A stretch of 64,000 bases of DNA from contig NW_024704742.1 in the NCBI RefSeq assembly GCF_018977255.1, positions 126,234,001 through 126,298,000 on the forward strand, written 5' to 3'. Below the pieces are notes generated by a model that saw only the letters and a program-made list of their open reading frames with translations, made no database searches and was not told the origin of the DNA. This stretch comes from Callorhinchus milii. Lineage: Eukaryota. The translations under genes were made by a program, and so were the position numbers. This document shows positions 1 through 64,000 of the stretch, piece after piece. Each line of letters begins with the position of its first letter. Positions within the stretch are counted from its first letter, which is position 1.

Positions 1-414
1 GACATAAGTAAAATATTACTTATTGATTTGCAAATTCATAAGGTTCATAATTTAATAATCATCTTGTGTTGGTTTATTTAAATGGATGCAGGCGATATAT
101 GTGAACTGGTTGTGTTGATTGTGAGGATAATTTCTTTTGATGAAAGCAGGCAAAACATTTGTTGTGTTAATTGTGATTTCCATTTTGTTGGAATTCACGT
201 AAGCTGCAAATATCAAACATGAAAAATAGTACAGTAAGCAAAATATCTGCAGAAAAAAGGCAGCCATGGTTTTCAACAAACATTTTTTAGACATTGTCAA
301 CCTTACTTGTCATGATTCACTATCCACAAATGTCACTATGTATTTGGCAAGTCAGAAGTTCCAATGAATACAACAAATATCTCAAATTAGATCCCAGTAT
401 CCCAAAAACAGAGG

Positions 415-1410
415 ACGAGGTAGAGAGTCGAGAGGGGAGCTGAAGGCACGGTCAAAGAGAAAGGTCTTGAGACCGGCCTTGAAGGAAGAAAGGGAGGAAG
501 CAAGGCGAAGGCACTGGGGGATGGAGTTCCAGAGCCTCGGGGCTGAGAAGCTGAAGGCCCGGCCACCGATGGTAGGGCGGTTGGGGCGGGGGATTTGGAG
601 CAGACCGGAGCCAGAGGAACGGAGGGTATGGGCAGGTAGGTAGGGGGATAGTAGGTCGGAGAGGTAGGAGGGAGCAAGGCCATGAATGGCCTTGTAGGCG
701 AGGATGAGGATCTTGAATTCGATCCTCTGGGGGATGGGGAGCCAGTGGAGGCGAGCGAGGGTGGGAGTGATGTGGTCACGAAGCCTGGTGCGGGACAGTA
801 CACGAGCTGCAGAGTTCTGAATGACCTGCAGTTTGTGGAGGGAGGTGCCGGGAAGGCCGGCGAAGAGAGAGTTCCCATAGTCCAGCCTTGAGGTGATAAA
901 GGCGTGGACCAGAGTTTCAGCAGCGTGAGGGATGAGGTAGTGCCGTAGTCTGGCGATGTTTCGGAGGTGATGGAAGGCGGTGCCAGTTGTGGCGCGGATA
1001 TGAGGAAGAAAGGACAGCTCAGGGTCGAACAAAACACCGAGGTTCCTGACTGGCTTTGAGAGGTGGAGAGTGCAGCCTTGGATACTAATGCTGTCAGCGC
1101 CTGAGGTGCGGAGGCGCTGACACGAGCCAGTCAGGAGGGCCTCGGTTTTGCGCACGTTGAGCTGAAGAAAGTTGTCTCTCATCCAGGACTCGATGTCGGA
1201 CAGGCAAGCTGTCAGGATATCGATGGTCGTGGAGTTGAGGGTAGAGGAAGAAAGGTAGAGTTGGGTGTCATCCGCATACATGTGGAAGTTAACCCCATGT
1301 CTGCGGATGATGTCACCAAGGAGGAGCATATAGAGGGTGAAGAGGAGGGGACCAAGGACAGAGCCCTGAGGGACACCGCACGAGACAGTGCGGGGGCTGG
1401 AGGAAACATA
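415..1410 (-). mobile_element. L2 LINE (family A), 5'-truncated, with an uninterrupted C-terminal ORF2 reverse-transcriptase fragment
   Basis: ORF 382..1452 contains [40 protein letters not shown] and GGRAFS...PRLWN, typical of L2/CR1-clade RT C-termini. Confidence 0.93.
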
Positions 1411-2407
1411 GCAGTCACCCCAATTGAAAGAGATTGTATGTCTAGGCTGCAATGTTGGGGCGGGGGTGTGCTGGAATATTGGAGGTGCTGTCCTTCAGAT
1501 GCGATGTTAAACTAAGGTCCCATCTATATATTCAGATGGACGTTAAAGATCCCATGGCACTATTTGAAAAAAATGGAGAAGAGAAAAGAAGGAAGTTTCT
1601 CCTGCTGTTCTGGCTAACAACTCCCAAAATAAAAATGGTTATATGTTTCATAGTTTTTTGTAGAACTTTGCTGGGTGCAAATTAGCTGCCAATGTTTGCT
1701 TACTAAATACACAGTCTCTGCACTTTACAGTGAATCCTATAAAATGCGACTTTGAAAAGTCTTGTGATGTGAAAGGCATCATATCAAATGCAAGTATTAT
1801 TATTAACAGCAAAGGGATAGGAGAAAGAGTTAATCAATCCTTACAATAATATTCTTCTATTTCTCCATCACCTTTTCCCTCTTTCGCTTCCCTCCCTTTC
1901 TTCACTCGGTGAGTCAACATATTTTTTCTTCATTGTCCATAAATTATGTAAATCTGTACACACTTTGTCAATATTCTGTTGTTTTTTTTTGGTCAGCCAG
2001 GTTTCTGACACATGCAGAAACCCCTCACCATCCCTAAGAATATGCAAACCAAACTGAGAGTTCCATGCATCCCACCTATACCAGGAAATTCCAGAGATGT
2101 TTATTGGAATGGAATGCAAACTCTCTCCCTGGAGGGATGCATCCTGGTTACCTAATTCTGGAAAATATTAGGCACAGGCTGTCCAGAGCCAAGGTTTGGG
2201 GACCCCAGAGTGTGCATTGTGGAGCTGTTGAGGTCTAACCAACTAAAACTACTGAACCACTTGCCATTGAAAGCATTGTCTGGCAAGCTTTCCTACTGCT
2301 TGTCCAGCTAGGACCAATTAGAGCTTTGGCTTGTAGGGTTAACAGTGAGTGGGATAACTCCATGGCCCCAGTCACTGCGGACCCACCTGGCTCAGGAACT
2401 GGACTAG

Positions 2408-3560
2408 AACAACAACAACAAAATTACATTTTTTGAGCGCCTTTCATGTTGGGAGGATGTCCCAAGGTGCTGGGCAATCGGGGGTCAGGACCCGAGCATG
2501 GGGGAGGGGTGGGGTAGGGGTGAGGGAAGGCAGAGATGTGGGAGGCCGACTGAAGGCACGATCGAAGAGGAGGGTCTTGAGACCGGCCTTGAAGGAGGCA
2601 AGGGAGGAAGCGAGGCAAAGGGACTGTGGGATGGAGTTCTAGAATATGGAGGCAGAGAGACTGAAATCCCGGCCACCGACGGAGCCTGGTGTGTGAGAAT
2701 ACACGAGCTGCAGACTTTTGGATGATCTGCAGCTTGTGAAGGGAAGAGCTGGGAAGGCCGATGAGGAGGGAATTTCCATAACCAAGCCTTGATGTGACGA
2801 ATGCATTGGTAAGGATTTCGGCAACCTGAGGGGTGAGGCAGTGCCGGAGTCTGACAATGTTGCGGAGGTGGTGGTAGGCAGTGCTGGTCATGGCGCGAAT
2901 CTGGGGGAGAAAGGACAGTTCAGGGTCAAACAAGTCACCCAGGTTCCTGACTGGCTTAGTGAGGTTGAGTGTGCAGCCGTAGAGGCTGATGCTGCCAACG
3001 CCTGAGGTGTGGAAGTGCTAGCGCGAGCCAATCAGAAGGGCCTCGGTCTTGCTGACGTTCAGTTGGAGAAAGGTGTCCCTCTTCCAGGACTTGATGTCGG
3101 ACAGGCAGTCGGTCAGGATGCCAGCAGTCCTGGAGTTCAGGGTGGAGGCAGAGAGATAGAGTTGGGTATCATCCGCATACATGTGGAAATTTACCCCATG
3201 TCTGCAGATGATGTCACCAAGCGGGAGCATGTAGAGGGTGAAGAGGAGGGGAGCGAGGACAGAGCCCTGAGGAATGCCGCACGAGACGGTGCGGGAGCTG
3301 GAGGAGAAACCGTTTGCAGAGATGAAGTTGAGGCGGTGTGAAGGATCTGAAGTAGTCAAGGATAGAAACTTGAAGGTTGAGGTGGGAGGAGAGGCGGTGG
3401 AGGACGAGGAGGCAGAGGGAGCCCTGGTCACACATGGTCAGGATGTCATTTGTGATCTTGACCAGAGCAGTTTCCGTGCTACAACAACAACAACAACAAC
3501 TTGGATTTATATAGCGCCCTCCACGCCGGATGGCATCTCAGAGTGCTATGGGCAGACTAC
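2408..3560 (-). mobile_element. L2 LINE fragment with 3' hairpin and (TTG)n tail
   Basis: [10 protein letters not shown] and YADD in ORF 3018..3431. (ACA)n tail at 2408-2421 on the plus strand. Frameshifts and deletions present. Confidence 0.9.
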
Positions 3561-5917
3561 TGAGGCCGCCTCAGAGAGTTGACTGAATTCTGACATTTCG
3601 TTGCCAAACATGTCGCCTCAGAACTAATTCAGCTCCAAGGAGACCCAGCTCATCTTGCCCCCAAGGAGGATAGTAATATTTGTATATAAAAGCTATTGAT
3701 GGGGTAATACTCTACCATGTGTGTATTCAGCACGCTACCAAAATATGCAGGTGCAACAGAAAGAAAAACTTTTTTTTTAAATTGCTCCAAAAATGCACTG
3801 TGTGGGGAACATATATTGTCCTCTGAAAATCATAGTGAACTTTCCTTGGCACAACGTATGTCCTTAGGGAAATCAGATTACTTGCAACCATTTCGGATCA
3901 TAGTAAACTCTTTTTAATCAATTTGAAATGCAGCTCATGTTGATAAACAAGTAGGATGCCATCCTTTCAAATCCTTCTGCAGATCAGTATATAAATTGAA
4001 ACATATTTGCCATTCCTTACTGCTTCCGTTCATTCATATTTTAAAGACTTATTTATCAGCGTAGCAATGTAAAACCAAAATAACAACAGGATTAGGCAGC
4101 ATTTGGATCATCTGGATTTACATAATCTGTACATAACTAGATTGAAGTAATTCAAGGTCAATGTCGACCGCACTTTCTCTCTGGCATTTGCCTCAGTGGG
4201 AAGTAGCTGTTTCCTTTTAGCATTCTCAAAACTATTTGTCTCAACCAAAAATCCAATCCTTTTCTTTATAAAAAGCTTCATAATCCTAAAGTAAGCACAA
4301 TCAATGAAAGGCAATTTGATACAATCTGACATTCGCTGAATGACAGAAACAAAGAATGCAGTTTGTGCAATAATAAGGCAGTGAACTTGGGTTTTCTTAC
4401 ACATATGGTAATAGAGGTAAGAAAAGTCACGATCAATTTGTTGAACTGACAAATATAATTAGCAATCACGTGTAGAGAATTGTTATTCTATCTAAAAGCT
4501 TTTGCTAAGTAGCCTTAATTTAACACCTTTTCGTCAAACCGAAGTAACATTATTGCAAACGTCCGAAATCCAGTCACTCCAACCTTTATCCTTACAGAGG
4601 CTACGCCTCTTCAGTCTTGAAAAGGGATGCCTCAGAGGGACCTTATAGAGTGTATGTAAGATTTTAAATGGGATTGAGAAGTAATATCAGAGCCGAGATA
4701 GTTATAACTGGGATCAGAAGCATTTCTTCACACAGAGGGGTGTTAAAATGTAGAATGCTCTGCTCCAGAAAGCTATGGAAACAGAATCAATAGGGATGCT
4801 TAAAAGAGAGGTAGACTGATACTTGGATAGTAGAGATATTAAAGATATGCCGAAAAAAGGGTAAATTGGGATTAAAAAATCTACCAGAATCTATTAACTG
4901 ATGGAACAGGGTTGATGAGCTGAATGGCCTCCTCCTGTATCTGTTTTCCTGTTTGCACACAAGTTTTAAATGGCACAAGCTTGACCTGCATTGGGACATA
5001 GTTGTCCTTGAACAGAAACAAGCACAACCAGAGTGCCCTTCGCCCCTTCTCAGCGGGGTCTGGGACACTACTCTGCGTGAAGGGTGCTATATAAATGCAA
5101 GTTGTTGTTGTTTGTCCTTCAGGACAGTGTCCAGCAAAAATTGGTGTCCACCACAACCTTGTGATACCAATATGAATCAACAATTGGGACTAATGGCCCT
5201 TGTATCTTCTAATCTTGTGGCAAACACGGAAGCGGCTGCACGGAGGGAGGGCTCCAACCAACACTGACCTGTCACTAAGCACTCTGGAGGCAGAATCTGC
5301 TTCACAGCAGCACATCTATTTGCCAAGACCCCTCACATGAGGACCTGAATTAAGCAGTTGGTGCTAAGTAAACCTGGTACACTGCATTGGACTTGGATCT
5401 TGGGAACACCAAAATGCCTGGCAAGGCGCAAGAGGTCCTGTAAAAGTCCTGCCACAGGCATTGAGGTAGCAACATGTAAATATTAAAGAGGAGAGGACCA
5501 TGAGCAGAGCCCTGGGGAGTGCTACATGTCACAGTGCGAGGGCTGGAGGAGAAGCCAACGGTGGATACAAAGTGGAGATGATGAAAAAGGTAAGAAAGAA
5601 ACAAGGCAGGATGAGGACTATGAAGGTAATCACAACTTACACTTATAAAGTGCTTTTGCACACAGCAGAACGTCTCAAAGTGTTTTACAGAAAGGGAGAA
5701 GAACTCAAGCATGGTGGGAGGTGGGGGAAGGGGTTGGAGGTGATCAAACGCACAGTCAAAGAGATACATTTTAGATGGATTTTGAAACCAGAAAGAGGAA
5801 ATGAGGTGGAAGGAATTATTCCACTGCAATAAACCATTCATTCAGATGTTGCCAGTGATTGAAGATGTACAAACATATTTTAGGAATGACCCAAATAAAA
5901 ACAGGAAATAGCAGAAC

Positions 5918-6232
5918 GAAACACAAAATACTGCAGATGCTGGAAAACAAAAACAGAAGTCACTGAGAACACTCAGCAGGTCAGGCAGCACCTATGGTCA
6001 CGTGAAGAGAAGAGCAGAACTTTTTCAATGTAGACATTCCTAGAAGAGAAGTGGCAGTGAATTAAATATAAACAAAATGCAAAATACTGCAGATGCTGGA
6101 AATCTAAAAACAAAAACAGAACGAAGAGAAGAGCAGAACTTCTTCAAGATAGGCATTCCTAGAAGAGAAGTGGCAGTGAATAGATGTTGCCTGACCTGTA
6201 GAGTGTTCCCAGCGACTTCTCTTTTTGTTTTC
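5918..6232. mobile_element. Penelope pseudo-LTR remnants in inverted arrangement, with a 58-bp direct duplication
   Basis: aaaatactgcagatgctggaaa...cagcaggtcaggcagca (5918-5997) and its reverse complement gatgttgcctgacctg...(6181-6232). Duplication at 6004-6061 and 6123-6180. Confidence 0.75.
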
Positions 6233-6405
6233 ACGAAATAGCAGGTTGCTCAACATCTGAAAGAGAAAGACAAGTTAACATTAAACACTTCAACAGAAGC
6301 ATGAGGCTATTAATAATGGATAGGGATGCAGTTTGTCATGGTGATAAAAACGTCACAGATACTGTGATTTTTCTGCTGGTTCATGGCTTTTCTTGGTGTC
6401 CATGA

Positions 6406-6665
6406 TCTTATACTAATAAAGATGAAATGTCTATCTGTGTGTCTGTCCACCAATAACGCAATAACCGATTGAAGTAGAGACATGATTTATACCTCATTGG
6501 AAAGGTCTTGCATGGGGAGTGTCATGGGTGATTTTTTGGGGGGAATCCTCTATCGTTGATGAGCTATGACTTAAACATGCTCATCACACATCTATGGCAG
6601 TTGGTCACTCAATCCACGACTGTTTGAAACATGGTTGCAAGCGTAGCTGCAATGGGCACCTCTAG
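6406..6665 (+). mobile_element. Non-autonomous Helitron-like element
   Basis: Sits between A and T. 5' end TCTTATACTAATAAA followed by a tgtc/tgtg microsatellite. 3' subterminal hairpin TTGC-A-AGC-gta-GCT-GCAA about 10 nt before the terminal CTAG. Confidence 0.62.
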
Positions 6666-7994
6666 TTTTAAATAAAGTGTATTTAAAAAAGAATCCAGAG
6701 GAGAGAGATGATTGACAGGGGGAGATGATCATTAGGGAAGTGCGATGCTTTCCATGGTAGCCAATATTAGGGCAGCCTGGGGGAGGGATTTCCTCTGACA
6801 TACAGGGCATTGCTTGCTTTTCTCATTCCTGAAGTTGTCAATCACGCCCCTAAGCGCTCCGAGACTGTATCCCATATGAAGGGCCCTATATAAATGCAAG
6901 TCGTCGTTCTTGTTGTAAACCCATGACTTTTACTAAATGTATCATAACTGCTCCGTGATGTTTGATAAAATTCCTGTGACAAATCCACAGCTCTAATAAT
7001 GGGCTCCTTGCATTTGATACAGCACCTTCCCACTTAGCAAAGTCTCGAAGCACTTCAGTCAATGTGTTCCTTTCAAGTGTTGCAAATGTTCTTGCTGTAA
7101 GCAAAATCTGGATCTAATCTGTTCCAGCAAAGTCCCTCAAACACGAATAAGATGAATAACTAATGGACAAATTAACCTGAGTGATTTTTTTTAATAACTT
7201 TTGCTAGGGGAGGAAGAATGGCCAGGAGAACTGTCTGCAAAGAGTGAGTCTTACAAGTAGGCGTTGGGTTAAGACTGATGCATACAGTTTAAAATTCTAT
7301 TTGACTTTTCTTTTGAATTCTATATTTCCCTTTCATAAAAGCCTTAGCTAAGGTGTATTGAATTCTTGTCAATCCTGGCTTCTGTCAGTTCAGTTATTTA
7401 TCGCTGGTGCTTAAGATTTTAAAGTAGCATTTAAAGGATATACCAGTAGCTTTCTCACACGCTGTGGGATTTCATCTTTTTTTTCTGCCAGAGCAGCTGA
7501 GCGATATGTGAGATATTTATTGTTACTGCGCATTGTCAGACTTGGAAACGGGTGCTGATGATACTGCAGGAATTTGGCTTTAAGCATGCTCCTGGATTTT
7601 CGCTCCCATCTTTGCACAGAATAGACAGCAAACACAACCTGCATCTTCCTGAAGTTACTGAGTTAGGCAAGTTTCCTTACTCCACACACCTTTATTTACT
7701 AGTTATAAGTAGGAACCTGGTTATTAGTCGATTGGCAGATTGCTTTTCCGGGGGTAAGAATCCCACCAAAAAAAAATAATAAATTGGTTGCTAAATCCAC
7801 GACTGTTTGTGGGACACTGCTGTGCACAATTGGCTGCCACTTTTTGCCCACAAAATACACAGTCAATTTGGTTTACAGTATATTCTGTGAAGTTCTCTGA
7901 GACATCTCGAAGACGTGATAATGCACTATATCAAATATAAGGATTATAATCATTATTATGGGAGGGGAGTAAGGAATGGGTGAAAATTTGTTTA

Positions 7995-8312
7995 GTCTTC
8001 CCAACCCTCCACAAACTGCAAATCATCCAGAAATCTACAGCTCATGTCCTCTCCAGCACCGGGCTCCATGACCCTATGGAACTCCAACCCACAGTCCCTT
8101 CGCCTTGCTCCCTCCCTTGCCTCCTTCAAGACTTGTCTCCAGACCCTTCTGTTCGACCCACCTTTGACCACCCTCCTACCCTCCCTGCCCTGCACCCTTC
8201 CTGATCCCAACCCCCAACTCCCTGCTCGGGTCCAAATCCCTGACTGTCCAGGGCCTTGGGACGTCCTCCCAATGTGAAAGGCACTATACAAATGTAATTT
8301 GTTGTTGTTGTT
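7995..8312 (+). mobile_element. L2 3' fragment
   Basis: LHKLQIIQ motif, then 3' UTR and ccttgggacgtcctcccaatgtgaaaggcac followed by (TTG)n. Confidence 0.85.
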
Positions 8313-9865
8313 CTTGTTGAGTATAACTTATTTGCTGAGTGACCTGTTTCTATGCTTTCCATTCTTTCTACATCTAGTGCCATGGAATTTTTGATATCCA
8401 CCTGAGTATGTAATACAAACTGAATAGTGTGTTCTATTTTGGCTTTGTACAGCTAAGCAGAACAGGCAAGCTCCCTGATTAATGCTCAACACACCAGTGA
8501 TAAACTACAACAGCTTGCATTTATGTAGCAACATAGGATAACGTCTTGGAGTGCTTTTCAAAGAGAGGGTCAGACACTGAGCAGTGGTGAGGAGTGAGGG
8601 GAAAAGGGGAGGGATTGACCATAAAGGCTATCAAAAGGGTAGGTTTTAAACCCCTTTCATAGCCTTTGAAAGACATGAAAGCAAATAGAGAGGGGGTGAG
8701 AGAAAGGACTAGAAGGAAGAAGTTCTATGGATTGGGGCACAGTAACTGAAAGCTTGGCTGCTGATGGTAATCGGAGACACACAACAAGTCTAAGATCCAT
8801 TTACTCCATGTAATTCAGGTTATTGATCACCAAATGTTCCCTGATGCCTAATCAACCCTAGGGTTCACAAGAAAAATGGTCACATCAAATACCATAAAAT
8901 TCAGAGCTGGTTTACGTAACAGATCCCCTGAGTGACACTTCTTCCAGCACTCAGAAATCAGTCCACTAAATAATCTAATAAATACAAGCTATTTCTATAA
9001 TGCCTTTCACATCAGAAGGACGTCTATAGGCACTCCGAGACACACTAGCATGAAGGGTGCAAATTGCAAGTTGTTGCTGTCCCAAACTACTTAAATGCAA
9101 CAAATATAAATGTTTTTTTTCCAAACGTAATAATACAAGAAACTTTATTGTAATTTGTGCAGGATTTCACACACAGTATGAGGAACAATCCCTCAATAAA
9201 ATCGGACATTCATATTCATGGCTGTTTGTGGGGCATTGCTGTGTGAAAATTGGGTGCCACATTTGGCTACAAATACATAGTCACTACAATTTATGGTAGG
9301 ATCCTTTGAAGCACTTTGAGACTTCACGACAACATGATAAAATGCTGTACAAATGCAAGAATTATTATAATATAACTTCCTTACTTATTTCTGGGATGCT
9401 ACCTCGCTTGAAGCGTGCTATATAAATGCAAGTTGTTGTTGCATTGTGGAGGTAACTAAGATCCCCAGATTTCCTGCATTAAAGTAAGAAGAAAGACAGT
9501 TAGCAATCTGGGGGAACAAGTCTCTTGTGGTAGACACATATGGCTTCCCCAAAAAAGGGATAGATCGATGCCTTTCCAGTTGTGTTGCAGTTGGTCCGTC
9601 ATCCAACAAATCACGCTGCTTAAAATAACGACCCATATGATCCTTACTTCCAAGAATTATTAATAACAGCTTTTTCATTTTTTTTGTTATTTGTTCATTC
9701 CCCTGATTAATGTTTTCTTTCTTTTAAAAATAGAATAGACAAATTAATTATGAGCTATTGAGTGGATGTGCTCACCTACGTACAGACTCAGCACTATCGC
9801 TTTCTCCAATACATCAGGGAGTACATTGTCATCTCCAGACGGTACATAGTTAACCAGTTCAATTC

Positions 9866-10410
9866 TACATAACATAACATAACATATAACATAACATAAC
9901 ATGTAGGAGCAGGAGTAGGCCATTCGGCCCTTCGAGCATGTCCTGCCATTCAATCATGGCTGATCTTCTATTCTAACTCCAGCTAATAACCTGACCCTGC
10001 CTTATCCCCACATCCCTTAATCCCTTTTGCAATAAGAAATCTATCTATCTCAGTCTTGAATATGTTCAAGGACTGAGCGTCAACAGCCCTTTGGGGTAGC
10101 GAGTTCCATACATTCACCACCCTTTGAGTGAAGAAGTTCTTCCTCAACTCAGTGCGAAAGGGCTGGCCTCTGATTTTAAGGTTGTGACCCCTGATCCTTG
10201 TGGCACTCCACTGGTCACATCCCGCCAATCTGAAAAGGACCCGTTTATACCTACTCTTTGTTTCCTACCCATTAACCATTCCCCAACCCACGTTACTATG
10301 CTCCCCCCAATTCCATGGGCCCCTATCTTTTGGACTAACCTTTTATACGGCACCTTATCGAATACCTTCTCGAAGTCCAAATAGACCACATCCACTGATT
10401 CACCCTTATC
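9866..10410 (-). mobile_element. CR1 LINE fragment with internal deletion and (TATGT)n tail
   Basis: DVVYLDFEKVFDKVPYKRL...SGVPQGS is fused directly to GHNLKI...FFTQRVVNVWNSLP. CR1 3' UTR ggccgaatggcctactcctgctcc, then (ACATA)n at 9866-9902 on the plus strand. Confidence 0.92.
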
Positions 10411-10623
10411 TAGTTTACTCGAAATATCCTTCTATATCCTTCTACATTAACAATGTCCCATGTCCCATTAAGAAACACCGCAAAAAGAGACTTCATTATC
10501 TTTCCTTTTCTTGGGATATTTTGATGATTTTTGTACAGAACTGTTTCCATTACGAACTTACAATGATAGCTTAATCAAGAATATCATTTTATTGCTCATA
10601 ACTTCAATGAATCTGCAATATAA

Positions 10624-10949
10624 TACACGATGACCTCTGTATAACAAACGTCCAGGGGACTTGGGGGAAAACGATTGTTATATCCAGGTATTCGCTATAA
10701 GAGGTTCACAGGAAATCTGTGATGGACTGCCAAACACCCCCATGATTGACTGCCGAGCACCCCTGTGATTGCTGCCGAACACCCTCACGATTTTAACTTG
10801 ATTACAGATAGTTATATCAAGGGCTGTTCTGCTTTAATGATCACTGTCTTGGGGCAAAAATCATTGGGAAAAAACAAATCTCAATGTCGAGTTTATTATA
10901 ATTGGAGGGATCATAATAACTGGGACCGTTAAACCAAGGTCAGCCTATA
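10624..10949. mobile_element. Degenerate Tc1/pogo-like MITE with internal 3 x ~22-bp repeat
   Basis: Ends tacacgatgacctctgtataac / gttaaaccaaggtcagcctata are about 16/22 complementary. Internal repeat of gactgccRaRcacccc..gatt at ~10724-10792. Confidence 0.4.
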
Positions 10950-11934
10950 TATCCATTTTCCAAGCCTGAACTGCACTTAAGGTAGAATTTGGGTAGTTTT
11001 GTATTGCAGATACAGGGCCACAAGACTGGATTGAGATAGTCCAGTCTCATTTAACAATAGACCCTTCATCAGAAAGGTCTAGGTTTGATTCAAACCCAAG
11101 GTCCACAGTTGATGTGATCTATCCCACAGTTGCCACCAATAAGAACAGTTTTTATAATAATAATAATCCTTGCATTTGATATAGCTCCTCATCACGTCTT
11201 TAAGATGTCTGAACACTCAAGACAGAATATACTGTGAAGTGAATCGACTTCACATTATTTGTGGGAGAACCACAGCTGCCAATTGGGCACAGCAGTGACT
11301 CACAAACAGTCGTGGACTGAGTGACCAAATTATTATTATTTATTTGTTTATTTATTTATTTGGGGAGGGATTCTTAACGCAGAAAAGCGATCTGCCAATC
11401 GACTAACAATTTTAATTGTACTATTTTAATCTTTATAATATTAAGGCATATCACTTAATTATTCAACGGGTTTTGAAGGCTTTGAGAAGTATTCATCTGA
11501 TTCTTCAAATTCATTCAGGGTCTGTATAAACAATAACAATCCTTGAATTTGGTATAGAGCCTTATCACGTCTTCAAGATGTCTCAAAGCGCTTCACAGAA
11601 TATACTGTAAAGTGAATTAATGCAAGAGAAGTGCTAATCACTGATATTATTACATAGGCAGTCAATATCTGTCTTTACAAACCCTGCAGCAAACCCACTT
11701 GACATTGTTGTTCACCTGCGAAACAAACAGTCACTACACTTTGAGATGTTCTCCCCATGTGAAATGCATTATATCAAATGCAAGGATTATTATTATTATT
11801 AGTTATGCAGCTGTGTCAATGGAAATTGTACAGTTCTAGTATGCTATAAATTTCACATAAAGATTCAATAAAAGTACTTATTAATAATAAATAATATGTG
11901 CTTCCAAAAGCTGCAATTTTGCTTTTACACTTAC

Positions 11935-12133
11935 GAAAGTTTTCAACTGTATCAGTTCATAAGCACAACTTATACAGTTTATGAGCTGCACAGAAGCTGT
12001 TCTCTCCTGCTTCGTTTGTAGTTTCCGACAAGAGTTGAATCATGGCCTGGCTTACAGCTGCTCGCTCAAAGTGATGTTATGAAGCATATCCAGATACAAA
12101 TTGCTCATATACCGCCATGAAGATGGGAAATAG
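11935..12133 (-). pseudogene. Exon-like block with two in-frame stops
   Basis: AG|CTATTTCCC...ACTTTC|GTAAGT (consensus donor). Reads YFPSSWRYMSNLYLDMLHNITLSEQL*ARP*FNSCRKLQTKQERTASVQLINCISCAYELIQLKTF. Confidence 0.5.
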
Positions 12134-13741
12134 CTTTTATTTGGAAATGACAAAACAAAGATAAAAATAGAAAATTGCAGTGAAAAGGCTGAGTTCATAT
12201 TTTCCTGCTTGTTGCTCTAATGGCTTTAAAGATGTCTTTTGAGGCTTACGTTGCATGCTGATTCAGCTTAGTACAATAGATCCTGGAAATCTGGATCTTG
12301 CACCACAGGTTACGGAATATTATTGATTAGTTGCAGTTGCAAGTGAAGCAAACACTGTGGAAAGCAATGTTTCAGAAAGCACGGATTCAGAAACAAAACT
12401 GATGATTCCACTCATAACTTTCCCATTTTTAAGGAAAATGGCCTTTGAATGGAAAAATATGCAACAGTTCAGACTTCGCCCACAAAATATACAGTTAATT
12501 CGTTATATTCTGTGAAATGTTTTGAGATGTCTCAAAGACTTGATAAGGCCCTATATCAAATGCAACGATTATTATTTATTTCATCCAGGTACAGTGTGTG
12601 GACTTTTCTTAGTACTATATTTCTTAGTCTTGTCTTGTGTGCATGACGCTAGCAATAAAAAGGCTAGACTGCATGGCAGACTGCATTCAGATTTGTATAG
12701 TGTAATACAAGTAGTTTTAAGATTTAATGACTGTAGTGCAAAGCACTTTCTCAACTTTTAATGGAAGATGAAAACATTGATTAACTATTAACACAATTAA
12801 GGAGATGGCAGGTAAATGCTGGCCAAAGATAAAAGATTAGAAACAGTCTTTTGTTTCCCAGCAAAAAAAATGTGAAGCATGAGGCAAAGCAATAGATCAC
12901 AAGATGGGTTCAGATGAAGAAGGCCCTATGACTTATTTGATCTCATCCTTTCAGAATAGTCACCCTACCATCCTCCTATTACAGCATCAAGGTGTTTCTT
13001 AAATGAGTCCAGGGTCCTGAGTCATGGGACATCTGTCTTAGAAATAGACATAATAGTCACCGGGAAAAAGGAATGCATCAAATCAGCTTTAAAAATAATA
13101 ATAATAATAATCCTTGCATCTGATATAGCGCCTTATCACATCTTCCAGATGTCGCAAAACATTTCACAGAATATATTACAAAGTGAATTAATGCAAGAGA
13201 ATTGCTAATCATATTTGTTAAATGAGAAGAAGTTGATGCATAAGGTTGCCCAACAAGGTCACAAGATCACAAATTTGAAAGAAGAAAGCTCTTTGAACTA
13301 TTTGACCTCATCCTTGCAAAATGCCCATCCTACTACCCAGCATCAAGTTATTTGTTAAATGAGTCTAACTGCCCCTACAACCACCCTTTCTGGTAAATCT
13401 TTGCATTTGTTAATTATCCTTTGTGTAAAGAAATACTCTGGGTTACCTGTCCTGAAATTGCTCTAAACCTAGGCCTTATGTTCCTCTGTCTTTGTGTCCT
13501 TGAAAATATTGTTTTGGGTTTACTTTCTCAATCTTATCTAGGACCATGTATACCTATATTAGATCCCTTCTGAGGTGTCACTTTTCAAGGTTGAAAAGCC
13601 CGAGCTTGTCTAATCATTGCCCAAAGCTCATTACTCCAACACTGGGTATCATCTTTGTTGCTTTCCTCTAGGGCCTGAACAGTCCCACTATGTTGCAGCG
13701 ACCAGAACTGTGTGCATGATACCATGCCTCAGTGGATGGAG

Positions 13742-14500
13742 AACAACAACAACAACTTGATTTATATAGCGCCCTCCACGCCGGACGGCGTCTCAGAGCG
13801 CTTTACAGTAACAGATCCCGGCGCCGAGGGAGGGGGAGGAAGGTGACCAAAGGCACAGTCAAAAAGAAAGGTCTTCAGCAGAGACCTGAAAATGGGAAGA
13901 GAGGGAGCGAGACAAAGGGAGTGAGGAATTGCAGTTCCAGAGCCTCAGGGCATAGTGGCTGAAGGCACGGCCGCTGAGGGTGGAGCGGAGGACTTGGGGG
14001 ATGAGGAGAGGCCAGACTCGGAGCAACGAAGGCAACTGGTACTGTTTTGAGGAGAAAGGAGGTCAGAGAGGTAGGGGGGTGCAGAGGAGTGGAGGGACTT
14101 GAAAACAAGGGTGAGGATCTTGAAATCGATCTTCTCTGGGATAGGCAGTCAGTGCAGTCTGGCAAGTACTGGGGTAATCGGGGAGTGGAGTTTGGTGCAG
14201 GTGAGAATGCGGGCGGCAGAGTTTTGAATGATCTGGATTTTATGGATGGTAGTGGATGGGAGACCGGCGAGGAGGGCGTGAGAGTAGTCCAGCCGAGAGG
14301 TGACAAAGGCATGGATCAGGGTTTCAGCGGCTTGTGGCGAGAGGTATTGGTGGAGACGGGCAATTCGTCAGAGGTGGCAAAAAACGGTGCTGGTGAGGGA
14401 CCGGATGTGCCCTGGTCACAGATAGAGAGGATGTCGTTTGTGACTTTCACAAGCGCAGTCTCTGTACTGTGGGCAGGGCAGAAACCGGACTGGAAACCGA
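13742..14500 (-). mobile_element. L2 LINE family B fragment, internally deleted
   Basis: [25 protein letters not shown] motif. Family-B tail gcgctctgagacgccgtccggcgtggagggcgctatataaatcaag(TTG)n on the minus strand. Confidence 0.88.
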
Positions 14501-17500
14501 ACAATTCAAGCACTGGTTGGTGAAAAGGATGAAGTAGAAACCAGTGCAAATGTCAACATGTTCAAGAGCAATGATAGAATGTGGCTGAAGTGCAAAGAAC
14601 TTTAAAATAAATACACAGCATATCATCCTGATAGTTATAAAAGAGCATACTCGCCATCAGAAATAGCTGGCATTTACAGAATAGGGCTGCAAAATGAGGC
14701 AAACATTCAAAATATTTGGAATAAACTTCAGGGTGTCTGGAACTTGGAAATAATGCCATGGTTGACCTCATGAATGTGTCATGCAATCAACCTAGACTGG
14801 CAGCTCAGCCCTGAGAATTGAGCTATCAATCTTTAAGACTTTTCCCCCAAAACTAAAATCACCTTGTATTAGCCCTGATCCCTTATGCAAATGAGATTAC
14901 ATTGAGTATCATTTTGGAGCGTTTCAAATAGTTGAAACTTTTTGTTCCTCTCACAACAACAACAATACAAAATTTACAAATTTACATTGATAACACCTTT
15001 TATGTCAGCAGGATGTCCCAAAGCACTTCATAGGTTATATTGTAAATTGAAGTAACAATATGATTTGTAGTCAAACGTGGCAGTCAATTTGCACATAGCA
15101 ATTCCCGACACCCAGTTTATGCCGCATCCAGAATTGCTTACCTTCTGTCTGACTTAAAAATAATTCTGCCCACTAATCTTGATGAGTGAATTACAGCAAT
15201 AATAATCCTTGCATTTAATAGAGCCCCATGGATATTACTGAATGTCTCAAATGGTTTTGCAGGGTTTAATGTGAAGTATAGTGACTGTGTAGGATTATTA
15301 GAAAGTCAGTCTGAACTTGCTGCTCTCTATAGCAAAAAACGGCATCACACTAATCCAGACAAAGGCAGCATACAAACTAAGGTCAAGTAATTTACTACCA
15401 CTGACACATGTGTCATGAATAACCTGGGATTTAATGATGACATTGATCTTAGAGGAAAACAAAAATTCCCCACTGAGCTCAAGTACTTGAAGAAGCCAGG
15501 AACAAATAAGCAGTGACCAATGTGGTGAGACCCAATGACAGATAGATTGGTCATTCACTTCACAGATGTTTGTGGGACCTTGCTGTGCGCAAATTGGCTG
15601 TCATGTTGCCTACAAAGATACTCTTCAAAGAAATGACCTGTGAAGCACTGTAAGATTTTCTTTGTTACAGGTGCTCACAAATGCAAGGATTGTTATTGCT
15701 AATAAGATTGAAGGTAAAAAGAAATTAGAAGAGTATGGCCCAAACTGTACTATTGGCTTTGAGCTATGCCCAGACATTTGTACAGTAGTTATCTAACCAC
15801 TACTTTCTGTTTTAGTTACAATAAATATGTTTTAGTGTCTGTAAAGGTGGTTTATGGTTTAGCTATCTTCAACCTGCTCTGAAAAATCTATTTTCAGATG
15901 CTTGTCGGCACTTAATTGTACGGAGGAACAAGAGGACACAGATTTAGGTTGCAAAGGGCAATTTCAGCACAGACACCATGAAGTATTTCTTTACCCAGAG
16001 TTTAAGAAATAACTGGAACAGGTTGCCATGAAGGCTGGTTGATAGGCTTATTTAGTTCTTCATGCTGCACTCATTTATTTATGCTGTCAAGGGAGGACAA
16101 TAAGATGGGGATTCTGGAAGGATGTGTTCAAATGGATGCAAGGGCATTCTTTATCCGAACCAACCTTGTGATTTTGTGGACACTTTTAAACAGTTGCTCC
16201 AAAATGGATGGTAAAGAAATAGAAACACAAGTGCTAAGTTTTTAACTCACTAACAATAATATTAATAACGTAATAACAGAAGTAAGAAAAAAAGGCAGAA
16301 AAAATAGAGTATGCACGAAAGATTGAAGAAGGAAATGAAAGTGCAACCAAAAATTGGTTTTAAAAGTACTTCCCCATTTAGGAGTTGAAATATATGACAT
16401 TTTCTTGCGGATTCAAAATACTAAATATCCTTGAATCCATTAAGAAACAGAGCATTTCCCACACCTTGGCATTAACAAAAGCCTCCATTATCTTTCAAGA
16501 TTGAAATTATTTTACTTATTATTTTAATAATTTGGTCACTCAATCCACGACTGTTTGTGGGCACCTCTGTATGCAATTGGCTGCCACATTTTGCCCACAA
16601 AATACACAGTCAATCCACCTTACAGTACATCCCGTGAAGCGCTTTGAGACATCTCATCAACTTGATAAGGCACTGGATCAAATGCAAGGATTATTATTTA
16701 TTTGCTAATATAGTAGTTTTTATTAACACTACTATATTAATTTAAAATAATTTTATTTCATTATTTTAATATCTCGCATTTTTTGTGCAAATAGTGTGTT
16801 TCCTTAAATCTATTTTTCTGTGTCTAGTTTTGGAAACACAAAGAAGAGAACTCATTTAAAGATGCCTTGTGGAAAGCTTTTGAAAAGATTCTATCTTTTT
16901 ACATTAACTCTGAGACTATATTGTTCCAGATAAGGCTATTGTCAGGTCTTGTACTGGAGTATTATTTTAGGCTGAACACAGGAATATATTTGCTGGTTTC
17001 CATTTCCGCTTGTTACTCATTTGCTTTTCCAGTCCCTACTCTAAGCTCCTCGAGTTTGGATGCTACCTGCTATGAATGAGAAATGTAAATCTAACCCAAT
17101 GTGATTTTGTGTTTCAGATGTTATCACATCGCTTGTGTTGGCTTGACCTTTTCTACTCGTTGTCCTTCCAATTCCTTCAAGGCTAAAGCATAGCTGTGAA
17201 AATCCAGAGACTCTTTGATTCCTTAATGCATATTTCTCATTTAGTTCTTCAACTGAAGTGATCTCCTCTGAGACAAACGGTGTCAATGTTAGCTCCCTAC
17301 CTTATTCCATTCCGAGAGCCATTCACCCTTATCAGTGGAATTTCACTATAGTCAAGTCAAAACAGTCAGAAGGTTCACCTTGAGTATTTTTGTGCCTAAT
17401 TGGACTATTTGCTCTGAGCGATTAATCACAGTGTGAATTTGTATCTACTGTATGAGTTAAGATAAATGGCATCCTTAATCTCCTGAGATGTAATGGCGGC

Positions 17501-19534
17501 CTCCTGCATCCGACTCCACAGAAGTTTCCAGTTATTGTTCTGCAATACTTTTATCACAAAGTTAAATTTGAATGATTCCCAGCAATGATTTGTGTTGGAT
17601 ACTTTCTGCCCTCTTTCAATATTTCTTTGACTTAATTTAGCTATGGATGTTTCTGGATCCTCTTGTTCAGTCATTTTAATGAAGTTAGTCTAAGCGATGC
17701 ACTTTGCAGAATCTTATTTTGATCACGAACATACATAATTGGTTTTGGTATTAAAAACCGCTTAACAAGAAGATGTTTAGCAATGTGATAAGTTAGCTGG
17801 TTTCCACTTACTCCACTGCACAGATATTTCAGTTTTATAATATTTGTATTGGCATTCTCCTTGTTCGTATATAAAAGTACCTTCTCAAAGTGGTCTCTAG
17901 CATTCAAGCTGCAACGTAATTTGTTTTCGGAGGACAAGGATCAACTCCCAATTTATACATAATTTCACATGATGATTCAACACAGTATTAACTGGGCTGT
18001 AGCTTTCTCATAATAATATCTCAATTGTACTTTGAACAACCCAAAATGTTTTTTCCTCTATTATGTTGCTAGGTAGAATATTCACAATATAAGTTGTTAC
18101 TGATATCAGTTTAGAGTCATTCTTCATTTGTTCCCATTTAAGTTCCCTGGTCCTACTTTCAGATGTACTGTACTTTGAAGTAATAGCATGGGATTATGTT
18201 ATCTATATGATTAAATATTTATAATAATAATCGTTACATTTGATTTAGTGCCTTTCACGCTGGAAGGATGTCTCAAAGCATTTCCCAAAATGTACTAGAT
18301 ATATAGAAAAATAGAAACAGGAGCAGGCCATTCAGCCCCTCGAGCCTGTTCCGCCATTCTATAAGACCAAGGTTGATCTGTACCTCAACTCCAATTATCT
18401 GCCATTGCCCCACATCCCTTGTTAATCTGACCTAACAAATATCTATCCACCTCAATTTTGATACTATAAGGTGTAGTGACTGCACTGGAATGCCATCCTA
18501 GACTATGAGCTCAATGTCCTAAATATATGCATATTTAGAACATGCTGAACTTACATATGCAAATAAAAATGCAAAATAATGCTTGCATTTGATACTATGC
18601 CTTATCATATCTTCAAAATGTTGAGATCAACTAGATTAGAATCTCAACAGCCTGACCACGCCACACAGGCCAATAAATTGACTTGAGCTACATAACTATA
18701 TTAATAATATTAATAATAATCCTTGCATTTGATATCACGACTTTCACATCAGGAGGATATCTCAAAACCCTTTATAGGATTTATTGTAAAGTGTAGTTAG
18801 CGATTGTGCATATTGTAAGCAAAACATATGGCCCCAAAAGTTTCTTGTGACTGATTTATTTCTACTGATCAGCAGAAACAAATTTGTGATGACAGCAAAG
18901 GGAATGCATCCCATTGCTTTAATTTGCAGAAGCAACGTCTGCATGGTATCACTGTGGCCTTTGATATTTCACTATTCAGCAAAAACTTTATAAACAAGCA
19001 TTTAGAACTTTTCACATCTTTCTGGAGGTGCAGAAGAATCCATGGAAAAAGTTGATACATTCAGTCTTAGAACAAATGTCCTTAATATGGCATTTGTCCA
19101 GCATTAACAGGGTAAGTTTGTTCCATTTTTTGGAAGTAAATGCTGACACACCCCAAATCTGATGCATGACATTTGTTTCCTTTGTTTTCATCATTTCAGT
19201 TAGAACCACTTAATGAAAAAATTATGTTAGTTGCAAATCAATCACATACTTGACAGCATCTGTCACCAGTAGTAACGGATGATGTAAATTTACCATACAT
19301 ACATTCCCATAAGATTTCAAGATTGTCACAGCTAATAGCCTTCAGTGGGTATTTTGCAACTGACCTGTGATTGTGAAACTGATGTGTTGTAATGCTGAAT
19401 AAGCATCAACGGTAAATTTTACAGTGCCAATTAGCGCTATATTTAAAACTACATTTCACAAATTAAATTAGGACATTGGCAACATTGTATTGCGTTGATA
19501 GAAAGTGGAATGTCTTGTGACATTATTTACTTAT

Positions 19535-19619
19535 CATCCATCCCTCCATCCCTCCATCCCTCCGTGCATCCATCCCTCCGCCCGCCCGTCCATCCGTTTG
19601 TTTGTTTGTTTGTTTGTTT
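19535..19619. repeat. Compound tetranucleotide microsatellite (CATC/CCTC/CGCC, then TTTG)
   Basis: Read directly from the sequence. Confidence 0.9.
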
Positions 19620-21040
19620 ATTACCAATACCCTTTCTAGGGAATAGAGAGGTATAGTTGAGGGGAAATGAATAGGTGGTGGCTCCTGTGGAATATAAACA
19701 CCGACACGGATCAGTTGGGCAGAATGGCCTGTTTCTGTGCTGTATTACTTCATGTAACTCTGCATAACAATCATTTCTCATTTTAACTCTACTATTTAGT
19801 ATCACGATATAATCGTGCCTTGGGCGTAAAATCACAAGATCATGAGATTGGTTCAGATAAAGAAGGCTTTTTGGCCCATTTAATCTCATCCTTCCAGAAC
19901 ACCAACTGTATCCCATCACATCATCAAGCAGTTATTTTTAAATGAGTGTCCTGGCTGCAACCACCCTTCCTGCCATTAACTTCCCTCTGGGTAAAACCAA
20001 TTCCTGCTGTATATCCTGAAATTGCCCATTGCAATCAAAACCTTTGTCTTCTTTATCTACTGACTTGTTGTATCCTGGAGTATTGTTCTGGGTTTACTTT
20101 TTCAAGCGTATAACAATTAACATGCTGTACACCTCCATGAGGTCCCAGGAAAGAACATAAGAAGATAAGAATTAGGAGCAGTAGTAGGCCATTCGGCTCC
20201 TCGAGCCTGCCGTGCCATTCGATAAGATCATGGGTGATCTTCAGACCTAACTCTAATTACCTGCCCTATCCCCATATCCCCTAATCCCTCTGTTTTTTAA
20301 AAATCTATCAGTCTCAGCCTTGAAGCAGTAATGTTCCTTTGTATCAAGAAATAAAGCAGCTTAGGTCCTGGAATCTAAAGGACACAGCCTAGAAGCAGTG
20401 CTGTGATCACCACAATGAAGGGCCTGGGGCATGATTCAGATACCAACAACAACTTGCAGTTACATAGCCTCCTTCACATGGGGTAGCGTCCCAGAGCGCT
20501 TCTTATCAAAGTTGGTTACATTCAATCTCGGAAGAATTGGCATGAGTCAACTGTGCAACTGTGAATAATTGCAATGTAAAGCAGTCTTGTTGTTCTATTG
20601 TATAATCTAAAGGAAACTTTTTTTATTGTTGTTTTAACAATAATCTGAGTCAGGTCAGTTAACATTTTATCTAAAGCTTCCAAATCAGATATCAAACTAT
20701 AGTTATACAGACGTCATAGTATACCTATATTACTATGAATTCAAAGAATTCAATGAGTTTTATTAGTAATGATCTTCCCCTATTAAGTCAGTTGGGTTGT
20801 TTCTTATGAAGTTATTTCTGCACAACTACTCCTGCAGTCTGCTTCTCAGAATAGCTTCCATCATTGTACATATAATTGATATATGATTGGGTCAGTCGTG
20901 GTCACTTTTTTCCTGTATAAGTCCTCATTCTGCTATTTGACTGCTCCTCATGTCATTATTAGAATGGAATATTCATCAAAACCACCTTCAATTTCTTGAG
21001 TTGTGTTCTGAATGTCAACTCAAGGCTACTCAGTGATTTG

Positions 21041-21362
21041 GAGTCCTGTAGCTCAGTGGTTAGAACACTTATCTTGCAAACGAGACACCTGGTTCAATTC
21101 CAGGCAGGGCGAAACCTTGGGCAAGTTTCCTTACTCCACATGCCCCATAATAATCCCTCCAAAACAAAACAATAATAAATTGGTCATTTTCAATCCACGA
21201 CTGTTTGTGGGACACTGCTGTGCGCAATTGGCTGCCGCGTTCGTCCACAAATATACAGCCAATTCACTTTACAGTCTATTCTGTGAAGCGCATTGAGACA
21301 TCTAGAAGATGTGAAAAGCGCTATATCAAATGCAAGGATTATTATTATTATTATTATTATTA
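21041..21362 (+). mobile_element. tRNA-derived Deu-SINE with L2-type tail (short form)
   Basis: A box TAGCTCAGTGG, B box GTTCAATTCC, Deu core tgtttgtgggacactgctgtgcgcaattggctgccgc, (TAT)n tail. Confidence 0.9.
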
Positions 21363-22528
21363 CTCTTCAAAATGGTAGAATAAAATCACAGGACAGAGGC
21401 CAGTGCAAATAGGTGCAAAAGTGCTGACTGCAACTTTTTCTTTCTTACTCATAGTCTCACCCTTGCACACCCAAACTATAAGGATTGCCTCTAAGAAGCA
21501 TTTTTAATATCTTGCTTAATTAATTTTGCAAAAAGCTGTATTGAAAGTTCACACACCAAATGCAATAAAGATGAATTTCCAATCACAAGTGGAACTTTGT
21601 TTGGTTTGGATACTTTTAAGCATCGTTATAGGTTTCTACAAGTGTGAAACACCTGGCTAACAAATACATTCAGACATCAGTGCCAAAGGCTATGTCAAGA
21701 CTTTGCATGTTAATAAAATCACTAAAGACAGCACTTGAGGCTTCCTGAACAGTGGCATGTATCCAGCCATATAAATTAGCACAGGCTTATTTCTGTAATG
21801 TTGTCAGGGAAGACGATGACAAGTTAAGATTGTATCAACTCAGCTTGTCTAAATCAGAGTTAATTGGTAATTCAGATAGGTATCTTGTAGATGTTGATTT
21901 TGATGTTAAGTAGCACTGAAAGAAATGCTCTGAATTAAATAATATTTTGTCCAATTCAATTATTATTAAAATTTTTGAACATGTAACAAAATGCACAATT
22001 TCATAGCTTTAATTTCTTCTCCCACGATCGATCGACTCTCTGGTTTGGAACTGATTCAAATGTCTCTTCAGTTTGCTTATGATACTTTAAGTGCTGCAAA
22101 TCTGTATAACTGATAGAACTAGTGTAGCTACAATTCTTTATTTTTCCTTTCTGAAGAATCTTGCCGCGCCTCACTGAGCAGAGATCTCTCAAGATGAGAT
22201 AAATACTTCTTTGGTCATAGCTTTGAATTATGCTATAATTTAATAGCTGCCTTTAGTATGTTATTTCAGAGATAACCTTGGAGAGTGTAAAGAGATCTGA
22301 TCTTAAGATACTACTACATGATGCGGTTTTTAATGTCTAATCCTTAGAGCTTTTCTACAATAACACAACATTTCCCTTCTCCACCATTACTCATCTCCCA
22401 GGCTGCCAAGACACTCATCCAAGTCTTCATCACATCTAGGCTTCACTATTCTAATGCTCTGTTTGCTGGATTCTCCAACTCCTCTTTATACATGTTGCAG
22501 ACTATCCAACACTCTGCAGTCCAGGTGT

Positions 22529-23218
22529 TGTTGTCAGAAAAAAAAATCAGCCATCATCCGTTTGCAACCGAATATTAGACCTTTCCTTTATTATTATTCA
22601 TTATTCCCCAGTTTCCCAATGGGTCAGACCAAAGGCCGGTACAATCAACAGATCTTATAACAGAATAATACCACCATAGATATCTCGAGTTCAACACTGT
22701 GTCTTTACAGCACACAAGCTTGATTCTTCATGTTTTCAGTCTTCTTGCTTACAGCTTTCAATCTTCCATCTGATATCGTCAGTCATAGTGTTTCTAGCTC
22801 TCAGTCTTCCATCTCCCGTACCCTTGACTCTGCAGCCCGGGATGGCTCCATCTCCCGTACCCTTGTCTCTGCAGCCCGGGATGGCTCCATCTCCCGTATC
22901 CTTGTCTCCGCGACCCGGGACGGCCCCCGTTCACAAAGTTAACGGAACTCTTATACCGATGTTCGTCCAATCATGGTGCGGACATTAGATCACCTGGCCA
23001 AAATCATGCTGAGTTCACGTGAACACCTCATGGGGTGTACGTGCCTCACGCACACAAACACACTGTCCTTGAGACAGTCCGTTACCTTGTGTACGTGCAG
23101 GGCAGTAGTACACATCTTGTCCTTGAGACACTCACGTGACCTTGGGTGTAAACTCATGAGTTTCAGTCCAATTGCTCCCCCACCCACACTTAACTTAAAA
23201 GTTAACCCATTCGCAACA
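22529..23218 (-). mobile_element. Solo LTR inserted in an L2 fragment
   Basis: TGTTG...CAACA termini. On the minus strand TATAA (22955-22951) precedes AATAAA (22592-22587). Internal tandem repeats. L2 sequence flanks both sides (22370-22528 and 23219-23290). No clear TSD. Confidence 0.7.
22808..22924. repeat. 3 x 39-bp tandem repeat inside the LTR
   Basis: Unit tccatctcccgtacccttg(a/t)ctctgcagcccgggatggc starting at 22808, 22847 and 22886. Confidence 0.95.
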
Positions 23219-23548
23219 TCTATTACTGGCTCCTCAATTGATTTCAAGATCTTCATCCACATCTTCAAATCTCTCTATAGCCTCGCTCCATCTGCATTGC
23301 GCTTGGGCCATTGAGTCTGCACTGGCTCTCAGAGCAAACTGTCCATTCAATCCCACTGCCCCACTCTATCCCCATATCCCCACTACGAACTCTGCTTCTA
23401 CCATTTACTTAGACAGCCATTCCATGTCCCATCAACTCAGTGCTGTAATGTATTACGAAATAAGTATGCTAAAATGTTAACCCTACAGTAATTCTATAAC
23501 AGCATGAAGCTGCATTACCACTTAAATAATCCGCAATAACTGCAGTGG

Positions 23549-23863
23549 GAGTCCTGTAGCTCAGTGGTTAGAGAACTCGCTTTGTAAGTGAGAGACCTGA
23601 GTTCAATTCCAGGCAGGGCGAAACCTTGGGCAAGTTTCCTTACTCCACACGCCTAATAATAATCCCGCCAAAAAAACAAAACAATAATAAATTGGTCATT
23701 TTCAATTCATGACTGTTTGTGGGACACTGCTGTGCGCAATTGGCTGCCGCGTTCGCCCACAAATATACAGTCAATTCACTTTACAGTATATTCTGTGAAG
23801 TGCTTTGGGACGTCCAGAAGACGTGAAAAGCACTATATCAAATGCAAGGATTATTATTATTAT
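23549..23863 (+). mobile_element. tRNA-derived Deu-SINE (short form)
   Basis: Same head, core and tail as the 21041 copy. Confidence 0.9.
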
Positions 23864-26189
23864 AATATATTGTTTTTTTATTTTGTGTATTTTGTTTATA
23901 GCGGAATTTCGTTTTTCAGTTTTACTGTTACAGTTTGGGATAATTAAATCATAAAATATATGTGTTCAAATCTATTTTCAAAAAGAATAATGGGTATTTT
24001 TATGACTAGATATGTTTATGTATTTGTGAATGCAACAATTCAACAACAAATCATACAGAGTTTGTCGTTTTTATTTCAAAATTATATTATGGTGCAGACA
24101 GACATAAGGTACTCTTCAGTGTAGGTTCTCTCTGGTGTCTCATTAATAATTTAGTTTGCTCTTGTGACATCCCACACTGTCCAGATTTATCACTCCGTTT
24201 GCACTGGGAGCCTGCATCAAATATGTGAGGCAGGAACAGTAAAACACAATAGAACTGCTTAAGGGGACTTATTTAACACCAGCAGAATCCGCTTCAGAGC
24301 ACCAGTGGGAAGATAATGAAGCACACTCATCCTGTCAGAGCAATATTAACTTCTTACCATTGTACAGTTGTTAGTAATAAATCTCTACTAGACAATGCCA
24401 AAAAGACTCTGAGTGCAGTCTAGGTAGTAATAAAATTATTTACGAAACAGCATTTACTAGGAAATGGGAAAAGCAAAATATAGCACATTTAACTTGTTAT
24501 TTGTAGATTAAATTTGTTTTATAGCTACTGTATTACTTGTAAATTTGGTAAATAAAGTGCCTATTTATTCTTTTATAGCTTTTGTATGAATGCAAAAGAA
24601 AATAAATATATTAGGTAATGTGTTTGTCACTATAAGGTTTGCAAATGCAGTTCATCCAGAATACATTTTAAAAATCTTGTGCCTCTTGTACATTTGGGAA
24701 CTGAATAAAATAGTATAGCAGGAAAACTCCATGGAGGAAAGGTATCTAATGAACTTAACTCTGGTGGTGGAGAGAAAACACATGAAAATTTTGAATGATT
24801 ATACTGGTTATTGATGGCTAAGACACTTTGAGAAAGAGAGCATTTATGTTGTCATGATTCCCCTTATGTCTGGACTAAATACAGCATGTACAGGAGTCTG
24901 CCAATAAACCACTATCTATTCTTCAGGTCAAGAAAGATATGGATGAATATCTGCTTGTCTGGAATTTGATTCAGAGTTACTGTATATGAATGGATATCAA
25001 GTAAATATCATCAAATACTTCACTATGTGTTGAGATGGTTTCTCACCTGTGTTTGCCATTTGTTAGTCTGCATAGAGTCAAATATAGTTTGAAAACCATA
25101 ATCCTTTCCATTTGATATAATAACTTCTCATGTCATCGTATTGATTCAAAGGGCTTTACAGAAATTATTCTAACATGTAGTAACTCTGTGTGTTTAAGAG
25201 AATGAGGCAGCCAATTTGCACACAACAATGTCCCACCAACAGCCAATGACCAATTTTATCTTGAGTACAGTAGTTCTTTTTGAATAGCGCCACAGAACCT
25301 TTAACGTCCACCTGAATGGGGAATACAATCTCAATTTAACATCCTCACTTGAAGGACGACACATCCGAAAATGTTGTGCTCCCCCAGCACTATACTTTTT
25401 TACATAGAAACAGGAATAGGTCATCCAGCCCTTCGAGCCTGTTCCGCTATTCTATAAGATCATGGCTGATCTGTACTTCAAGTCCAATGACCTGCCTTTG
25501 CCCCATATCCCTTAATTCCCTGACCTAACAAATAGGTTTTGGAGTGCCAGAATCGACTGTGAGTTAAAAGTGCTGATGTGGGGTTTGAACCCACAACCTT
25601 CTGAGGCAAAGGTGTTGCCAACTGCGCTGGGCTAATACCTGATAGTTATGAATTAGTCCATAGATTCTACATGCTCTGTGGTGTGGGTGTGTTTTTGGTC
25701 CTTCATCATTTCAATCCATTCCTTTCAATGTTAAGATGTTTGAGAATTAACGTTAATGTTCAATAAATACACTATGAGAATGTGTCTTGCAAGATGACAG
25801 TGTGAAAGCATTTTTATTAAAAAAAACTGACGTTCGGTTTAATTATTATCACATAAATGAAGAATGATTATCAATTATTTGTGGAGGTTAATTTTGGCAC
25901 GGGCTAACGGAATATATTAGAGAAATAGCTAATAACTTTCCAGAATTCTATAATTCTGAACAAAATATGCAGAGAAGGACAGATGAAAAATTGTCCCAAC
26001 TGCCGAAATTCATTTTTCTTGCAACAGAAATATCCTGCCAGTATTTTACAGTGCTGATATGCTCATTGACTTCTCTGTGGGATAAAATGTCTACAGTCAA
26101 ATATTTTAGTCCTTGACTGTCAACTTCTCACCTCATTAGCTGTTTTATAGCTATCATTCTCATTGGCTCAGCTTTCCCTCACCCCTGCA

Positions 26190-26690
26190 GCATTGCACGT
26201 CTCAACCATTAACTCTCCCCCAAGGCTGCTGAGATCATCATCCATGCTTGTATGACATCAAGGGTTGATTGCCAACAGCCTGCTCCCTGGACTCCCCAGC
26301 TCTGCCCTACACTAGCTGTAGATCATCCAGAACTCTGCAGCTCATATCCTCTCCCCCACCAGACCCAGTCTGCTAGCCCATCCATCACCCCCTTTCTTGC
26401 TCGGCTCTACTGGCTCCCCATCCCCAAGTGGATCGAATTCACGATCCTCATCTTCACTTTCAAATCTCTCCACAGCCTCAGCCACTGTGACCTCCTGCAA
26501 CGCTCCTCCCCCAGCCACCCCATCTGTTCAGCAAACACTGGCATGCTTCATGTCCCCTATCAGACCCACCCCACCATCAGCTTTTCTGCTATTCTGCCCC
26601 CAATTTCTGGAACTCCATTCTGAAGTTCCTCCACTTTGGCCCCCTCCTTCCTGTCTTCAAAACCCACCCATCTTTTCAACATGTGCTTTT
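26190..26690 (+). mobile_element. Old, diverged L2 fragment
   Basis: ITPFLARLYWLPIPKWIEFTIL resembles the L2 ORF2 C-terminus. Confidence 0.75.
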
Positions 26691-26919
26691 AACAGACATC
26701 TTGTTATTGATGTTGGAACCTTTAGTATGACAAAATGATGGAGCAATAGGCTATTCCCCACTAATCTGTTACCTGCACTGTGTCGTGCTATAGGATGTGC
26801 TACAAAATTTCAAAATAGCAAGAAAAAGACATTGTACATTGCTATGTAATTTATTATTTTGCCTTTCTTCATGTAAAGGAGATTCAGTGCTTAAAAGCTT
26901 ATGCTGTGTTTGTCTTCTT

Positions 26920-27700
26920 TGTCAGAAAGACATGTTTTCAATAAATTAGATAAATAGGGTTGATGTCTTGATCTGTAAAGGAGGTTTTTCATTCAAATAT
27001 GGGAGGGAAGTGCAAGGATGGATGAGATGAAACTTGTTAAAGAGGAAGCTGAAAGAGATCTAGGAGTGTCAATTGACTCATCGCTCACCGTGTCAAAACT
27101 GTAATAAACCAGGCAAACAGGAATTTGCCAGATAAGTTTAATTCACATTCCCGGGAGTTCACATTAAGTTAAGAAGTGCTCTGTCAGGCCGGACTTAAGA
27201 GTACTGTGTACAGTTCTGGTCCCCGCAACATAAGGTACTGCAGAGGAGAGCAACAAGGATGATCCTCAATGTTAGAGGAATGAACAATGAGTAACCAATA
27301 GACAACTAAGACTCTTCAGTCTTGAATAGAGATGTCACAGAGGGTCCTAAAATCTTGAAAGGGATTGCAAAAATAAACCGAGAACATTACTTTTGGGTGC
27401 ACCAAGACCAAAGAACATAGGTTTAGAGTTCGCCCACAAAATATACAGTCAATTGTAGTATATTCTGTGAGGGCTTTGGGACATCTCAATGATGTGAGAA
27501 GGCGTTATATCAAATGCAAGGATTATTATTATTAAAGCACAATTTCAGAAGACACCAACAAAAAAAAATTATCCAGAGGGTAATGAACAATTGGAACAAG
27601 TTGCCAGGAAAGATGACTGTGATCAGGACACTGGACTCATTTAAGAAACAGCTCAATACTGGGTTGGGGAAATGGCAAATTTGGATATTCGGGAAGGATT
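26920..27700 (+). mobile_element. Old CR1 fragment interrupted by a SINE tail (~27430-27533)
   Basis: Decayed ERDLGV, EYCVQFWSP, QRRATRMI and QRVMNNWNKLP motifs. Confidence 0.75.
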
Positions 27701-27937
27701 ACAAGATCACAAGAGATGTTCTGGTGAAGAAAACCCTTCGACCCATTTGATCCCATTCCTCCAGAAAACCCACCCTACAGTCCTCCCATAACAGCATCAA
27801 GCTGCTTTCAAAATGAGTCTGTCTTGTTTTGTGGTGCAAAATAATGGCACTGCTTGTTCCTGAAAGAGGAAGTAATAAAATATTAGAGGGATTTGTGTTC
27901 AATTCTATGGAGCTTTAACTCAATTGTAAGAAAAAAA

Positions 27938-27938
27938 N
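27938..27938. other. Single ambiguous base (N)
   Basis: 'aaaaaaantc'; a possible assembly or contig junction. Confidence 0.95.
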
Positions 27939-28159
27939 TCTCCAACTGTGCAACTTAAAACAGTTGAATCTTTTAAGATCACAGTAATTTTACAATTAAT
28001 TCATCAATTTGTAGTGTTATTCACTTATTATCTAAATGTTTAACCTGCTTTCAGCAATCCCACTGGTTAAATACAGGATGTAGGTATTTCTATCTATTTA
28101 TCGAGCCCAGACAATGGTCTCAAAATGATTTTCAGAATGAACACTACTTATTATTTCTA

Positions 28160-29334
28160 TCCTTTCCTCAAAGTGCTTCACAGAATATCAACTTCGCGCA
28201 CAGCTCTCCTCCCACTCCCTCTTCGAACTCTTCCAATCCAGTTTCCGCTCTGCCCACAGTACAGAGACTGCGCTTGTGAAAGTCACAAACGACATCCTCT
28301 CTATCTGTGACCAGGGATCCCTCTGCCTCCTTGTCCTCCTGGACCTCTCTGCGGCGTTTGACACAGTCGATCATGCCATCCTCCCATTTACACGGACGAC
28401 ACCCAACTCTATTTTTCCACCTCTCTTTGCGACCCCCAGTCCCCTGATGTTCTGTCAGCCTGCCTGTCAGATCTCAGGGGCTGGATGAGCGCAAATTTCC
28501 TTCAGCTAAACGTTGACAAAACGGAAGCCATACTCTTTGGCTCTCATCAACGTCTAAAATCTCACGGCTCTCACCTCCTCCACCTACCCGGCCTCCCCCT
28601 AAAACTTTCCGAACCCGTATACAACCTAGACATCAGGTTTGACCCCCAATTATCCTTCCTTACCCACATTCAGTCCCTCACCAGCACCGCCTTCTTCCAC
28701 CTCCGACGCATCGCCTGCCTCTGCCAATTTCTCTCTCCGAAAGCTGCTGAAACCCTAGTCCATGCCCTTGTCACCTCTCGGCTGGACTAATCTAACGCCC
28801 TCCTCGCCAGTCTCCCATCCACTACCATTCATAAAATCCAGATCATTCAAAACTCTGCCGCCCGCATTCTCATCCACACCAAACTCCGCTCCCCGATCAC
28901 CCCAATCCTTGCCAGACTGCACTGGCTGCCTGTCCCAGAGAGGATCGATTTCAAGATCCTCACCCTTGTATTCAAATCCCTCCACTCCTCTGCACCCCCC
29001 TACCTCTCTGACCTCCCCTCTCCTCAAAACAGTACCCGTTGCCTTCGTTCCTTCTGGTCTGGCCTCCTCCTCGTCCTCCAAGTCCTCTGCTCCACCCTCG
29101 ATGGCCGTGCCTTCAGCCACTATGCGCCGAGGCTCTGGAACTCCCTTCCTCACTCCCTTCGCCTTGCTCCCTCTCTTCGCATTTTCAGGTCTCTGCTGAA
29201 GACCTTTCTCTTCGACCGCGCCTTTGGTCACCTTCCTCCACATCCCCCTGACTCTGCACCGAGATCCATTACTGTGAAGCGCTCTGAGACGCCGTCCGGA
29301 GTGGAGGGTGCTATATAAATCCAAGTTGTTGTTG
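28160..29334 (+). mobile_element. L2 LINE family B, 5'-truncated
   Basis: KVTNDIL...[26 protein letters not shown] and SRLD motifs. Family-B hairpin tail ending (TTG)n. Confidence 0.92.
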
Positions 29335-30499
29335 TATACTGCAAAGTGGATTGACTGTATATTTTGTGGGTGAAAATAATAATGTTCTAGGGTACAATAG
29401 GTAAACAGGGAGAAACTGGGTGGATCACCAGAAGCACAGATTTAAAATAATTGGCAATACATCCAGAGGGAAGACATCAAGACATTTTTTTACCTAGAGA
29501 GTTGTTACGATCTGGAATGCACTGCCTGAAAGGGTGTTGGAAGCAGATTCGATAACAGCTTTCAAAAGGGAATTGGATAGGTATTCGAAAAATAAATATT
29601 TGCAAGGCAATGGGTTAAGAATGGGGGAGTGGAACTTGTTGGATAGCTGTTTCAAAGAACCGGCATAGGCAAGATGGGTCGAATGGCCTCCTTCTGTCCT
29701 GTAAGATTCTATGATTCTAATTAAAGCAACGTCAAACGTGTTTGCCTATATTATAACCACTGGCAAACAGTTTGACAAATGCCCTTTACATAACATTGGG
29801 CACGGGCGAAGAGGAAGGTCTTCAGACGCAATCTGAAGCTGCTTAAAGAGAAGGCAAGCCAGAGGGATTGAGGTAGAGGGTTCCATAGGTTCTGAACTTA
29901 GTGGCTGAAGGCACGGTCACCGATGGTAGTGGGGACGAGGGCTGCACAGAAGGGCTAAGTTGGCCGAGTGAAGGGGGCAGTCTAGTTGATATCATTAGCC
30001 TGGGTCCTTGCTGTAATATCTCACATATAACTCAGATTTCACCTTTCAATTTCTTATTTTTTGAAGCATTTATAATCAAAAAAAAATTTCTGTCATAATT
30101 GAGTTTAAATAGTGTCACAAAGCTGAATTGATTTATAGATTTTTTTTAAGAAATGTTTGATATTAATCACACAATTATTTTAGAGGGCGATGATGAGTGA
30201 TTAATGTTTCTGACTAAAAGAGCTTTTAATAAACCAGCAGCCTGATCAGTCATCAAAATAAAATAAACTCTGAATGAGCTCTTTTCAGTGAAGAAGAGTG
30301 AAAAAATTCTAGTCCAAGCAATCTTCTAGGAAAAAAAATGCCATCAACCTTTAAATTTTGACCCCTGCCCTATCCACCCCACCATTCGCAGGCAAGATTT
30401 CAACCATTCTTCCCCGCTCTCTGGAAATCGATCCCAGAGTCCCTCCAATTCCTTCCTTCCCCTCATTCAAGGCCCATCCTTTTTGATCCTGCTTTCCGT

Positions 30500-30868
30500 C
30501 ATCCTGTAGCTCAGTGCTTGCCTTGCAAGTGAGAGATCTGGGTTTGATTCCGGCAGGGTGAAATGTTGGGCAAGTTTCCTTACTCCACAAGCCTCTGTTT
30601 GCCTAGCAGTAAGTAGGAACACGGTTGTTAGTCGATTGACAGATCACTTTTGTGGGGATAATGATACTTCAAAATAAAAAAAATTATAATTTGGTTACTC
30701 AATCCACAACTGTTTGTGGGACACTGCTGTGCATAATTGGCTGCCGCATTTCGACTGTAAATATACAGTCAATTCACTTTACAATATATTCTCTCAAGCG
30801 CTTTGAGACATCTAGAAGATGTGAAAAGCTGTATCAAATGCAAGTATTATTATGATTATTATTATTAT
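30500..30868 (+). mobile_element. tRNA-derived Deu-SINE (long form)
   Basis: Same family, plus the internal block ctctgtttgcctagcagtaagtaggaac...gtcgattg. Confidence 0.85.
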
Positions 30869-32413
30869 CCTTCTCCCCCGACTCAACCGTTTCAACTCCC
30901 ACCTCCATCTCAGGTGCATCCACCATTGTGAATGTGCTATGGGATGACCTCCCAACTCTATAAATGGCAATTATTGTATCTAACCTGGACCTGGCCAAAA
31001 GCAATGCAGGAGAAGTTCCATCTGAAGCTTAACTACATAACTTGCAGACGGATTCAATAATGGAACATGAATTTGAGAACCCAAATCCTTTCATTTTCAC
31101 CACAAGTGCTGCAGTGTTAGGACGGACAGTGTAAGTCCATTTAGAAAAGATTATGTTCCATAAATGATAAGCCTTCAGTGCATAAATTGATACTATACCC
31201 ATAAATCCCTGTGGAGTTATTTAAGAGCTTTAAGGGAATTGAGCAGCTAAAAAGTGGACAACGCTTCACTGTGGTAGAGGATTACAAAACTGGGGACAAA
31301 TTCATAATATCAGAGCTAGGATGATTAGAAGTGAGATCAGAAAATATTTATTCACACAGAATGTGGAATGCACACCCCTGAAAGCCCATAGATAAAATAA
31401 TCAATTGGAATGTTTATAAAGCAGATAGATGGATACTTGGTAAGTAAGTGTGTGTGGAAAAAGCAGAGAAATGAGATCAAAAGATCTGCTAGAATCTGGT
31501 AAACTGACAGAAGAGGCTTGATGGGCAAAATGATTTATTCCTGTTCCCACGATCCTATATTTCTAACTCAACCAGGCACCTTTACTGTTGTTTTTTGTTA
31601 AAAGAATTACATAGAACATTGCGGGCCATTCAGCCCAACTAGTCCATGACAATGTCTATACACCACATGAGCCTCTGCCCCCCTTAATCCCCTTTCTCAT
31701 ACCTCTCTATTCCCTTCTCCCTCACGCATGAGTTGTGATTAATATCCTTTCATTTCTTATCACAGCATCCATGTCATTTGTGTCAATTGATTTACATGGA
31801 AGCAATGTGACCAGCCTGTCTTCCCGTTGCCGTGAATACATATGATGCATTTTAGGAAATCCAGGTTCACTAAATAAGAATAATATTGTCCGAATGATTC
31901 CTGAAAGTAAACATCAACCAATATCTATTCAGAAGAGGTTTAGTGAAGAAGAATTATTGTTGACTGTTGACATGCCAGCACTTTGCATTGTGCTACCCTA
32001 GGTAGCTAACACCTTAGGTTTCAAAGCAATTAATAGCTGCCACCAAGCGAGGAGGAACTAACCTCTGTGACAATTTGCTTTTACTTTACTGAGAAAATTA
32101 TAGCATATATGAATCAGAACTGGTAACTGGAACAAGCTATGATGAAGTAGTGTGCATCTTAAATATAAGCTCATTGCTCTTCTTTTAAATTGCATCCCTT
32201 GAGTCAGAGTCAGCCGGTCAAATAATAATAATCCTTATATTTGCTACAGCTCCTTATCATGTTGAAAAGTCATTGTAAAGCACTTCACAGGATTTACTGT
32301 AACTATGTCTAAGTGCAGTGTCCCCGTGTACTCTTGCCAACAATTCTCCAGATAAAGTGAATCATTCAATTTATGACCATTTGTAGGACATTGCTGTGGT
32401 CCTCTTTGACAGT

Positions 32414-33043
32414 AGCCCTGTAGCTCAGTGGTTAGAGCACTCGCTTTGCAAGCGAGAGACCTGAGTTCAATTCCAGGCAGGGCGAAACCTTGGGCAAGTT
32501 TCCTTACTCCACACGCCTAATAATAATCCCTCCAAAACCAAAAACAATAATAAATTGGTCATTTTCAATCCATGACTGTTTGTGGGACATTGCTGTGCGC
32601 AATTGGCTGCCGCGTTCGCCCACAAATATACAGTCAATTCACTTTACAGTATATTCTGTGAAGCGCTTTGGGACGTCCTCCCGACGTGAAAAGCGCGGTA
32701 TCAAATGCAAAGATTATTATTGTGGAGTCCTGTAGCTCAGTGGTTAGAGCACTCGCTTTGCAAGTGAGAGACCTGAGTTCAATTCCAGGCAGAGGGCGAA
32801 ACCTTGGGCAAGTTTCCTTACTCCACACGCCTAATAATAATCCCTCCAAAACAATAATAAAATTGGTCATTTTCAATCTACGACTGTTTGTGGGACATTG
32901 CTGTGCGCAATTGGCTGCCGCGTTCGCCCACAAATATACAGTCAATTCACTTTACAGTGTGTTCTGTGAAGCGCTTTGGGACGTCCTCCCGACGTGAAAA
33001 GCGCTATATCAAATGCAAGGATTATTATTATTATTATTATTAT
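32414..33043 (+). mobile_element. Head-to-tail dimer of two full-length tRNA(Ala)-derived Deu-SINEs
   Basis: Copies at 32414-32721 and 32725-33043. Anticodon arm CTCGC-TT-TGC-AA-GCGAG in the first copy. Confidence 0.93.
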
Positions 33044-33199
33044 GTTCAATTGTTATGGAACTCTGTGGCAAGAACATAGAAAACAACATGTGAACTATAA
33101 AAAGGAAATGCAATAAAAAACAAAAACAAACAAAGCTTATTAGGCAGCGGTGAGTAATTACCTAATATTTTAATCGATGTTGTGATAACATCATGAATC

Positions 33200-33990
33200 A
33201 TTCATGATTCATCCACAGTTGCATACTCCACCTTACCAAGCCAGTTAGGAACCTGGGAGTCTTGTTCGACCCTCAGCTGTCCATTCTCCCCCATATCCAT
33301 GCCATGACCCGCTCTGCCTTCCCCCACCTCCGCAACATTGCCCGACCCCGCCACTGCCTTACCTCTCAGGCTGCTGAAACCCTCATACAAGCATTCGTCA
33401 CCCCAAGGCTTGACTACAGAAACTCCTTCCTTGTTGGCCTCCCAACTCTTCCCTCCACAAGCTGCAGATCATTCTGAACTCTGCAGCTTGAATCCTTTTG
33501 CGCACCAGGCTACATGACCCCATCACCCCACCCTTGCCTGACTCCACTGACTTCCCATCCCTCAGAGGATAGAATTCTAAATACTCATCCCCATTTTCAA
33601 AGCCCTCCACTGCCTTGCCCCCTCCTATAGCTCTGACCTGCTGAACCTCCATCAACCTGTCCACTCCCTCTGCTCAGCAGGCTCCGGCCTGCTCCAGATC
33701 TCCAACCGATCAGCCCTACCATCGGCGGCTGGGCTTTCAGCCTCTCTGCCCCCATTCTTTGGAACCCCATCCCACAATCCCTTCGCCTTGCTCCCTCCTT
33801 TGCCTCCTTTAAGGCACGACTCAAGATCCTCCTTTTTGACCGTGCCTTCAGCCGCCCTCCTACGCTCTCTGCCTTCCCTCATCCCAAAATTTCCCCCCAT
33901 GGTCGGGTATTGATCCCTGACTGTTCAGTGCCTTGGGACGTCCTCCCGATATTAAAGGCGCTTTCCAAATGTAATTTTGTTGTTGTTTTT
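33200..33990 (+). mobile_element. L2 LINE family A fragment
   Basis: FDPQLS...HLRNIAR...PRLDY, then tail ccttgggacgtcctcccgat...(TTG)n. Confidence 0.88.
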
Positions 33991-34004
33991 CCTGCATTGT
34001 ATTG

Positions 34005-34335
34005 ATTAGAGCACTCGCCTCGCAAGCAAGAGGACCTTGGTTCGATTTCTGGCAGGGTGAAATCTTAGGCAAGTTTCTTTACTCCACACACCTCCATTTA
34101 CGTAGCAGTAAGTAGGAACCCAGTTGTTAGTCGATTGGTCGATTGGCGGATCACTTTCCAGGAGTAATAATCCCTTAAAAAATTTGGTCAGCCATGGATA
34201 GCAACATTGATGTGTGCAATTGGCTGCCACGTTTCGCCCACAAAATATACAGTCAATCCACTTTATAGTATATTCAGTGAAGTGCTTTGAGATGTCTCAA
34301 CAAGGTGAAAAGCTATATCAAATGCAAGGATTATT
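34005..34335 (+). mobile_element. Deu-SINE (long form, diverged)
   Basis: Partial tRNA head, internal block, Deu core and tail. Confidence 0.8.
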
Positions 34336-34647
34336 CTGTTCGTGAATGTGCCCAGAGCACTGAGATTTGATTGTTGACTAACTCACAGTAAGTCTAAAGT
34401 GTAGGTAAAATAAGCTGAAAGATTACTTATTGATTGAGGTTGCTCCTCGCAAGTGAGACATGTGGATGGTTATAAATTTTCTAGAAACACCAAGCAATTG
34501 GTGTTGGGGGTAGGCGGTTCAAAGTTTGGTTGAAATCTGAATAGTGAATTATTCAGGTGACAAGTTAATTATCCTTGAGACACAGGTAGCTGAGTATAGT
34601 ATATCACCTCTCTCTCACTTGTAATGTGTTGTAATTCACGTGTAAAG

Positions 34648-35767
34648 GTCTGCCTGTACGACATTGAGTCCTGGATGAGAGACAACTTTCTTCAGCTCAA
34701 CGTGTGCAAAACTGAGGCTCTCCTGATTAGCTCGCGTCAGCGCCTCCGCACCTCAGGCACTGACAGCATCAGCATCCAAGGCTGCACTCTCCACCTCTCA
34801 AAGCCAGTCAGGAACCTCGGCGTTCTGTTCGACCCTGAGTTGCCCTTTCTTCCCCACATCCGCGCCACAACTGGCACCGCCTTCCATCACCGCCGGAACA
34901 TCGCCAGACTATGGCACTACCTCACCCCTCACGCTGCTGAAACCCTGGTTCACGCCTTTATCACCTAAAGGCTGGACTATGGGAACTCTCTCCTCGCCGG
35001 CCTTCCCGGCACCTCCCTCCACAAGCTGCAGGTCATTCAGAACTCTGCAGCTTGTGTACTGTCCCGCACCAGGCTTCGCGACAACATCATTCCCACCCTC
35101 GCTCGCCTCCACTGGCTCCCCATCCCCCAGAGGATTGATTTCAAGATCCTCATCCTCGCCTACAAGGCCATTCACGGCCTTGCTCCCTCCTACCTCACCG
35201 ACCTATTATCCCCCTATCTACCTGCCCATACCCTCCATTCCTCTGGCTCCGGTCTGCTCCACATCCCCCGCCCCATCCGCCCTACCATCGGTGGCCGGGC
35301 CTTCAGCCTCTCAGCCCCTAGGCTCTGGAACTCTATCCCCCAGTGCCTTCGCCGCCTCCTCCCTTTCCTCCTTCAAGGCCGGTCTCAAGACCTTTCTCTT
35401 TGACCGAGCCTTCAGCTCCCCTCTCGACTCTCTTCCCCCTCCTCGCTCCCTCCCTTCCCTCCCCTCACCCTGACCATTTCCCCCCTCCTCGCTCCCTCCC
35501 TTCCCTCCCCTCACCATGACCATTCCCCCCCATCCTCGCCCCCTCCCTTCCCTTCCCTCCCCGCACCCTGACCATCTCCCCCCTCCTCACTCTCTCCCTT
35601 CCCTCCCCTCACGCTGACCATTTCCCCCTCCTCACTCACTCCCTTCCCTCCCCTCACCCTGACCATTTCCCCCCTGCTCGAGTCCTGACCCAACTGTCCA
35701 GCGCTTTGGGACGTCCTCCCAACCTGAAAGGCGCTCTATAAATGGAATCTTGTTGTTGTTGTTGTTG
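34648..35767 (+). mobile_element. Young L2 LINE family A with tandemly expanded 3' UTR
   Basis: Closely similar to the 415-1410 copy in the opposite orientation ([15 protein letters not shown]...). Complete tail ending (TTG)n. Confidence 0.93.
35431..35670. repeat. 5 x ~45-bp pyrimidine-rich tandem unit in an L2 3' UTR
   Basis: Unit ccccctcctcgctccctcccttccctcccctcaccctgaccattt. Confidence 0.9.
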
Positions 35768-36234
35768 CAAAACGATGAGATGATGCAAGGCCTTAGTCAA
35801 AAGTGATCTGAATCCAGATTTTATTTTTCAAAAATGCTTGATACCTACTTTTCTGTGCGTGTCAGACACCCAGGTAACTGAAAAGAAATGGTGTACAACA
35901 CTTGCGGAATGTTTCAGCTTTCAAAAATATGTACTTTTCTTTCAAGATAAACACTGGAAAAAAATGATTTCTTGTAGTTTTCCATTACAGAGTGTAATTA
36001 AAATAGTATCAGAGGAATCCAATGGAAAATCAAATTATTATTACCTCATAGCATTCTGAGTAAAATAAAAACAAATCTTATTCAATTTGATTTTTTGATC
36101 TGTCCTTCAGATGAGACATTAAATCAAGGTGCCGTCTGCCTGTTTAGGTGGATATTAAAGATCCCATGGCACTATTCAAAAAGAGAAGGGAGTTCCTCCA
36201 GGTATTCTGGTCAACTATCCTCCAAATAAACAAT

Positions 36235-36566
36235 TAATAATAATAATAATAATAATAATCCTTGCATTTGATATAGCGCTTTTCACGTCGGGAGGACGTC
36301 CCAAAGCGCTTCACAGAACACACTGTAAAGTGAATTGACTGTATATTTGTGGGCGAACGCGGCAGCCAATTGCGCACAGCAATGTCCCACAAACAGTCGT
36401 AGATTGAAAATGACCAATTTTTATTATTGTTTTTGGTTTTGGAGGGATTATTATTAGGCTCTGTGTGGAGTAAGGAAACTTGCCCAAGGTTTCGCCCTCT
36501 GCCTGGAATTGAACTTAGGTCTCTCGCTTGCAAAGCGAGTGCTCTAACCACTGAGCTACAGGACTC
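36235..36566 (-). mobile_element. Young Deu-SINE (short form)
   Basis: Reverse complement is nearly identical to 32725-33043. Confidence 0.92.
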
Positions 36567-39561
36567 CACAGAGTGTTTTGCGGACATTGTGTTTTGTCCA
36601 CAAAATACAGTCAATCCACTTTACAGTATATACTGTGAAGTGCTTTGAGACATCTCAATGATGTGATAAGGCACTACATCAAATACAAGTATTATTATTA
36701 TTAAGTGGTTTTCAGTGGGAGAGGAATCAGATTAAAATGGACCATTCTGTTGAGATTCTAGGAAACAAGAATACCCAAATAACTTTAATTGTTTCCTTTA
36801 ACCAATCGAAAGATAACTCACAGAGGATTTTTCTTTTTTGGGAAGCAATTAATAGAAATGGATTTGTATAATCCTGGAGTTGTCTAAATCCATACCAAAT
36901 CCAGCCGGTAAGCAGAAGCAGATGGTAGGACAGAGTAGCAGCTGCATATGAAAACATGTGAATTCAAATCAACATTGTGCTTCTTTAATGCTATTATGTA
37001 TTTTGCCAAAAGGTATCAAAAGCTCGCAAACTAATACAAATTCCATTGGTACCGAGAGCAATGATGTCTTGCTCTTTTTTCATATTAAAGGATTTCGAGA
37101 TGGTCCCATTATTGAAACCCTTTACGTAGGACCTAGTATAAAGATAGACTAGAAAGCCATCTAATAAATTAATCCCCAAAGATAAAGCATGCAGTCCAAA
37201 TAAAGCATTCTGTTCACAAATTCCCAACACAGTAAATATCAGTAAACAATGCTAGACCGTTGGATGTTCTGGCTCCCTGCTAATTTAACGAATAAAACTA
37301 ATTTGATTTGGGTTGATAAGGCCAAAAAGAAGAACTACCATTTTGCTAGCAAATTGCTTTTTTAAAAATAAATAATCTTATAATCTGCAATTAGAAGAAA
37401 CAAACCCAGAACATTCATATTTAGAGAATTTCAGTTTAAAATCAATTAAATGAATTGAATGGAATATTACCTTCATTCAGCATCTGCACCTTCTCTAATG
37501 CCTCATCAAAACAAAAGGTTGAATCTTTGAGGATTTCTTTTGATAAAAGCTTCACAGAAGGCAGAGATCACATGCTTGGAAACTGCTGAGAAGTAAATGT
37601 GTTGATCCATGTTCTCCGTTTGTAATTGATGTCATTTGGTGAAGAATCCATCTCTTTCTAAAGACTGGATTATACTCCAGGGTGTAGAGTCTTTATTAGA
37701 CTTTCTGAATCGATCTTTTCATTTTACTGGGTTTTAGTTCACATTTGGCACTCGGAATGGAGCTTCAAAATGCTACAGTTGTGTGGTTTGCTTTTTTTCC
37801 CTTCTCTCTCGTTGCTGTGCTATTTAGCTTCTAGAGTTTTCTTACCATGTTCCAGACATTGTGCGGCAAGATCCTGATGAATTAATTTTACCTTGCCAGC
37901 AAATTATTTAAATGCAAAAGCAAATTATTTCTGGTAATGGCACTTTTTACTCAGTCTGAGCCGACACTCCAGTGCAGCATGGGTTGCTGGGGGGGGGGGG
38001 GGTGGGGAGAGCACCACACTGTCAAGGGTACCATCCTTCGAATGAGTCATTATACTAAGTTAATGTGGCTGTTCAGTTGGACAATTGAAAAAGAGAAGGC
38101 ACTTTACAAAAAACAACTGATTAGAAATGAAGTGAATGTTCTCATATAGGCAAACATGTCAGTTTATCCAGGACCAGCCACGGCCGATAAACAATAATGA
38201 GATGAGCAGTGAATTTGTTTCAATTTGGGGGTAAATTTGGATTAAGAGGGGAATGTAAACCAAGATAACCTGGAAAAAGAGTCCATGTTTCTTTGAAATA
38301 GCAATGGCATTTTACATTGCAATAAATGTACATCGTTGGAGATTAAAATGGTTATTAAGCTAACATTTTCAGCAATGTACTCTATTGTGTATCAGGAGGG
38401 CACAGGGCTTTAACAGCATTTCCTGAAGATTTACTGCTTTGTCAAATTGAATCAATCTCAGCAAGACAAGTTTTGCACAAAATTGTTTCTAATTGAGACT
38501 CATCCATCAGCTGCTTACAGGGGCTGCTGTGTCCAAATGAATGTTCTGCCTCTTGCAAAATGAACTGATTTCTGAATTATTTACTAGGTCAATAAATGAA
38601 ATGGGGATTATGAAGTGGGAAATGTCCTGCTGTGAATGTTGACGATGAAACATTAATCACAAGTGTTAAATTTAAGTCTAATCACTGCTTGCTCGAATTT
38701 TGGTGGTATGGTATAATCCCTCGGAGTGTTAGAATGTAAGTCTATGTGAACTATTTATGTAAGGTAAGCTCTCAATCTGAGGCATGAAGAAAGACTAGAT
38801 GTTATACCACATTCAGAGAGGAATATTTAACTTGGTTGCTCCCATTCTCTGTCTCTGCCAGAAGTTAATAACATCCACAATGACGGAGATTTGGGAGCAA
38901 TGACTTAGCTGGTAACGTGACTGCCTAGAGTGAAAATCAGTCATGCAGATCAGGACATTTTAGATTCAATTCCCAGTCTATGCCTAGTTAGCTGATCTTG
39001 ACCAGAGTTCTAGATATAATTACGATACAATTTACCAGCCTCAACATCCAACAAATAATTCTCTGCCATTTCCGGCACCTTCAACGTCATTCAACCAGTA
39101 AGCATATCTTCCCCTCCCCTCTCAGCATTCCGAAGGGACCATTCCCTCCGTGACTCCCTGGTTCATTCCTCCATCACCACCAACAGTTGCTCACCCCTCC
39201 CCCCGGCACCTTCCCATGTCAGTGCAGGAGATGTAATTCCTCCCTTTCACCTCTCCCATACCACTGTCCAGGGCCCAAACACAGATTTCAAGTGAGACCG
39301 CGATTTACATGTACTACCATCAGCATAGTTTGCTGTATTCGCTGCTCACAATATGGTCTCTCTATATTGGGGAGATTGGGTGATCGATTCAGTCGAACAC
39401 CTATGTTCTGTTTGCAAGCACAACCTTGAGCTTCCGGTTTCTCTGGCCTCAATATCGATTTCAACAATTTCAGACTAAAACAGTTCACCTTCCCCCTCCC
39501 CCTCTTCTGTGACCATTACCACATCATCTGGTCCCAGACACACCTTTTCTCTCACAGAAAC

Positions 39562-39769
39562 AGAGAGAGCTGGGAAAACTCAGCAGGTCAGGCAGCATCT
39601 AAGGAGAAAGGAAAGTGAGTCAATGTTTCGGGTCCGCGACCCTTCATCAGAAAGTGGAAACCTGCCCTGACCCTTCAGTTCTGATGAAGGGTCGTGGACC
39701 CGAAACGTTGACTCACTTTCCTTTCTCCACAGATGCTGCCTGATCTGTTGAGTTTTCCCAGCTCTCTCT
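39562..39769. repeat. 91-bp inverted repeat with 26-nt spacer
   Basis: Arms at 39562-39652 and 39679-39769, about 6 mismatches by eye. Confidence 0.95.
39677..39713 (+). ncRNA. Minimal type I hammerhead ribozyme motif (Penelope-associated)
   Basis: AGTT-CTGATGA-A-GGGTC-gtg-GACCC-GAAAC-GTT-GACT: conserved CUGAUGA and GAAA boxes, 5-bp stem II, palindromic AACGTT at stem III, NUH site GUU, and 4-bp stem I (AGUU/GACU). Confidence 0.75.
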
Positions 39770-40294
39770 ATTTTCGTTTCAGATTCCAGCATCTGCAGTA
39801 TTTTGTGTTTTGTACACCCTTTCTGTCTCTGGTCTGCCTATTTTGTTGCAATTTCCATCCCTCCTCTGTTCTGCAGTATTAACACCTCTATTCCCGTGCT
39901 TTGTTGCAATCCCCCGCCCCCTTTGTTTTGTATCATTAATACATCATCCCCTGCCCTCTCCTTCCCAATATGCCCCAGTTTTGACAAAAGGTCGTGGATC
40001 TGAAATGTTGATTCACATTCCTTTCTCCATAGATGCTGCCTGACCTCCTGAGTGTTCCCAGCGACTTCTATTTTTGTTACATTTATATAGCACATTTCAT
40101 GCCAAGATGATGTCTCAATGTGCTTGACACTGACTGGGAACCCAAGCTCGTGGTAGGAAGGGGAAAGATGACCGAAAAGGCTTGAATTGGGGCAGGGAAG
40201 GAAAACATCAGCAATGTTCCTGTCCCTGATCACTTTCCTAGGTTCCCTGCTGCAAACTGCATGTGATTGCATCAACATCACAAGATTATAAGAA

Positions 40295-40755
40295 GATTCA
40301 CCAAGCATGCTGCCTGAATGAGCAAATGCAGTTTTAGGGAAAGCTTGATAAACTGGAACTTTATTTCCTTTGGAGCTCAGAATGTTGAGAGGGGATATGG
40401 TAATGTTATATAAGATGATGGGAGGCTTAGATAGGATGGACAGGGAATATTATTTCCAGTGATCAGGGAGTCTAGGACCAGAGGGTATAGTTTTAGAATC
40501 AACTTTCACACAGAGAGTGGTGAGAGTGTGGAATTTGTGCTGTAGTCAGTTGTTGGGAGACAGCAACTATGTGCATATTCAAAAAAAGACTGGACACATG
40601 TTTAAATGAGAATAAAGTTGAGGAATATGGGGAAAAAAACGGGATATGGAATTAGAGATAGGATCTTGGATAGGCGCTCATGTGGAGTATAAACACCAGC
40701 CTGATTGGATGGGCTGAATGGCCTGTTTCATATTTGTACTATCTATGAATCTATA
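40295..40755 (+). mobile_element. CR1 3' fragment
   Basis: Decayed RFTKML...LRGDM...FTQRVVRVWN and a 3' UTR ending gggctgaatggcctg. Other CR1 pieces at 4590-4945(+), 13280-13735(-), 15900-16150(+), 18300-18460(-), 20150-20325(-), 20720-20930(-), 25405-25530(-), 29390-29715(+), 31220-31565(+) and 60560-60780(+). Confidence 0.75.
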
Positions 40756-40859
40756 GTTGGTTCAACCCACCTGAAATCATCCTTCCAGATACCCACCCTA
40801 CAATCCTCCCATCACAGCATCCAACAAGTGAAGTCAATATCAGACTTGGCTGGAATTCC

Positions 40860-41355
40860 GTTCCCCAACATTCAAAAACCTGGGCAACACCAGCATCACC
40901 CCATCACACCCGCCCTCACCTAGCTCTCTTTGACCGAGCCTTCAGCTCCCCTCTCGACTCTCTTCCCCCTCCTCGCTGCCTCCCTTCCCTCCCCTCACCC
41001 TGACCATTTCTTCCCTCCTCGCTCCCTCCCTTCCCTCCCCTCACCCTGACCATTTCCCCCTGCTCGGGTCCTGACCCAACTGTGCAGCGCCTTGTGACGT
41101 CCTCCTGACGTGAAAGGCGCTTTATAAATGGAATCTTGTTGTTGTATTGGCTTCCCATCCCTCAGAGGATCGAGTTCAAAATTCTCAGCCTCACCTTCAA
41201 GGCCCTCCATGGGCCCTCCTACCTCTCTGACCTGCTAACACCTTATCAAACTGTCCGCTCCCTCCGCTCAGCAGGCTCCATGTCCCCTGTGTGGCCCACT
41301 CCACCATTGGCCGTTGGGCTTTCTGCCTCTCTGCCCCCACCCTCTAGAACTCTAC
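40860..41355 (+). mobile_element. Young L2 3' end (~40925-41144) nested in an older L2 fragment
   Basis: The older L2 'ITPALT*L...[14 protein letters not shown]' is interrupted by an L2-A 3' UTR plus (TTG)n tail. Confidence 0.8.
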
Positions 41356-43281
41356 CTCACATATTATGTAATGCTGAGGAACCCAGTTACTCTGTGGTAT
41401 CTTGTGCTGTCGAGTGCAGAAATACAGACTTAAGAATGGAACTCTCAATTGGTCTGTAAATTCATCCTTTATGTGTGAGCATATTAATTCACCACTTGGA
41501 TTTCCCATTGTAGGAGCAAATGACTAAACAGAAGAGCATAGGAACATGGGAGGTTACCAACCTAGGATGCCATTCAGCCCTTCCAGCCTACAACCCCCAT
41601 CCCCACCAAGCCCCACACACACAGATATATTGCATGGCTCACTATCCATATCTCTCTTAATTTCCTCCACTAATTTCTAATCTACTGCTTTCTGAGAAGG
41701 TTTAGAGTAATCAGCCAAATGTCTGATTGAAATGTACTGAAGATGATTTCTATGAGGGTCAGTCCAACTGCTTCTCTCTTTCGGCTCCATAAATTGGTGA
41801 ACTCTCAGGCTGTCTCACTTCATAGACACTGTATATTATCCAAAGGCAGGCTTCAGCTGTCCAGCTTGGTTTGATTTAGCATAATGGTGCTGACCTAAAA
41901 ATGTTTACAATTCAAAGATCGTAGCCAAGATTTAAGGGATGACATTCCTCACCCTTTGTACAGTCACTTTTACGATCTGGGGTTGCAATAGGAAATCCCA
42001 TTTTATGCGCACATCAGCTATTTTGCTTCACTGAACAGCAAGAGAGATTTCATCCCCTGTCCACACCGCTCCCCCCAACCATCAACACCCAGTAACGTCA
42101 CAGGATACAATGTGAACTTTCCTACTTTGCTCCTTCAGCAGAGTTAACTTACAGAGGAATCTCGTTGCTAATTGCCTGACCTTCGTTGCACTTAGTAACG
42201 AGTTTGGTATTTTAGCTTCCATTCAGTTTCAAATTACAACAACAAAAACTTGTATTTATATGCTGTAGCGTCTCGGAATGCTTAACAATGGAGGAATTTG
42301 ACACTGAGCTGTGGAGAAAGGGGAGATTAAGCATGGTCAGAGAGGAAAGTCTTAGGCGCGATTTGAAGATGGGGAAAAAGGGGGCAAGGCAGAGGTCTTC
42401 GGGTCAGGGCATCCTCACCTCTGATTGGCTGATGGACATATCGATCAAGCCTGTCTTAAAAGGAACCGACCCTTTAACTGAGTTTTACTTAGTTAAGTGG
42501 TTTAGTAGCTGAAGGCTTGTTAACTGATGGAAAATTGGGGGCAGGGAACTAATCCAACCAGAAAGGCGAGCAGAAGAGTAGAGTAGGAAAGGTCACAGAG
42601 ATAAGGTTCTGGGACCTGAGGGATTTATAGGTGAAGGTGAAAAAAAGCAGACTAGGAAAAAGTGACAGTCAATGCCCTCAATACAGCTATGTTCACATAG
42701 TGTATTTACATTTAGAAATGCCCAGGGTTAAATACTGTGATTTGTTTGTTCAATCACTTACCGTTTAACTATCCCGATATAGATTTCCCTATCAATGATG
42801 CAAAGCAAACAGAAGGCGTATTAGATTGATGCCCCAGGCTGACATCCCTAAAACAAATGATGTGGTAACAGTTTCCAGCCTATTACCATTGAGGCCTGGA
42901 GCACTACATTTATATTACAATGTATCATGAACATACCTTGCATTGTTTTCTGAAACCAACCAACTTATTACCACAATTCTCAGAGATCAAACGTTGTAGG
43001 CAGCCCTGTTGATTTTTTACCTGCTACAATTTAATGGAGCAACACAGAAATTCAATCACAATAATAATGTTTGACAGAGTGCCTTATATCAAAAAGGTCG
43101 CTCACTCTTTGTAGAGTGAGTTATTTTAAAGCATAATAACTGTTGTTAGGCACTTAAACTGTGGCAGCAAAGCATCACATGCATAGCACAGAAACAGACC
43201 ATTCAAACCAAATGGTCTTTTATAGGTGAGTGTGAATAAGGGAACTCTCTAGGCCCAATTGTCAAAGGATGATGTCTGTCT

Positions 43282-43574
43282 TAATAATAATAATAATCCT
43301 TGCATTTGATATAGCGCTTTTCACGTCGGGAGGAGGTCCCAAAGCGCTTCACAGAACACACTGTAAAGTGAATTGACTGTATATTTTTGGGCGAACACGG
43401 CAGCCATTTGCGCACATCAATGTCCCACAAACAGTCGTAGATTGAAAAATTTTATTATTTTTTTTTGTTTGTTTTTGGAGGGATTATTATTAGGCGTGTG
43501 GAGTAAGGAAACTTGCCCAAGGTTTCGCCCTGACTGGAATTGAACTCAGGTCTCTAACCGCTGAGCTACAGGAC
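43282..43574 (-). mobile_element. Deu-SINE (short form, deletion in tRNA head)
   Basis: (ATA)n tail, hairpin, Deu core and B box present; anticodon arm deleted. Confidence 0.88.
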
Positions 43575-43835
43575 GACTACCTGAGCAAATCAGATGACAG
43601 GGTGACCTCTCAGGGTAAGCAAGCCGGTCTGAGACTAGTGACCAAGGGCTCAAGTTACCTCCGTATCCAGTCTCCCTGCTTCCTCTTTGTGAGGGGAGAT
43701 CAAACTCTTCAGATTGGAAGGACTGAATTACCGATTCCAGCAAACAGGAGCTCAATCCGTTGAGGACATGTAAACATGTAAACACAAGTGAATCTCAACA
43801 GGAGATCTTTCTGTCAGGCACATATCCCGAGGAGC

Positions 43836-43879
43836 AACTGATAACTACTCTTGATCTTAGCCAAAAGGCCAACAACGAC
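43836..43879 (-). pseudogene. U2 snRNA 5' fragment
   Basis: Minus strand reads GGCCTTTTGGCTAAGATCAAGAGTAG-TTATCAGTT, matching the U2 5' sequence GGCCTTTTGGCTAAGATCAAGTGTAG...TTATCAGTT with one substitution and a short deletion. Confidence 0.8.
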
Positions 43880-44549
43880 ATTACCCATTGATGCTGCATT
43901 TCCTGAGTCCTACAGTAGTGTCAGCCTAAATTATGATCTGAACTGCTGGTGCAGGGCTTGAACCCAAGACCTTTTAACCTGAGTACTACCAACTGAGCCA
44001 ATTGACACTTATCAACAGTGGTTCAGCAGTAAGGGTAACCATCCAAAAGCATTTGACAAGGAGCTGTAGAGAACAAAGGATGCCACAATGGTTTAACCTA
44101 CTGTACTTTCACCTCTGGCATATGTATTTGAATCACTCACGGAATGATGGGATAAATTACTCTCTGTGCTGGTCCCTTATATGAAATGAGTTTAAACAGG
44201 CTCAACTCAGGTCCTGGCAGATGAGTGACTGTAAAGGAAAACTACAAACAATTTACCCCACAATTTGCAATCTCTTTCAAGAAGGACATAAGGATAGCAG
44301 GAGCAGGAAATAATAGAAATCTCTGCAAAGAAGGGGACCATCCGAACCAACATTCCTATGCTGAAGTTAGCTCATCCACGGAGTTATTACCGAGCGCAGT
44401 ATGGGGCAGTGAGGAGGAGGCACTCACTGTCCATATTAATTGCTTGCACTTTGCTGTAAGTATAGCGCTGGCTTTTTATTATTGTCTGTGGGTTTCGTAG
44501 CTTACTCGACTGGTACCAAAATCTCCAATACCTAATTTATTCCCACTCA

Positions 44550-45480
44550 ATCCTCCTCCACTGCCTATCCTCCCACCTCAACCTTCAAGTTTCTGTCCTT
44601 GACTGGTTCAGGTCCTACCTTTCACACTGCCTCCACTTCATCATGGCAAACGTTTTCTCCTCCAGCCCCCGCACCGTCTCGTGCGGCGTTCCTCAGCACC
44701 TCAGGCGCTGGCAGCATCAGCCTCCACGGCTGCACGCTCAACCTCACTAAGCCAGTCAGGAACCTGGTTGTCTTGTTGACCCTAAACTGTCCTTTCTTCC
44801 CCCACATCTGCGCCATGACCAGCACTGCCTACCACCACCTCCGCAACATTGCCAGACTCCGCCACTGCCTCAGGTTGCCAAAACCCTCACCCACGCATTT
44901 GTCACATCAAGTCTCGATTATGGAACTCCCTACTCATCGACCTTCCCAACTCTTCCATTCACAAGCTGCGGATCATCCAAAACTCTGCAGCTCGTGTACT
45001 CTCGCGCACCAGGCTCCGTGACCCCATCACTCCCACCTCGCGCAACTCCACTGGCTCCCCATCCCTCAGAGGATCGAGTTCAAGATTCTTGTCCTCACTT
45101 TCAAGGCCATCCATGGCCTTGCCCCCTCCTACCTCTCTGACCTGCTGACTCCCTACCAACCTGCCCGCTCGCTCCATTCAGCGGGCTCCGACCTGCTCCA
45201 TGTCTCCCGCCATCGGTGGCCGGGCTTTCTACTCTGCCCCCATACTCTGGAACTCCATCTCACGGTCCCTTCATCTCTCTTCCTCCCTTGCCTCCTTCAA
45301 GGCTGGTCTCAAGACCCTCCCCTTCGTTTGTGCCTTCGGTCGCCCTCCTACCTCTCTGCCTTCCCTCACCCCTATCCCACCCCTCCCCCATGCTCGGGTC
45401 CTGACCCCTGACTGTCCAGCGCCTTTGGACGTCCTCCCGACATGAAAGATGCTCTATAAATGTAATTTTGTAGATGTTGT
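44550..45480 (+). mobile_element. L2 LINE fragment
   Basis: [11 protein letters not shown] and [19 protein letters not shown], then L2-A hairpin tail. Confidence 0.88.
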
Positions 45481-45509
45481 ATTCCATAATTCAGTGGAAC
45501 CTAACTCAC

Positions 45510-45740
45510 TATTCACAGTGAGTTTGTCATTGGAGACTAACGGTGTCTTCCTGCCTGGTGATAGGAATTGCTGGGTTCACTGACTTTCTTCACGTTGGCT
45601 GAGTTTCTCAAATTCCGTTTCCGATGCATCTCTTGACCACAAGCAACTTCGGAAAGAGGAACTGTGGCCTCTCTTGGGGCTCGCTGTGATTCCCCATTTC
45701 TTATGGTCAAAGCTTGAATTCCAGTAAAGCTTTTCACTTG
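45510..45740 (-). pseudogene. Exon-like block (231 nt, phase 1-1) with one in-frame TGA
   Basis: Pyrimidine-rich acceptor ...tttctttgaaAG|CAAGTG...GTGAATA|GTGAGT. Reads SEKLYWNSSFDHKKWG...EKLSQREESQ*TQQFLSPGRKTPLVSNDKLTVN. Confidence 0.5.
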
Positions 45741-46084
45741 CTTTCAAAGAAAAACAGGGTCATGCTGTACCGTTCCAGTAATCTGTTTCTATGATTTAAG
45801 CAGCTGATGCATCTATTTGCACAGGTGCGTTGTTACGCACTGTGCTGAGTGCACAGAATCACAGATTTTTAAGGCACAGATGTGGAGGCTGAGCTGAAAA
45901 ATTAAAAAGCAAAGGAGATTGATTCATTGGGCACATGGCCTTAAAATGCCATATATTCTATTGCACAGCAAGATTTATACATTGTCTCAAACCCTACCTA
46001 TGCTGTACATGCAGTTAGAAGCACTCAAAAAATGCTTTTATTACATCTAATGGCACTTCACCTACATGGACAAGTACTATTTCA

Positions 46085-46470
46085 GCCTGGCTCAGCTGAT
46101 CGCACACTCGTCTCTGAGTCAGAAGACTGTGGATTCAAGCTCCCAAGTTGAGACTTTGAACTGATTGTATAGGCTCCAACACAGGGCTGGGGTGTGCTGC
46201 ATTATTAGAAGTGCCGTCTTTCAGATGAGACGTTAAACTGCATCTCTGTCTGCCTGTTCATGGCAATATTTGAAAAGAGAAGGGAGTTTCTCCCAGTGTC
46301 CTGGCCGACAATCCCCCAAATAAAATTGGTCATCTACTTCATGGCTGTTTGCAGGACATTGCTGTTTGCAAATTGGTTGTCACGTTCCCTTGCAAAATAT
46401 ACTTTACAGTAAATCCTGAAAAGCACTTTGAAATGTCTTCCTGACCTGAGTAGCTATGTCAAAGTAAAGG
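46085..46470 (+). mobile_element. Older AmnSINE/SacSINE1-like Deu-SINE
   Basis: tRNA-like head and Deu domain gtgccgtctttcagatgagacgttaaac...catggcaatatttgaaaagagaagggagtttctcccagtgtcctggcc. Related pieces at 1455-1805(+), 36100-36230(+), 25100-25635(-), 48560-48950(-) and 43880-44005(-). Confidence 0.75.
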
Positions 46471-49400
46471 TTTCTTTTATTATCACACACTCTAAACATG
46501 AGCAGCCATTTTTGTACAATTTATGTCAAACTAGTGGATTATGTTGTGAATATTTTGTTACAGTGAAAATCTGCAACAAACTGTCAGTAACAAGTTCATG
46601 TAGGTGGATCGATTAACTTCTTTTATCCGGGTGGGATGGGGATTAGAGGATACAGGTAAAGATGTGGGCTGAGATAAGCAAATACTCCATTGAACACAAT
46701 GGTTCCTGAGGCCAGTGGAAGGGGCTGTTGTTCTATTGTTTCTTCAAACAGAGGGTGGGGAAAATGTGGAATGCTCTATCCCAGAATACCTGCAGAGATA
46801 GAATCAATATGGATGTTTGAAAAAGGCAGACAGATTCTTGGGTATTAGAGATGCCACAAGCACTGGGATAAAACAATCTTCCTAAATCTAATTTGTTATG
46901 ATAAATAGTTCTTGCATTTGATGTAGCGCCTTATCACTTCGTTGAGACATTTCAAAGCGCTTCACAGAATACACTATAAAGTGAATTGACTCTGTATTTT
47001 GTGAGCTGGTCAATGATTGTGTAGATTTCGTGTTCTGTGAACTTTTGGAATTAGAGCAGGTAATCTTTTCTTCAAGGTCCAATTGCAGAGAATGAATGAT
47101 GCATTTGGTCAACTAAAAATAGGACACGGATTTACTTCAGCCGGGTTCCTGTAAAGCAGCTGTATGCTGCCTCCGAACTGATAAAGATCATTTTTCCTGC
47201 TGCTCATCCCGATCAAAGATGATGATAATAATAATAAAAATAATTCTTGCAATTTGATATAGCACTTTATCCCATAATCGATATGCCTCAAAGCACTTCA
47301 CACAATATACTGTAAAGTGACTGTATGGTGTTTTGTGGTGATGATGGTCTGAAATGTTTTCAAAAGTTCCGATAGGCAAATTATTGTGTCAAAGCTGTGG
47401 CGATATTCAAACCTGAAGCCTGTTGATAATCAGCAGTTCAAATTCTGCCATTTCATAACAGATTATCGCATCGAACCCGTTATGAAATCTCGAAATTTAC
47501 TTCTACTACATTATCTGCAATTCACCTTCAGATAAATATTTTAAACTACCTAACAAACAGATACTGTTTGGTGACCACGGGAACACTTTATACCACACTA
47601 TAAAAATAACGAGGTCGGATCCTCCTTTTGGTTTAATCAGGCAAATATATTGTATTCCTTAGAGAAGCTTCATGAGAAAATTGCACTAAAATTTAATAAA
47701 GGTTCTCATGAAGGAGATTATACAAAATCTTTCTTGCAAGTTTTTTGAAACCAAGTTCAAATTCCAAAGAACCTTTGTGACTCATTTTTCAGGTAACATT
47801 TCAAGGTTTTTCTTAACCATATGCCATATGGGATATTTTGCTGCAGGCAAAGTGCACACTACCCCCTGCTGGTTATTGATGGCACAATTCAAACTGGGTT
47901 ACAATACGACTGATTAAAAACTGAACAAGTTTCCAGACTTAATTCTAAAAAAGCCAGATTCCTGCTGGACATTATTCAGATATATCTTACCAGCTCTTAT
48001 TCTGGCTGTCACTCTGAAAATATTTCTTTGAAGTATCCTCCTCGTAACTTTATTTTCCCTGACTTTTTTTTTGCTCTGCATTAACCGGATCTTTGCTTAT
48101 CATTTCCATTCTTTTTAATTACCTGCTTTCACTTGACAACTATTCTTATACCTCATTGAATAGATATTTTAGCAGGTTATTTTTGCAGCGAGATGGAAAT
48201 GTTTTTAAGTTTTTTTTTGCTCTGGGCAAACCTTAAAAAGTTTTAACCTGCTTAATAATTCACCCCCTCCTTCCCCACGTTCAAGACCTGCCTCCGCATA
48301 CACCACTTTGACTGTGCTTTCGGTCATCTTTCCCCTCCTCACTCCCATCCCCTTCCCTCAGGCTCAAGGGCCGAGCCAGCAATGTAAATCACTTTGAAAC
48401 ATCTTCCTTGATGTGAAAGGTGCTATGTAACTGTAAATTGCAAACTGGCAAAATATTTGATAGCAAAATATATCCATAGCAATTAAAAACTTCTGAAACA
48501 AATATTATCTGATAACAAGGCTCAATAAGAAAATAATGGCGACTCGGGACATTTATTACAATAGTCCTGTATTTGAAAAAGCACCGATAACATCAAAACA
48601 TCTCAACGTTCTTCACAGGGATTTCGGTTAACAACAGTGACTGTATTTGAAGCAAACACAGCAGTTAATTTGTGCACAGCAAGCTCCCACAAATAGCCAT
48701 GACTAATTGGTCTGGAGGAATGAGGCCAGGAAACTGAGAGAAACTCTTCCCGCTGCTAATAATGTTACAGAATCTTTAAAGTCCAGATGGGATTAGTTTT
48801 ATTAACACATCTAAAGGACTGTGCCTCCAGCAATGCACCAATATGGTACTAGAGTGTTAGCTTGGACTATGGGCTAAGCTCCCATTGTGGATCTTGAACC
48901 CCTAAATTTCTGACTCAGTGGTAATCATAACCATCAAGTGAGCCAAGGTAATGTATTAACCTCTGTTGAAATTTTATTGATTGAAAAACAAATAAGAAGC
49001 ATAGAAAGACTATAGCTATTCAACCTATCAAGCTCACTCTTTCCACAGATTGTGCACCATCCATTTTAACTCTTAGAAGTAATTTCTGTATCCTACTGTA
49101 CTTTTTTCTATTACCTTGCAAATGTAGTCATTGCATTTTTATAGTGCATTATCATGTTAACCAGTTTAATAGCTTCACAGTTAATTACAGTATTTTCAAA
49201 TGTAAGGATTTACGCATAGGCAAATACAGCAGTTATTTGTGCCAGCATGGATTGAAGAAAAGAAGATTGAAGTATCAAAATCATTCTGTTCAGAACCTTA
49301 AGGAGCATTTCATTATTTTTTTCATGTTGCCGTCTTCATATACTCTATGTGCTGCATGTAGTGTATGCTTATATACAAGGTAAAAGGTTAGGCTTGATTG

Positions 49401-50027
49401 GTTTTATACACCTGCAAAATGGAGGTGAAAATAGAACTGTGCCCATAGTCACTAATTTGTGACCGAGTGATTGGAATGTGTGAACAAATGCTATTAAATT
49501 TCCTTGCCAGTAACCTGCAGAGAAAATCTATTCTTGCAAAGTTAACACTGTGTTTAATGACCTGAACCTCCGATCTGGCCTGCACACTTTCTGACTCATA
49601 AATGTTATGTCCTGTGAAGCAAAAGAAAGGTCTGCCTGTATCTCAAATAGCCTTTCACTTAATTCACATTTATAATTATCGTGGAGCTGAACTTTAAATA
49701 GGTATTTGGATAGATTGGAAACATTCAAACCATGTTTCCTGGGCAGGGCAAAACCTTAGGCAAGTTTCCTTACTCCATACCCCTCTGTTAGCTTTTTTTT
49801 AAACCTAGCACTAAGTAGGAACCTGGTTTTTAGTCGATTTGCGGATCGCTTTCCGGGAGTAATAACCCCTTAAAAAAATGTAAATAATAATGATTTGATC
49901 ACTCAATCCATGACTGTTTGTGGGGCACTGCTGTGCACAATTGGCTGCCGCGTTTCACCCACAAAATATACAGTCGCTACACTTTACATTATATTTTGTG
50001 AATAGCTTTGTGATGTCTCAACGACAT

Positions 50028-51564
50028 CTCCACAGCTCCCTCTCCTCCCCTCTTGATTCCTTAACTCCCCTCTCTTCCCGTACCGTCTCCTATTCACGCA
50101 AATCACCTTGGTACACCAGCAACCTCCGCTCCCTTAAAGCCCAGGCGAGTTCCGCTGAGCGCGCCTGGCTTAAATCAAACCTAACTGTCCATCGGCAAAT
50201 TTGGCGGGCCCATTTTAAATCCTACCCCTCCGTCCTCGCCTGCACTAAATCGTTGTGCTACTCCAAGACAATCTTGGAGGCTAAGGACAACCCTAGGCTC
50301 CTCTTCTCCATCACAAACCAGCTCCTCCGCACATCCTCTCACACCTCACCCATCCTCACCTCAAATGCCATCTATGAGGCGATGCTGGACTTCCTAGAAT
50401 CCAAAATCGAGGGAATCCTCCTCTCTCATCACCACCATAACCCATATGAAACCTATCACCCACTCCCTCGACCTCATCCTTACCCCACTCCTTACCTCCT
50501 AGCTCCACCTCCTTGCCCCTCTACTAACTGACATCGTTAACCTCTTCCTGTCCTCTGGTACTGTTCCCACCCTGTTAAAAACCACTGTCATCACTCCTGT
50601 CCTAAAAAAACCTTGCCTTCACCCTTCTCTACTCCCTAACTACCATCCCATCTCCAACCTCGCTTTCCTCTCCAGGGTCCTGGAACGAATTGTTGCTTCT
50701 CAGCTTCGCTCCTTCCTCTCCCACCACTCCCTTCTCGAATCCCTCTAATCGGGTTTCCGTGCTCCCTACGGCACAGAAACAGCTCTGGTCAAAGTGACAA
50801 ATGACATTCTGTCCATCTGTGACATGGGCTCCCTCTGCCTCTTCGTCCTCTTTGACCTCTCTGCTGCTTTCGACCCCATCAACCATTCTATCCTCATCGA
50901 CCGCCTCTCCTCTCACCTCAACCTCCACTGCTCTGTCCTTGATTGGTTCAGATCATACCTCTCACACCATAGGCCACTGAATCTCTCATACATGCCTTCA
51001 TTACATTGAGGCTCAACTATGCAAACTCACTGCTTGTCGGCCTCCCCAACTCCTCCCTCCACAGGCTGCAGATCATCCAGAACTGTGCAGCCCGTGTCCT
51101 CTCCGCACTAGACTCCGCAACCATATCACCCCCATCCTCGCCCAACTCCACTGACTTCCCATCACACAGAGGATACAGTTCAAGATCCTGGTCCTCACCT
51201 TCAAAGCCCTCCATGGTCTTTCTCCCCCCCTACCTCTCCGATTTCCCAACCCCCTACCATCCTGTTCGCTCCCTCCATTCAGCGGGCTCCGACCTGCTTC
51301 ATGTCCCCCGCCTTGCTCGCCCCACTATTGGTGGGCGAGCCTTCCACCACTCTGCCCCCACCCTCTGGAACCTCTCCCTCGTCACCTTCAAGACCCATCT
51401 CAAGATCCTCCTCTTAGACTGTGCTTTCGATCTCCCTGCTTCCCCTCCTGCCCTCCACCCTCCCCCACCCTGACCCCCAGCTCGGGTCGGTAACTCTGTC
51501 TGTCCAGCGTCTTGGGACGTCCTCCCGATGTGAAAGACGCAATACAAATGTAATTTTGTTGTTG
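50028..51564 (+). mobile_element. L2 LINE fragment including the ORF2 region upstream of the RT
   Basis: [17 protein letters not shown]...FDLSAAFD and RLNYANSLL, then tail ending (TTG)n. Multiple deletions. Confidence 0.9.
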
Positions 51565-54500
51565 ATGATAAGAACATATCAAATGCAAAGATTATTACAC
51601 TATTATTATTATATTTATTCCAGCTGCACCGAATTGATCATACTGTTTTGGCTTTTATTTTTCTTTCCTATCTATCTTTAATGTAGCTGTATGATGTTTA
51701 AATAAACCTTGAAAATGTTTCACTATTGTACTTATTTAAATGTAAATCGGATTTGGCTTACCAAATATCTAATATTAAACTCAACAAACAGGCTGCTTTT
51801 CTAAGTGGACCATATGAGAGTTTGTCACACAACCAAAGGAAATCACACACTGAAAGTATTTTAAGTTTTTAAAATAGAAACCCATCTCTCATGCTTCTTG
51901 GCCTTTTTATATAAGGTTTGAGATATTTATGAGATTCTAAAAATATTGTTAGTGGCATAGAAAACAGAAATTGAGGCAGGATAATTTTTTACCTCTGCTT
52001 CCCATTCATTCTGTACTATCATACACCATAGATCAAGCCAAATGGCTGCTTGTAAAACTTTTCAGTTGCATGTATTGTATGCAGTATAAGAGAGCAACCT
52101 TTAAAGAACATTGAGGTTGTTCATGAGGGATCAGAAAAGGATGATTTTGCTACCTCAATCTTCTTTTCTCCAATGCAGGTCTGTTTATCTCTGTGAGATT
52201 CTTCTCATAATACAGAACCCTAAATATGATGGCACATTTTATTTAATTTTTTTGGTCAGCCCAATGTCTGACACTTGTGGACACCCATCACTATGCTTAA
52301 GAGTATCTAAACTAAACAGAGTTCCATGTATACAACAACAACAAAATTATTTTTGTTTTGCGCCAGGAAGGTGGCGTTTGTCTAGCATTTCTTATGTTCT
52401 TATGTTATGTAGAAAGAAATCACCTAAGTGATACTTCAGTTTCATTTCTCTGTGATCTCCAATGCCACCTGCCCATTTGTAATTTTAAAATACAGTACCT
52501 CACACAATTGTAGCACATGGGATAACGATTGAACTGGTTGTTGGTGGAGTTTTAATTTACAAATTATACAAATATAATTCTTATACGTTTTGTATACAAT
52601 AAAGACCAAATTTGCAGTAAGCTAGTTAAATTGTTTTATGTAATGATTTCTGGAAGAACCGACTGCACCTTCATGTTAGTCTGGCTGTGTCATATAAATA
52701 TTTTGATCTCATGTAATGACCTTCCTTATCGTGAAGGGAACCAATCGCACACAAACAACCACAGAATTATTAGCATAGCTAGAGTTTGAATTAAGCCTAG
52801 ATGCAAAATAAAAATTCCTTTCAACAATTTACATGGCTCCTTTACATACCTGAACAATTCCTCTCTGGACCAATTACAACAAAATCTCTGTACAGTGGAG
52901 AAATGGATTACCAATAAATCAGTTGCTGCATTTTATGATTTTAACACGCCCCTCGCTTTCAGAATTAAATTTGTATAATTATGGTAAATACAAGCCCAAA
53001 TCTAATCGATGAGCCGAATAGACGAATAAAAAAAATGATTCCGTTGAAATCTTTAAACAATAAAGTCACAAATATTCTTAAATTATGAAAACACAATCTT
53101 CATTTCATGCATGTTTTCTCCAAAATAATTTAAATGTCGTACACAAATGCATTTTATTTGCTATCAAACTGAGCACAAAAGTAGTCATTTTAAGTCATTT
53201 AATTTCACTCAGCTAGCAACGTAATGTTCAAATTGTCATTGGTGAGCAAAACAAAAAGCTGAAACGCCTCTTCAATGAAAAGAATCCTAGCTGCAGAAAC
53301 AATTCAAACTAAGGTCACGTCACAACTGGTTTACCTCATCCTTCCCCTTTAATATTTATTATTGTTATAGCAAATCATGTTCTTTGGGAATATCAGTTAG
53401 AAACAAAACCTTTAAAAAGCCCCACCACACCACGAGAAACAGAATTAACCATTAACCACACCTGCAGAAAGTAGTGCAATGTAATAATAATAATAAAATA
53501 ATAATCATTGAGGCTTCTCAAAGCTCTTCACAGAATATATTGTAAAATGACTTGACTGTATTTTGTGGGAGAAACGCAGAAGCCAATTGGGCAGGACAGT
53601 GTCCCACAAACAGCCTTTGGAATGATATGCATCATGAACCCAGCACATTGTGTGATGAGCATAGCATCAAATGAAGACAACTGCTGTCTATTAATGAATT
53701 GACATTATTTGTTTTAATACTTTGCCCTATTTAACAATCACGATGCAATAAACTTCCAGATCAGGACATTTTCATTACTGCATCTTGTTATTCAACAAGT
53801 TATAGTGCACTTGACCCAAGTGTAAAATTGAATTAGAACAGCAGCCAATCATGAGCCTAGCGGTAACAGAAAGCATCCTGGCTCACTACTTACAGTATTT
53901 AATGGGCAAGAAGTCACTAATATCTTTGTTGTGTCCTAGAAGCAAATTTTGATATTTTAAGCATGTTGTATTGAAGTTCACTGATTATAAAGACTGTGGC
54001 AAGGTTTTATTTTGGTCAGCTGAGTGTCGACACATGTGTAAACCCATTACCATGCTTGAGGATTTGAACCAGTCCCAGAAGTCCCCTGCATGCCATGCTG
54101 CCTGTGCATCTGGAATGGAATATGAACCCTGCAATCCTTACAGCTATCATTCAGTAAGCAGGGCCTCGGGTCCAAACAATCGAAAACAAGTCTGCGCTGG
54201 TGTTTTTCTCCACATAAACCACCTAATTTGATACCACTCTCTTTTGCTCAGTCTCCATGTCCTTTAATATTCCTCTTTTCTAGCATCTAATTCCCTTCGA
54301 AAATAATTTACTGACTGCTTCAGTGGAGCCCACAAATGTGCGACAGATTTGCACTTTCTAACAACCCTCTATATCATTTTTTTTCTAACCTCTTTAATTC
54401 TCAGGGGTTGAAAGCAATTAAGATTTCAGAGCACACTAATGTTATAAAGATTGTCACTTCAACCTAGTTTCAGAGAACACAACACAGTATTGAGGACTGA

Positions 54501-55242
54501 GTCAACTGAGTTTGTTACCCTGTAGAATGCATCATATCTGAACAGAAGAGCCCCAATCTAATTTGTGAAAGAATGCAATCTGTGCTAATGGCACTTATGA
54601 AGTTGTCAGAGCTACAAAAGTATAAATGCACAAACATCGCAGAGCTTCTCCCTACTAACCTCTGAGTTGGGTCAGTTTTCCATCGATTGCGAACCATTTA
54701 TGTTACACTCATTTCTTTTCAATCGGCTGTGGGTGGACACTTGAGCTTTTTTTTTATAAAATAGCACTTCCGGGGAGATGGGATTGGTGCACTTGGTTTG
54801 TATATTATCTCAACTGGTTGGCCAAAATCAGCCCAGATCTGTGGGATGAAATTCCTCTCTGTCAGATAGACAGCTAAATGAGAACTTGGAAAATGACCAG
54901 GCACTTATCGGTAAAGGTTAAACTGCTCTGCAGCCTCAGATAATTATGATTATTTGCATTTGCAGTCACTTGCACTTAAAATTGACACATTTTGACAACA
55001 CAACTCAAATTCGATGTTCAGATTTTTGTAAGAAAGTGAATATCCATTAATTGGTGCCAAATATGGAATATCTTGGATAAATTATCACTTTTTTTAACCT
55101 TGCAAGAGACTCTTTATCTATTTCATACCAATCTTATACTAACCTATAAAAACAAATCAACATAAAGATGCGTTTCGCCCACAAAAATATACAATTCTCT
55201 TTACAGTAAATTCTGTGAAGTGCTTTGAGACGTCTCAAAGAT

Positions 55243-56110
55243 AACAAATTGCATTTGTATAGCCTTTCACGTCAGGAGGACGTCATAAGACGCTGGACAG
55301 TCAAGGATCCATACCCAAGCTGGTGGTTGGGATCAGTTGGGGTGGAGGGTGAGGGTATGTGTAGGAGAATGACCAAAGGCACGGTCTTGAGACCAGTCTT
55401 GAAGGAGGCAAGGGAGGGGTGAGGTGGAGGGACTGTGGGGTGGAGTTCCAGAGGTAGGGGCAGAGAGGCTGAAAGGGGCGGGCAAGGTGGGGGACGTGAA
55501 GCAGGCCAGAGCTCGCTGAGGTTGGTAGGGGGTTGGTATGGGGTTAGGAGGTCATAGAGGTATGGAGGAGCAAGGCCGTGGAGGGCTTTGAAGGCGAGGA
55601 CCAGGATCTTAAACTGTATGTGATGAGGAGCCAGTGGAGCTAGGCATGGATGGGGGTAATGGGGTTGTGGAGCCTGATGCAGGAGAGGTCACAGCACCTT
55701 GGGACGTCCTCCCGACGTGAAAGGCGCTCAATAAATGGAATCTTGTTGTTGTTGTTGTTGTTGTTGTCACAGGCTCCAGAGTTCTGGCTGATCTGCAGCC
55801 TGTGGAGGGAGGAGTTGGGGAGGCCAAAAAGCAGGGAGTTTGCGCAGTTGACCCTGGATGTGATGAATCTGTGGATGAGAGTCTTGGCAGCCTGCGGAGA
55901 GAGGCAGTGGCGGAGTCGGGCAATGTCGCAGAGGTGGGGAAAGGCGGAGTTGGTCATGGCACGGAAGTTGAGGATCAAACAGAATGCCAAGGTTCCATAT
56001 TGGCTCCTTGAGGTATAGAGTACATTCTTGGAGGGTGATGTTGTCAGCCCCCGAGGTATGGAGGCGCTAACAGGAGCCAAGCAGGAGGGCCTCAGTCTTG
56101 TTGACATTCA
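55243..56110 (-). mobile_element. L2 family A fragment
   Basis: HLCDIARLRHCLSPQAAKTL; hairpin tail near 55260-55292. Confidence 0.85.
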
Positions 56111-56117
56111 ACAAAGT

Positions 56118-56780
56118 CAACGGGTACTGTTTTGAGGAGAGAGGAGGTCAGAGAGGTCGGGGGGTGCAGGAGTGCAGGGACTTGAATATAAGGGTGAGGA
56201 TCTTGAAATCGATCCTCTCTGGGACAGGCAGCCAGTGCAGTCTGACAAGGACTGGGGTGATCGGGGAGCGGAGTTTCGTGCGGGTGAGAATGCGGGCGGC
56301 AGTTTTGAATGATCTGGATTTTATGGATGGTAGTGGATGGGAAACCGGCGAGGAGGGCGTTAGAATAGTCCAGCCGAGAGGTGACAAAGGCATGGATCAG
56401 TTTCAGCGGCTTTTGGGGAGAGATATTGGTGGAGACGGGCGATGAGTCGGAAATGGAAGAAAGCGGTGCTGGTGAGGGACCGGATGTGGGGGAGGAAGGA
56501 TAATTGGGGGTAGAACCTGATACCTAGGTTGCGTACAGGTTCAGAGAGTTTTAGGGGGAGGTCAGGTAGGTGGAGGAGGTGAGAGCTCGTGAGATTTTAT
56601 GCGCTCTGAGACGCCGTCCTGCACGGAGGTCGCGATATAAATCCAAGTTGTTGTTGTTGATTTTAGACATTGACGAGAGCAAAAGATTATGGCTTCCGTC
56701 TTGTCAACGTTCAGCTGAAGGAAATTTGCGCTCATCCAGCCCCTGAGATCTGACAGGCAGGCTGACAGAACATCAGGCAC
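56118..56780 (-). mobile_element. L2 family B fragment
   Basis: [22 protein letters not shown] and RLHWLPVPERIDFKIL; similar to 28450-29040. Confidence 0.88.
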
Positions 56781-58467
56781 TCTATCAATTGCAAGGATTA
56801 TCATTATTATTATTACTATTACAGGTAAGCCTCCAGCCAGGAAATAAAGTGTTTTTCCGAACTGCTTAAAGAACGTATTTTAGAGATGGCATACTTTCTA
56901 ATACAATTGATTACGCATAACAATTGCATCATCATTCACTCTAAGTATGCAGGTATAACAAAAGATGCAATAACTTAGTGTGTTACAATAAATACCATCT
57001 TACTTTGCTACATTCACCAAATAATTTGCAATAATGCAAAGGTAAATTACCCCCTTCAGTTTTTGTATTTGTTCAAAAATGTGCTAGTTTAAAGCAACAT
57101 TTTAGATATAATCGGAGTATCTTCTAAATCTTTAAGATATATAAAAGGTTGAGGCAGTTATTTAAAAACTGATTTCATAAATGATACTCTCTCTCTCTGA
57201 TTCGTGCTCTTGTTGTTTACACACATCTTCACTTGCAAATACTTGAATACAAACTGGCAGAATTAACTCAGTAATCAGGGAGATTACACAGTAACAAATA
57301 TAAATACAGGGAAACTGCAGTGGTTGCTTAATTACATTTTACAGTAGCCTGATTTTCTATCACCCAGAACATCAGTTAGGTTGTCACAATTGGTCTCAGT
57401 TTCCCTGGATACTGTCACCTGGAAAATGGAAAAAAAAAATTAATCAAGGTTCCAGCTTCAGATCACTGCCTAAAACCACCTTCTGGAAAATGCATATGTG
57501 TGAAAATCAGGTGAAGTCACAACTGCAGCAAACAGTAGTGGCTCAACCAGGAATAATAGCCACTTCAGTGATGTATTATTGCCTCTGAATATAATTGCCC
57601 CATAAGGAGTCAAATACAAAAGCGAAGAAAACTGATAGTGAGAGTGAAACAAAAATCACTTGTTTTCTAAGGGGATTGGGGTGCCCTTTGTTTTTCTCCC
57701 TGAATAAATCCATTTGAAATGCATAATCTGCTCCCATCTGCTTTCCAAATTAAATTAACAATACCATGATTATAAATTTCCACCATTTACATTTGTAAAC
57801 CAAGAGTAATAAAAAAATCTATTAAAAAGCAACAACTTGCATCACTGTAGATGTTTGATAAAACCTTCAATTCATTAAGCTACACAAATTTCAGTGTTCT
57901 CAAATGTCAAATACTTCAGGGAATTTTTAAATGAAACTCCCCAATAAACCAATTCAAGATTACTGCACAATAAACCAAAATTTAAAAAAATACAATAGTA
58001 TGACATGAAAATTGACAAAGAAAAAGTCAAAGATTTTTAAAAACTATGTAAATCACATCAATTCAACTGGCTTTCTGTAAATAGAGGTAAGATTGTCCAA
58101 TGTTTTATATTGATTGGTTAGAATAACACAATAAACCCATTGATCAAATGGGCTTCAGTGCTGAAAAATTCTATGATTTTTCATAAAGCTTCCAATCTTC
58201 ATTTCATTATTTATTTCTCGATTAAGGATACATATTATCATTTCTAAGAATCCACTTTATATTTAAGAATGCACCCAATTAATATTTTAATTGAAAATTT
58301 AACTTCCATTTCCTAACTTTAGTTGTAGAAAGAGAAAATCTATAATGATTGCTCAACAGAATGCAACCAGTATAAAAATTGAAACCCTATTTGATAATGA
58401 GACCGGTTTGCAGGTTGTCAGAAAAGTTAATAGTAATGATTTCATAGACGAGAGGTAGGCAAGCTTT

Positions 58468-58835
58468 AATTATAATAATCCTCGCATTTCCATACAGTGC
58501 CTTATCACTTCTTCAAGATGCTTCACAAAATATACTGTAAAGTGAATTGACTGTATATTTTATCGCGAAACGTGGCATCCAATTGCACAGCAATGTTCCA
58601 CAAACAGTCGTGGATTGAGTGAACAAATTATTATTGTTTTATTATTTGGGGGTGGGGGGAGAGGGATTATTACCCCCGGAAAAGCGATCCGCCAATTGAC
58701 TAACAACAGGGTTCCTTCTAGGTAAACAGACGCATGTGGAGTAAAGAAACTTGCCCAACATTTCGTCCTGCAGGGAATTGAACCCAAGTCTCTCGCTTGC
58801 GATGCAAATGCTCTAACCACTGAGCTACAGGACTC
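58468..58835 (-). mobile_element. Deu-SINE (long form)
   Basis: Full tRNA head, internal block and tail. Confidence 0.87.
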
Positions 58836-59513
58836 CACAATTCCAGGGATAGGAGCTTCAATTAAAAAACCTTATATCCTTCCATCTGTCCCATGCATCG
58901 AATGCTAAACCCACCCAGGATTAATAACTTGAACACTGATACACTTACCAAGCTTCTACAAAAAGATCCTTCAGTTAAACTTAAAAACAACCTTGTGTTT
59001 CACCCAGTCACAGTCACGACACTTTACACTATATTCTGTAAACCGCTTTGAGATGTTCCAACATGTGAGAAGTAAAGCGCAGTACTGTTGATGTGAAATG
59101 TGTGAAAGCAAAATATATTAAAGCTTAATCGGTTATTCTCATCAAGATAAGCTTCATCTTTCTCAACTGGGCTAATAGGTGAATACCCCAAAACAAAGTC
59201 TTCACCAATAGCGAAGGAGAAAGATTAATTTTAACTGAACCTCGTGCCTTTGATGAAATATAAATTGTAAGTATAAATTATTAAATTATAGAAATAAATT
59301 CTAAACAGAAATTATAGAACAGTTGATCTTTCAAAAATAATTGGCTTTCAACCAAGAAAAAGTAATATATCCAGATTACAATAAAATACAAATGTACATT
59401 TATATAGCGCTTTTCACGTCAGAAGGATATCTCAAGGCACCCAACACTCCTGGTTTGGCACCCGAGCTGAGGGTAATGGCCAAAAATGTGCAGTTACAAT
59501 TCTCATTTTAGAA

Positions 59514-59519
59514 TTTATT
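59514..59519 (-). promoter_or_regulatory. Candidate MRPS30 polyadenylation signal (AATAAA)
   Basis: AATAAA on the minus strand ~140 nt after the stop codon. No transcript evidence. Confidence 0.35.
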
Positions 59520-59657
59520 TTAAGCATCTTATAATGAACATTTTTTATAAAATATCAGGTACTTTGATATAGGTTATACAGATATATTGCTGTTCACAAA
59601 GATTTAAGGACATGTTAGATGTAAAATGTCTTTCAGTTACAATAATGTTGCCAGTGC

Positions 59658-59953
59658 TCAGGTTTCATTTACAATTTGCTTCACTTTCACTAATCCTGGT
59701 CTATTAAGTAAAAAACGAACAAGCAAGCTTAGAACCTCATCATTGAATCCCTTGATATCATCTTCTTCAACAGCCTCATACAGCCGCATACTCTCTGTTC
59801 CCCAACAAATATTTTTGCGATGATTATTCTGGTCAGCCTTAACAGTCAAACCCAAAGTGTTCAATTGATAACAAAAGAATGAGAAATAGATTCCGTCTGT
59901 GACTACAGCTTGCGAAACAAACGGTCGAGTCACATCCGCTTCACTCCAGAATC
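59658..59953 (-). CDS. MRPS30: MRPS30 last coding exon
   Basis: gtccttttAG|GATTCTGG. Encodes (G)[33 protein letters not shown]...KNICWGT...KGFNDEVL...NRP...NET*, with TGA at 59660-59658. In frame with the previous exon. Confidence 0.97.
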
Positions 59954-60282
59954 CTAAAAGGACAAAAATAAGTTAAATGATAACATCTGAAAGATTTTAG
60001 CTTCACATTCAGCATTCAGTAATTTAAATTAATGGATTGAAATGGAAGCTCAACAAGTAATTGTATACAATAATCCGGTTTGCTGTTATTTTTGTTGTTT
60101 GTGTCTCCGTATTGATAACCATACACCACAGCCTTTGTTACATAAATAAATACTGTGCTTGTGTAAGATTTGCTTTACTGGTAAAAAAAAATACCAATTT
60201 TGCCTGATATTTAAATATTTTGTACCAGAGTTTCTGTCTTAAACCAAAGTTAGACAAACTTTTAAACTTGTCAAACTTCATG

Positions 60283-60415
60283 GAGTCCTGTAGCTCAGTG
60301 GTTAGAGACTCGCTTTGCAAGCGAGAGACCCGAGTTCAATTCCAGGCAGAGGGCGAAACCTTAGGCAAGTTTCCTTACTCCACACAGAGCCTAATAATAA
60401 TCCCTCCAAAAAAAC
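60283..60415 (+). mobile_element. Deu-SINE 5' half in an MRPS30 intron
   Basis: tRNA head through aataatccctccaaaa only. Confidence 0.85.
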
Positions 60416-61360
60416 TAGCTCATGTTTCTATCACAAAGACTGTGGTACCGTCATTAAAGGGATACAACAAAATGACAGTGAACTTCGGAAAAATCAAAAG
60501 GATTAAATATAAACACGTTAGTTTACAAGATTCAATTAAGATAATATAAAGGATTTAGAATGATTTTACGTACAGGAAGAAAATTGCAGCGGCATGCAAA
60601 GCAGCGTTCAAAAATTACTTTATAAAGGAATTAGATAAATAGCTTGAAAAAGAGGGATGCAAAAGAGAATGGTGTGTGATCAGAACAGCAAAAATTGATT
60701 AGATAGCTCATGTGAACAAAGATACTAGTTTAGTCCTGATGGGCAAAATGACATGTTTCTATGTTGGTAACATTCTATTAAATTTCTTGTACAGTACTGC
60801 AGTGGCACTGTTGAATTCTCTTCAGTGGCTGAATTAAAGAAAATTACTACATCTGACAGACACTGAATAGTCTACTGTTGAAGATCAAATTGCACTTCTG
60901 GCAATACATGAACAGCACAAAGTCAAGGGCAGTACGAGAAAAAATTAGAAATGACAAAAGAAATGAACCAAAATTAGTGACTAACCAGAATGCAAATGGA
61001 GAAGGTGACAAAAGGAAATTAGAATGAGGAAAGAATAAATAGAAAGACAGAAAGGGCACATTTCTCTCCTCCAAATTCAACCCAAAAACTTTCCAATTTC
61101 AGTAGTTGTACTGAATAGTTTTAAATACAGTCCTTGAACACTAACTATATCAGTTCACGTGTAAATTTACCAAAACCTAAGCAAATTTTAGAGATTTGAG
61201 TTAGAGGCAACAATTTACAATAGTGTAAATTTTGGAAATTTTAGATGCCATAAAAACCCTTTTTTACCAGCAAATTGACATTTTAATTGTTTTCATTCAA
61301 GCAAAGAGATTATTGTGGACTATGCTCCATTATGTATGTTCTACATTCTCTCAATCTAAC

Positions 61361-61537
61361 CTTGATATGCAGCCTGTGCTCCAGTCCAAGCAAACAGGCT
61401 AGCAATGCCATTGGCTCGCAAACGGACTTCAATCTGGTCAGCCAGGTTGGCTTTTATCAGTCTTTCTCGTCTCAATATTTCAGAAGCAAAGTGAAACTGG
61501 GTGTGTCCATAGCAGCAAGGATCAGCAACTTTTGAAC
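61361..61537 (-). CDS. MRPS30: MRPS30 penultimate coding exon
   Basis: ctccttAG|GTTCAAAA...TATCAAG|GTtaga. The 177 nt (phase 1-1) encode [16 protein letters not shown]...[20 protein letters not shown], a characteristic MRPS30 sequence. Confidence 0.97.
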
Positions 61538-61786
61538 CTAAGGAGTAAAAAATAAGGACATAAAACATATTACTGTTGAACTAAATGATAATGTACAGGC
61601 TACATTAAAGACCCGAAAACGGACATTGCCTATAATACCGTCAAAAATACTATTGTGGACAACGTGCAAAGTTGCGCATTTATTCATAAAGACACTAATG
61701 CTAACTACGGATTATTAACTACCTCACATGCACTTTCAGATGTACAAATAGTGTCTTTTGGCCGATACCAAGAGTAATTATTTATA

Positions 61787-61947
61787 CAGTAAACCTCACA
61801 AGTTGTATCAATTGGGACCATACATTTAATATGACTTATGCAAAGTATATGTTATGTCAAACTTGGATAGAATATAAACTCTTGAATGGGACTTGGGCAG
61901 ATGTACGACTTTGATTTATACAGATCATACTTGTGTGAGTTTTACTG
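61787..61947. mobile_element. Tigger/pogo-like MITE in an MRPS30 intron
   Basis: TA|CAGTAAACCTCACAAGT ... ACTTGTGTGAGTTTTACTG|T terminal inverted repeats. Confidence 0.6.
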
Positions 61948-62352
61948 TTAGATATATTATATACAGAGAGAAAGATAGAAAGTTAGATAAACAGAAAGAG
62001 AATGAGAGAAAAACACACCCGAAAATAGATTAACGATATAATTCTTGATGGAACAATCCTTAATCCTTGCCGTAGCTAATTTGTCTTTTGTATGATGCCC
62101 AATTATCCACATTGTTTGTTTACCCAAAGGGGCTAGTCGCAATTTTTGCAGATAATTGGCTCTTTACTGTATTCAATTCAGAATTCTGTACACCACCTTC
62201 CCCTTAATAAATATCTGCAATTGTGCTATGGTGCTGTACTGCAAGAGTTCTGTAAAATATTCAGTTTTATTTTCTTCATGAAAGGATGTACATTTAAATA
62301 TGGAAAATCAATAAATCAATAATATAGCAGTTTGAGATTCTTATTCTCCTAC

Positions 62353-62458
62353 CTATGAAAATGTTATTGTTATACTGCCGTTGAAACAATGGAAGCCGGT
62401 CTGGTTCAAGGTGAATGACAGGAACCTCTTGAGAGACAGAATCTTCTAGGGGCATAAA
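62353..62458 (-). CDS. MRPS30: Mitochondrial ribosomal protein S30 (mL65/PDCD9), antepenultimate coding exon
   Basis: tttttttcAG|TTTATG...TTCATAG|GTagga. The 106 nt encode FMPLEDSVSQEVPVIHLEPDRLPLFQRQYNNNIFI(G), matching the MRPS30 segment 'PDKLPLFKRQYENHIFVG' as I recall it. Phase 0 to phase 1. Confidence 0.95.
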
Positions 62459-62874
62459 CTGAAAAAAATGAGAATAATGAGCTTTATTATTAATAAATAA
62501 ACAAACAAGCAAGGCACATTTCAAATTAGCATTTCAGAACTCAATAATGCACACCACTTTAAAAGTCAATTAAACATTTGATATTAACCATCTAGTTATC
62601 CCAGTGTACACAAAGGCTTAAGGGATAGAAATCTTCAAAGATGAAAGATTTTTTTTCCAGAAGGCAATAATTTGTATGTTCATATTTTATTGCTCAACAG
62701 AGGATAATTCTGTTATAACCTAGTTATGTAGGTCCAATATCTCAAACCCATATTATGAGGAGGCACAATAGCATTTTTGGTGCCCAGGAAATAACACCAG
62801 TAACGCTTTCTGTAGCTAGTCTTCAGAAAGCAACTTCAACAGCAACCTGACAACCCAGAAGATAATAATGAATA

Positions 62875-63181
62875 ATAGAATAATAATCCTTGCATTTGAT
62901 ATAGCGCTTTCGCATCTTCTAGACGTTTCAAAGCACGTCACAGAATATACTGTAAATTGAATTGACTGTATATTTTGTGTGCGAAACACAACAGCCAATT
63001 GCACACAGCAGTGGCCCACAAACAATCGTGGATTGAATGACCAAATTCTTATTTATTTCCTTTTTTGAAGGGATTATTATCCCCGGAAAAACGATCCACA
63101 AATCAACTACCATCCAGGTTCCTACTTACTGCTAGGTAAGCAGAGGCATGTGGAGTAAGGAGCCCAATGTTTTGCCCTGCC
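62875..63181 (-). mobile_element. Deu-SINE (long form, 5'-truncated) in an MRPS30 intron
   Basis: Tail, Deu core and internal block. Further partial copies at ~7660-7960(+), 11175-11410(-), 16530-16698(+) and 49735-50025(+). Confidence 0.82.
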
Positions 63182-63796
63182 AAAAATAGCACTTTTCACA
63201 CAAGGACGTCTCAAAAATCTTCACAGGATTTGCTGCAAAGTGTAGTGACTATGTATTTTGTAGGTAACCATAGTGGCCAATTTCACACAGCAATGTCCTA
63301 CAAATCGCCATTAACCAAAGAACATGCAAACTACACAGAAAATTAAACATTCATATAAAAAACTCACAAGAACATGAGACGAAAGGTTCATCTATCTTAT
63401 GCTCTTGTGCAGATACCAAATGTTAAAACAAGTCACGAATAGATGTGTTGATTTAGAACTAAGATACACAATATTGGAGTCATTATTTCTTAAAATAAAC
63501 ATATTCTGAAGGCTGCCCAAACAAATTAAAACTGGTCAGCTAACATGGCACATTTTCAGCAGAACTTTGAGCAGGTTACACTCCATCTCCTCAGCAACCC
63601 CTTCAAAGCATGGTCGAGATTAACAAACAGAAGAAACTGTGATGTTTACAACTGCTTCCATTTCCCTTACTGGTTATTAATTTGTTCTAACATTTACAGT
63701 TCCTGAAGAAAGCTTCATGAAAGCATCATCATATTAACAATTAAATATGGGCATCACTAACCATTGCCCAGAAATTGTTTATTATGGTTGGAACCC

Positions 63797-63960
63797 AAAC
63801 AACAACAACAACATTTCATTTATAGAGCGCCTTTCACGTCGGGAGGACGTACCAAGGCGCAGGACCCGAGCAGTGAGGAAATGGTCAGGGTGAGGGGAGG
63901 GAAGGGAGGGAGCGAGGAGGGGGTAGAGTCGAGAGGGGAGCTGAAGGCACGGTTGAAGAG
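63797..63960 (-). mobile_element. L2 family A 3' end
   Basis: (ACA)n tail, hairpin gcgcctttcacgtcgggaggacgt and one 3' UTR repeat unit. Confidence 0.85.
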
Positions 63961-64000
63961 AATTGTTACACCTCAATTATAGTTTCTCACTGTAATTTTG

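Follow-up and report, generated by a model that had tools for sequence, protein, structure and literature searches.

A 260-bp fold-back of two truncated Penelope-like element 3' ends with hammerhead motifs, most likely an ordinary dead-end insertion

The 64,000-nt stretch of Callorhinchus milii DNA analyzed here (the window) contains a 260-bp fold-back unit (39554-39813) nested in the terminal region of an older Penelope-like element (PLE). The unit very probably consists of two heavily truncated PLE 3' ends placed head to head, only one of them tailed, which are enclosed by a 14-bp target-site duplication, were likely laid down by a single retrotransposition and have likely been inert since then. 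Most likely, this is a dead-end insertion of an ordinary, already known type rather than a new mobile family. The features of the locus are collected in Table 1.

Table 1. Features of the fold-back unit and of the PLE that hosts it (window positions)
Feature	Position	Strand	Basis or remark
Left part of the older host PLE: C-terminal ORF remnant with frameshifts, and start of 3' non-coding end	39034-39553	+	Translation, protein matches
Left copy of target-site duplication	39540-39553	+	Host sequence; 12/14 identical to 39814-39827
Inverted, tail-less, 5'-truncated copy of PLE end (minus arm)	39554-39652	-	90/99 identical to plus arm
Damaged minimal hammerhead motif	39618-39654	-	Stem III pair broken, 2/4 stem I pairs
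Arm junction, apparently private to the locus	39653-39678	.	Contig depth at 39656
Complete minimal type I hammerhead motif	39677-39713	+	Predicted cut after U39709 (GUU)
Direct 5'-truncated copy of PLE end (plus arm)	39679-39777	+	Arm alignment, comparison of the two end classes
One-sided 36-nt tail typical of PLE insertions	39778-39813	+	Not in minus arm or host end
Right copy of target-site duplication	39814-39827	+	Two private changes with respect to relatives
Right part of the older host PLE: rest of terminal repeat, ending tail-less at 40078	39828-40078	+	Arm identity, depth
Host-element minimal hammerhead motif, U3-A8 / A10.1-U11.1 variant	39977-40013	+	All pairs kept

The inverted repeat pointed out in a preliminary description of this DNA is real, but the length of 91 bp given there covers its inner part only: a repeat finder called arms of 95 nt (39558-39652 and 39679-39773; 93% complementary, spacing of 26 nt), and extension to the true end brought them to 99 nt, complementary at 90 positions. 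The fold-back region was predicted to form one long hairpin (-190.7 kcal/mol, z = -21.5), and none of 200 shuffled sequences was as stable. The nine arm mismatches comprised eight transitions and no compensatory change, with private changes in both arms. Five of the nine stay G-U paired on the plus strand and three on the minus strand, which is what transitions alone are expected to give, and selection on the hairpin was rejected as an explanation. The unit is asymmetric, with a tail on the plus arm only, and no ORF was present in the insert. The near-duplicate flanks noted before correspond to the 14-bp duplication, for which the probability of a chance match at a given place is roughly 8 x 10^-6. 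The duplication brackets the unit and the host PLE end lies on both sides of it, in agreement with the earlier view of a younger insert of about 260 bp in an older Penelope terminal region.

The host element was identified from the remains of its coding region. The stretch 39034-39474 translates, in shifting frames (three-frame translation), into a Cys-rich zinc-knuckle linker and the end of a GIY-YIG endonuclease, which stops at about 39474, and many related contigs begin at 39033-39043. A 91-residue piece of this ORF matched 42 proteins at E <= 0.001 (phmmer), for 40 of which the sole place of alignment in the window was 39004-39489 (tblastn); the remaining two (P0001 and P0002) were repetitive proteins with no alignment back and were set aside. 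The Pfam GIY-YIG domain was detected in nine of the 16 matched proteins that were scanned, five of them above the cut-off. The window's own degraded ORF pieces gave no GIY-YIG match in Pfam, and none of the 19 candidates passed in a word-based homolog search. A C-x-C-x-x-C remnant (39214-39231) aligned with the Cys-rich linker of the matched proteins. According to the available part of PMC8557442, a linker resembling a zinc finger is characteristic of the Neptune and Nematis clades; the host has this trait of Neptune/Nematis-type PLEs, and no reverse transcriptase (RT) sequence is left at the locus. On the other side of the insert, the right part of the host matched the plus arm with 81% identity across 106 nt (80 of 99 positions when the host end was compared with the whole arm), and contig depth was at repeat level on both sides. 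The Penelope origin proposed earlier is supported by the 80-81% identity of the arms to the host end and by the alignment of the host ORF remnant with GIY-YIG proteins. At diagnostic letters the host end agrees with the pieces at 5915-6234 and not with the insert, so that, judging from these letters, the insert likely derives from another PLE subfamily than the host and not from a local duplication.

The alignment of six related pieces from the window revealed two classes of 3' ends, located at two family positions. Tail-less ends (n = 3), near the end of a T-rich stretch, were those of the minus arm, the host (40078) and a copy ending at 6234; tailed ends (n = 3) were those of the plus arm, a copy ending at 5915 and a piece ending at 6072, with sequences homologous to the tail of the unit at 5915-5945 and 6072-6120. 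A second fold-back was found at 5915-6234, with arms of about 59 nt and an exact 10-bp duplication (at 5905 and 6235), so that the whole feature covers 5905-6244. Its minus arm is tailed and its plus arm tail-less, its junction is different, and it has no hammerhead. Between its arms, a 59-bp stretch unrelated to PLEs is duplicated around the extra tail piece 6072-6120, suggesting that template jumps occurred repeatedly.

These traits have counterparts in other species. A 30-40 bp tail at one end, together with an adjacent inverted and 5'-truncated copy, is typical of endonuclease-bearing (EN+) PLEs (accessible parts of PMC8557442, PMC3846280 and PMC8969392); palindromes occur at the junctions of inverted PLE copies (PMC3846280, in part), and the tail of an anole PLE corresponds to the interval that separates two start sites of reverse transcription (PMC11167929, in part). 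By analogy with those papers, the unit was likely formed in one event. The PLE reverse transcriptase/GIY-YIG protein would have cut the target, as in published PLE biology, and cDNA synthesis would have begun at two start sites about 36 nt apart, giving one tailed and one tail-less arm. Synthesis would have halted a little beyond the hammerhead, at lengths of about 100 and 140 nt, and a short templated patch would have connected both 5' ends; within the junction, 9 nt (39669-39677) form an inverted snippet of the plus core (39685-39693), which would be part of that patch. Both arms contain a hammerhead simply because this motif falls in the final 140 nt of the element, and the hammerheads would then be passengers of this segment. 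With EN+ PLE insertions (Penelope/Poseidon, Neptune and Nematis, as described in the portions at hand of PMC8557442, PMC3846280 and PMC11167929) the unit shares its origin from the 3' end of a GIY-YIG element, the head-to-head arrangement with an inverted 5'-truncated copy, the 36-nt tail on one arm only, the short target-site duplication, the palindromic or templated junction and the GIY-YIG host element. It represents an extreme case, with no ORF left and both arms of about 100 nt, and its duplication is of 14 bp, compared with 8-10 bp in the rotifer examples.

The motifs had been taken for minimal type I hammerheads of the Penelope kind, and their structure matches that assignment, with 12 of 12 pairs formed in both the plus and the host cores. 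The plus core (39681-39709) showed the full minimal core previously ascribed to it, including all invariant bases checked, a GUU triplet ending at 39709 and an extra A after A9. GUU is a weaker cleavage triplet than GUC. The minus core retains nine of 12 pairs: a CG>CA change breaks C15.2-G16.2, and stem I keeps two of four pairs, exactly the broken palindrome and weak stem I that had been described. A custom minimal-hammerhead descriptor gave a single match in the 64-kb window, namely the plus core, and none in 100 block shuffles. An Rfam scan of 36000-44000 gave seven matches at E <= 5, with no hammerhead family among them. A 17-base match to the minus core at 11060-11076 had no further similarity and was discarded. 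Scans with two patterns returned no matches in metagenome and viral contigs, and the only match in a bacterial genome (L001; 22 bases, no further similarity) was taken as chance.

The third core, that of the host, had been considered decayed. It is diverged, differing from the plus core at eight of 37 sites, all by transitions, but it is not broken: the 12 pairs and all invariant bases are intact, with C3-G8 changed to U3-A8 and G10.1-C11.1 to A-U. In a post hoc test that used the plus copy as a stand-in for the ancestor, eight random transitions preserved all pairs in 0.4-0.9% of trials and five, three of the eight changes being granted as subfamily traits, in 2.7-4.1%. The simplest reading of the U3-A8 and A-U pairs is a covariation probably inherited from an older subfamily. 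U3-A8 is a natural variant that occurs in PLEs too (PMC4209133, in part), and cores carrying it are active in vitro (PMC3088659, in part). The minimal type I hammerheads of PLE pseudo-LTRs (pLTRs; PMC4209133, by Cervera and De la Pena, 2014) share with the motif of the unit, in the sections available, the extra base between 9 and 10.1, the G10.1-C11.1 pair, the palindromic 15.2-16.2 stem without loop 3 and a helix I of 4 bp. That paper also describes the U3-A8 variant and pairs of minimal hammerheads on opposite strands, 100-700 bp apart and linked to truncated PLEs. The unit differs in its GUU triplet, in opposite cores only 30 nt apart and in a helix II of 5 bp, with respect to 7-8 bp in the Schistosoma examples.

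In order to evaluate whether the unit belongs to a family, contigs from four of 24 listed sequencing runs (X1 and X4 from organism A, X6 from organism B and X8 from organism C; 12,053-23,210 contigs placed per run) were aligned to 38800-40400 at 80% likeness. Summed contig depth, which is not a copy number and which for the junction comes from the single place 39656, was in X1 9.3 in the unique flank, 1.2-3.2 x 10^5 in bins inside the arms, and 20.9 at 39656, compared with 14,125 at 39636 and 175,333 at 39730. In X8 it was 53.8 at 39656 (from two contigs with another letter there) and 107,886 at 39636. The difference between junction and arms amounted to three to four orders of magnitude, and in the four runs the arms were covered about 10^4 times more deeply than the unique flank. 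Place 39656 was not covered in X4 and X6, which is no sign of a presence/absence polymorphism, given a coverage of only 5-9 in X4 and no contig bridging the site. Contigs leaving the plus arm at 39676 (111, 100, 226 and 278 in the four runs) continued with a consensus resembling the upstream pLTR of the host, and not with the junction. Joints between opposite strands were found in X6 and X8 at 39677/40018 and 39686/40018 (3-4 contigs each), while joint 39612/39719, a mirror position of the two arms and hence uninformative, was set aside. As a class, fold-backs are recurrent, but no recurrence of this junction was apparent. Uniqueness of the inverted unit, named in the preliminary description as evidence against a family, was observed at 39656 in the form of near single-copy depth, as far as contigs can show. 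At the two mismatches of the target-site duplication (39819 and 39825), the majority letters of the relatives were those of the left copy in all four runs (2,606/2,783 and 5,122/5,288 in X1), indicating that the duplication was originally exact. The empty-site joint 39553-39828 was not among the 15 joints listed of a total of 848, and no listed contig spans the unit. In organisms B and C the left flank has an ortholog, about 90% alike, which stops before the elements and so provides no date for them.

Metazoan non-LTR retrozymes (PMC7761336; bioRxiv 10.64898/2026.07.22.740005) resemble the unit in being short, non-coding and derived from PLE ends, with a type I hammerhead, and in the available parts of these sources they consist of head-to-tail repeats with same-strand hammerheads. 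The unit is not a retrozyme because it has no head-to-tail repeats: its arms are head to head with one core per strand, and no two same-strand cores occur within it, the host core being on the strand of the plus core but part of another element. Amplification as a unit was likewise not seen, with near single-copy depth at 39656 against 10^4-10^5 in the arms, in contigs only. The small retrozyme-like family proposed at the outset is not supported by these results.

The predicted folding bears on whether the ribozyme could act. Forcing the hammerhead fold would cost 54.9 kcal/mol (energies ignore tertiary contacts and proteins), the core was predicted to be base-paired even in partial transcripts, and pairing of the junction snippet with the plus core was still predicted when the left arm was left out. 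On either strand an antisense arm comes first in the transcript, and the prediction is accordingly that the core stays trapped in the hairpin and does not cut. The idea that the hairpin masks the plus-core ribozyme is in line with these predictions. According to the parts of the literature at hand, PLE minimal hammerheads showed no cleavage as monomers and weak cleavage as dimers (PMC4209133), the anole PLE hammerhead requires the protein of the element (PMC11167929), and eight of nine predicted frog dimers were left uncut (bioRxiv 10.64898/2026.07.22.740005).

Three other origins or roles were weighed against a single insertion event. That a solo PLE end came first, and the inverted arm was added later by local DNA repair or a replication template switch, is very unlikely: the 9-nt inverted core snippet in the junction does resemble repair patches and the arms differ at nine of 99 sites, but the two arms together are precisely enclosed by the duplication, the minus arm stops at the tail-less end of the family, like the host element and the copy that ends at 6234, and the same layout is found again at 5915-6234. 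It is highly improbable that the unit represents a small non-autonomous family of its own, which would be transcribed and then integrated again in full by PLE proteins. The near single-copy depth of the junction, the relatives that run into normal pLTR, the different junction of the other fold-back in the window and the lack of head-to-tail repeats all speak against it, despite the clean ends with a target-site duplication, the recurrence of some opposite-strand joints in 3-5 contigs (X6 and X8) and the report that cis-acting pLTR ends can suffice for mobilisation in trans (PMC3846280, in part).

A function of the locus as RNA, either as a hairpin feeding small-RNA or editing pathways or as a dimeric ribozyme made of the plus and host cores, is extremely unlikely. 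In the latter version, the host core 300 nt downstream would allow an RNA of roughly 300 nt to be released if transcription started inside the junction; both same-strand cores keep all pairs, a result rarely obtained with random transitions, their stem III strands can cross-pair, and cores with U3-A8 occur naturally and show activity in vitro, as cited above. However, the dimer fold would cost 34 kcal/mol without the left arm and 137 kcal/mol with it, the junction snippet pairs with the core even when the left arm is missing (both according to folding predictions), PLE minimal hammerheads cut poorly or need the protein of the element, most predicted frog dimers were not cut, and the closest host exon recognised lies at a distance of 20 kb with its 3' end facing the locus. 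The kept pairs are equally well explained by the consensus of an older subfamily. An extension of this reading, in which the nested plus core and the U3-A8 core of the host, 300 nt apart on the same strand, act as a mixed dimer that releases a retrozyme-sized RNA, with the inverted arm as an antisense lock, would make the locus a snapshot of retrozyme birth from nested Penelope ends, and this is scarcely to be expected. If the mixed dimer did cut, it would offer a direct route from nested PLE ends to retrozyme-like RNA.

Under the preferred reading, a single dead-end insertion, the locus adds just a further instance of a known PLE insertion pattern combined with a known ribozyme motif, both of which are already in print in general form. 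The literature search retrieved no paper on this element in this organism, and closer fish motifs may be listed in the supplements of PMC4209133. Collected in large numbers, such stubs have their value, given that the two 3' ends and the diversity of the junctions preserve a trace of how two cDNAs are primed and joined by PLEs, which has yet to be explained. Small-RNA pathways could also be supplied by a genome with an abundance of ready-made 100-bp hairpins. Neither consideration depends on this particular locus.

Regarding the surroundings, the only host exon recognised, at 59661-59972 on the minus strand, was the last coding exon of MRPS30 (Pfam PDCD9, E 1.7e-47), the 67 ORFs of at least 100 residues having otherwise been read by eye only, and the unit is likely intergenic. 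The window also contains other repeats, including many LINE reverse-transcriptase fragments (RVT_1 at 382-1494, minus strand) and a tRNA-headed SINE at 36236-36564 (tRNA match at 36499-36561, minus strand) with near-identical copies in many places. A U2 snRNA-like sequence at 43713-43881 (minus strand; 33.3 bits, E 0.00076) scored below the Rfam gathering score and is likely a pseudogene. Finally, about 100-200 contigs per run begin at 39677-39678, just before the core, with heterogeneous A-rich flanks, and the matching site of the host follows a pyrimidine tract and CAG (39940-39978) resembling a splice acceptor. The intron of Drosophila Penelope ends at the 5' side of helix I (PMC4209133, in part), and 39677-39678 could be a preferred 5' end.
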